Source: Eledone cirrhosa (Eukaryota). Taken from it: a stretch of DNA of 64,000 bases. Positions 1 to 64,000 of this stretch are shown in pieces; within the stretch, counting starts at the first letter, position 1, and the number at the start of each line of letters is the position of its first letter. Location of the stretch: contig OZ024742.1 in the NCBI GenBank assembly GCA_964016885.1, forward strand, positions 114,886,001 to 114,950,000, read 5' to 3'. The notes under the pieces were generated by a model. That model was not told the origin of the DNA, ran no database searches, and saw only the letters and a list, made by a program, of their open reading frames with translations. The position numbers were made by a program, and so were the translations under genes.

Positions 1-845
1 TTCGATGTTCCTGTCCTTGAGGTCCCAGATCAAGTCGACCAGTCTGATTTGGGATCGTTTCAGCCTATATTTAAAGGAGCTTCTATGGTTATACCAGCGC
101 TCCTTAAACGTAGTGGAGGTCGCACCTATATATGAGTACTCCTTATTGCCGGCTGTGACACTACACCGGTAAACAATGTGTTTAACGAGGCACTCCCCCT
201 TTAGTGGCATTCAGCCCGTTTTTTGCAGTTGCCGTTGGGTGTTACCGGTTGGTGAAACGTTGCCGGTTGGTGGCGTGTTGTGTGGAGCTGGCATGTGGGT
301 TGTTGTGTTGTTGTTGTTGTGTTGTGTATGTGGTTTCGTTCTGGATTGTGGTAGTGGTTTGTTTCGGGGAAACCATGTGTTTTCGTATTTTTGTCCTATT
401 GGTGTGTGCTATTGTGTGTCCTAGATTTGGTGCTGTGGAGAAAGAGAATTTGACAGTGTGTCTATTAAAGAGCTTGTGGTATTTATGTATGTGTGGAAAA
501 GATTGTTCAAGAGCCCTGAAGAAGGTTCCCGGTATATTGCTGGCAACGTTTATATAATACGGAGCGTTGTACCATGTGACAGGTCTACTTCGGGCTGTGC
601 TGTGTTTAGTGAGATTTTTGTGGTTAGGTGGTAGTGTGTGTGCGTTTTGTCAGGTGTGTGTGTCATAAAGTTTCCTAGTAATCTATTGGCGTTATTTCTT
701 TTGTCTCTATTACTACGTAAATGTCTGCGATAGTCGGAGTCCTTATTGGGGTTGGAGAGTATCGCTTAATCTCCTTGACGGTTGTGTGTGACGCTGGCTG
801 CCCTGGCGGCTACAGAGGGTCTTAGGTTATTATTATCAACCTCCC
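1..845 (-). mobile_element. Penelope-like retroelement fragment (RT-EN linker + GIY-YIG N-half), Cys-rich 'CNC...CPL.G.C' type (tentatively Nematis-like); runs off the window edge
   Basis: Manual minus-strand translation gives ...VTWYNAPYYINVASNIPGTFFRALEQSFPHIHKYHKLFNRHTVKFSFSTAPNL... and ...NCKKRAECPLKGECLVKHIVYRCSVTAGNKEYSYIGATSTTFKERWYNHRSSF (GIY-YIG as IVY/YIG). Confidence 0.85.
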
Positions 846-1497
846 TCTATATTTTTACTACGCCACCCCCATCGATACTCCCCCTCTCTCTATATATCCA
901 CACGCGCGCATGAGCATATATATGTGTGTGTATATATGCATATAGATATATGTACGTGTGGATGTATGTGGGCGCCTGTATGGGTGTGTATATAGGTGTA
1001 TATGTATGTATATATGTCAGTACATATGCGCATGTATATATATACAACGTATTTGTCAGACTAAGAGTGTCTAGATATGTACCTTCCCATGGACTTGATA
1101 CCACCAACACATCCACCACACCACCACAATCGCCACTACCATAAACAACAACACTACAATCACGCCCCACACAATAACCAGCCAAATATATATGCCAACC
1201 TGTCTACCGACAATCCACTACCCCCACACCACAGCCCATCGCAGCCAGCGACCGTCACCAACATCTTATCACCCCCCCCCCCACTATACACTACATGCCA
1301 ATACATCCCTATGGTCTTTTCCACCAATCAAAGCAACTCATATTGTACAACTTATGAACTTCTGACTTTATCACATAGCATGTATTCCTTTTCTTATACC
1401 ATTTTTTACCATCGAGCTGCCGATTATTGAATCGGGTAAGATCGATACAGATCGAGCCTTGTAATGAGGGAGTAACCAATCCACCTTGTTATGCTTT

Positions 1498-1533
<36 letters not shown>

Positions 1534-1732
1534 TTACATACATATTATTTTTTTGTTAAAATGATAAATTTAAATTAATTCAACAGTTCAATACACATAT
1601 GAATAATACCCTTGTTACCAGCCAAAAGATTGACAAGTCTACCCTAAATATGACTTATTGCTGTAAGAAAGCCATGAACGAATCCAATGACAGGTTCTCC
1701 ACCGTCTCTTATAACTGCTAGTCAACTGTTAC

Positions 1733-1735
<3 letters not shown>

Positions 1736-1769
<34 letters not shown>

Positions 1770-1802
1770 TGCATGTAAGATTCAAACTTACAATGATTGG
1801 CA

Positions 1803-1890
<88 letters not shown>
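1736..1890. repeat. (TA)n microsatellites; left insertion site of PLE-A
   Basis: Pure TA runs at ~1736-1766 and ~1807-1890 abut the PLE-A end. Confidence 0.95.
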
Positions 1891-1893
<3 letters not shown>

Positions 1894-2724
1894 AGGGTGT
1901 TAAAGTTTGCTTGAAGCATTGTGAAATGTGTAAAATACGTATTTAAGAAAGCCACAACAATGCAGAGGGAAATCTCGAGGTAGGAAGTGAAAGATAGATA
2001 GGAAAAACAGGTGAAAGTGAAAATTGAGAGAGACAAAGATGAAAACAAAACAAAGGTAGAAGGGTTACCGTAGTAGAGATTTAATCCCAATATTTCGGGC
2101 TCACGCCCATCAACGGGGGAAAAGTTCCCAAAGGGGGGGAACAGGCCAAGCGGAGAAAGTTGTGATGTCGTTAAGACAGGAATGCCGTTATGGGGAGAAA
2201 ATTATTTAAAATTTAAACGAGGGAAAGAATGCGCGTGCGCGTGATAGGCTGTGGCAAAAACTACTGACCAAAAGGGTTAAATCAAGAGGGTGCGCTAGCG
2301 TGTGAAAGCCGTAAGATATGTGTGTGTAAATAAATATGTGTGTGTAACTGTGTGTGTATAAGTGTAAGTGTGTATATGTGTGAGTGTGTGTGTGTGTGAA
2401 AGATAGTGGGCTGTAGAAGCTGGAAATCAAAGGGTGTGAAAGGTGGTAGGTTGTAAAACATGTGTGCGTGTATAAATATAGATGTGTGTGTGTAAGCGTA
2501 TGGGTATACGTGTGTGTGTAACTGTGTGTGTATATGTGTGAGTGCGTTTGTGTGTGAAAGATAGTGGGCTGTAGAAGCTGGAAATCAAAGGGTGTGAAAG
2601 GTGGTAGGTTGTAAAAACATGTGTGCGTGTATAAATATAGATGTGTGTGTGTATGCGTATGGGTATGTATATACGTGCGTGTGTGTGAAGATAGCAGGCC
2701 GTAGGCTGTGAATGGTCACTATGG

Positions 2725-5345
2725 TTAAGTTAGCCATGTCAGCTCATTTCTCTCAGCCCGGTTGTTAAGTGGGGGTCTGAGGTTCTTAATAACAAGTGCT
2801 TCCTTTATCCTTAAGGATCAGATGCTGCGTTCAGTCGCTAGGACAGTGACCAAGGTTCTACCCTGTGGGTTTCCGCATTTAAGGATGTGTTTACGGAAGG
2901 AAGATGCGTTGGTGTTGATATGTTCCTTGATACGAACATGTAGGGGTCGGATGGTGCTACCTATGTAAAACTTGTTACATTTATCGTATTGAATCTTATA
3001 TACGACATAGGTGCGTAGGCATTCTGCCCCCCGTATCGGGCAGTTGCTGAGGGAACACGTCCCATCTGACTCGTCGGGTTTGTTGGAGAGGCATCTTCGC
3101 AGCGAAGGTCCTGTGTGGGCCAAATGTATGTCAAGTCCCTCCGTCCGTATGGCCCTGAGGATGGCGTTCGTGGTATATTCCCTCAGGTGGGGGATTTTAA
3201 AGAAGCACCTGCTATTATTTAATTTTCTAGTGGGTGTCTGTCTATTGGGTCTGGGGTCTCTAATACCGTTAATCAGTCGCTTGGGATAACCATTAGATCT
3301 GAGTAGATTACGGAATTGCGTGGTATGGGTGAGACCACCCATCGGGTCGCTGCATCTGTTAGTGATCCGTGTCAGTTCATTTAGGACATAGCCTCTCTTA
3401 GCGTTGTTGGGGAGGGCTAAGTTATAATGCACAAATAAGTCCTTGCACGCTGCTTTGCGGTAGAAGGTGGTGTTTATGTCTCCTTCTTCCGAGATGTTGA
3501 TACGGAAGTCGAGGAGGGCGAGTGACCCGTCTTCTCCTGGGTGTTCGATGGTGAAATCGACGTGATGGTCAGTATCGTTGAAGATTTGGTGAATTTCATT
3601 CGCCATCTCCCGGGAAGAAGTAAGTATCAGGATATCATCAACGTATCTGGAGTAGAAGGCGACGGCGTTGGGTTGGCAGGTATTGAGTGCCTTGCGTTCC
3701 AGGTGGTCCATGTACGAGATCGCAAGTATGCCCGACAGACTAGAGCCCATAGGTATCCCAGAGATTTGTTTGTACGTGTGGCCGAGGAAATTGAAGAGTG
3801 CATTATCCACAACGAAGGAGAGGAGTTGGTGGATGTCCGTGTGTGTGAGTCCGAAGCAGTGTAAGTTAGATGCTCGGACTCGTTCGGTCAACAGGTCGAC
3901 AGCTGGGGATGCTGGTACGGAGGTATAAAGGGCGACCACATCAAGACTGAAGGCATAACCGTTGTCCTTTCTGGTGTTGGGCGCCAGATGGTGTAGTCGC
4001 CCCAAGACTTCCTTTGAGCTGCAGACGTGGGCTGGTAGTGTGTGTAGAATAGGTTTCAGTAGTGTGGAGAGCAGCCACGATATTTTGTAGAGTGGGCCCT
4101 CCACGCTAGAGACAATGGGCCTGATTTTCAAAAGGGGTCCTTGTTTATGTGTTTTGACCAGGTGGTAGAAGGTGGGTAATTTGCTGTTTCGAGTCATTAT
4201 GTTGTTTTTTACCTTCTTTGGCAGTTTTCGTTGGACACAGATGTTAGTCCATATGGTGTTAATGCCTTCCTCGATTAGAGTCGAGGAGGTCCCTGTGACT
4301 TTCGAGTAGAGGTTGTGGTCATTAAGATGTTGAAGAGCTAAGTTGTTGTAGGTCTCTCTCGAGATGACACAGAATTCTTTCTCCTTGTCAGAGGGAAGGT
4401 ACACAAGGTTCCTGGATCTTAGGTTGGTGAGAGTATTAAATTGTGCATTGGTGAGGTTGCGTTTATTGTGTGTGTGTGTGTGTTGGGAAAGGATGTTAGA
4501 GATAGAATGTTTCAACCTGAGTAGTTTAGTGTCAAGTTCGTGGTTGGTGGGTGTGGGGTGGAGTGGGTTGTCGAGGTGATACGTGGGGAGTGTGGGGTGG
4601 GTTGTGGGGTTGTAATCGATCTCGGTGTTGTTTTGGATGGCGGTTAGCCATTTCAGTTGATATGCTGTCCGACAGAAGTTGGTTTCGATGTCGAGTTTCA
4701 GTCTATCATCGAGACGCTGTGTAATGATGAACTTGGGTCCGAGGCGCAGAAGTTCGAGTTCGTTGTTGGTGAGGGTACCGGTTAAGTCGGTAACGAGGTG
4801 TGAAGCATCGTTGGTAGGTAGATCGATGTTGGGGGGTGTAGCGGAGGGTGTTGTATATGTTGCCCCTGGTGTGGTTGTAGTCGGTCCGTCTGTGGGAGCG
4901 GATGTTGTCATTGTAGTATTTGTTTCCGTATAAGGCGCTGTTTATCATATTTGACTCTGGTGTGGTAACACTGATCTGTAGCTTTGCGTATATCCTGGAC
5001 TTGGTGGTCAGGGGTGAGGGTTGGAGCTATACGATCTATGTGCTCGGAAAGCGTTTGTATATGGAGTCGAAGTTGGTGGTGGTTGTGTCGTAGTATTTTC
5101 TTGATAAACGTGCGTTGAATGTGGCGGATGGTGTTTTCGAAGGATGGTGATCGTAAACATTCGGGTAGATGTATATTCCTGATGGTGATTGGAATGATGT
5201 TGTTCTTTAGGCAGCGTTTTAAGAAGGTGATTTGGCAACCGAGTTTGGCACGATTCTCCGATAGTCTGAATAGGTCCCTTGTGGGTGCAAACAAGTCCTG
5301 GCTCAGGTGTAATGATAAGAGGGTGTTAAAGTTTGCTTGAAGCTT
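2725..5345 (-). pseudogene. PLE-A polyprotein: N-terminal domain + reverse transcriptase + GIY-YIG endonuclease (disrupted)
   Basis: Motifs FLKRCLKNNIIP, KIRPIVS, FSLDVVALYTSVP, QISGIPMGSSLSG, YSRYVDD, LALLDFRI, FYRK, VVYKIQ..C..FYIGST..RIKEH. Frameshift near 4911-4930. TGA at 2818-2820 where the inverted copy has GGA. Start codon reads AAG at 5343-5345. Confidence 0.93.
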
Positions 5346-5938
5346 TGTGAAATGTGTAAAATATGTATTTAAGAAAGCCACAACAATGCAGAGGGAAATC
5401 TCGAGGTAGGAAGTGAAAGATAGATAGGAAAAACAGGTGAAAGTGAAAATTGAGAGAGACAAAGATGAAAACAAAACAAAGGTAGAAGGGTTACCGTAGT
5501 AGAGATTTAATCCCAATATTTCGGGCTAACGCCCATCAACGGGGGAAAGTTCCAAAAGGGGGGAACAGGCCAAGCGGAGAAAGTTGTGATGTCGTTAAGA
5601 CAGGAATGCCGTTATGGGGAGAAAATTATTTAAAATTTAAACGAGGGAAAGAATGCGCGTGCGCGTGATAGGCTGTGGCAAAAGCTACTGACCAAATGGG
5701 TTAAATCAAGAGGGTGCGCTAGCGTGTGAAAGCCGTAAGATATGTGTGTGTAAATATATATGTGTGTGTAACTGTGTGTGTATAAGTGTAAGTGTGTATA
5801 TGTGTGAGTGTGTGTGTGTGTGAAAGATAGTGGGCTGTAGAAGCTGGAAATCAAAGGGTGTGAAAGGTGGTAGGTTGTAAAACATGTGTGCGTGTATAAA
5901 TATAGATGTGTGTGTGTAAGCGTATGGGTATACGTGTG
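5315..5938 (-). repeat. 5' pseudo-LTR of PLE-A (direct repeat of ~1890-2513)
   Basis: Near-identical to 1890-2513, including the CA-rich tract, the HHR-like motif and the ORF start region. Confidence 0.92.
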
Positions 5939-6039
5939 TATGTCAAGTCCCTCCGTCCATATGGCCCTGCGGATGGCGTTCGTGGTATATTCACTCAGGT
6001 GGGGGATTTTAAAGAAGCAGATTTTAAAGAAGCAGATTT

Positions 6040-7321
6040 TAATAACAGCAGGTGCTTCTTTAAAATCCCCCACCTGAGTGAATATACCACGAACGCCATC
6101 CGCAGGGCCATACGGACGGAGGGACTTGACATGCATTTGGCCCACACAGGACCTTCGCTGCGAAGATGCCTCTCCAACAAACCCGACGAGTCAGATGGGA
6201 CGTGTTCCCTCAGCAACTGCCCGATACGGGGGGCAGATTGCCTACGCACCTATGTCGTATATAAGATTCAATGCGATAAATGTAACAAGTTTTACGTAGG
6301 TAGCACCATCCGACCCCTACATGTTCGTATCAAGGAACATATCAACACCAACGCATCTTCCTTCTGTAAACACATCCTTAAATGCGGAAACCCACAGGGT
6401 AGACCCTTGGTCACTGACCTAGCGACTGAACGCAGCATCGGATCCTTAAGGATAAAGGAAGCACTTGTTATTAAGAACCTCAGATCCCCACTTAACAACC
6501 GGGCTGAGAGAAATGAGCTGACATGGCTAACTTAACCATAGTGACCATTCACAGCCTACGGCCTGCTATCTTCACACACACGCACGTATATGCATACCCA
6601 TACGCATACACACACACATCTATATTTATACACGCACACATGTTTTTACAACCTACCACCTTTCACACCCTTTGATTTCCAGCTTCTACAGCCCACTATC
6701 TTTCACACACAAACGCACTCACACATATACACACACAGTTACACATACACGTATACCCATACGCTTACACACACACATCTATATTTATACACGCACACAT
6801 GTTTTACAACCTACCACCTTTCACACCCTTTGATTTCCAGCTTCTACAGCCCACTATCTTTCACACACACACACACTCACACATATACACACTTACACTT
6901 ATACACACACAGTTACACACACATATATATTTACACACACATATCTTACGGCTTTCACACGCTAGCGCACCCTCTTGATTTAACCCATTTGGTCAGTAGT
7001 TTTTGCCACAGCCTATCACGCGCACGCGCATTCTTTCCCTCGTTTAAATTTTAAATAATTTTCTCCCCATAACGGCATTCCTGTCTTAACGACATCACAA
7101 CTCTCTCGGCTTGGCCTGTTCCCGCCCTTTTGGAACTTTCCCCCGTTGATGGGCGTGAGCCCGAAATATTGGGATTAAATCTCTACTACGGTAACCCTTC
7201 TACCTTTGTTTTGTTTTCATCTTTGTCTCTCTCAATTTTCACTTTCACCTGTTTTTCCTATCTATCTTTCACTTCCTACCTCGAGATTTCCCTCTGCATT
7301 GTTGTGGCTTTCTTAAATACG

Positions 7322-7327
<6 letters not shown>
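6040..7327 (+). mobile_element. Inverted copy of PLE-A GIY-YIG domain + 3' UTR/pLTR
   Basis: ORF 5906..6535 contains an intact EN C-terminus (YVVYKIQCDKCNKFYVGST...IKEALVIKNLRSPLNNRAE). Reverse complement of ~1931-3220. Confidence 0.93.
7139..7174 (+). ncRNA. Minimal hammerhead-like motif with variant core in the PLE-A pLTR (also 2085-2120 and 5511-5546 on -)
   Basis: TCCC | CCGTTGA | T GGGC-GTGA-GCCC | GAAA TATT | GGGA. Topology of a minimal type I HHR, but the core deviates from CUGANGA. Confidence 0.5.
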
Positions 7328-7388
<61 letters not shown>

Positions 7389-7710
7389 TACACACACATC
7401 ATTCTACTTACTTATACACACATATTTCTTCTTAGCTTCATACGGACGTATAATAACACACACATACACACACACACATATGCATACGCAGGCGCCCAGG
7501 TAAAGCTCTTTTTACAAAATGCTTTTTTTCCATTTCATATACAAGCTTTTCATCCTCTTTTCTAAAAAATAAATTATACGCAAAATGACAGCTTCAATAG
7601 TTTTCCAAAAGATGTCAACATCAAAGCACTTGTCATTTTTATCTAAATAGATTTTTCCCAATTCCAACCTGCTCGTCACTTCAATCTATCTTATTTCACA
7701 TTCTTTTTTT

Positions 7711-7743
7711 CTGATGAAGGACTAGCGTACGAAACATTAAGTT
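7711..7743 (+). ncRNA. Degenerate minimal hammerhead motif in a PLE pLTR remnant (~7490-7800, ends at (TA)n)
   Basis: CTGATGA-AGGACTAGCGTAC-GAAAC-ATTAA-GTT. Stem II has one mismatch and stem I is poorly formed. Confidence 0.55.
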
Positions 7744-7796
7744 CCTCTTCCTGCTATTTCAAAGGTTAAAATAATACATTCGTTTCCTATACCGTC

Positions 7797-7831
<35 letters not shown>

Positions 7832-8599
7832 GCCCCACACATATACCCCCCCCCCCACACACACACATATATATATATATTTACATATAGTTCTTCGAAA
7901 TGCACAATACTTTTTTCCTCTTTTTTGATCTTCTCACTCTCCACACCTCTTTCGACTAAAATAATATATAATTGAAACTCTCATCTTTGAAAAAATTCAT
8001 CTCACACAAGATAATATATAATTTTCTCTGCGTACTTTCTGAGTAAATCATTCATTAAATTTAACGATTAGCAAATAAAATTGGTGTTATGTTTTCCTTT
8101 TCAATTGAGGAAACATAAACATTATAACATGTATGATAAACTATATAACTTCGCTAAATTAACAATATTCTGAATACATTTTCAATGTTGGAACAAACTA
8201 TTTGAATCTATAATTTGTTCTCCTCTTACAACTAGAACTACGTCTTTTTCTTAAATATTTTTTAAAGTAAAATCCAAATTCAACTTCCTTCGTAACTCAT
8301 ATGAGAAATGTAAACAGTTAATACGTGTGGTTTATTTCTATAACATCACCAATAATACTTATACCTGCACAATTATTAATCTACATAGATATTTATTTAC
8401 TTACAACCTGTTGTAATGTAATAAGATAAAATGTATAATTCTTCATATAATCTAATTGATTATATATACAATATTATAACTCAGAATATAGCTAAATAAT
8501 TGTTTTCATTCTGGAATCATATTCCACCATTGCTACAAACTGTTAATTCTTTATAAATTAACGTATATACAAGCTCTTCTTTCTTTCCCTTTCTACTTC

Positions 8600-8990
8600 C
8601 TACACATATCTTAATAATTATTTAAATCTACATAGCGTCGGCCGCCTGGGGTAGAAGCTGCTAAATGTTCGGTCGCCTTAATGTCTCTGCTTTTCAGCCC
8701 CATGGAGTTTGGCTAGTATATTCCTTTTTTCATATTTCGAATACTTGATGATGTCACCGGATTCATACTGAACGCGGTCTTTGAAATGATCATAGTATAA
8801 TAAATCTTTTAAGGAATTACACCAGTCCAGACTCCTGTTATTTTATAATAATTAACTCCCTACTAGCACCACCAACTACACAGACGATGACGTGTGAGTT
8901 GCATTACGTTGAGTGTTCACCATAATATTACATCGAGGTTGACCATACGGAATGACCAGTTCTATCCAATGGTGAACCAACAAACCTAAA
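8600..8990 (-). mobile_element. Highly decayed PLE GIY-YIG fragment
   Basis: Minus-strand remnants resembling 'CN....C.VGG', 'F K.R.Y.H..SF' and 'TPGGRR.C', with many indels. Confidence 0.35.
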
Positions 8991-9021
8991 TAAATAACTA
9001 AATATATATATATATATATAT

Positions 9022-9406
9022 ACTAAAAGTTATGAAATGAAAGGAGGTGTGTGGTTACTAAAAACAAGGTTTAGGATGGTGGTTAGGACGGAACAAGAGG
9101 AAAAAGGAAGAAAGTAGTTTCCATCGTCAGCTGTAAATGTTTCCCGAACCGATGTTTCGGCGCTGAATTACAGGACATCGCTGTAGTTCGGGTGCGCACG
9201 AGGCCTTTTATTAATCAAAAGGCCAGGTGGAAAAGGAGAGAGAAAAGGAAAGAGAGGGAAGGGAGGAAGAGCAGGAGGAGGGAGATCAGGAGAGAGGAAG
9301 AAAGAGGGAAGGGAAAAGAGGAAAACATAGGAAAGGATTAGGAGAAAAAAGTGTAGAGGTCATCGTGAGAAGACACAGGTGAAAGAAACATGCAATAGAG
9401 TAACCA
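9022..9406 (-). mobile_element. Probable solo PLE pLTR/3' end between two (TA)n runs, with a structured RNA motif
   Basis: Pyrimidine-rich - strand, flanked by TA repeats on both sides. Hairpin cluster at 9143-9224 and CTGACGA-TG-GAAAC on - at 9117-9130. Confidence 0.45.
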
Positions 9407-11199
9407 TATATATATATATATATATATATCGTTGGACTGCTGGGAGGGTTTGGGATGGGAAAATGTTTTATATGAATTAAAATGCAACTTCTCTCAAAAA
9501 TTAATCACAAAAATGTATAATGTTTTACTACCATATTCTTATTTTTTATTCTGTTTCTCATTGGAATAACAGCGAACACACCCGATTGAAAACATGTACG
9601 GTCTCCCAATTCTGGCGCGGAAAATCATACGCGAAAATTTTCATGTTACTGTGTTCTGGGAAGCCACGAAAGAGGTTTGCTAAGCTGGATAGTTTAACTT
9701 CGATCATAACTAGTTGGCTTCTGTTCACCAGAAATCTCCCAATCTAATGTGGATTCCAACAAAACTAATGTTGGATAGTTTCTACGAAGGGATGCTGTGA
9801 ACTGCCCCATCAAATGCCATTCAGAAATCAGGTATATACCATCTGTGTTTCAGCCTTTTCTCATAGACTTTAGAGTGTCAACAAATATGTGCAGAAGCTA
9901 CGTTCAGTAATCCCTTCTACCACAGCAAAATACCGTCTGGAATTCAGAAGGATGCGTTCGAGGAAGGGATTTGTTTCTGATTTCACCATCCTCTCAAAAG
10001 AAGTGACATGAGAAGTAAGTGAAGCTGAATGGTAATTCATTGCAAGATATTCCTTTACCTTTCACAATACTTATACAATTGAGTAGGTTAGCAAATGTAA
10101 AAGGAAATAGCATACACAGGAGATGCAATTGGTGTCCCTATTCTGTCTAGCCACCACATCTAATTTTAAAAAAATGATGTTTAGTGCTGATGAGAAATAA
10201 TGTTTACCTAGCGTTACGTAAGATATATCAGGTGAGGGTTTACCAGCATTGCTACTGACCAGATGAACCATGTTAGGAATGTTAAAATCAGAGCATATTT
10301 TCTGCCTAATATATCCCAAGTTTTTTCCATTATCACGACGAATGTAATTTTTTTCAAGGATTCAAATGAGAAGAATAAATTGGCATAGAGTTTAATTTTT
10401 GTCAATGGCTCTGTCAGCCTTTATTTCTATTATTGGTGTTAAGAGTCGAGCATTCTCGTGGAAGAATAAATCTATTGCACCCTACAGTATTTTGGTTGTA
10501 TGATGTATTTATTAAGACAATTAAGAATATTCGCAGCTGATTCCAAGCTCAGGAAGCCTGCCAATTGGATTTTGTTGCTGTTATACAATGTTTGGAAAAA
10601 TGTGTTCTAGTAAATGAGTATAAATTGACAAGCCAGCTTTGGTATAAAGAATGAATTTAAGTTAATGCTCAGATGAAAAAGAAGCTTTATAACACTGGAG
10701 ACCTTCGGTAACATTCGATGACAGGCCATAACTAATTGAGTCGACAAGAAAATCCCAAACACAATTCTCTTAAAGCCACCGTTGAAGCTGTATAATTCGT
10801 ATGATGTGTTATGTATTTCCTCGTCATTGCCTAAATGACATGGGCATCAAATTTGAAATGCGCCATTAAATCCAAATTTTACTGCATCCAATCTGAATCT
10901 GCCCACCACGTTGTTCCTAAATACATAGTTGGATGATGATTTAGCATGTACCAAATAATATGATTCACAGCTAAATTGATGACATTCTCGCCCATCAAAC
11001 GTTCAAGCAAATATTCAATAAGGCCATGGATATTTTCTTATCACACAGCATCTTCATCTCACACAATCTAATGTAACTAAACTCAAATATAACAATGTTG
11101 CAAACGATTTTGTGACTAATTCAGGTGAAGTGGTTTGGAGCTGTCCACATTCTAAAAACGATGAAAAAACGTGGCAAATAAAAACACAGCAAAACATCG

Positions 11200-11735
11200 T
11201 CACAAACATTCTCACATACGATACAGGAAACATTATATGGTCTAGATTGTGCTAATATCGCTGTGAACATGAACTACGACATGATACTGCAAACACAATA
11301 GACGACAATGAAGATGTATTGCACATGCTAAATGACCTAAAGTCCCCACGAATGTATATCATCCCATCAGATCCACTCCACTATCCAGAGCCAATTATAA
11401 GCATGTGACCGACAGATATCAATTAGGTGATATTGATTTACTGTGACGCAATAAAGTATAACATTCTAAAATGCGAAAATGCAATCAACTCAGAAAAGGC
11501 CAGAATTCTATTGCATAGCCATAACTGTGATATAACACCCAATATCATGCTGAACAGAAGAAATTGACTTGTTTTGTGTACTTAGGAACCACGCTGAGCA
11601 TTGACTGAAACTCACTAGAGGAGATAATGACATAATCGGGACGTAGCGACTTCTGTTATAGATAATCAGCACCCACAAATATTCATAGAGGCTGAAGTTG
11701 TAGACATGATCACTTCTGTATGATTGTGAAAATTA
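11200..11735 (+). mobile_element. Highly decayed RTE-type LINE RT fragment
   Basis: Remnants GLDCANIA (~DLDYADDIA), EEIDLF.YLG-like and LLYDCE (~LLYGCE) in collinear order. Confidence 0.4.
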
Positions 11736-11847
11736 GATTATTATTGCACTTATGAGAAGATTCTAGTTGTTCAAGAAGGAATACTACCCCCTTCACAAAC
11801 CTTTTCAAGCAGCAAGTAGACACACATATATTTAGGTATATATATAC

Positions 11848-11891
<44 letters not shown>

Positions 11892-11905
11892 ACACACACA
11901 CACCC

Positions 11906-11936
<31 letters not shown>

Positions 11937-12952
11937 TATATATATATATATATGTTTATAGGAATATATATTATAGAGACGAAATAATTGTTGGTTTTGT
12001 TACAAGGAAATCAATTTCATTGTGTCTTATCACAGAATCTTTCTTAATCGACTTTTGTAATACCTTACTTTGGATCAATCTTGATATCTATATATAGGAA
12101 TCTGGCTACTGTTCAATACTGAACGGACATGGTCCGGGATTACGTCTTATACTACTTTGAAGACTTCAGAATCAGATTTGACACAGTTCAATAAAAGTAT
12201 TCCAACAGTGATTTTCTTTTGAACTGCATGTTAGTTTAGATTTATCATATATGTTTGGCATAAAAACGAAGCATTTTCACAAAAGTAAATACACTTAAGT
12301 CCACACTGTTTTGATCTTCCCAGCATAACTTCTATGAATTTCCAGCCAAAACCTGATCACATGAAAGAAGTACAGAACATTCTCAATTTGTTCCCTTCAT
12401 ATTTCGTCTGCAGCAGATGTAAAATATAATTTATCTATCTGAAAGATAAAACACAGGATTAACTTCTGACTAGATTACTGAGCAAAGATTAGTTGTTTTG
12501 GAAATATTTGATAGACAAGTTTTTAACTACTCTTATTTTCATTTTATTTTATTTGGTTATATGTTTATAGTAACGTAAAATTATATTGATACAATTTTCG
12601 TACCGCAAAGAGATTTTGAATACCGTTGATATTCAAAATCAATGTTTTTCTAGTCATATATCTATATTTCCCTTCTACTAGAGAAATCCGGCTAAGATCG
12701 TTATCTCAGATACGTGTGTTTCTTATATATTCGATTTTATGTTCAATTTATTTATTATATAAGGGACTCAGTTATATCCATACAGTTTATCCGTAATCCT
12801 TTAAGACTGACGAAATGTTAGAGCAAGGCTTTCTAATAGGGCACCACTAAAATTAATGGGTCCATTATACTTGAAGGAGAAAACTCCAGTCAATGTCTGA
12901 TCACAACTAGTTTACTTTAAAGATAGAGGAGTAATGGTTCCTTGTATTGAAC

Positions 12953-13006
<54 letters not shown>

Positions 13007-13010
<4 letters not shown>

Positions 13011-13469
13011 ATACTTTGGGAGGGTCATGTTGCCAATAAGAAACACACGCACCAGTTGCTTTCACTGCAATTTATTATAATGCATTCATAAATTTAGGAA
13101 TTTATAAATTTCCGGTTGGTTGGTTCAACACATGCGTAAACTAAGCACACAACACACACACAAAAACAAGATGGCGTAGGACAGAACAAAGGAGAGGCAC
13201 AACAAACAAAGACAATAATCCCCAGTCACTGTAGAGGTCACATAATGTGTGACGAAAGAATTTGACAATATATAAACAACCATCTCGTTGTGGAACCAAC
13301 CAACCGGAAATTTATAAATTCCTAAATTTATAAATTTATTATAATAAATTGAAGTGAAATTACTGGTGCGTGTGTTTCTTATAGGCAACATGACCCTCCC
13401 AAAGTATAATAATATCGGTTTCAATACACGTTTTCAGATACAGAATATTGCTAAACAAATTCAGAAACG

Positions 13470-13471
<2 letters not shown>
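13007..13471 (+). mobile_element. Solo PLE pLTR with 5' inverted segment (same family as 25782-26601), between (TA)n runs
   Basis: 13007-13126 is the reverse complement of ~13292-13411. 13130-13471 matches 26247-26601. Contains the ORF start [16 protein letters not shown]. Confidence 0.85.
13225..13266 (+). ncRNA. Type I hammerhead motif (core mutated A6U)
   Basis: GTCA | CTGTAGA | GGTCACA-TAATG-TGTGAC | GAAA GAA TT | TGAC. The homologue at 26339 has CTGAAGA. Confidence 0.65.
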
Positions 13472-13524
<53 letters not shown>

Positions 13525-13551
13525 AGCATATATATATATATATGTATATAA

Positions 13552-13690
<139 letters not shown>

Positions 13691-13740
13691 CATATATATA
13701 TATATATATATATATAAATATATATATATATGTATGTATG

Positions 13741-13789
<49 letters not shown>

Positions 13790-13793
<4 letters not shown>

Positions 13794-14740
13794 GTTTACA
13801 TATATATATATATAAAATCATCGATATATATGTGTTTTGCAGCGGTTCACTTTGTGGGTCAATGAAGAATGTATACACGGTGCCGAAATACTCAATAAAT
13901 ACACCGTCGCATTCGCCGGGAAGGGCTGCTTTCGCTTATTTGTCGAAGATTTCTTCATAGGAGCCTTTATTCTTATAGATTGGTCTAATTGATTTTTTAT
14001 ATGGTTAATTATGTTAATTGGGAGAGGAAACAGTATATATTTTATTTGGTGATTCTATAAACATATTTTATGATATATAGCTCTGATTATTGAATTTATT
14101 AATTCTTCATTGAGCCACAAAGTGACCCGTTGTAAAATACATATATATCTATGACTTTATATATATTTATATATGTAAACCTTTATATGTAATAATCTCC
14201 CGTTAGGTTGAGATACAATTTTGGCTGTATTGGGCTGCGCTTTCTAGCAAAAAGCCTACCAGCCGTAAGCCAATAATCACATCCTTTCTAACTTGACCGC
14301 TGCCACGTCACGATTCTTAGCCATTTTTGAATTTATACTTGGCGCGATCACTTTGGAAAATTAATTGTCTAAATTTGAGCTAACTCCTGAAGAATCCGAA
14401 GCTCTAGATTTCCAATGTTGTCGGATATCTTAAAATGCGGACGAAACGATGGTAGAGGTAACTAAATATATAACCTTTTCTTCTAGTTTATTTTACACCT
14501 AATTCTGTTTAGTTGACTGTATATCTGGTCGATTTATACACGCTGCCGAAATACTCCATAAATACTCCGTGGCAACCGCCGCGAAGGGCTGCTTTCGGTT
14601 ATTTTTCGGAGATTTCTTCATAGGAGCCTTTATTCTTGTAGCTTGGTCTAGTTGATTTTTTATATGGTTAATTATGCTAATTGGGAGAGGAAACGGTATA
14701 TATTTTATCTGGTGATTCTATAGACATGTTTTATGATATA
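13790..14740 (+). mobile_element. PLE pLTR complex: direct repeat ~13872-14078 / ~14536-14740 plus inverted repeat ~13790-13870 / ~14102-14185, flanked by (TA)n
   Basis: Visible diverged direct and inverted duplications, with an embedded HHR at 14384-14457. Confidence 0.7.
14384..14457 (+). ncRNA. Type I hammerhead ribozyme with long stem II
   Basis: CTC | CTGAAGA | ATCCG...AGATTTCC...GGATATCT...CGGAC | GAAAC GATG GTA | GAG. Confidence 0.75.
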
Positions 14741-14753
14741 TATATATATATAT

Positions 14754-16200
<1,447 letters not shown>

Positions 16201-16357
16201 TGTATTTGCTGTATATTCGTGTTATGTGTGTGTAGCTGTGTGTAGATACATATATACATCTGTGTACGAATATATGTGCGAGTTGTGTGTGAGTCTATGC
16301 ACACGTGCAGATCAAGAACAAAATATATATATGGGTATATGTGTGTATATATATATG

Positions 16358-16447
<90 letters not shown>

Positions 16448-16615
16448 TATATATATATATTTATATTTATTTATTAAAATAACAGATTAAAGTTTAAGCA
16501 AATAATCGCTGCTTTCACCCTTAACGGGATCTTCTGAAACATATATATATATATGTGTATATATCTGTGTGTGTGTGTGTGTGAAACAATTATAACACAA
16601 TAAATTGAGTTCCGG

Positions 16616-17012
<397 letters not shown>

Positions 17013-17164
17013 TAAGGGTTAAAATACTGGAGTGTGTTAGAGATAAACACCCTCTTCGTATTATAGAAATGACAGTAAAAGGTATAGCTCAATGTAGTTA
17101 AACAGAGCCGAAAAATTAAGAGAGTAAAACAAAGAAGCCTTCAATACATCAAACGTCTTTATTA

Positions 17165-17202
17165 GCCGACAATGTTTCGTCCTATTAAGGACTCATCAGG
17201 GC
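17165..17202 (-). ncRNA. Canonical minimal type I hammerhead ribozyme (PLE-type)
   Basis: - strand: GCC | CTGATGA | GTCCT-TAAT-AGGAC | GAAAC ATT GTC | GGC. All conserved core nucleotides present; GUC cleavage triplet. Confidence 0.9.
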
Positions 17203-17427
17203 AATTAAAACAACAAGAAGTAATATCGGCAGATACAAGCCGGAAGCTCCGAAGAATATGGAGTGTACATACACTGAAGTATTACAAAAATATATAATAA
17301 CAATATATGATAAAAATATATGATAAAAATTACTAAGGATGTATATTACACTAAGAACCATATTAGAAATATAGTTCAAAGCAAAAACTAGATCTAAACA
17401 AAGGTGGTTATATAGAGCAGGAATTAT

Positions 17428-17520
17428 ATATAATTGTTTCTACTTTAGGCACAAGGCCAGCAAATACCCAGTGCATTACTGGTACTTTATTTTTTCGACC
17501 CCGTAAGGATGAAAGGCAAA
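17428..17520 (-). mobile_element. SINE 3' fragment (family of 27321-27472)
   Basis: Reverse complement of TTTGCCTTTCATCCTTACGGGGTCGA...AAAGTACCAGTAATGCACTGGGT..GCTGGCCTTGTGCCTAAAGTAGAAACAATT. Confidence 0.88.
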
Positions 17521-19216
17521 AATAATACAATATAATATACTATAATATACCTTTACCAACATTAAAATTGCAATAAAAATCAAAAGATACAATATGCATA
17601 TGTATATATGTACGCACACGTACACACACACATACACATACAACAATACACACATCATCCTCAACTGCAAACCTTATTAAGAATTTGAATATAAAAATAA
17701 GCATGATAGGAATGAAAATAATAATAATAATAATAATAACACATCTACCCAATATACATGAGGTAATAATATGATATAATTATAAGTAGTACATAGGTGA
17801 TAGTATGATATAATTATAAGTAGCACATATAATAATGAATAATACAATTATATACTATATAATACAATATAATAGAATAGATAATCTCCGGTTAATTTAC
17901 ACAAACAATATAGATGTCACAATAATAATATAATAATAATATTTACAATATACAATATACTAACATTCTAAATGTACTCAAGTTAACAAGTCAATTCATA
18001 CTGGATTACAGAGTAGGTGAGGAAAAATAAAATGTACAATACCTCAAAAAAATGTTGATGATACAGAAGTACAAACATCTTACAATATATATCAGGTTTA
18101 ACATATCATAATGTTACATATAATTAACGGTAAATAATAAGGATCAATATTACAATAAAAAATACAATATAATATAATATATTATATAAAATGAAATTAA
18201 TACAATATAATATATAATTACTTATAATTACAAGGTTGGTAGACAGACATGTACATGGATGAGTGAGTGAGTGCCAGACAGTAAATAGTAAATATAATGC
18301 ACAGTAGTATTACAAAGTATAGAATAATATAAATAAATAGAATCAACCGGAAATTAAAAAACAAAAAAAAACGTATACATTTAGGTCTCACATGCAGTTA
18401 AGTAGTTAAGTAAAAGCTAAGGAAATACCCCTGTAAATGACTCGAAAACCCTATTTGATAAATTAATATTAAAAATATTTAAACTATCCAATAAGGCAGT
18501 ATAATATTGGCTATAGTTTAAGTCATTAAAGTTTATAAACGTTAATATTTCGTTCCAAATGTTTACAAAAAGGAATGAAAAGTTTTTATTATCATATACA
18601 TAATGATATCGAAAGAACTGACTTAAGCAGAATTAAGGTAGGCTAATAGGGACAGAAATGAAGAAATGTATGGAGGATGCAAAGGGGCATAAAATATAGT
18701 CGATATACTATATTACATAATAGAAAAGAGTGTAAAAGAAGGGAGGGGGGTTAAATATAATATAATCATAGTCAATTTGGAGGTGTTGACAATAAGTTTA
18801 TGTGCGCATGGGGGGGGGGGGGTCCAAAGAAGAATCCGAATAAAGATAAAAATAAAAATAACGATAAAATAAAATAAATAGCGTGAAATATATAATATTA
18901 TATACATTCATAAGGTGTAACAGTGAAAATTTAATGCGTAAGAAGATAGATGTGGTACAGTAGCCAAAAGATTATGAGATCGAGAATGAAGAGTCATCAA
19001 AAACCAATTATAATAATGATGATAATAATAATGTTGGCAAACAAAAGGACCTAATCTAAAAAATAAAAAATAAAAAATAAATAATGGAATATATCAGCTA
19101 ATGGGTACAATTTGTACTACTAAAAAATTAGCAAGTTGACAGCGATACGAAAGAGGAAATAACACAAATAAGAATAAATAAACAAACACACGTGGTAAGC
19201 AAATGCACAAAATAAA

Positions 19217-19285
<69 letters not shown>

Positions 19286-19342
19286 CAAATACACAACCAT
19301 AACCACAACCATAACCACCACCAGCACCACAACCAGCACCAC

Positions 19343-19408
<66 letters not shown>

Positions 19409-19559
19409 TAAAATAACAGATTAAACTTTAATCTATTATTTTAATAAATATTTGCTCTACGGTTCTTATATATTTGATATATATTTATCCTTATCGAGCC
19501 CTCTTTGGATTTTAGTCTTCAAAATTCTTATTATTAATATATATATATATATATATATA

Positions 19560-22500
19560 TAAAGAATGAATAATAACAGGTAGACATCATAAAAAGGTAG
19601 TTTATTCCGTGTGCTTACAAGTGTTTCCACGGTGGTACTGCAGCCTAGTTCCGCTACGTGCAAATTCACAAGTATTTGCAGAACTCGAATATCCAATGCT
19701 GTGACCAGTTTCCTCAGAGCAGAATGGTAAATATACAATGTAAACACCCTTAAGTGGGGTTGTTGGGGAAGATAGAGTGGAACAGGAAGAGAGAAAAGTA
19801 GGGAAGATGGAGAGAGAAGGAAAGATATGCAGGGGTTGGAGAAGTAGGAGAGAGTGGCTTGTAGATATCTTAATCAAAATGTTATGGTAGGGGTTTTATT
19901 AGTTACTTTTGGAGAGATGCGTAGATAGTTGAGGTCGGAATTATTTATTGCCCCAGAGGTCAAGTTCATAGATGTTGAGAGGGAGGTAGGTCAAAGGTGA
20001 GAGAGAGAGAGTGTAATGGATGTAGAGAGAGATATATAGGTAGAGAGGGGACAGATAAAGTATATGTGGTGAGTGAACTTTTGGTTTTGTAGTAGTAATC
20101 TAGGAATTGTACTGGGTTACCATGTATAGTGATAAGCAGTGTATTGTCTTGTAGTGTGGGGGAGAAGAGAAGGTTGTTAGCTAGAAAGTGGTGTTGTAGT
20201 TACGGGTTCGAATGTTAAGTTATTTTATAGTGAGAGAATTTAGCTTTTAGTTTGTGGTTGCAGTATAATGATCGTTCAATTCTATCGTTAAGTAGTTTGT
20301 TTTTGGATTTTAGTATGTAAAATAGCTCAAGGTTACATAACCTGCAGTACTTCAAACCACTCCGATATGCATTTGCGCTGGAAAGTATATCCCATTTTAA
20401 GGTGAACTGTTGGTTGTGTTCACGGAGTTGCCAGGTCTTGTTGGCGAGCGTGGTCACAAAACGGTGATTCTGATGTTTGATTGAGAATCGATGACGGTAC
20501 CAGCGAGATTTAAACGATGTGGTGGTAGATCCGATATAATACCATTTCTGGTCGTCCGATTCAACCGTGCATTGGTAAACAATGTTGGACTTTAGGCATT
20601 CATTCTGCAATGGACATCTTTCAGGTAGATGGCAGTTACATGCTTTGTTGTGGGTAGCGGGTATACCATGGATAGGTTGTGATAGCGGTACAGGTGGGTT
20701 GTGCAATACCCGTCTCCCATTTAGTGGTTGGGAGGCAGATATTGCGTTCTGCCCATCTGTTACTAAAATGTTTTGTTTTGTAGAGTTGTTTAATTGCCTT
20801 AAGTTAAGTTTTTTTATGTATGCTTCAAGGTTTGGTGCCGTGGAGTATGATAGTCTAATAGTTTTGGAGTTCAGAATTTTGCTGTACTTATGAGAACTAG
20901 GGAAGTGTTTATTGATTAATTTAAAGAATGAAAGAGATAGTTTTGTACTAATCGAGGCATTAAAAATAGGATTATACCAGATATACTTTCTACAACGTGA
21001 TTTATTTGGTGGTGATCTTCTATTATTAGTATGTCTGGTAGTATAGTGTGTGTGTGCTTGTGTTTAGTCCCCCGGTTACGTATACCTTGATTACGTATAG
21101 AGCTATGTGTGTTGTGGAAATTACTATCGATGTATTCTATTGTATCCCGGTGGTCAGCATTCCTTAATGCATTATTGTAGTATTCAGCATGTTCGCTAAA
21201 AATATCAGAGTTAGACGATAGGCGAGAGATTCTAAGAGAAATACTCCGGGGAACTGATTTGATCATGGAGAGTGGGTGGTTAGAGTTAAAGTTAATATAC
21301 GTAAGATTCTCATTTACCTTGTGGAAGGGTCGTATCTGTCCGGTATTTAAATTAAGAGTTACGTCCAGAAACTTTACTACCTTAAGATTGTATTCGTATG
21401 TTATTTTTAGGCCCAGTTCACTAAAAGATTTTCTAATATTTTTCCGTAGCCTTTCAAGATTTTGGTTATTCAAGTTATTAACTAATAAGAGCCCGTCATC
21501 TCTATATATCCCCCCCTGTAGATTACTAAATCTACTATGTAATATGTGGGCTATGTAAATTCCCACGAGATCCGTGACCTCCGCCGAGTCGTTGGAACCC
21601 ATGGTAATATCGAAATTTGTGGGTCTGTCCTTACGTTCCCAGTAGCAGTTGTCGAACTCAATTATTAAGTTCGACAACTGCTACTGGGAACGTAAGGACA
21701 GACCCACAAATTTCGATATTACCATGGGTTCCAACGACTCGGCGGAGGTCACGGATCTCGTGGGAATTTACATAGCCCACATATTACATAGTAGATTTAG
21801 TAATCTACAGGGGGGGGGGGATATATAGAGATGACGGGCTCTTATTAGTTAATAACTCGAATAACCAAAATCTTGAAAGGCTACGGAAAAATATTAGAAA
21901 ATCTTTTAGTGAACTGGGCCTAAAAATAACATACGAATACAATCTTAAGGTAGTAAACTTTCTGGACGTAACTCTTAATTTAAATACCGGACAGATACGA
22001 CCCTTCCACAAGGTAAATGAGAACCTTACGTATATTAACTTTAACTCTAACCACCCACTCTCCATGATCAAATCAGTTCCCCGGAGTATTTCTCTTAGAA
22101 TCTCTCGCCTATCGTCTAACTGTGATATTTTTAGCGAACATGCTGAATACTACAATAATGCATTAAGGAATGCTGACCACCGGCATACAATAGAATACAT
22201 CGATAGTAATTTCCACAACACACATAGCTCTACACGTAATCAAGGTATACGTAACCGGGGGACTAAACACAAGCACACACACACTATACTACCAGACATA
22301 CTAATAATAGAAGATCACCACCAAATAAATCACGTTGTAGAAAGTATATCTGGTATAATCCTATTTTTAATGCCTCGATTAGTACAAAACTATCTCTTTC
22401 ATTCTTTAAATTAATCAATAAACACTTCCCTAGTTCTCATAAGTACAGCAAAATTCTGAACTCCAAAACTATTAGACTATCATACTCCACGGCACCAAAC

Positions 22501-22702
22501 CTTGAAGCATACATAAAAAAACTTAACTTAAGGCAATTAAACAACTCTACAAAACAAAACATTTTAGTAACAGATGGGCAGAACGCAATATCTGCCTCCC
22601 AACCACTAAATGGGAGACAGGTATTGCACAACCCACCTGTACCGCTATCACAACCTATCCATGGTATACCCGCTACCCACAACAAAGCATGTAACAAAGC
22701 AT
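19560..22702 (-). mobile_element. PLE-B: 5'-truncated Cys-rich-EN PLE (tentatively Nematis-like) with a ~1-kb fold-back inversion, 3' end at (TA)n
   Basis: RT motifs FDITMGSNDSAEVTDLVG, GIYRDDGL, VKFLDVTLNL, YINFNSNHP. EN CNC..PERCPLQNEC..NIVY..YYIGST..CRLC..CNH (20215-20706). Arms 20635-21658 / 21668-22694. Confidence 0.93.
19612..19721 (-). ncRNA. Type I hammerhead ribozyme with a very long stem II in the PLE-B 3' end
   Basis: - strand: TGCT | CTGAGGA | ~83-nt stem II (TGGT..CAGC..AGTTC-TGCAAAT..ATTTGCA..GAACT..GCTG..ACCA) | GAAAC ACTT GTA | AGCA. Confidence 0.75.
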
Positions 22703-22809
22703 GAAAACATGTTTTGGATTATGTTATGCATAAGACATGCATCTTCGAAATATATGTAATAAAATAGAGATGATATAAAGTAAATGACTTTTGTATATTA
22801 TTATCCCGC

Positions 22810-22895
22810 TAGGATAACTTTGCCTTGCATCCTTACGGGGTTGATAAAAGTACCAGTAATGCACTGGAATAATCGCTGGCCTTGTGCCAAATGTA
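22810..22895 (+). mobile_element. SINE 3' fragment (family of 27321-27472)
   Basis: AACTTTGCCTTGCATCCTTACGGGGTTGATAAAAGTACCAGTAATGCACTGG..GCTGGCCTTGTGCC. Confidence 0.8.
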
Positions 22896-22930
22896 TAAAA
22901 AATTATGATTATTATATGTGTGTGTATATA

Positions 22931-23085
22931 TCATCATCATTATTATCAGTTTATGTCCGCTTTTCCCTGCTTGCAAGGGTGGGACGGGAACGGATTCTGG
23001 CTTGATTTCTACATATGGATGCCATTCCTAACACCAACCGCATTTACAGTAAGTGCTGGATTTGTTTTCGCCGTGGCACCTCCAA
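22931..23085 (-). mobile_element. SINE fragment with Meta-domain-like core and (ATG)n tail
   Basis: - strand GGTTGGTGTTAGGAATGGCATCCATATGTAGAAA resembles the MetaSINE conserved block; ends in ATG repeats. Confidence 0.6.
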
Positions 23086-23134
23086 GACCACTTTGCAGTG
23101 GAATGATAGGGACCCCAGTCCTATCATATCATTT

Positions 23135-23272
23135 CTACCGCTGAGTAAACTGGAGCAATGCGAAATAAAGTGTCTTGCTCAAGGAAACAACACATCACCC
23201 GGTCTGAGTATTGAACTCACAACCTTTCGATTGCAAGCCCAATGCTCAAACCACTAAGCCATGTGTCTCCCC
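23135..23272 (-). mobile_element. tRNA-derived SINE head + CORE-like block
   Basis: - strand TGGCTTAGTGG (A box) ... GAGTTCAATAC (B box) ... GTTTCCTTGAGCAAGACACTTTA. Confidence 0.75.
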
Positions 23273-23429
23273 TGGATATATATATATACTTACACATATA
23301 TGTATATGTGTGTATGTGTGCGTATACATATACTCATATATACACACACACAGGCCCTCAATCCAGCGGCTTTACAGAACATATTAATTATTTACCTACT
23401 GCTCCTCCCTAAACTTATCACAATAATAG

Positions 23430-23850
23430 GAAAAGGAAAATTTTTTCGTTTACACCCACTACCCTCTAACTGTCAAAACTAATGTAGGAAGGACATTCCT
23501 TGACCTCCGAGACAAATATTTCCCCCCCCTCATCATAGATATAAGTCATTTAATAGAAATGTAGTCAAAATCAGTTACTCTTGCTGTCCATCAATGTACC
23601 ATCTCTAATCGTACGAGAGTAAATCTAGGATGCAATTTCAGGAAGTCGGAAGAATGCACATTACAGGGCAAATGTAATACTAAATCCGTAGTGTATGAGG
23701 ACAAATTGACACTGTTGATTAACAACCAGCCAGCCAGGAGTGAACGATATGTTGGCATGACTCAGGACATGTTCAAAACCAGGTTTTAACGCGCATGTCG
23801 CTTCTTTTAAACACTCTGATAAAAGAACAACAACGGCTCTCAAAAATACC
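23430..23850 (+). mobile_element. Decayed PLE linker + GIY-YIG fragment (Cys-rich type)
   Basis: VKTNVGRTFLDLRDKYFP..FNRNVVKISYSC; CNFRKSEECTLQGKCNTKSVVYE; YVGMTQDMFKTRF..HVASFKH, with frameshifts. Confidence 0.8.
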
Positions 23851-24239
23851 AAAGGGGCACAAAGAATTGTTCTTTGTGCACCACGGAAAAATTTAGAATG
23901 CTCCAAAATTTGAAAGCCACTTCCACTTGCTTTAACTCCAAGACCGAGACCATCAAATGTTGTCCTCATCTGAAATCATAACTTCTTTGTAACGGGATTG
24001 GCATTCCTACGATGACTCAACCTCCTTGAACTTCTTTTTACTCGTTACGCCTTACATCCATTACGTTTATTATTACTCTCTGATCTCACATTCTGTACCC
24101 ATATATTCATTTTCTGCCTCCTCTCCTCCTATAATTACCTCTTTTATATAAATATATTTGTTTCTCTGTGTATGTATGTATCTTTATATATGTGTATGAA
24201 TGTATGTGTATATATGCATGCATGTATGTATGTGTATGT

Positions 24240-24309
<70 letters not shown>

Positions 24310-24433
24310 GTGTGTGTGTGCGCGTGTATGTGTGTGTGTGTGCTTATATGAGTGTGTATATATTGTGCGTGAATAAGCACGTTTTTGTTTATATGTGTGT
24401 ATGTGAATGCTTATTTATTTATATTTATGTATA

Positions 24434-24507
<74 letters not shown>

Positions 24508-24771
24508 CGGAAAAAGTGAAACGAAATTTCATTTCCCACACTTAGTACGGCTGTTACTTAAATATAAGTATGTACACGTACATACATATATGTATACAGA
24601 CGTACAGTAGTATGTATATATATATATACATACATGCACACATATATATATATACGTATGTATTCACCGAACATTTATTATAATGCTCGGTGTGTTTGTA
24701 AACAAACATCCCGTATTAAGCCGAAGTGTCCAGAAACCATCGTTGCTCGTTTGTTTAACACTGACAAAGGA

Positions 24772-24814
24772 ACGCTGTACTAGTTTCAAGCTTATTAGCT
24801 ATCGTCAGAAACGT
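24772..24814 (-). ncRNA. Minimal type I hammerhead motif in a PLE-end remnant (~24660-24880)
   Basis: - strand: ACGTTT | CTGACGA | TAGCT-AATA-AGCTT | GAAAC TA GTA | CAGCGT. Palindromic ACTAGT in stem III. Confidence 0.7.
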
Positions 24815-24879
24815 ATACCTTCCTGCCAGATTGTTGAACGTGTACATACTTATATTTAAGTAAAAGCCGTACTACGAGT

Positions 24880-25781
24880 GGGAAATGAATGGGCCCGAAC
24901 TATGCCAACCTTTTTGTTGGCCATGTTGATGCCCAAATCTTTGCCCAGTACACTGGCCCCACGCCCGAACTGTACGGTCGTTACATTGACGACTGTGTCG
25001 GAGCCACGACCCTCACCCGAGAACAGCTCGACTCCTTTCTCTCCTTCTTCTGCTCCTTCCACCCCTCCCTCCACTTCACCACCTCTATCTCCACCACCCA
25101 CGTCCACTTCTTAGACATCTCCGTCGCCTTCGACCCCTCCCACCACTCCCTCGTCACCTCCGCCTTCTTCAAACCCACCGACTCCCACTCTTACCTCAAC
25201 TTCACCTCTTCCGACCCCACCCACACTAAACACTCCCTTCCCTACTCCAAACTTCTAAGGATCCGCCGCCTCTGTAGCCGAGATGCTGACTTTGAGTCCC
25301 AGGCCCTTTCCCTGGTCAGCCATTTCATCCGCAGAGGTTACCCACTCGTCCACACCGCTCTCACCCGCGCCCGTACTGTCCCCCGCTCCACCACCCTTAC
25401 CCCACGCCACCGCACCCCCACCCACCGTCTCCCCTTGCCCATCACCTACCACCCATCCACCTTACCCCTCCACCACACCATCCGCCGCCTCTTCCGACGC
25501 CTCCAGTCCGACCCCTCCACCTCCCACATCTTCCCAACCCCACCACTCCCCTCCTTCAAACGCGCACGCAATCTCCGCACCCTCCACGTCCACAGCTCCC
25601 TACCCCCCAACCCACGCTCTGTTCCTCCCCCCCCAGTTCCTTTCCCTGTTCTAGGCCCCGCTGCAACACCTGTCCCCACATCACCAACACCACCACCTTC
25701 CAGGGTCCCAACGGCCACTCTCTCTCTGTCCGGCATGCCTTCCGCTGCACTTCCTCCAACCTAGTCTACGGATTTCGCTGT
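24880..25781 (+). mobile_element. C-rich PLE fragment (RT C-half + CxxxxCxxC linker; Neptune-like)
   Basis: MGPNYANLFVG, YGRYIDD, VHFLDI, KPTDSHSYL, SLPYS.LLRIRRLCS. After a frameshift in the poly-C (~25627-25634): PCSRPRCNTCPHI...FRCTSSNLVYGFRC. Confidence 0.9.
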
Positions 25782-26601
25782 AAAATAAGCCCCCATATTA
25801 ACTGTAAAACTAGAAATGTAGTGTATAGCATAAGATGTACTGAAGGACAATGTAGAGACAAAAATATAGTGTACATAGGTGAGACAGCTCGTAGTGTAGG
25901 GGAACGGATAAATGAACACTGGCGAGACCTTCAAGATAATAAAGAATCATCTGTACTCTACCAACATGCTAAGATAGAACACAAGGGTAAATTAGAGAAC
26001 ATAGAAATAAAAATAGAATCTACACACAGAAAAGACGCAATGTTTAGACAAATTACAGAAGCAATAAACATAAAAGAATTACAACCAAAATTAAATAGAA
26101 AATACGAGTGGAACAGCAACATCACAACTTACAATTAAGGACAAAATGAAAACACACACACACATAGAACAAACAACCAACCAGTAACATGCAAATAAAC
26201 AAATAAATAAATGAACATAAACACACACAGACACCCGGATGTGGCGCATGCGCAGACTGAGCACACAACACACACACAGAAACAAAATGGCCTAGGACAG
26301 AACAAAGGAGAGGCACAGAAAGAAAGAAATGAATCCCCAGTCACTGAAGAGGTCCCAGAGTGTGTGACGAAAGAACTATGACTATATATAAACAACTATC
26401 TGGTTGTGGAACCAACCAACCAACCAACCAGAAAGTTATAAATTTGTAAATTTATAAATTTGTAAATATATAATAAATTGAAGTGAAAGCTTGTGGTGCG
26501 TGTGTTTCTTATTGGCAACATGACCCTCCCAAAGTATAACAATAGCGGTTTCAACACACGATTTCAGATAAAGAATCTTGCTAAACAAATTCTGAAACGA
26601 A
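25782..26601 (+). mobile_element. A-rich PLE 3' end: GIY-YIG endonuclease + pLTR, ending at (TA)n
   Basis: CKTRNVVYSIRC...VYIGETARSVGERINEH...HAKIEH...RQITEAINIK...LNRKYEW* (stop 26138). The pLTR matches 13130-13471. Confidence 0.9.
26339..26383 (+). ncRNA. Minimal type I hammerhead ribozyme in PLE pLTR
   Basis: AGTCA | CTGAAGA | GGTCCCA-GAGTG-TGTGAC | GAAAG AA CTA | TGACT. Confidence 0.75.
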
Positions 26602-26668
26602 ATATATATATATATATAAATATGTGCGTGTGTGAGTGTGTGTGTGCGTATGTGTGTGCGTGTTTGTG

Positions 26669-26703
<35 letters not shown>

Positions 26704-27320
26704 TTGTGTATTTATGTGTATGTGTATGTATATTTATATCTATATATCTATATATATATATGTGTGTGTGTGTGTGAGTGTATGTATGTGTGTGCGTGTT
26801 TATGTGTGTGTGTGTGTGCGCGTGTGTGTTGGTCTATATACTTTTATATTTATTATCTTTTTTATTCTTCCTTCAGCCTCACTTTCATATTTCTTATACT
26901 TTAGTTTGCAAGTCCACATTCAATAAAAACACCAGGATTTATTCATTCTGACGACTGAAAGCAGATTTATTTGCTTTCAAGAAACCACTGGTAAATGAAA
27001 TACTTATCTCAAGTTCTTTTTTACATAAGTAAGAACCTCTGTAACCTACATAGAGTACTCATTTTCCCTGAACCTTTCCGACGGAATTACTTCATTCACA
27101 CACATATATATACATATATATATATAACTTGAACGGACAAAAACATCGTCAGGTTATGAATTTTCAGGGCCGATAAATTTAATAAAAATTACAAATACTA
27201 TACAATGCCTTAACTATTCTATCCGACGTTATATAATTCAGCTGCATAATTACTTATTCAGCTTAGATTATACTTCGTATGTAAATATCACTGGGTTAAT
27301 GAGAAAATAAGATTCATTAT

Positions 27321-27472
27321 TTAGATGGCGCATAGAGTTACGGCCCTTGCCATTCTGAGTTCAAATCCCGCCGAGGTTAACTTTGCCTTTCATCCTTACG
27401 GGGTCGATAAAATAAAGTACCAGTAATACACTGGGTATTTGCTGGCCTTGTGCCAAAAGTAGAAACAATTAT
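27321..27472 (+). mobile_element. tRNA-derived SINE (octopod-type), most complete local copy
   Basis: B box GAGTTCAAATCCC followed by GCCGAGGTTAACTTTGCCTTTCATCCTTACGGGGTCGATAAAATAAAGTACCAGT... Five further partial copies in the window. Confidence 0.85.
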
Positions 27473-30400
27473 TTAGATTCATTAAACATGTGTACATAGT
27501 TACATGTCATTCATTCATTTAATCATTTCAACATTTATTTGAAGATCTGCATTTTAAATGAAAGGAGGTGCAATGTTTGCTCTTAACCTGCTTCGCCATG
27601 CTGACTATCCTTCCATCGATGATCATTTAAATGAACGTATGTTAATTGATATAACGTTACACAATTTCTTCACAAACTATTCATCACAAAAATGTATGAA
27701 AATTGTAAAATTTCATACATACCGATCACATATAATTTCGGAGTATATCTATTTACATAGTAACCATCGTATCGCCATTTCAAAAACAAAGGATCCTGTT
27801 CGAGAATGTGGAAGAGTTTTAAATGATAATATTTGTGTTCGTGTTCACAAAATCTTTCAAACATTATTTGCCATAATGCTTTTCTCAGAAATCTATAGTC
27901 ATTTTTACATTTTAGGATATAATTCTAAAAATGCTCGTTGTTATTTTTATCTCATTAAAAATGTGATTGAATGTCTATCTGTGTTTCTACTAAACTTAGT
28001 AATTATAAATGCAACGCAATATCTGACATTTTACATATCACCTCGTTTCTTATGATCACTGAAGTACGTTCACGGTAATCATCATAGAAATAATCATAAA
28101 TAACTACTAAAGAATTTGCTACACAAGCCGTCGTATTAGTTAGTACAACAAATTGAAATTTTGAAGACTATTTCATATTCAACATGTTACTCATGGCTTC
28201 TCCTTGTATTATTGTTGTGCAACCCACCCCAGGATTAAGGGTGACCAGTCATACAATCAAAACCGGTCCAACCTTGACCATCTACAGCCTATTTTGGATG
28301 AAATGATAAATTGTGACCTATCATTTTGAAGAGACTAAAGTGAAAGTTGTAGGTGGTTAGAATGCGAAATATAGCTTAACGAATGACTATGTAGACCTTA
28401 GTAATGGCATATATAATCATTGTTGAAAGTCTTAGTATTTCTTGGGAACAGATAGCGATGAATTAAACAGCCCAACCTGTCGGAAAACGATATTCTAATG
28501 AGAGAGACGCCAATGGGGATGGATGAAGCAGCGGCATATGTGAAGATCTTAGGATGAAAGAATAAAATCGAATACGAGACGAAGAGGGATTACACTGTCA
28601 GTTAGATATGGAGCCACATAGAAAGAACATCATAGTTATTTGAAATAAAAACAGAGAATATTGAATGCATTTCCGTCTAGACGCTGGAGATTGAAGGTTG
28701 CTGTGTGTTTGACAGACACATGGATATATTTCAATTGGTTTACACTCAGATTGATTTTTTGTGAATAAGTGAAGTTTTACTAGCTAAGAAAAGTATTTCG
28801 TGTTTTGACTGCAAATCCTAATTTTTCACAACATATGATGATATACCTCTCCGTCGTGATGGTCTTGGCGTTGATTCCGGACTATTAATTTTGAGTACTA
28901 TTTTTTTAGCATAAATGCATCTAATTTAATCTCCATAATGGATGTGCGAGGCAAATTTCTAGAATGTTCAATGCATGATGTCCATTATTGGACATTATTA
29001 TTCTGAGTGCAGTTTCATCACATTTTAAGAATATTCATTGCATATGTCCCTTATTGGGTATTATTTTTTTGAAGATTATTTCAATATCTGTTGTAGATAT
29101 TTATTTTAACATTTGAAAGAGGCATGCTTAGCGTGTCTCCATTAAAGCAGATCTTCGAGTTTACGTTCGCAAAAGTAATGTAAGACTCAACTGAAATTCA
29201 TAGGATGCATATGAATGACACAGGTAGACGTGCATTTAAGTGAGAGTTGGAAATCAGTACCGCCTGAAAAGCAGTGAATGTAATTAGAAGTGTCAGAGAA
29301 TGTCATTATAACATTTGGAGTGGTATAACACAATCATCAAAATATCGGAATATTTATCGAAGATGGTTCAAACTGCACGGAACGAGTGAATGTGATGTCA
29401 CAAGTGTATTATGTCTCAATTGAAAAGAAGCAAGCGGAACAAATATATTCGCAGTTTAATCAAAATGTGTTCGGGCAAAAGGAGGTGAAATGAATTTATA
29501 ATATCGAGTGCGATGATTTTACTTACACCATGACATCGATGTGGCAGTGTCTAGTAAATTTGGTTCTATGGAAGCCCTGTCTTCTATAGTGGATAGAAAA
29601 TGGGACAATGCAGAGAAAAAGAGAAAACTCATGAATAAACGATGGTAAATAACACATTCTCTCCTCTTTGGTTCATTATAAATCCATTACTGGTAATATC
29701 AGGGAGCTTGCAAATAGTGTTAAACGGAAATGGAAAACACCATTTCAGAACCAACGGTCTTGTTTTTAAGTGACCGAATATGCTGTCACGCGTAGTTCAC
29801 ATTAATTAGTAGATGATGGCCTGAAGAAGTAATACATTGGGAAAATATTCCCTGATAGCTTTTAGTCCATTAGTAGGTGAGGTTGTCACAGCAAAGGCTG
29901 CAGGGTAGTGTCAGCACTGTTTGTGCAATAAAATGGTGAATGCAAACGAGTAATACAAGTAGTAACCTTTATTCGTGGGAGTATGACTTATGGTGCGTCT
30001 ATGTTATTTAATGTGTACTGGTTAATTGAATTCCAGAAGGAAGAGATTCTACTGGGTTATGAGTATCATGCGGAGTTTCAGTTTCATAAAAGAGTATCAA
30101 CCACCAAACTTATATCCTGAGATGAGTTTCGCCAATAAGAAAATTCTCTGCATTGCTAAATGTAAATGACGTTTAACTGGTGCGCTTGCCAGTATTCTTA
30201 GTCAACATGTCTGAACTAGAGTAAGATGGAAGCGAGTAAATAGCAATCGAATGTCATTAGTTACTCCTCTCATTTATACGCCTAAATACAAAACAATAAA
30301 TGGATATAGAGTACATCCTTTAACGTTGCAGTATTAAACACCAGCGGTGTTATGTTTTTTTTTTTTTGATAATTATTGAGGCATTAGTTAATCAAAGTGA

Positions 30401-31499
30401 AAGATGAATTCACACAAATAATGCTTCCATTTACTAACAGAAGAAAAGCTATGAATTGAACAATGAAACCAACAAGTTGTTAATACATTACTAGGAATGC
30501 CTAGACTTATTTCCGGTGTCTAAAATTTGCAGCTAGTATAATCAGCAGTGATAATGGCAACTGATGCTTCCAGGAATAAGACATAGTGAATTTCAATATT
30601 AATCTTTATGTAACGATGCGGAAATGACAACAAACTAAATCATTGAAATGATGCAGAAAAATTCTTCGAAATAAATGAGGCTGGAAGAAATATTTTAGCT
30701 ATTTTCGTCTTTCCTCTTGACAGACAGCGTAGCACAAGATATTTTAAGATATATTAACTTTCATTTTATGAATGTTTATTTCTTTTATTTTTTAATTCTC
30801 TTCTCTTCTATTTATTTAGTATAAAAAAACATTTTAAAAGATACTAAAGATCATAAAACATTGCATCATGTTAGTTGAACAAACTTTAATCTTTACGAAT
30901 TCACACTACATAATGTTTATTTATAACTACAATTGGTAATTGTAATTCTATAGTTTCACAATATGTGTTACAGAAGTTTTATAAAATAAAGATAGAATGG
31001 TAATTACATATTAATCAGACACGGAAGGCTGGGGGATATATCTTCTTTCCATTATTTTGATATGGCGATTTAGTGAAATAAAGCTCATATATTTTATATA
31101 GTGTTCTTTCATTTATTTCTTATTTAGTCATGTACTGTTGTCATTTAATTTAGGTTATATTTGAAATATTTTAGAAAAAAGAAAATCCAATGAGCAACTA
31201 TTTCTTGGAGACGCTCTGTAATATAATGAAATCTTTAACAACACTTTTGATAGAATCATGATAGAATATGAACGTGAAGAAAAAGAAAGATTTTTAAAAA
31301 GTATTGGTTAGAACGTTGAGTTCATACGTAACTAGTAAAACATGATATTCTATTCTGGAAAAAATTTTAATAAATAATTATCAGTATGTCTCTACATATA
31401 TATGGGAACCGTAAAGTCGATTATATCGACCCTACCACTAGTGTGGCTCCCTATTTTATCGACCTTGGAAGGATAACATTTCCATGACAGCAGCCGAGT

Positions 31500-33200
31500 T
31501 GGAAGGTCTGATAAAAGGTCTTTACGTAGACATGGAATGCTTGACCTCCGTTGGTCTCGAAGCAATCTATAGCAGATCGCAACAGAAGGGCAGAAGTTCC
31601 AGTTCTGTATGTCGGACCTTGTCAAACTGATGAAAACTAGGTAGACGTTATCAATAATTTCCACCCAATAACAATGGTATAGACAGCGTTGAAGGTTTTG
31701 GAAATGGTGCTATCAATGAGGTTGAACGCCTGGCGCCAGGTGTCTGTAGCGGTAGGGACAAACTTACAGAAACTCGACCAGGTGAATACCCGAAAACTCC
31801 TAGATATTGCGATATATTATAGAGAGGGTGGATAGTAAACTTGCTTCAGTAAAACTCTAATATATTTTGAACAAACAAAAGCTTTCAAAATGTTTGACTA
31901 TTGATACATTGAAGATATGCTTATTCAGCGGGGGTTTTATTCACTTTCAGAGGCCAGAGCAATGCAATGAACTGCTGCATCTGTTCGGTAATCAAAACCA
32001 ATGGCCAGCTTTTGGAACCGTTTCAGATCACGAGTTGAATCCGTGAAGGATGACCTCTGTCTTCCATTGTATACGTAATGACTCTCAAACAATTACTTCA
32101 GAGGATGGAGCTGCTGCAATGCATCCCACTTGAACCTGGATGACATCCCCACGTTGGTGTCGAACAATTCATAAATCGGTTTAAATATCTAACCGGAAAT
32201 GTTGGTCGATGTTAGTCTCGACATTGCCGAGATAAAATCATGTCGTTCAAAAGTGTCATCGGATATTGGATGGACAAATGGTTTAATTTGCTCGGAGTCT
32301 GGTTTAGTCCACACATCATGGAGGATAAGAACTGGGGTGAGATAACGAGAAGGGTAGCCAGTCACACCCAGAAATGGGCAGAGAAAAACCTATTCCTGAA
32401 TGATGGGGTAGGAGCGGTGAACACCTACAGCATGTCCGTATTCTAGTACATGTCCATCATGCCTTGCACCTGTCAGCAAAACAACAAATTTGAGCACCTG
32501 CTCTTCAGCGTTTTATAGATTGTATATATCTCACTGGTGAAGTGTCCATCTGCTGGCAACGCGGAGGACTTGTCTTCGTATGGCAGATGATGCGCAAAGA
32601 GGCACTGGGGGTATAGCAACTGCTAAATCACGAAATGGTGTGGTCGCTGTTTGTCAGAGTAATCTGAGCTTTAGTTGTCATTTTGACAAATCTACAGGAG
32701 TGGGTCATTCGAAAACTGAGCCCGGGGGATCTGGACTCTGAAATGTAGTCAGGCACTCATAGCCCTATACACGTCGTACGATGCGGTCAGTGGAAATTAT
32801 CCTTGCGTTCTATAGAGATCTATTAGTGTCACGTGATATGACGATCCAGTCTAAAATCTGGGTGCCGACGAAATCTAACGAAGCATTCTAATCGTGAGAC
32901 CATTCGGGCCGAGACCTATGGACAATCTACAGAAATCCTAGGCACGGACCTACTCTCAAACGCGATTGTATTAGATGCACGCACAGCGAGGAAATCGTTT
33001 TTAAACACATGTCCTTTGACCAGGCATTAATGACTTATGTATATTTTTCGAACAGCTATTATCGCATATTGGACGGATATGGTTGTCGACTTAATCCATT
33101 TTTAACATCATCCCACGAGCTTTATTTGGCTGGAAAGAGCAAGTCATTTTTCTCTTTCTGTTGGCTGTAGCGCAAGAAGGTGTGTATGAATGTGGCTGTA
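31500..33200 (+). mobile_element. Decayed Tx1/L1-clade LINE ORF2 (RT to C-terminal zinc knuckle)
   Basis: NNFHPITM..LKVLEMVL..RL; EQTKAF; NGQLLEPFQITS*IREG*PLSSIVYVMTL; LLGVWFSP...KNWGEI...QKW; RCTHSEEIV.KH. Many stops and indels. Confidence 0.8.
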
Positions 33201-33224
33201 AACACTAACAACATACACTTTCCT

Positions 33225-33390
33225 CTTAACTCCATTGAAACGGTGGAGAATTTCAAGTATCTCATTCACGAATCGTTGAAGGCAGGAAGCTAAAATAAGT
33301 GCAATGATTGCTGGAGCTGGTGCAGTAATGCATTCAGAAATTTGATAATCAGAAACCTCATGATGAAACTAAAAAATATGAAAGTTTTTG
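33225..33390 (+). mobile_element. Short RTE-like LINE fragment
   Basis: IETVENFKYL followed by a decayed 'WS.C...I...L.MKLK' segment. Confidence 0.45.
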
Positions 33391-33493
33391 ACATGAGTCA
33401 TAAGCAATCACAAATTTAATGTTTAATTACCACAATGAGCCAAATATTGTATTTGCTGAAGAATGAATATATAACATGACTACCTATATTACA

Positions 33494-33790
33494 ATCATCA
33501 TCATTGGCCTCAGAGGAAATGGACTCAACAATTGATCTCCACGTGGTTCTGTCGTTCATTGCCGTGGCCAAGTCCTGGATTTTAAAACCAGAATCTCTGG
33601 AGATGACATCGGGGCAGAAGAGCTTGCACCTCCTTTTATTAGTGACTGCTTGAGGTTTCCAAAGCACTAATTGGAACATAGCCTCGTAAGTTGCACGATG
33701 GCAGTAGCCAGCAAATCTTACTCTCCTCTTGCGTACAAAGAGAAATATGCGTGGAAGGCCGGCATATATCTCTCTCAAAGGCAATATTAC
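33494..33790 (-). mobile_element. RTE-clade LINE 3' end with (ATG)n tail
   Basis: ORF 33416..33844 contains RKRRVRFAGYCHRA...LVLWKP...DVISRDSG...LATAMNDRTTWRSIV, followed by ATG repeats. Confidence 0.85.
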
Positions 33791-35389
33791 AATAAATGAT
33801 ATAAGTAATACATTATTCCATCTACACAGGCAAGAAATGTCCAATGATGTAACTGAACGCTAAACATTAAACACATGCACATCAGACCATCTCAATTGCA
33901 AGCAAACAGGTTATTAATATATATATGACGAGAATATGAGAAGACATATTTGCAACACTCACAAACATAGAAAGGGAATGGAATACTTCATCAGATCTTC
34001 GATATAATAATTATGAAATCCAAGTATACAAACGAGTAAGCAAATGCACAGAACAAGATAAACATTAAGATAGCTAAGACATTAATGAAATCAATATGGA
34101 ATATCCACAACTGATAGGAAATAATACAACATATCGAATAAAAAAGAAAAAAATAGTTTGTTACTAAGTTGTTAGAAAACTCAAGTTCACTTTAAAAATG
34201 CATTTCGATTTTTTACAAAAACGGAACAGTTGGAATGCTCGACCAGTCTTATATGGAGATTAACCAAGCATAAAGGCATACGCCATTGCATTTTAGTAAA
34301 ACAAGACATTACACTCAGGACAAAGCAGACGACATTTTACCTTAGTTATGGTATTATACCTTTGTGATATTGTACCATTTGTTTCCAAAAAGTAGAAACA
34401 ATTATATATCATACAGCTCAATAACATTTTATATTCGGTTACATCACACACACAAAAAAAAATTGCCAAACATAACCATAAAACTCTAAATATTAGTAAT
34501 AACAAGGATGAATTATTTCTCGAAAATCTCTGTTTTTAAAGAGAAACTATTATTTCTGAGATATTTCTAGAAAAATAAAAAAAAATAAAAAAAATTCACT
34601 TGTACTCTTAAAATGCATAATTGTATTGTGATATGTTTTTATGATAAATTAATTGAAAAAAAATATATTGTCTTGTAATATTCAGACACCCAGCGAAATG
34701 TAAAAAAAAAATCGATGTTTCTATAACTTCCACTTTTAATGTTTAGTTATGTCAATTTATTTGTCATAGTCTAAAATGGGGGATGATATATAATTCTATT
34801 CGATACAAGGGTCCTATTACTGTGTCATATAAATAAGACTGTAGTTGTGTTTTGAAACAATTCCACGCATACAAGATATTGACTTTTTAGGCTAGCTTCC
34901 AACACATTTTGAAAGTGACGGTGAAAAATATGAAACATTCACAGAGAGTCTGCAAGAGTGAGGGGTATATGGTATAGACTGAGAGAGAGAGGGAGAGAGA
35001 TAGTGAGTTAGAAAGAGAGATAGTGTGTGTGTGTGTATGTGTGAGTGTGAATGTGTGTATAAAGTGAAAGTTAAGGAAGTAGACAGTGGGGTTTTAGAGA
35101 AGTTATATCACTAAATCAAAATATTAAATGAGGGAAATTATATTAGGGAAAGAATTTATTACTACACTAACAACCAATTATAGGCGATAAAAAATGTTGC
35201 TTAGCGTGTCCAATGTTAGGAAACAACTGTTTAAAAAACTGACATATAAAGGCCGTAATCGAAAGATCTAATGGTAGAAGAAAACATGCGCATGTAAATA
35301 AGTTTGGAGAGGAAAATTTAAAGTACTTACAATATCTAATCTAATGTAATCTGGCCGAGTTTACACAGGTAAGTAAGAAGAACAAACAA

Positions 35390-35830
35390 GGGCCGCCCCC
35401 ATGAGCATTAGATTTGGAGTACGTCATATTTGTTTCGGTTGCTCAATACAAACAGCAATCGCTGCTTCTCCTGAAGGTTAATAGTTATCTTCTAACACGA
35501 GCGGGTGCACCTTTCCATTGTCAATTTGCATTGATCATCTGCAAAGCCGCATTGTTATCAGAACCACTACACCAGTCTTTCGATGTGTGCACCTGCAACT
35601 ACTACGACCCATTGATTTGGCAGGCTTTTTTTCTTTCTATTTAGATGGCCGTTGACACTTAGGAGTTCTTCAACCCTTTATCAGGTTTTGTTTTTTGTCC
35701 TGCAAGGTGTCCAAAATCACCCTCTTCACCAAGTAAACTTGGTGGGATTGCCGGTTTAGTCGCCGACGACCCGGCAATGCGACAGGTTGTACTGGTTTAC
35801 ATGCTACCAATAGCACTCAAAAGTGACCTG
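35390..35830 (-). mobile_element. Possible RTE LINE 5' region with strong hairpins
   Basis: More GC-rich island in AT-rich DNA. Hairpins ATTGCCGG/CCGGCAAT and CACCAAGT/ACTTGGTG. Family assignment is from resemblance only. Confidence 0.35.
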
Positions 35831-35915
35831 ACAATAATATTTAGAATATTTCTTAGTTAATACAGTATTTTGATAGCACTGAGGTAGTAGTGTTTACGGT
35901 ATTACTTAGGAAAAT

Positions 35916-35990
35916 CCTTACGGGGTCGATAAAATAAAGTACCAGTAATGCACTGGGTAATTGCTAGCCTTGTGCCTAAAAGTAGAAACA
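35916..35990 (+). mobile_element. 5'-truncated SINE with 18-bp target-site duplication
   Basis: GGTATTACTTAGGAAAAT at 35898-35915 and 35991-36008 flanks 75 bp of the SINE 3' end. Confidence 0.92.
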
Positions 35991-36970
35991 GGTATTACTT
36001 AGGAAAATGGCTTTCAGTTATAACTGAATTAATAGGTTATATGAATTTTCTGAGGTAAATTGTAATATCTAAGTAGGGAAGAAATATGATATACGATAGT
36101 ACTGAGGGAATAGTGTATAATATTCGAATTAAACAATATTGTTTCTGGCAGTACTGACGTAAGAGTTTGGGGAATAGAACAAATGAAATAATGCTTTAAG
36201 TAAGAGCGACCAGATTAAAGTTTAAACATACTTTGAGCAAATGATGATAAATATGTTTTTTTAAATAACTCAGGAAATATTTATAAACAGATTCAAATGA
36301 AAAAATGTTTCAGGAAATGGTATTTAGAATACAACACGGTAGAGTTACGTTGTTAAAATTATATTTACGATAATGATGATCTTAAAGAATTTATATGCGA
36401 CAATATAGGGAAGAAGGCCTTAAATCAGCCACGAAATTGTGATTTAAAATGCAACTCGGTAAGATCAGGTTATTCAAATGTTTAACATAGTGCTGAGGTT
36501 ATATAATCTATATATGAGGACATAGTGAAGGAGGCGTTTGAGTTGAAGTGTAATAAATAATGCCACATCCGCTATACAGACTTCAGTAAAGACTAGAAAT
36601 GTGACTAGAATTTGAATTATGACTAGAACATTTTGCTTTTTATTGGAGGTATTAAGTTTGTTATCAGTTAGGTGGCATCAATAATCAAAGTGGTGCGCGC
36701 AAATCACATGTAGATCTATATGTCTAAATATAATTTTCAACGATTAAATATTTTACTACCTTTGGAAGAAATTACAGATGATGATTTAACAAATATTTCT
36801 CAATGAGCCAGCGATTGTACAACAACACGGTCTTTGGTCCGTTAGGCTGTATTGTTTAATTTCAATAAGTGTTCAAAATATTTACTCTTTGACTGGACGA
36901 CTATATTATATCAGATATAATGTTTGTCATTTTAAATAAAGAAACCTATTTTAACATTCGAAACCAAATA

Positions 36971-39900
36971 TATCTCCCCTGTTTGCTGAGATCAAAGTGA
37001 GTGAATTTGTCACTACTATAAAACAATAGCTTACGGTCTTCAAGATGCTTTTAATTAAGCATAAAGTGTATTGCAAAATACATTATATATACATCCATAT
37101 ATATATTGCTATTTCAGAGCTCCAATTCTAATTTTTAATTTCTGCCTGACCAACAACCGCTCTGCATAATCAGCTCCTGATTATTTACTAGATTTCTATA
37201 AGAATATAACATCATTGATCTCAGTAGACAGGTGGGGTAGTTGGCCTTGCTAAGCTTCAGCCAAAGCGAAACATGTCATGTCGGCTTATCTCCTCCTGTT
37301 TGCTGAGATCGAAGTGAGTGAATGTGTCACTACTTTAAAACAATAGCTTACGGTCTTCAAAATGCTTTTAATTAAGCATAAAGTGTATTGCAAAATACAT
37401 TATACATACATCCATATATATATTGCTATTTCAGAGCTACAATTCTAATTTTTAATTTCTGCCTGACCAACAACCGCTCTGCATAATCAGCTCCTGATTA
37501 TTTACTAGATTTCTATAAGAATATAACAGCATTGATATGAGTAGACAGGTGGGGTAGTTGGCCTTGATAAGCTTCAACCAAAGCGAAAAATGTCATGTCG
37601 GCTTATCTACCCTGTTTGCTGAGATCAAAGTGAGTGAATTTGTCACTACTTTAAAACAATAGCTTACGGTCTTCAACATGCTTTTAATTAAGCATAAAGT
37701 GTATTGCAAAATACATTATATATACATCCATATATATATTGCTATTTCAGAGCTCCAATTCTAATTTTTAATTTCTGCCTGACCAACAACCGCTCTGCAT
37801 AATCAGCTCCTGATTATTTACTAGATTTCTATAAGAATATAACATCATTGATCTCAGTAGACAGGTGGGGCAGTTGGCCTTGATAAGCTTCAACCAAAGC
37901 GAAACATTTATGTCGGCTTATCTCCCCTGTTTGCTGAGATCAAAGTGAGTGAATTTGTCACTCCTTTAAAACAATAGCTTACGGTGTTCAAAATGCTTTT
38001 AATTAAGCGTAAAGTGTATTGCAAAATACATTATATATACATCCATATATATATATTGCTATTTCAGAGCTCCAATTCTAATTTTTAATTTCTGCCTGAC
38101 CAACAACTGCTCTGCATAATCAGCTCCTGATTATTTACTAGATTTCTATAAGAATATAACAGCATTGATATGAGTAGACAGGTGGGGTAGTTGGCCTTGA
38201 TAAGCTTCAACCACAGCGAAACATGCCATGTCGGCTTATCTACCCTGTTTGCTGAGATCAAAGTGAGTGAATTTGTCACTACTTTAAAACAATAGCTTAC
38301 GGTCTTCAAAATGCTTTTAATTAAGCATAAAGTGTATTGCAAAATACATTATACATACATCCATATATATATTGCTATTTCAGAGCTACAATTCTAATTT
38401 TTAATTTCTGCCTGACCAACAACCGCTCTGCATAATCAGCTCCTGATTATTTACTAGATTTCTATAAGAATATAACAGCATTGATATGAGTAGACAGGTG
38501 GGGTAGTTGGCCTTGATAAGCTTCAACCAAAGCGAAACATGTTATGTCGGTTTATCTCCCCTGTTTGCTGAGATCAAAGTGAGTGAATTTGTCACTACTT
38601 TAAAACAATAGCTTACGGTCTTCAACATGCTTTTAATTAAGCATAAAGTGTATTGCAAAATACATTATATATACATCCATATATATATTGCTATTTCAGA
38701 GCTCCAATTCTAATTTTTAATTTCTGCCTGACCAACAACCGCTCTGCATAATCAGCTCCTGATTATTTACTAGATTTCTATAACAATATAACATCATTGA
38801 TCTCAGTAGACAGGTGGGGTAGTTGGCCTTGATAAGCTTCAACAAAAGCGAAATATGTCATGTCGGCTTATCTCCCCTGTTTGCTGAGATCAAAGTGAGT
38901 GAATTTGTCACTACTTTAAAACAATAGCTTACGGTCTTCAAAATGCTTTTAATTATGCATAAAGTGTATTGCAAAATACATTATATATACATCCATATAT
39001 ATATTGCTATTTCAGAGCTCCAATTCTAATTTTTAATATCTGCCTGACCAACAACCGCTCTGCATAATCAGCTCCTGATTATTTACTAGATTTCTATAAT
39101 AATATAACATCATTGATCTCAGTAGACAGTTGGGGTAGTTGGCCTTGATAAGCTTCAACCAAAATGAAACATGTCATGTCGGCTTATCTCCCCTGTTTGC
39201 TGAGATCAAAGTGAGTGAATTTGTCACTACTTTAAAACAATAGCTTACGGTCTTCAAAATGCTTTTAATTATGCATAAAGTATATTGCAAAATACATTAT
39301 ATATACATCCATATATATATATTGCTATTTCAGAGCTCCAATTCTAATTTTTAATTTTTGCCTGACCAACAACCACTCTGCATAATCAGCTCCTGATTAT
39401 TTACTAGATTTCTATAAGAATATAACATCATTGATCTCAGTAGACAGGTGGGTTAGTTGGCCTTGAAAAGCTTCAACCAAAGCGAAACATGTCATGTCGG
39501 CTTATCTCTCCTGTTTGCTGAGATCAAAGTGAGTGAATTTGTCACTACTTTAAAACAATAGCTTACGGTCTTCAAAATGCTTTTAATTAAGCATAAAGTG
39601 TATTGCAAAATACATTATATATACATCCATATATATATTGCTATTTCAGAGGTCCAATTCTAATTTTTTATTTCTGCCTGACCAACAACCGCTCTGCATA
39701 ATCAGCTCCTGATTATTTACTAGATTTCTATAAGAATATAACATCATTGATCTCAGTAGACAGGTGGGGTAGTTGGCCTTCATAAGCTTCAACCAAAGCG
39801 AAACATGTTGTGTCGGCTTATCTCCCCTGTTTGCTGAGATCAAAGTGAGTGAATTTGTCACTACTTTAAAACAATAGCTTACGGTCTTCAAAATGCTTTT

Positions 39901-42900
39901 AATTAAGCATAAAGTGTATTGCAAAATACATTATATATACATCCATATATATATTGCTATTTCAGAGCTCCAATTCTAATTTTTAATATCTGCCTGACCA
40001 ACAACCGCTCTGCATAATCAGCTCCTGATTATTTACTAGATTTCTATAAGAATATAACATCATTGATCTCAGTAGACAGGTGGGGTAGTTGGCCTTGATA
40101 AGCTTCAACCAAATTGAAACATGTCATGTCGGCTTATCTCCCCTGTTTGCAGAGATCAAAGTGAGTGAATTTGTCACTACTTTAAAACAATAGCTTACGG
40201 TCTTCAAAATGCTTTTAATTATGCATAAAGTGTATTGCAAAATACATTATACATACATCCATATATATATTGCTATTTCAGAGCTCCAATTCTAATTTTT
40301 AAATTTCTGCCTTACCAACAACCGCTCTGCATAATCAGCTCCTGATTATTTACTAGATTTCTATAAGAATATAACATCATTGATCTCAGTAGACAGGTGG
40401 GTTAGTTGGCCTTGATAAGCTTCAACCAAAGCGAAACATGTCATGTCGGCTTATCTCTCCTGTTTGCTGAGATCAAAGTGAGTGAATTTGTCACTACTTT
40501 AAAACAATAGCTTACGGTCTTCAAAATGCTTTTAATTAAGCATAAAGTGTATTGCAAAATACATTATATATACATCCATATATATATTGCTATTTCAGAG
40601 GTCCAATTCTAATTTTTTATTTCTGCCTGACCAACAACCGCTCTGCATAATCAGCTCCTGATTATTTACTAGATTTCTATATTAATATAACATCATTGAT
40701 CTCAGTAGACAGGTGGGGTAGTTGGCCTTCATAAGCTTCAACCAAAGCGAAACATGTTATGTCGGCTTATCTCCCCTGTTTGCTGAGATCAAAGTGAGTG
40801 AATTTGTCACTACTTTAAAACAATAGCTTACGGTCTTCAAAATGCTTTTAATTATGCATAAAGTATATTGCAAAATACATTATATATACATCCATATATA
40901 TATTGCTATTTCAGAGCTCCAATTCTAATTTTTTAATTTCTGCCTGACCAACAACCGCTCTGCATAATCAGCTCCTGATTATTTACTAGATTTCTATAAG
41001 AATATAACATCATTGATCTCAGTAGACAGGTGGGGTAGTTGGCCTTGATAAGCTTCAACCAAATTGAAACATGTCATGTCGGCTTATCTCCCCTGTTTGC
41101 AGACATCAAAGTGAGTGAATTTGTCACTACTTTAAAACAATAGCTTACGGTCTTCAAAATGCTTTTAATTATGCATAAAGTATATTGCAAAATACATTAT
41201 ATATACATCCATATATATATATTGCTATTTCAGAGCTCCAATTCTAATTTTTAATTTTTGCCTGACCAACAACCACTCTGCATAATCAGCTCCTGATTAT
41301 TTACTAGATTTCTATAAGAATATAACAGCATTGATATGAGTAGACAGGTGGGGTAGTTGGCCTTGATAAGCTTCAACCACAGCGAAACATGCCATGTCGG
41401 CTTATCTACCCTGTTTGCTGAGATCAAAGTGAGTGAATTTGTCACTACTTTAAAACAATAGCTTACGGTCTTCAAAATGCTTTTAATTAAGCATAAAGTG
41501 TATTGCAAAATACATTATACATACATCCATATATATATTGCTATTTCAGAGCTACAATTCTAATTTTTAATTTCTGCCTGACCAACAACCGCTCTGCATA
41601 ATCAGCTCCTGATTATTTACTAGATTTCTATAAGAATATAACAGCATTGATATGAGTAGACAGGTGGGGTAGTTGGCCTTGATAAGCTTCAACCAAAGCG
41701 AAACATGTTATGTCGGTTTATCTCCCCTGTTTGCTGAGATCAAAGTGAGTGAATTTGTCACTACTTTAAAACAATAGCTTACGGTCTTCAACATGCTTTT
41801 AATTAAGCATAAAGTGTATTGCAAAATACATTATATATATATATCCATATATATATTGCTATTTCATAGCTCCAATTCTAATTTTTAATTTCTGCCTGAC
41901 CAACAACTGCTCTGCATAATCAGCTCCTGATTATTTACTAGATTTCTATAACAATATAACATCATTGATCTCAGTAGACAGGTGGGGTAGTTGGCCTTGA
42001 TAAGCTTCAACAAAAGCGAAATATGTCATGTCGGCTTATCTCCCCTGTTTGCTGAGATCAAAGTGAGTGAATTTGTCACTACTTTAAAACAATAGCTTAC
42101 GGTCTTCAAAATGCTTTTAATTAAGCATAAAGTGTATTGCAAAATACATTATATATACATCCATATATATATTGCTATTTCAGAGGTCCAATTCTAATTT
42201 TTTATTTCTGCCTGACCAACAACCGCTCTGCATAATCAGCTCCTGATTATTTACTAGATTTCTATATTAATATAACATCATTGATCTCAGTAGACAGGTG
42301 GGGTAGTTGGCCTTCATAAGCTTCAACCAAAGCGAAACATGTTATGTCGGCTTATCTCCCCTGTTTGCTGAGATCAAAGTGAGTGAATTTGTCACTACTT
42401 TAAAACAATAGCTTACGGTCTTCAAAATGCTTTTAATTATGCATAAAGTATATTGCAAAATACATTATATATACATCCATATATATATTGCTATTTCAGA
42501 GCTCCAATTCTAATTTTTTAATTTCTGCCTGACCAACAACCGCTCTGCATAATCAGCTCCTGATTATTTACTAGATTTCTATAAGAATATAACATCATTG
42601 ATCTCAGTAGACAGGTGGGGTAGTTGGCCTTGATAAGCTTCAACCAAATTGAAACATGTCATGTCGGCTTATCTCCCCTGTTTGCAGACATCAAAGTGAG
42701 TGAATTTGTCACTACTTTAAAACAATAGCTTACGGTCTTCAAAATGCTTTTAATTATGCATAAAGTATATTGCAAAATACATTATATATACATCCATATA
42801 TATATATTGCTATTTCAGAGCTCCAATTCTAATTTTTAATTTTTGCCTGACCAACAACCACTCTGCATAATCAGCTCCTGATTATTTACTAGATTTCTAT

Positions 42901-45900
42901 TAGAATATAACAGCATTGATATGAGTAGACAGGTGGGGTAGTTGGCCTTGATAAGCTTCAACCACAGCGAAACATGCCATGTCGGCTTATCTACCCTGTT
43001 TGCTGAGATCAAAGTGAGTGAATTTGTCACTACTTTAAAACAATAGCTTACGGTCTTCAAAATGCTTTTAATTAAGCATAAAGTGTATTGCAAAATACAT
43101 TATACATACATCCATATATATATTGCTATTTCAGAGCTACAATTCTAATTTTTAATTTCTGCCTGACCAACAACCGCTCTGCATAATCAGCTCCTGATTA
43201 TTTACTAGATTTCTATAAGAATATAACAGCATTGATATGAGTAGACAGGTGGGGTAGTTGGCCTTGATAAGCTTCAACAAAAGCGAAATATGTCATGTCG
43301 GCTTATCTCCCCTGTTTGCTGAGATCAAAGTGAGTGAATTTGTCACTACTTTAAAACAATAGCTTACGGTCTTCAAAATGCTTTTAATTATGCATAAAGT
43401 ATATTGCAAAATACATTATATATACATCCATATATATATTGCTATTTCAGAGCTCCAATTCTAATTTTTTAATTTCTGCCTGACCAACAACCGCTCTGCA
43501 TAATCAGCTCCTGATTATTTACTAGATTTCTATAAGAATATAACATCATTGATCTCAGTAGACAGGTGGGGTAGTTGGCCTTGATAAGCTTCAACCAAAT
43601 TGAAACATGTCATGTCGGCTTATCTCCCCTGTTTGCAGACATCAAAGTGAGTGAATTTGTCACTACTTTAAAACAATAGCTTACGGTCTTCAAAATGCTT
43701 TTAATTATGCATAAAGTATATTGCAAAATACATTATATATACATCCATATATATATATTGCTATTTCAGAGCTCCAATTCTAATTTTTAATTTTTGCCTG
43801 ACCAACAACCACTCTGCATAATCAGCTCCGGATTATTTACTAGATTTCTATAAGAATATAACATCATTGATCTCAGTAGACAGGTGGGTTAGTTGGCCTT
43901 GAAAAGCTTCAACCAAAGCGAAACATGTCATGTCGGCTTATTTCTCCTGTTTGCTGAGATCAAAGTGTGTGAATGTGTCACTACTTTAAAACAATAGCTT
44001 ACGGTCTTCAACATGCTTTTAATTAAGCATAAAGTGTATTGCAAAATACATTATATATACATCCATATATATATTGCTATTTCAGAGCTCCAATTCTAAT
44101 TTTTAATTTCTGCCTGACCAACAACCGCTCTGCATAATCAGCTCCTGATTATTTACTAGATTTCTATAAGAATATAACATCATTGATCTCAGTAGACAGG
44201 TGGGGCAGTTGGCCTTGATAAGCTTCAACCAAAGCGAAACATTTATGTCGGCTTATCTCCCCTGTTTGCTGAGATCAAAGTGAGTGAATTTGTCACTCCT
44301 TTAAAACAATAGCTTACGGTGTTCAAAATGCTTTTAATTAAGCGTAAAGTGTATTGCAAAATACATTATATATACATCCATATATATATATTGCTATTTC
44401 AGAGCTCCAATTCTAATTTTTAATTTCTGCCTGACCAACAACTGCTCTGCATAATCAGCTCCTGATTATTTACTAGATTTCTATAAGAATATAACAGCAT
44501 TGATATGAGTAGACAGGTGGGGTAGTTGGCCTTGATAAGCTTCAACCACAGCGAAACATGCCATGTCGGCTTATCTACCCTGTTTGCTGAGATCAAAGTG
44601 AGTGAATTTGTCACTACTTTAAAACAATAGCTTACGGTCTTCAAAATGCTTTTAATTAAGCATAAAGTGTATTGCAAAATACATTATACATACATCCATA
44701 TATATATTGCTATTTCAGAGCTACAATTCTAATTTTTAATTTCTGCCTGACCAACAACCGCTCTGCATAATCAGCTCCTGATTATTTACTAGATTTCTAT
44801 AAGAATATAACAGCATTGATATGAGTAGACAGGTGGGGTAGTTGGCCTTGATAAGCTTCAACCAAAGCGAAACATGTTATGTCGGTTTATCTCCCCTGTT
44901 TGCTGAGATCAAAGTGAGTGAATTTGTCACTACTTTAAAACAATAGCTTACGGTCTTCAACATGCTTTTAATTAAGCATAAAGTGTATTGCAAAATACAT
45001 TATATATACATCCATATATATATTGCTATTTCAGAGCTCCAATTCTAATTTTTAATTTCTGCCTGACCAACAACCGCTCTGCATAATCAGCTCCTGATTA
45101 TTTACTAGATTTCTATAACAATATAACATCATTGATCTCAGTAGACAGGTGGGGTAGTTGGCCTTGATAAGCTTCAACAAAAGCGAAATATGTCATGTCG
45201 GCTTATCTCCCCTGTTTGCTGAGATCAAAGTGAGTGAATTTGTCACTACTTTAAAACAATAGCTTACGGTCTTCAAAATGCTTTTAATTATGCATAAAGT
45301 GTATTGCAAAATACATTATATATACATCCATATATATATTGCTATTTCAGAGCTCCAATTCTAATTTTTAATATCTGCCTGACCAACAACCGCTCTGCAT
45401 AATCAGCTCCTGATTATTTACTAGATTTCTATAATAATATAACATCATTGATCTCAGTAGACAGTTGGGGTAGTTGGCCTTGATAAGCTTCAACCAAAAT
45501 GAAACATGTCATGTCGGCTTATCTCCCCTGTTTGCTGAGATCAAAGTGAGTGAATTTGTCACTACTTTAAAACAATAGCTTACGGTCTTCAAAATGCTTT
45601 TAATTATGCATAAAGTATATTGCAAAATACATTATATATACATCCATATATATATATTGCTATTTCAGAGCTCCAATTCTAATTTTTAATTTTTGCCTGA
45701 CCAACAACCACTCTGCATAATCAGCTCCTGATTATTTACTAGATTTCTATAAGAATATAACATCATTGATCTCAGTAGACAGGTGGGTTAGTTGGCCTTG
45801 AAAAGCTTCAACCAAAGCGAAACATGTCATGTCGGCTTATCTCTCCTGTTTGCTGAGATCAAAGTGAGTGAATTTGTCACTACTTTAAAACAATAGCTTA

Positions 45901-48900
45901 CGGTCTTCAAAATGCTTTTAATTAAGCATAAAGTGTATTGCAAAATACATTATATATACATCCATATATATATTGCTATTTCAGAGGTCCAATTCTAATT
46001 TTTTATTTCTGCCTGACCAACAACCGCTCTGCATAATCAGCTCCTGATTATTTACTAGATTTCTATAAGAATATAACATCATTGATCTCAGTAGACAGGT
46101 GGGGTAGTTGGCCTTCATAAGCTTCAACCAAAGCGAAACATGTTGTGTCGGCTTATCTCCCCTGTTTGCTGAGATCAAAGTGAGTGAATTTGTCACTACT
46201 TTAAAACAATAGCTTACGGTCTTCAAAATGCTTTTAATTAAGCATAAAGTGTATTGCAAAATACATTATATATACATCCATATATATATTGCTATTTCAG
46301 AGCTCCAATTCTAATTTTTAATATCTGCCTGACCAACAACCGCTCTGCATAATCAGCTCCTGATTATTTACTAGATTTCTATAAGAATATAACATCATTG
46401 ATCTCAGTAGACAGGTGGGGTAGTTGGCCTTGATAAGCTTCAACCAAATTGAAACATGTCATGTCGGCTTATCTCCCCTGTTTGCAGAGATCAAAGTGAG
46501 TGAATTTGTCACTACTTTAAAACAATAGCTTACGGTCTTCAAAATGCTTTTAATTATGCATAAAGTGTATTGCAAAATACATTATACATACATCCATATA
46601 TATATTGCTATTTCAGAGCTCCAATTCTAATTTTTAAATTTCTGCCTTACCAACAACCGCTCTGCATAATCAGCTCCTGATTATTTACTAGATTTCTATA
46701 AGAATATAACATCATTGATCTCAGTAGACAGGTGGGTTAGTTGGCCTTGATAAGCTTCAACCAAAGCGAAACATGTCATGTCGGCTTATCTCTCCTGTTT
46801 GCTGAGATCAAAGTGAGTGAATTTGTCACTACTTTAAAACAATAGCTTACGGTCTTCAAAATGCTTTTAATTAAGCATAAAGTGTATTGCAAAATACATT
46901 ATATATACATCCATATATATATTGCTATTTCAGAGGTCCAATTCTAATTTTTTATTTCTGCCTGACCAACAACCGCTCTGCATAATCAGCTCCTGATTAT
47001 TTACTAGATTTCTATATTAATATAACATCATTGATCTCAGTAGACAGGTGGGGTAGTTGGCCTTCATAAGCTTCAACCAAAGCGAAACATGTTATGTCGG
47101 CTTATCTCCCCTGTTTGCTGAGATCAAAGTGAGTGAATTTGTCACTACTTTAAAACAATAGCTTACGGTCTTCAAAATGCTTTTAATTATGCATAAAGTA
47201 TATTGCAAAATACATTATATATACATCCATATATATATTGCTATTTCAGAGCTCCAATTCTAATTTTTTAATTTCTGCCTGACCAACAACCGCTCTGCAT
47301 AATCAGCTCCTGATTATTTACTAGATTTCTATAAGAATATAACATCATTGATCTCAGTAGACAGGTGGGGTAGTTGGCCTTGATAAGCTTCAACCAAATT
47401 GAAACATGTCATGTCGGCTTATCTCCCCTGTTTGCTGAGATCAAAGTGAGTGAATTTGTCACTACTTTAAAACAATAGCTTACGGTCTTCAAAATGCTTT
47501 TAATTATGCATAAAGTATATTGCAAAATACATTATATATACATCCATATATATATATTGCTATTTCAGAGCTCCAATTCTAATTTTTAATTTTTGCCTGA
47601 CCAACAACCACTCTGCATAATCAGCTCCTGATTATTTACTAGATTTCTATAAGAATATAACATCATTGATCTCAGTAGACAGGTGGGTTAGTTGGCCTTG
47701 AAAAGCTTCAACCAAAGCGAAACATGTCATGTCGGCTTATCTCTCCTGTTTGCTGAGATCAAAGTGAGTGAATTTGTCACTACTTTAAAACAATAGCTTA
47801 CGGTCTTCAAAATGCTTTTAATTAAGCATAAAGTGTATTGCAAAATACATTATATATACATCCATATATATATTGCTATTTCAGAGGTCCAATTCTAATT
47901 TTTTATTTCTGCCTGACCAACAACCGCTCTGCATAATCAGCTCCTGATTATTTACTAGATTTCTATAAGAATATAACATCATTGATCTCAGTAGACAGGT
48001 GGGGTAGTTGGCCTTCATAAGCTTCAACCAAAGCGAAACATGTTGTGTCGGCTTATCTCCCCTGTTTGCTGAGATCAAAGTGAGTGAATTTGTCACTACT
48101 TTAAAACAATAGCTTACGGTCTTCAAAATGCTTTTAATTAAGCATAAAGTGTATTGCAAAATACATTATATATACATCCATATATATATTGCTATTTCAG
48201 AGCTCCAATTCTAATTTTTAATATCTGCCTGACCAACAACCGCTCTGCATAATCAGCTCCTGATTATTTACTAGATTTTTATAAGAATATAACATCATTG
48301 ATCTCAGTAGACAGGTGGGGTAGTTGGCCTTGATAAGCTTCAACCAAATTGAAACATGTCATGTCGGCTTATCTCCCCTGTTTGCAGAGATCAAAGTGAG
48401 TGAATTTGTCACTACTTTAAAACAATAGCTTACGGTCTTCAAAATGCTTTTAATTATGCATAAAGTGTATTGCAAAATACATTATACATACATCCATATA
48501 TATATTGCTATTTCAGAGCTCCAATTCTAATTTTTAAATTTCTGCCTTACCAACAACCGCTCTGCATAATCAGCTCCTGATTATTTACTAGATTTCTATA
48601 AGAATATAACATCATTGATCTCAGTAGACAGGTGGGTTAGTTGGCCTTGATAAGCTTCAACCAAAGCGAAACATGTCATGTCGGCTTATCTCTCCTGTTT
48701 GCTGAGATCAAAGTGAGTGAATTTGTCACTACTTTAAAACAATAGCTTACGGTCTTCAAAATGCTTTTAATTAAGCATAAAGTGTATTGCAAAATACATT
48801 ATATATACATCCATATATATATTGCTATTTCAGAGGTCCAATTCTAATTTTTTATTTCTGCCTGACCAACAACCGCTCTGCATAATCAGCTCCTGATTAT

Positions 48901-51900
48901 TTACTAGATTTCTATATTAATATAACATCATTGATCTCAGTAGACAGGTGGGGTAGTTGGCCTTCATAAGCTTCAACCAAAGCGAAACATGTTATGTCGG
49001 CTTATCTCCCCTGTTTGCTGAGATCAAAGTGAGTGAATTTGTCACTACTTTAAAACAATAGCTTACGGTCTTCAAAATGCTTTTAATTATGCATAAAGTA
49101 TATTGCAAAATACATTATATATACATCCATATATATATTGCTATTTCAGAGCTCCAATTCTAATTTTTTAATTTCTGCCTGACCAACAACCGCTCTGCAT
49201 AATCAGCTCCTGATTATTTACTAGATTTCTATAAGAATATAACATCATTGATCTCAGTAGACAGGTGGGGTAGTTGGCCTTGATAAGCTTCAACCAAATT
49301 GAAACATGTCATGTCGGCTTATCTCCCCTGTTTGCAGACATCAAAGTGAGTGAATTTGTCACTACTTTAAAACAATAGCTTACGGTCTTCAAAATGCTTT
49401 TAATTATGCATAAAGTATATTGCAAAATACATTATATATACATCCATATATATATATTGCTATTTCAGAGCTCCAATTCTAATTTTTAATTTTTGCCTGA
49501 CCAACAACCACTCTGCATAATCAGCTCCTGATTATTTACTAGATTTCTATAAGAATATAACAGCATTGATATGAGTAGACAGGTGGGGTAGTTGGCCTTG
49601 ATAAGCTTCAACCACAGCGAAACATGCCATGTCGGCTTATCTACCCTGTTTGCTGAGATCAAAGTGAGTGAATTTGTCACTACTTTAAAACAATAGCTTA
49701 CGGTCTTCAAAATGCTTTTAATTAAGCATAAAGTGTATTGCAAAATACATTATACATACATCCATATATATATTGCTATTTCAGAGCTACAATTCTAATT
49801 TTTAATTTCTGCCTGACCAACAACCGCTCTGCATAATCAGCTCCTGATTATTTACTAGATTTCTATAAGAATATAACAGCATTGATATGAGTAGACAGGT
49901 GGGGTAGTTGGCCTTGATAAGCTTCAACAAAAGCGAAATATGTCATGTCGGCTTATCTCCCCTGTTTGCTGAGATCAAAGTGAGTGAATTTGTCACTACT
50001 TTAAAACAATAGCTTACGGTCTTCAAAATGCTTTTAATTAAGCATAAAGTGTATTGCAAAATACATTATATATACATCCATATATATATTGCTATTTCAG
50101 AGGTCCAATTCTAATTTTTTATTTCTGCCTGACCAACAACCGCTCTGCATAATCAGCTCCTGATTATTTACTAGATTTCTATATTAATATAACATCATTG
50201 ATCTCAGTAGACAGGTGGGGTAGTTGGCCTTCATAAGCTTCAACCAAAGCGAAACATGTTATGTCGGCTTTTCTCCCCTGTTTGCTGAGATCAAAGTGAG
50301 TGAATTTGTCACTACTTTAAAACAATAGCTTACGGTCTTCAAAATGCTTTTAATTATGCATAAAGTATATTGCAAAATACATTATATATACATCAATATA
50401 TATATTGCTATTTCAGAGCTCCAATTCTAATTTTTTAATTTCTGCCTGACCAACAACCGCTCTGCATAATCAGCTCCTGATTATTTACTAGATTTCTATA
50501 AGAATATAACATCATTGATCTCAGTAGACAGGTGGGGTAGTTGGCCTTGATAAGCTTCAACCAAATTGAAACATGTCATGTCGGCTTATCTCCCCTGTTT
50601 GCAGACATCAAAGTGAGTGAATTTGTCACTACTTTAAAACAATAGCTTACGGTCTTCAAAATGCTTTTAATTATGCATAAAGTATATTGCAAAATACATT
50701 ATATATACATCCATATATATATATTGCTATTTCAGAGCTCCAATTCTAATTTTTAATTTTTGCCTGACCAACAACCACTCTGCATAATCAGCTCCTGATT
50801 ATTTACTAGATTTCTATAAGAATATAACAGCATTGATATGAGTAGACAGGTGGGGTAGTTGGCCTTGATAAGCTTCAACCACAGCGAAACATGCCATGTC
50901 GGCTTATCTACCCTGTTTGCTGAGATCAAAGTGAGTGAATTTGTCACTACTTTAAAACAATAGCTTACGGTCTTCAAAATGCTTTTAATTAAGCATAAAG
51001 TGTATTGCAAAATACATTATACATACATCCATATATATATTGCTATTTCAGAGCTACAATTCTAATTTTTAATTTCTGCCTGACCAACAACCGCTCTGCA
51101 TAATCAGCTCCTGATTATTTACTAGATTTCTATAAGAATATAACAGCATTGATATGAGTAGACAGGTGGGGTAGTTGGCCTTGATAAGCTTCAACAAAAG
51201 CGAAATATGTCATGTCGGCTTATCTCCCCTGTTTGCTGAGATCAAAGTGAGTGAATTTGTCACTACTTTAAAACAATAGCTTACGGTCTTCAAAATGCTT
51301 TTAATTATGCATAAAGTATATTGCAAAATACATTATATATACATCCATATATATATTGCTATTTCAGAGCTCCAATTCTAATTTTTTAATTTCTGCCTGA
51401 CCAACAACCGCTCTGCATAATCAGCTCCTGATTATTTACTAGATTTCTATAAGAATATAACATCATTGATCTCAGTAGACAGGTGGGGTAGTTGGCCTTG
51501 ATAAGCTTCAACCAAATTGAAACATGTCATGTCGGCTTATCTCCCCTGTTTGCAGACATCAAAGTGAGTGAATTTGTCACTACTTTAAAACAATAGCTTA
51601 CGGTCTTCAAAATGCTTTTAATTATGCATAAAGTATATTGCAAAATACATTATATATACATCCATATATATATATTGCTATTTCAGAGCTCCAATTCTAA
51701 TTTTTAATTTTTGCCTGACCAACAACCACTCTGCATAATCAGCTCCGGATTATTTACTAGATTTCTATAAGAATATAACATCATTGATCTCAGTAGACAG
51801 GTGGGTTAGTTGGCCTTGAAAAGCTTCAACCAAAGCGAAACATGTCATGTCGGCTTATTTCTCCTGTTTGCTGAGATCAAAGTGTGTGAATGTGTCACTA

Positions 51901-54900
51901 CTTTAAAACAATAGCTTACGGTCTTCAAAATTATTTTAATTAAGCATAAAGTGTATTGCAAAATACATTATATATACATCCATATATATATTGCTATTTC
52001 AGAGCTCCAATTCTAATTTTTAATATCTGCCTGACCAACAACCGCTCTGCATAATCAGCTCCTGATTATTTACTAGATTTCTATAAGAATATAACATCAT
52101 TGATCTCAGTAGACAGGTGGGGTAGTTGCCCTTGATAAGCTTCAACCAAATTGAAACATGTCATGTCGGCTTATCTCCCCTGTTTGCTGAGATCAAAGTG
52201 AGTGAATTTGTCACTCCTTTAAAACAATAGCTTACGGTGTTCAAAATGCTTTTAATTAAGCGTAAAGTGTATTGCAAAATACATTATATATACATCCATA
52301 TATATATATTGCTATTTCAGAGCTCCAATTCTAATTTTTAATTTCTGCCTGACCAACAACTGCTCTGCATAATCAGCTCCTGATTATTTACTAGATTTCT
52401 ATAAGAATATAACAGCATTGATATGAGTAGACAGGTGGGGTAGTTGGCCTTGATAAGCTTCAACCACAGCGAAACATGCCATGTCGGCTTATCTACCCTG
52501 TTTGCTGAGATCAAAGTGAGTGAATTTGTCACTACTTTAAAACAATAGCTTACGGTCTTCAAAATGCTTTTAATTAAGCATAAAGTGTATTGCAAAATAC
52601 ATTATACATACATCCATATATATATTGCTATTTCAGAGCTCCAATTCTAATTTTTAATTTTTGCCTGACCAACAACCACTCTGCATAATCAGCTCCGGAT
52701 TATTTACTAGATTTCTATAAGAATATAACATCATTGATCTCAGTAGACAGGTGGGTTAGTTGGCCTTGATAAGCTTCAACCAAAGCGAAACATGTCATGT
52801 CGGCTTATCTCTCCTGTTTGCTGAGATCAAAGTGAGTGAATTTGTCACTACTTTAAAACAATAGCTTACGGTCTTCAAAATGCTTTTAATTAAGCATAAA
52901 GTGTATTGCAAAATACATTATATATACATCCATATATATATTGCTATTTCAGAGGTCCAATTCTAATTTTTTATTTCTGCCTGACCAACAACCGCTCTGC
53001 ATAATCAGCTCCTGATTATTTACTAGATTTCTATATTAATATAACATCATTGATCTCAGTAGACAGGTGGGGTAGTTGGCCTTCATAAGCTTCAACCAAA
53101 GCGAAACATGTTATGTCGGCTTATCTCCCCTGTTTGCTGAGATCAAAGTGAGTGAATTTGTCACTACTTTAAAACAATAGCTTACGGTCTTCAAAATGCT
53201 TTTAATTATGCATAAAGTATATTGCAAAATACATTATATATACATCCATATATATATTGCTATTTCAGAGCTCCAATTCTAATTTTTTAATTTCTGCCTG
53301 ACCAACAACCGCTCTGCATAATCAGCTCCTGATTATTTACTAGATTTCTATAAGAATATAACATCATTGATCTCAGTAGACAGGTGGGGTAGTTGGCCTT
53401 GATAAGCTTCAACCAAATTGAAACATGTCATGTCGGCTTATCTCCCCTGTTTGCAGACATCAAAGTGAGTGAATTTGTCACTACTTTAAAACAATAGCTT
53501 ACGGTCTTCAAAATGCTTTTAATTATGCATAAAGTATATTGCAAAATACATTATATATACATCCATATATATATATTGCTATTTCAGAGCTCCAATTCTA
53601 ATTTTTAATTTTTGCCTGACCAACAACCACTCTGCATAATCAGCTCCTGATTATTTACTAGATTTCTATAAGAATATAACAGCATTGATATGAGTAGACA
53701 GGTGGGGTAGTTGGCCTTGATAAGCTTCAACCACAGCGAAACATGCCATGTCGGCTTATCTACCCTGTTTGCTGAGATCAAAGTGAGTGAATTTGTCACT
53801 ACTTTAAAACAATAGCTTACGGTCTTCAAAATGCTTTTAATTAAGCATAAAGTGTATTGCAAAATACATTATACATACATCCATATATATATTGCTATTT
53901 CAGAGCTACAATTCTAATTTTTAATTTCTGCCTGACCAACAACCGCTCTGCATAATCAGCTCCTGATTATTTACTAGATTTCTATAAGAATATAACAGCA
54001 TTGATATGAGTAGACAGGTGGGGTAGTTGGCCTTGATAAGCTTCAACAAAAGCGAAATATGTCATGTCGGCTTATCTCCCCTGTTTGCTGAGATCAAAGT
54101 GAGTGAATTTGTCACTACTTTAAAACAATAGCTTACGGTCTTCAAAATGCTTTTAATTAAGCATAAAGTGTATTGCAAAATACATTATATATACATCCAT
54201 ATATATATTGCTATTTCAGAGGTCCAATTCTAATTTTTTATTTCTGCCTGACCAACAACCGCTCTGCATAATCAGCTCCTGATTATTTACTAGATTTCTA
54301 TATTAATATAACATCATTGATCTCAGTAGACAGGTGGGGTAGTTGGCCTTCATAAGCTTCAACCAAAGCGAAACATGTTATGTCGGCTTTTCTCCCCTGT
54401 TTGCTGAGATCAAAGTGAGTGAATTTGTCACTACTTTAAAACAATAGCTTACGGTCTTCAAAATGCTTTTAATTATGCATAAAGTATATTGCAAAATACA
54501 TTATATATACATCAATATATATATTGCTATTTCAGAGCTCCAATTCTAATTTTTTAATTTCTGCCTGACCAACAACCGCTCTGCATAATCAGCTCCTGAT
54601 TATTTACTAGATTTCTATAAGAATATAACATCATTGATCTCAGTAGACAGGTGGGGTAGTTGGCCTTGATAAGCTTCAACCAAATTGAAACATGTCATGT
54701 CGGCTTATCTCCCCTGTTTGCAGACATCAAAGTGAGTGAATTTGTCACTACTTTAAAACAATAGCTTACGGTCTTCAAAATGCTTTTAATTATGCATAAA
54801 GTATATTGCAAAATACATTATATATACATCCATATATATATATTGCTATTTCAGAGCTCCAATTCTAATTTTTAATTTTTGCCTGACCAACAACCACTCT

Positions 54901-57900
54901 GCATAATCAGCTCCTGATTATTTACTAGATTTCTATAAGAATATAACAGCATTGATATGAGTAGACAGGTGGGGTAGTTGGCCTTGATAAGCTTCAACCA
55001 CAGCGAAACATGCCATGTCGGCTTATCTACCCTGTTTGCTGAGATCAAAGTGAGTGAATTTGTCACTACTTTAAAACAATAGCTTACGGTCTTCAAAATG
55101 CTTTTAATTAAGCATAAAGTGTATTGCAAAATACATTATACATACATCCATATATATATTGCTATTTCAGAGCTACAATTCTAATTTTTAATTTCTGCCT
55201 GACCAACAACCGCTCTGCATAATCAGCTCCTGATTATTTACTAGATTTCTATAAGAATATAACAGCATTGATATGAGTAGACAGGTGGGGTAGTTGGCCT
55301 TGATAAGCTTCAACAAAAGCGAAATATGTCATGTCGGCTTATCTCCCCTGTTTGCTGAGATCAAAGTGAGTGAATTTGTCACTACTTTAAAACAATAGCT
55401 TACGGTCTTCAAAATGCTTTTAATTATGCATAAAGTATATTGCAAAATACATTATATATACATCCATATATATATTGCTATTTCAGAGCTCCAATTCTAA
55501 TTTTTTAATTTCTGCCTGACCAACAACCGCTCTGCATAATCAGCTCCTGATTATTTACTAGATTTCTATAAGAATATAACATCATTGATCTCAGTAGACA
55601 GGTGGGGTAGTTGGCCTTGATAAGCTTCAACCAAATTGAAACATGTCATGTCGGCTTATCTCCCCTGTTTGCAGACATCAAAGTGAGTGAATTTGTCACT
55701 ACTTTAAAACAATAGCTTACGGTCTTCAAAATGCTTTTAATTATGCATAAAGTATATTGCAAAATACATTATATATACATCCATATATATATATTGCTAT
55801 TTCAGAGCTCCAATTCTAATTTTTAATTTTTGCCTGACCAACAACCACTCTGCATAATCAGCTCCGGATTATTTACTAGATTTCTATAAGAATATAACAT
55901 CATTGATCTCAGTAGACAGGTGGGTTAGTTGGCCTTGAAAAGCTTCAACCAAAGCGAAACATGTCATGTCGGCTTATTTCTCCTGTTTGCTGAGATCAAA
56001 GTGTGTGAATGTGTCACTACTTTAAAACAATAGCTTACGGTCTTCAAAATTATTTTAATTAAGCATAAAGTGTATTGCAAAATACATTATATATACATCC
56101 ATATATATATTGCTATTTCAGAGCTCCAATTCTAATTTTTAATATCTGCCTGACCAACAACCGCTCTGCATAATCAGCTCCTGATTATTTACTAGATTTC
56201 TATAAGAATATAACATCATTGATCTCAGTAGACAGGTGGGGTAGTTGCCCTTGATAAGCTTCAACCAAATTGAAACATGTCATGTCGGCTTATCTCCCCT
56301 GTTTGCTGAGATCAAAGTGAGTGAATTTGTCACTCCTTTAAAACAATAGCTTACGGTGTTCAAAATGCTTTTAATTAAGCGTAAAGTGTATTGCAAAATA
56401 CATTATATATACATCCATATATATATATTGCTATTTCAGAGCTCCAATTCTAATTTTTAATTTCTGCCTGACCAACAACTGCTCTGCATAATCAGCTCCT
56501 GATTATTTACTAGATTTCTATAAGAATATAACAGCATTGATATGAGTAGACAGGTGGGGTAGTTGGCCTTGATAAGCTTCAACCACAGCGAAACATGCCA
56601 TGTCGGCTTATCTACCCTGTTTGCTGAGATCAAAGTGAGTGAATTTGTCACTACTTTAAAACAATAGCTTACGGTCTTCAAAATGCTTTTAATTAAGCAT
56701 AAAGTGTATTGCAAAATACATTATACATACATCCATATATATATTGCTATTTCAGAGCTACAATTCTAATTTTTAATTTCTGCTTGACCAACAACCGCTC
56801 TGCATAATCAGCTCCTGATTATTTACTAGATTTCTATAAGAATATAACAGCATTGATATGAGTAGACAGGTGGGGTAGTTGGCCTTGATAAGCTTCAACC
56901 AAAGCGAAACATGTTATGTCGGTTTATCTCCCCTGTTTGCTGAGATCAAAGTGAGTGAATTTGTCACTACTTTAAAACAATAGCTTACGGTCTTCAACAT
57001 GCTTTTAATTAAGCATAAAGTGTATTGCAAAATACATTATATATAAATCCATATATATATTGCTATTTCAGAGCTCCAATTCTAATTTTTAATTTCTGCC
57101 TGACCAACAACCGCTCTGCATAATCAGCTCCTGATTATTTACTAGATTTCTATAACAATATAACATCATTGATCTCAGTAGACAGGTGGGGTAGTTGGCC
57201 TTGATAAGCTTCAACAAAAGCGAAATATGTCATGTCGGCTTATCTCCCCTGTTTGCTGAGATCAAAGTGAGTGAATTTGTCACTACTTTAAAACAATAGC
57301 TTACGGTCTTCAAAATGCTTTTAATTATGCATAAAGTGTATTGCAAAATACATTATATATACATCCATATATATATTGCTATTTCAGAGCTCCAATTCTA
57401 ATTTTTTAATTTCTGCCTGACCAACAACCGCTCTGCATAATCAGCTCCTGATTATTTACTAGATTTCTATAAGAATATAACATCATTGATCTCAGTAGAC
57501 AGGTGGGGTAGTTGGCCTTGATAAGCTTCAACCAAATTGAAACATGTCATGTCGGCTTATCTCCCCTGTTTGCAGACATCAAAGTGAGTGAATTTGTCAC
57601 TACTTTAAAACAATAGCTTACGGTCTTCAAAATGCTTTTAATTATGCATAAAGTATATTGCAAAATACATTATATATACATCCATATATATATATTGCTA
57701 TTTCAGAGCTCCAATTCTAATTTTTAATTTTTGCCTGACCAACAACCACTCTGCATAATCAGCTCCTGATTATTTACTAGATTTCTATAAGAATATAACA
57801 GCATTGATATGAGTAGACAGGTGGGGTAGTTGGCCTTGATAAGCTTCAACCACAGCGAAACATGCCATGTCGGCTTATCTACCCTGTTTGCTGAGATCAA

Positions 57901-60900
57901 AGTGAGTGAATTTGTCACTACTTTAAAACAATAGCTTACGGTCTTCAAAATGCTTTTAATTAAGCATAAAGTGTATTGCAAAATACATTATACATACATC
58001 CATATATATATTGCTATTTCAGAGCTACAATTCTAATTTTTAATTTCTGCCTGACCAACAACCGCTCTGCATAATCAGCTCCTGATTATTTACTAGATTT
58101 CTATAAGAATATAACAGCATTGATATGAGTAGACAGGTGGGGTAGTTGGCCTTGATAAGCTTCAACAAAAGCGAAATATGTCATGTCGGCTTATCTCCCC
58201 TGTTTGCTGAGATCAAAGTGAGTGAATTTGTCACTACTTTAAAACAATAGCTTACGGTCTTCAAAATGCTTTTAATTATGCATAAAGTATATTGCAAAAT
58301 ACATTATATATACATCCATATATATATTGCTATTTCAGAGCTCCAATTCTAATTTTTTAATTTCTGCCTGACCAACAACCGCTCTGCATAATCAGCTCCT
58401 GATTATTTACTAGATTTCTATAAGAATATAACATCATTGATCTCAGTAGACAGGTGGGGTAGTTGGCCTTGATAAGCTTCAACCAAATTGAAGCATGTCA
58501 TGTCGGCTTATCTCCCCTGTTTGCAGACATCAAAGTGAGTGAATTTGTCACTACTTTAAAACAATAGCTTACGGTCTTCAAAATGCTTTTAATTATGCAT
58601 AAAGTATATTGCAAAATACATTATATATACATCCATATATATATATTGCTATTTCAGAGCTCCAATTCTAATTTTTAATTTTTGCCTGACCAACAACCAC
58701 TCTGCATAATCAGCTCCGGATTATTTACTAGATTTCTATAAGAATATAACATCATTGATCTCAGTAGACAGGTGGGTTAGTTGGCCTTGAAAAGCTTCAA
58801 CCAAAGCGAAACATGTCATGTCGGCTTATTTCTCCTGTTTGCTGAGATCAAAGTGTGTGAATGTGTCACTACTTTAAAACAATAGCTTACGGTCTTCAAA
58901 ATTATTTTAATTAAGCATAAAGTGTATTGCAAAATACATTATATATACATCCATATATATATTGCTATTTCAGAGCTCCAATTCTAATTTTTAATATCTG
59001 CCTGACCAACAACCGCTCTGCATAATCAGCTCCTGATTATTTACTAGATTTCTATAAGAATATAACATCATTGATCTCAGTAGACAGGTGGGGTAGTTGC
59101 CCTTGATAAGCTTCAACCAAATTGAAACATGTCATGTCGGCTTATCTCCCCTGTTTGCTGAGATCAAAGTGAGTGAATTTGTCACTCCTTTAAAACAATA
59201 GCTTACGGTGTTCAAAATGCTTTTAATTAAGCGTAAAGTGTATTGCAAAATACATTATATATACATCCATATATATATATTGCTATTTCAGAGCTCCAAT
59301 TCTAATTTTTAATTTCTGCCTGACCAACAACTGCTCTGCATAATCAGCTCCTGATTATTTACTAGATTTCTATAAGAATATAACAGCATTGATATGAGTA
59401 GACAGGTGGGGTAGTTGGCCTTGATAAGCTTCAACCACAGCGAAACATGCCATGTCGGCTTATCTACCCTGTTTGCTGAGATCAAAGTGAGTGAATTTGT
59501 CACTACTTTAAAACAATAGCTTACGGTCTTCAAAATGCTTTTAATTAAGCATAAAGTGTATTGCAAAATACATTATACATACATCCATATATATATTGCT
59601 ATTTCAGAGCTACAATTCTAATTTTTAATTTCTGCCTGACCAACAACCGCTCTGCATAATCAGCTCCTGATTATTTACTAGATTTCTATAAGAATATAAC
59701 AGCATTGATATGAGTAGACAGGTGGGGTAGTTGGCCTTGATAAGCTTCAACCAAAGCGAAACATGTTATGTCGGTTTATCTCCCCTGTTTGCTGAGATCA
59801 AAGTGAGTGAATTTGTCACTACTTTAAAACAATAGCTTACGGTCTTCAACATGCTTTTAATTAAGCATAAAGTGTATTGCAAAATACATTATATATACAT
59901 CCATATATATATTGCTATTTCAGAGCTCCAATTCTAATTTTTAATTTCTGCCTGACCAACAACCGCTCTGCATAATCAGCTCCTGATTATTTACTAGATT
60001 TCTATAACAATATAACATCATTGATCTCAGTAGACAGGTGGGGTAGTTGGCCTTGATAAGCTTCAACAAAAGCGAAATATGTCATGTCGGCTTATCTCCC
60101 CTGTTTGCTGAGATCAAAGTGAGTGAATTTGTCACTACTTTAAAACAATAGCTTACGGTCTTCAAAATGCTTTTAATTATGCATAAAGTGTATTGCAAAA
60201 TACATTATATATACATCCATATATATATTGCTATTTCAGAGCTCCAATTCTAATTTTTAATATCTGCCTGACCAACAACCGCTCTGCATAATCAGCTCCT
60301 GATTATTTACTAGATTTCTATAAGAATATAACATCATTGATCTCAGTAGACAGTTGGGGTAGTTGGCCTTGATAAGCTTCAACCAAAATGAAACATGTCA
60401 TGTCGGCTTATCTCCCCTGTTTGCTGAGATCAAAGTGAGTGAATTTGTCACTACTTTAAAACAATAGCTTACGGTCTTCAAAATGCTTTTAATTATGCAT
60501 AAAGTATATTGCAAAATACATTATATATACATCCATATATATATATTGCTATTTCAGAGCTCCAATTCTAATTTTTAATTTTTGCCTGACCAACAACCAC
60601 TCTGCATAATCAGCTCCTGATTATTTACTAGATTTCTATAAGAATATAACATCATTGATCTCAGTAGACAGGTGGGTTAGTTGGCCTTGAAAAGCTTCAA
60701 CCAAAGCGAAACATGTCATGTCGGCTTATCTCTCCTGTTTGCTGAGATCAAAGTGAGTGAATTTGTCACTACTTTAAAACAATAGCTTACGGTCTTCAAA
60801 ATGCTTTTAATTAAGCATAAAGTGTATTGCAAAATACATTATATATACATCCATATATATATTGCTATTTCAGAGGTCCAATTCTAATTTTTTATTTCTG

Positions 60901-63900
60901 CCTGACCAACAACCGCTCTGCATAATCAGCTCCTGATTATTTACTAGATTTCTATAAGAATATAACATCATTGATCTCAGTAGACAGGTGGGGTAGTTGG
61001 CCTTCATAAGCTTCAACCAAAGCGAAACATGTTGTGTCGGCTTATCTCCCCTGTTTGCTGAGATCAAAGTGAGTGAATTTGTCACTACTTTAAAACAATA
61101 GCTTACGGTCTTCAAAATGCTTTTAATTAAGCATAAAGTGTATTGCAAAATACATTATATATACATTCATATATATATTGCTATTTCAGAGCTCCAATTC
61201 TAATTTTTAATATCTGCCTGACCAACAACCGCTCTGCATAATCAGCTCCTGATTATTTACTAGATTTCTATAAGAATATAACATCATTGATCTCAGTAGA
61301 CAGGTGGGGTAGTTGGCCTTGATAAGCTTCAACCAAATTGAAACATGTCATGTCGGCTTATCTCCCCTGTTTGCAGAGATCAAAGTGAGTGAATTTGTCA
61401 CTACTTTAAAACAATAGCTTACGGTCTTCAAAATGCTTTTAATTATGCATAAAGTGTATTGCAAAATACATTATACATACATCCATATATATATTGCTAT
61501 TTCAGAGCTCCAATTCTAATTTTTAAATTTCTGCCTTACCAACAACCGCTCTGCATAATCAGCTCCTGATTATTTACTAGATTTCTATAAGAATATAACA
61601 TCATTGATCTCAGTAGACAGGTGGGTTAGTTGGCCTTGATAAGCTTCAACCAAAGCGAAACATGTCATGTCGGCTTATCTCTCCTGTTTGCTGAGATCAA
61701 AGTGAGTGAATTTGTCACTACTTTAAAACAATAGCTTACGGTCTTCAAAATGCTTTTAATTAAGCATAAAGTGTATTGCAAAATACATTATATATACATC
61801 CATATATATATTGCTATTTCAGAGGTCCAATTCTAATTTTTTATTTCTGCCTGACCAACAACCGCTCTGCATAATCAGCTCCTGATTATTTACTAGATTT
61901 CTATATTAATATAACATCATTGATCTCAGTAGACAGGTGGGGTAGTTGGCCTTCATAAGCTTCAACCAAAGCGAAACATGTTATGTCGGCTTATCTCCCC
62001 TGTTTGCTGAGATCAAAGTGAGTGAATTTGTCACTACTTTAAAACAATAGCTTACGGTCTTCAAAATGCTTTTAATTATGCATAAAGTATATTGCAAAAT
62101 ACATTATATATACATCCATATATATATTGCTATTTCAGAGCTCCAATTCTAATTTTTTAATTTCTGCCTGACCAACAACCGCTCTGCATAATCAGCTCCT
62201 GATTATTTACTAGATTTCTATAAGAATATAACATCATTGATCTCAGTAGACAGGTGGGGTAGTTGGCCTTGATAAGCTTCAACCAAATTGAAACATGTCA
62301 TGTCGGCTTATCTCCTCTGTTTGCAGACATCAAAGTGAGTGAATTTGTCACTACTTTAAAACAATAGCTTACGGTCTTCAAAATGCTTTTAATTATGCAT
62401 AAAGTATATTGCAAAATACATTATATATACATCCATATATATATATTGCTATTTCAGAGCTCCAATTCTAATTTTTAATTTTTGCCTGACCAACAACCAC
62501 TCTGCATAATCAGCTCCTGATTATTTACTAGATTTCTATAAGAATATAACAGCATTGATATGAGTAGACAGGTGGGGTAGTTGGCCTTGATAAGCTTCAA
62601 CCACAGCGAAACATGCCATGTCGGCTTATCTACCCTGTTTGCTGAGATCAAAGTGAGTGAATTTGTCACTACTTTAAAACAATAGCTTACGGTCTTCAAA
62701 ATGCTTTTAATTAAGCATAAAGTGTATTGCAAAATACATTATACATACATCCATATATATATTGCTATTTCAGAGCTACAATTCTAATTTTTAATTTCTG
62801 CCTGACCAACAACCGCTCTGCATAATCAGCTCCTGATTATTTACTAGATTTCTATAAGAATATAACAGCATTGATATGAGTAGACAGGTGGGGTAGTTGG
62901 CCTTGATAAGCTTCAACCAAAGCGAAACATGTTATGTCGGTTTATCTCCCCTGTTTGCTGAGATCAAAGTGAGTGAATTTGTCACTACTTTAAAACAATA
63001 GCTTACGGTCTTCAAAATGCTTTTAATTAAGCATAAAGTGTATTGCAAAATACATTATATATACATCCATATATATATTGCTATTTCAGAGGTCCAATTC
63101 TAATTTTTTATTTCTGCCTGACCAACAACCGCTCTGCATAATCAGCTCCTGATTATTTACTAGATTTCTATATTAATATAACATCATTGATCTCAGTAGA
63201 CAGGTGGGGTAGTTGGCCTTCATAAGCTTCAACCAAAGCGAAACATGTTATGTCGGCTTATCTCCCCTGTTTGCTGAGATCAAAGTGAGTGAATTTGTCA
63301 CTACTTTAAAACAATAGCTTACGGTCTTCAAAATGCTTTTAATTATGCATAAAGTATATTGCAAAATACATTATATATACATCCATATATATATTGCTAT
63401 TTCAGAGCTCCAATTCTAATTTTTTAATTTCTGCCTGACCAACAACCGCTCTGCATAATCAGCTCCTGATTATTTACTAGATTTCTATAAGAATATAACA
63501 TCATTGATCTCAGTAGACAGGTGGGGTAGTTGGCCTTGATAAGCTTCAACCAAATTGAAACATGTCATGTCGGCTTATCTCCTCTGTTTGCAGACATCAA
63601 AGTGAGTGAATTTGTCACTACTTTAAAACAATAGCTTACGGTCTTCAAAATGCTTTTAATTATGCATAAAGTATATTGCAAAATACATTATATATACATC
63701 CATATATATATATTGCTATTTCAGAGCTCCAATTCTAATTTTTAATTTTTGCCTGACCAACAACCACTCTGCATAATCAGCTCCTGATTATTTACTAGAT
63801 TTCTATAAGAATATAACAGCATTGATATGAGTAGACAGGTGGGGTAGTTGGCCTTGATAAGCTTCAACCACAGCGAAACATGCCATGTCGGCTTATCTAC

Positions 63901-64000
63901 CCTGTTTGCTGAGATCAAAGTGAGTGAATTTGTCACTACTTTAAAACAATAGCTTACGGTCTTCAAAATGCTTTTAATTAAGCATAAAGTGTATTGCAAA
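36971..64000 (+). repeat. ~317-bp tandem satellite (~85 monomers, continues beyond the window) with higher-order repeats; each monomer carries a hammerhead ribozyme (retrozyme-like)
   Basis: TATCTCCCCTGTTTG-type motif recurs at 36971, 37287, 37604, 37919... Variant-specific ORFs recur at offsets 1267, 1585, 1900, 3166, 4119, 6335 and 14889 bp, all multiples of ~316.7. Confidence 0.98.
40380..40476 (+). ncRNA. Representative satellite type I hammerhead ribozyme (U3-A8 variant); predicted cleavage between 40447 and 40448
   Basis: ...AGACAGGTGGGTTA-GTT-GGCC | TTGATAA | GCTT-CAACCA-AAGC | GAAA CAT-GTC-ATGT C^ | GGCT TATCTCTCCTGTTT... Stem I is extended by TTGATCTCAG/CTGAGATCAA. Confidence 0.88.

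What the first reader, a model, noticed from the sequence alone, without database searches (positions are those of the whole stretch)
36955..37000. The array starts 4 nt downstream of the ribozyme cleavage site
Seen: monomer homology begins abruptly at 36971 (TATCTCCCCTGTTTG...). In the monomer this sequence follows GTC^GGCT, so the genomic boundary nearly coincides with the 5' end of the predicted self-cleaved RNA, and it sits in an ATATAT context. A random recombination breakpoint would rarely fall within a few nt of this site in a 317-bp unit. Inference: the founder was a reverse-transcribed, ribozyme-processed RNA (linear multimer or rolling-circle copy of a circRNA) inserted at a TA-rich site, as PLE-mobilised sequences are. 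Caveat: the flank CGAAAC-CAAATA might be a deleted remnant of one more monomer.
Basis: partly seen in the sequence, partly recalled or inferred. Interest (0 to 1): 0.75.

Follow-up and report, generated by a model that had tools for sequence, protein, structure and literature searches.

The report
Ribozyme satellite born from Penelope-type insertion
This 34-kb tandem array of a 316-base repeat carrying a predicted self-cutting RNA motif starts 4 bases after the predicted cut, likely at the original edge of a copy pasted in by a Penelope-type retrotransposon enzyme and later multiplied in place, but scattered copies start almost anywhere in the unit, so the closeness to the cut is only a weak clue.

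Summary
The array starts at 36971, unit position 5, and runs about 106 units, ending 6.6 kb beyond the window. The flank is not a decayed unit, and it adds only 3 bases of the 'ATATAT'. The unit is a type I hammerhead non-LTR retrozyme with at least 500 dispersed insertions. These lie in (AT)n, mostly as two back-to-back arms whose fixed ends are the 3' ends (positions 140 and 166-175), the Penelope 'tail' signature. Their 5' ends spread over the whole unit: 140 of 150 arms read through the cut, with about 2-fold excess near it (12 vs 5.3 of 197). Four dispersed copies in (AT)n share the window's ATA|TAT junction, so it is likely a true insertion edge; whether the cut set its position is about even odds. 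The far end is a deletion fused to a broken Penelope copy. A second, 54-kb array keeps both insertion ends, so such satellites likely grow from single insertions. The scan noted the two-arm pattern before on other DNA. New member of a known kind.

The parts
36968..36973 (+). 5' junction ATA|TAT: 3 flank bases, then unit position 5; TAT microhomology with an AT target
   Evidence: the same junction in 4 dispersed single-arm copies lying in (AT)n (L183, L184, L185, L189)
36971..64000 (+). Tandem array of a 316-bp hammerhead retrozyme unit; continues 6620 bases past the window (L011 1-6620), about 106 units
   Evidence: units 2.1% from the array majority, irregular higher-order blocks
36971..37282 (+). 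First unit (positions 5-316); sequence unique in the array, 4 private changes, as expected of an edge unit that escaped homogenisation
   Evidence: type 0 occurs once; the edge reading is inference
37106..37132 (+). Unit positions 140 and 166: the two fixed 3' ends of dispersed copies (inferred reverse-transcription start sites), with the 26-nt 'tail' between them
37217..37310 (+). First predicted type I hammerhead (long stem I, U3-A8 core, 4-bp stems II and III); predicted cut 37282/37283; this copy has a core mutation (A6 to C)
   Evidence: activity not tested
36959..36964 (+). CGAAAC look-alike in the flank: chance match, not a remnant unit
36640..36970 (.). Upstream flank, single-copy in the genome, no inverted arm

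Best explanation
The boundary at 36971 is likely the original 5' edge of a retrozyme copy that a Penelope-type reverse transcriptase likely pasted into TA-rich DNA, and the array likely grew from that copy later by DNA-level duplication. Steps: (1, shown) the family's dispersed copies lie in (AT)n, mostly as two divergent arms ending at unit positions 140 and 166-175. (2, inferred) a Penelope-like protein nicks both strands of (AT)n and starts reverse transcription at these two internal sites of one RNA. (3, shown) arms usually run through the ribozyme cut, up to six units, and all units of an insertion share one haplotype; (inferred) the template is a circle or an uncut homogeneous multimer. 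(4, shown) 5' ends fall almost anywhere, about twice as often near the cut; single arms that join the target directly often do so at TAT/ATA sites, position 5 among them; (inferred) the cDNA end anneals there. (5, inferred) a founder longer than one unit carries direct repeats, and unequal exchange amplified it to about 106 units while the ribozymes decayed. (6, shown) the far end is fused to the middle of the endonuclease gene of an old Penelope copy; (inferred) a deletion removed the array's true 3' end.
For: Sample not chosen on junctions (42 loci, one search list): 62 of 73 outer ends at 134-140 or 163-175, and 32 of 42 loci with both orientations. All loci: 94 of 148 are two-armed 140/166+. 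510 exact matches to the 166-end plus (AT)n junction, 1 in the control. 197 arms: 5' ends uniform at p = 0.25, 140 of 150 read through the first cut, 82 longer than one unit. Haplotype differences at 27 polymorphic sites: 0.8% within an arm, 1.6% between the two arms, 30% between loci. Same ATA|TAT junction at 7 places genome-wide, 4 of them single arms in (AT)n. The array majority equals a haplotype held by 10 dispersed loci, while 6 of its 22 commonest variants occur in no dispersed locus and only one in more than 5: it is a product, not the source. A second array (G000 C2, 207,686,319-207,740,009, about 54 kb) has (AT)n plus an inverted 166 arm at the left and a 140 end plus (AT)n at the right, with the same insert repeated inside units. 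A coding Penelope copy in the window (about 1892-7326) shows the same footprint: (TA)n on both sides, divergent arms, a tail of about 40 nt on one arm only. In vitro, a Poseidon protein cuts and extends both strands at AT-rich DNA and starts at two internal sites that bound the tail; ribozyme cutting is not needed (PMC11167929).
Against: The flank gives only ATA, not an (AT)n tract, and there is no inverted arm, unlike most loci. The array's 3' end, where the 140/166 signature would be, is lost, so this founder is judged from one junction and by analogy. The array is older (2.1-2.3% from its majority) than same-haplotype dispersed copies (0.6%), so its edge had time to be reworked. No Penelope family with nucleotide homology to the unit was found among 12 loci of the neighbouring family or in the window's first 37 kb, so the mobilising partner is not identified. 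The excess of 5' ends near the cut (top of all 316 nine-base windows) shows that the cut does matter sometimes.
Confidence: 0.68

Rival explanations
1. One reading: reverse transcription ran off the 5' end of a self-cleaved linear RNA (or stalled at the ligation scar or at stem I of a circle), and 4 bases were trimmed back to the TAT that pairs with the target. This shares the insertion origin with the best explanation and differs in what set the position.
For: 12 of 197 5' ends in positions 314-6 against 5.3 expected from a length-dependent model (p = 0.009), 6 in 315-1 against 1.8 (p = 0.009); best of all 316 nine-base windows. Genome-wide AT-joined matches: 7 at position 5 (window included) against 0, 4 and 3 at positions 216, 284 and 60.
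Against: Only 10 of 150 arms that reach the first cut stop within 6 nt of it; 0 of 43 arms in the separately chosen full-length set end there. Windows at 139-150 and 78-89 hold 12 ends as well. Direct joins to the target without the window: 4 at position 5, 3 at 284, 2 at 60, 0 at 216, too few to separate. A founder able to seed a tandem array had already read through at least one cut (inference).
Confidence: 0.38
2. The left edge is a later deletion or recombination break that happened to land at position 5, like the right edge.
For: The right edge is such a break, in the middle of a Penelope endonuclease gene with 1 extra base. No (AT)n tract and no inverted arm on the left.
Against: The junction is letter for letter that of 4 independent young insertions in (AT)n. 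ATA makes up 3% of flank trinucleotides, so a break at this unit position with this flank is improbable. Some other direct joins also have short AT flanks (L124, L204, L205).
Confidence: 0.1
3. The flank CGAAAC-CAAATA is the eroded rest of one more unit, so the apparent start is an artefact of decay.
For: A 6-nt match to the ribozyme core lies 6 nt upstream of the junction.
Against: Spacing is wrong (6 against 14 nt); 16% of flank 30-mers match as well; no alignment above shuffles in 10 of 10 tests; the neighbouring unit has only 4 changes.
Confidence: 0.03

Closest known systems
Metazoan non-LTR retrozymes (Cervera and de la Pena 2020, PMC7229834: passages and the Discussion read; Li, Clavereau and Pollet 2026, bioRxiv 10.64898/2026.07.22.740005: parts 1-3 of 5 read, abstract to discussion)
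   Same: Non-coding 170-400-nt tandem unit, low G+C, one type I hammerhead per unit, strongly self-paired as a circle (z = -5.1), from a few to more than 100 units, in a genome with Penelope-like elements.
   Different: In the parts read, neither paper maps copy ends against the cut, describes two divergent arms with fixed 3' ends in (AT)n, or shows long arrays that keep insertion ends. The preprint proposes that arrays arise from a Penelope terminus left at a locus; here the arrays trace to insertions of the retrozyme itself. Core is U3-A8, not C3-G8. RNA was not seen here.
EN+ Penelope-like elements (Craig et al. 2021, PMC8557442: passages; Frangieh et al. 2024, PMC11167929: parts 1-2 of 4, whole main text)
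   Same: 5' truncation, partial tandems, inverted 5'-truncated copy, 30-40-bp tail at one end, (TA)n or AT-rich targets, two internal start sites, both strands extended, no need for ribozyme cutting.
   Different: No protein; tail 26-35 nt; here the (AT)n junction overlaps AT runs of the unit, whereas the Poseidon start site is not homologous to the target; no homologous pseudo-LTR partner found.
Newt satellite 2, cave-cricket pDo500 and schistosome hammerhead satellites (newt: passage in PMC7229834; Schistosoma W elements: passages of PMC8490949; pDo500 recalled, no call)
   Same: Long tandem satellite with a hammerhead in each unit.
   Different: Here the birth of the satellite can be read from its ends and from young dispersed sisters; most ribozymes of this array are damaged (core plus stem II intact in 19 of 106 units, against 196 of 246 dispersed and 125 of 141 in the C2 array).

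Membership tests
Non-LTR retrozyme | Tandem non-coding unit of about 170-400 nt, G+C under 50% | tested here: met
   316 bp, 33-34% G+C, about 106 units
Non-LTR retrozyme | Type I hammerhead motif in each unit | tested here: met
   Motif in every unit; compensatory changes in stems I, II and III between subfamilies and C3-G8 in the sister family against U3-A8 here; constrained fold -40.0 against free -45.3 kcal/mol. No Rfam hit. Intact in only 19 of 106 units of this array.
Non-LTR retrozyme | Self-cleavage of the RNA | not testable with these tools
   That U3-A8 cores are active is recalled, not tested; PMC11167929 shows that the 3-8 pair can be swapped
Non-LTR retrozyme | Expressed as linear and circular monomer RNA | not testable with these tools
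   Indirect only: read-through of the cut and one haplotype per insertion
Non-LTR retrozyme | Dispersed copies; no LTR, PBS or PPT structure | tested here: met
   2542 exact matches of a 25-mer, 510 end junctions; copies are arms in (AT)n, not LTR pairs
Penelope-mobilised insertion (family level) | Fixed 3' ends, 5' truncation, inverted 5'-truncated copy, tail at one end, AT-rich target | tested here: met
   same footprint in a coding Penelope copy in the window
Penelope-mobilised insertion (this array) | 3' end at position 140 or 166 followed by (AT)n | tested here: inconclusive
   3' end lost: array stops at position 82, fused to a cut Penelope copy
Penelope-mobilised insertion (family level) | Homology to the pseudo-LTR of an autonomous partner | tested here: inconclusive
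   None in 12 loci of one family or in the window's first 37 kb; other families not searched
Processed copy of a ribozyme-cut linear RNA | 5' ends pile up at the cut | tested here: not met
   12 of 197 ends near the cut (2.2-fold excess); 140 of 150 arms read through

The most novel reading that the evidence does not exclude
Long satellite arrays here are born from single Penelope-driven insertions of a ribozyme RNA circle and can keep both insertion ends (54-kb array on C2; 5' end only in this window), giving a readable series from young 1-6-unit insertions to 30-50-kb satellites with dying ribozymes. The small pile-up of 5' ends at the cut would measure how often the enzyme meets a cut or scarred template (about 4 in 100 passes), i.e. 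the template is mostly an intact circle.
Probability: 0.55. Interest if true: 0.62.

Novelty: new member of a known kind. Interest (0 to 1): 0.45.

Why it matters
Retrozymes are thought to be copied from RNA circles by Penelope enzymes, but the papers read rest this on shared ribozymes, co-occurrence and homology. Copy ends give direct footprints: two fixed start sites, read-through of the cut and one haplotype per insertion. They name the exact RNA positions to test in the existing in vitro Penelope assay. The two long arrays also bear on how satellite DNA starts from a mobile element.

Tried and rejected
Rfam scan: no hit. Fold of a 101-nt piece of one mutated unit: z = -0.32, uninformative. 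Empty-site search in the genome: flank is single-copy, 1 weak 47-nt hit. Sequencing runs: no RNA holder listed, which is no evidence on expression. Contigs of 4 runs laid on 36200-37100: only X1 covers the flank; one contig with 3 other letters and 1 gap reaches 27 letters into the array, short of the tool's 31-letter bridging rule; no empty allele seen. Position-200 comparator: 35 matches, but the 12 of 35 inspected belong to a sister family (67-88% identity) with TATATA native at that place, so it was dropped. Apparent 5' ends at 313, 302 and 10 were alignment breaks in a subfamily with another stem III; they were corrected with natural subfamily segments. Rows left out of the 5'-end count: 27 loci chosen by full-length similarity (analysed apart), L056 (duplicate of L054), 4 loci with no alignable arm (L109, L110, L178, L179), arms with non-canonical 3' ends or under 20 nt. 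The neighbouring Penelope family and the window's Penelope copies show no nucleotide homology to the unit. The idea that this array is the master source of dispersed copies was rejected. Literature searches listed no paper that maps retrozyme copy ends or arrays keeping insertion ends; the library lacks most subscription papers, and supplements (Fig. S9 of PMC7229834, preprint tables) were not seen.

Full report
What is there. A tandem array starts at 36971 and fills the rest of the window. It continues for 6620 bases in the next stretch, 33,650 bp and about 106 units of 315-318 bp. Each unit holds a predicted type I hammerhead: long stem I, core UUGAUAA, 4-bp stem II, GAAA, 4-bp stem III, GUC. 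Rfam does not score it. Support comes from covariation: subfamilies swap pairs in stems I, II and III, and a sister family at 67-88% identity mostly has the canonical CUGAUGA core, so position 3-8 varies as a pair. The hammerhead fold costs about 5 kcal/mol against the free fold, and a young unit folded as a circle has z = -5.1 against 100 shuffles. Numbering from the first base after the cut, the array starts at position 5.

The flank. It adds only ATA to the ATATAT; it has no (AT)n tract. It is single-copy and is not a decayed unit: 10 of 10 alignments score like shuffles and 16% of 330 flank 30-mers match the ribozyme as well as CGAAAC does.

The far end. The array stops at position 82 and meets, on the other strand, a Penelope-like element cut inside its GIY-YIG gene (RT and GIY-YIG domains in a sister copy). 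Eleven other copies of that element continue beyond this point. So a deletion most likely took the array's 3' end; no target-site test is possible there.

A 25-mer has 2542 exact matches. I fetched the loci of the first 100 listed, 79 regions from the first 100 of 510 matches to one end junction, and 27 loci found by full-length similarity, kept apart. Insertions lie in (AT)n and mostly consist of two arms joined 5' to 5'. The outer, 3' ends are fixed: in the 42 loci not chosen on junctions, 62 of 73 outer ends are at 134-140 or 163-175 and 32 loci have both orientations. Over all 148 loci, 94 have one arm ending at 140 and one at 166-175. This matches the Penelope footprint: inverted 5'-truncated copy, 30-40-bp tail at one end, (TA)n targets (PMC8557442), and two internal start sites with both strands extended (PMC11167929). 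A coding Penelope copy at about 1892-7326 of this window shows the same footprint.

There is an excess near the cut: 12 ends in positions 314-6 against 5.3 expected (p = 0.009, width chosen by me; best of 316 windows, but two other regions also hold 12). In the 43 arms of the full-length set none ends there. So the cut stops roughly 4 in 100 passes at most.

Template. Within an insertion, units and both arms share one haplotype (0.8% and 1.6% differences at 27 polymorphic sites, against 30% between loci). One RNA served both arms. A circle read for several laps explains this most simply; an uncut transcript of a homogeneous short array is not excluded. No RNA could be examined.

This junction. 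ATA|TATCT occurs at 7 places: the window, 4 single arms lying directly in (AT)n, 1 inversion junction and 1 complex locus. Other single arms join the target at TA-type sites such as 48, 118, 231 and 284. Comparable 3-nt sites have 0 (216), 4 (284) and 3 (60) matches. The window's edge therefore belongs to a known class of insertion junctions, which makes a later break unlikely, though the right edge shows that breaks happen. Position 5 is both next to the cut and a TAT site; the counts give about even odds that the cut set it.

Growth of the array. Its majority haplotype equals that of 10 dispersed loci, but units are 2.1-2.3% from it against 0.6% for the dispersed ones, and its common variants are nearly absent from dispersed copies. 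Blocks of identical units recur irregularly; the first unit and the last 17 are unique. Only 19 of 106 ribozymes keep core and stem II. It is an amplified, decaying product, not the source. A second array on contig C2 (about 54 kb; all read except about 2 kb) begins with (AT)n and an inverted arm ending at 166 and finishes at 140 followed by (AT)n; it alternates 316 and 304-bp units and repeats one insert in several units. That is a standard two-arm insertion with one arm amplified at DNA level, and the best model for the window's array.

Comparison. This is a new family of animal non-LTR retrozymes (PMC7229834; bioRxiv 10.64898/2026.07.22.740005), which already include arrays of up to 300 units and are proposed to ride on Penelope elements. 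In the parts read and in five searches I saw no mapping of copy ends and no array with preserved insertion ends. Earlier notes of this scan report the two-arm pattern for other retrozyme families, in this and other genomes; I had the pattern before seeing them, and they are not independent evidence. None matched this sequence or place.

Verdict. Observation confirmed; interpretation partly supported: right about retrotransposed origin and TA target, weak on the reason given. New member of a known kind; interest 0.45, carried by the satellite-birth evidence and the measured read-through of the cut.

Noticed in passing
G000 C2 207,686,319-207,740,009 (L182, L098, L237, L099, L208, L209, L222): About 54-kb array of the same family with both insertion ends kept, alternating 316 and 304-bp units, 0.8% divergence, 125 of 141 ribozymes intact, a 184-bp insert repeated in several units.
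   Followed up: partly
window 1892-7326: Penelope-like element with a 707-residue stop-free frame (RT, Cys-rich linker, GIY-YIG motif by eye), two divergent arms, (TA)n on both sides, tail on one arm, hammerhead-like motif in each terminal repeat. Candidate enzyme for an in vitro test; no homology to the retrozyme unit.
   Followed up: partly
window 20215-22695 and 24889-26138: Two further Penelope-like elements of other families; the first is a 98.8% self-inverted pair of arms.
   Followed up: no
L011 6621-9500: Decayed two-arm Penelope copy fused to the array's far end; family with many copies about 10% apart, ending in (AT)n.
   Followed up: yes
L190-L201: Older sister retrozyme family, 67-88% identical, mostly canonical CUGAUGA core, same 3' ends at 140 and 166; 4 or 5 of 12 inspected copies join (AT)n at position 200, where the unit has a native TATATA.
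   Followed up: partly
L048, L077, L081, L126, L154: Subfamily with palindromic stem III and compensatory changes in stems I and II; may cleave as dimers (inference).
   Followed up: partly
L121 1800-3326: Insertion in which three successive units share the same 10-nt deletion, then a normal part; either a template switch between circles or local duplication.
   Followed up: no
runs X4-X9: Six other organism labels hold 22-35% of the sampled words; contigs of X4, X5 and X6 align to the unit, so the family seems shared with relatives.
   Followed up: partly
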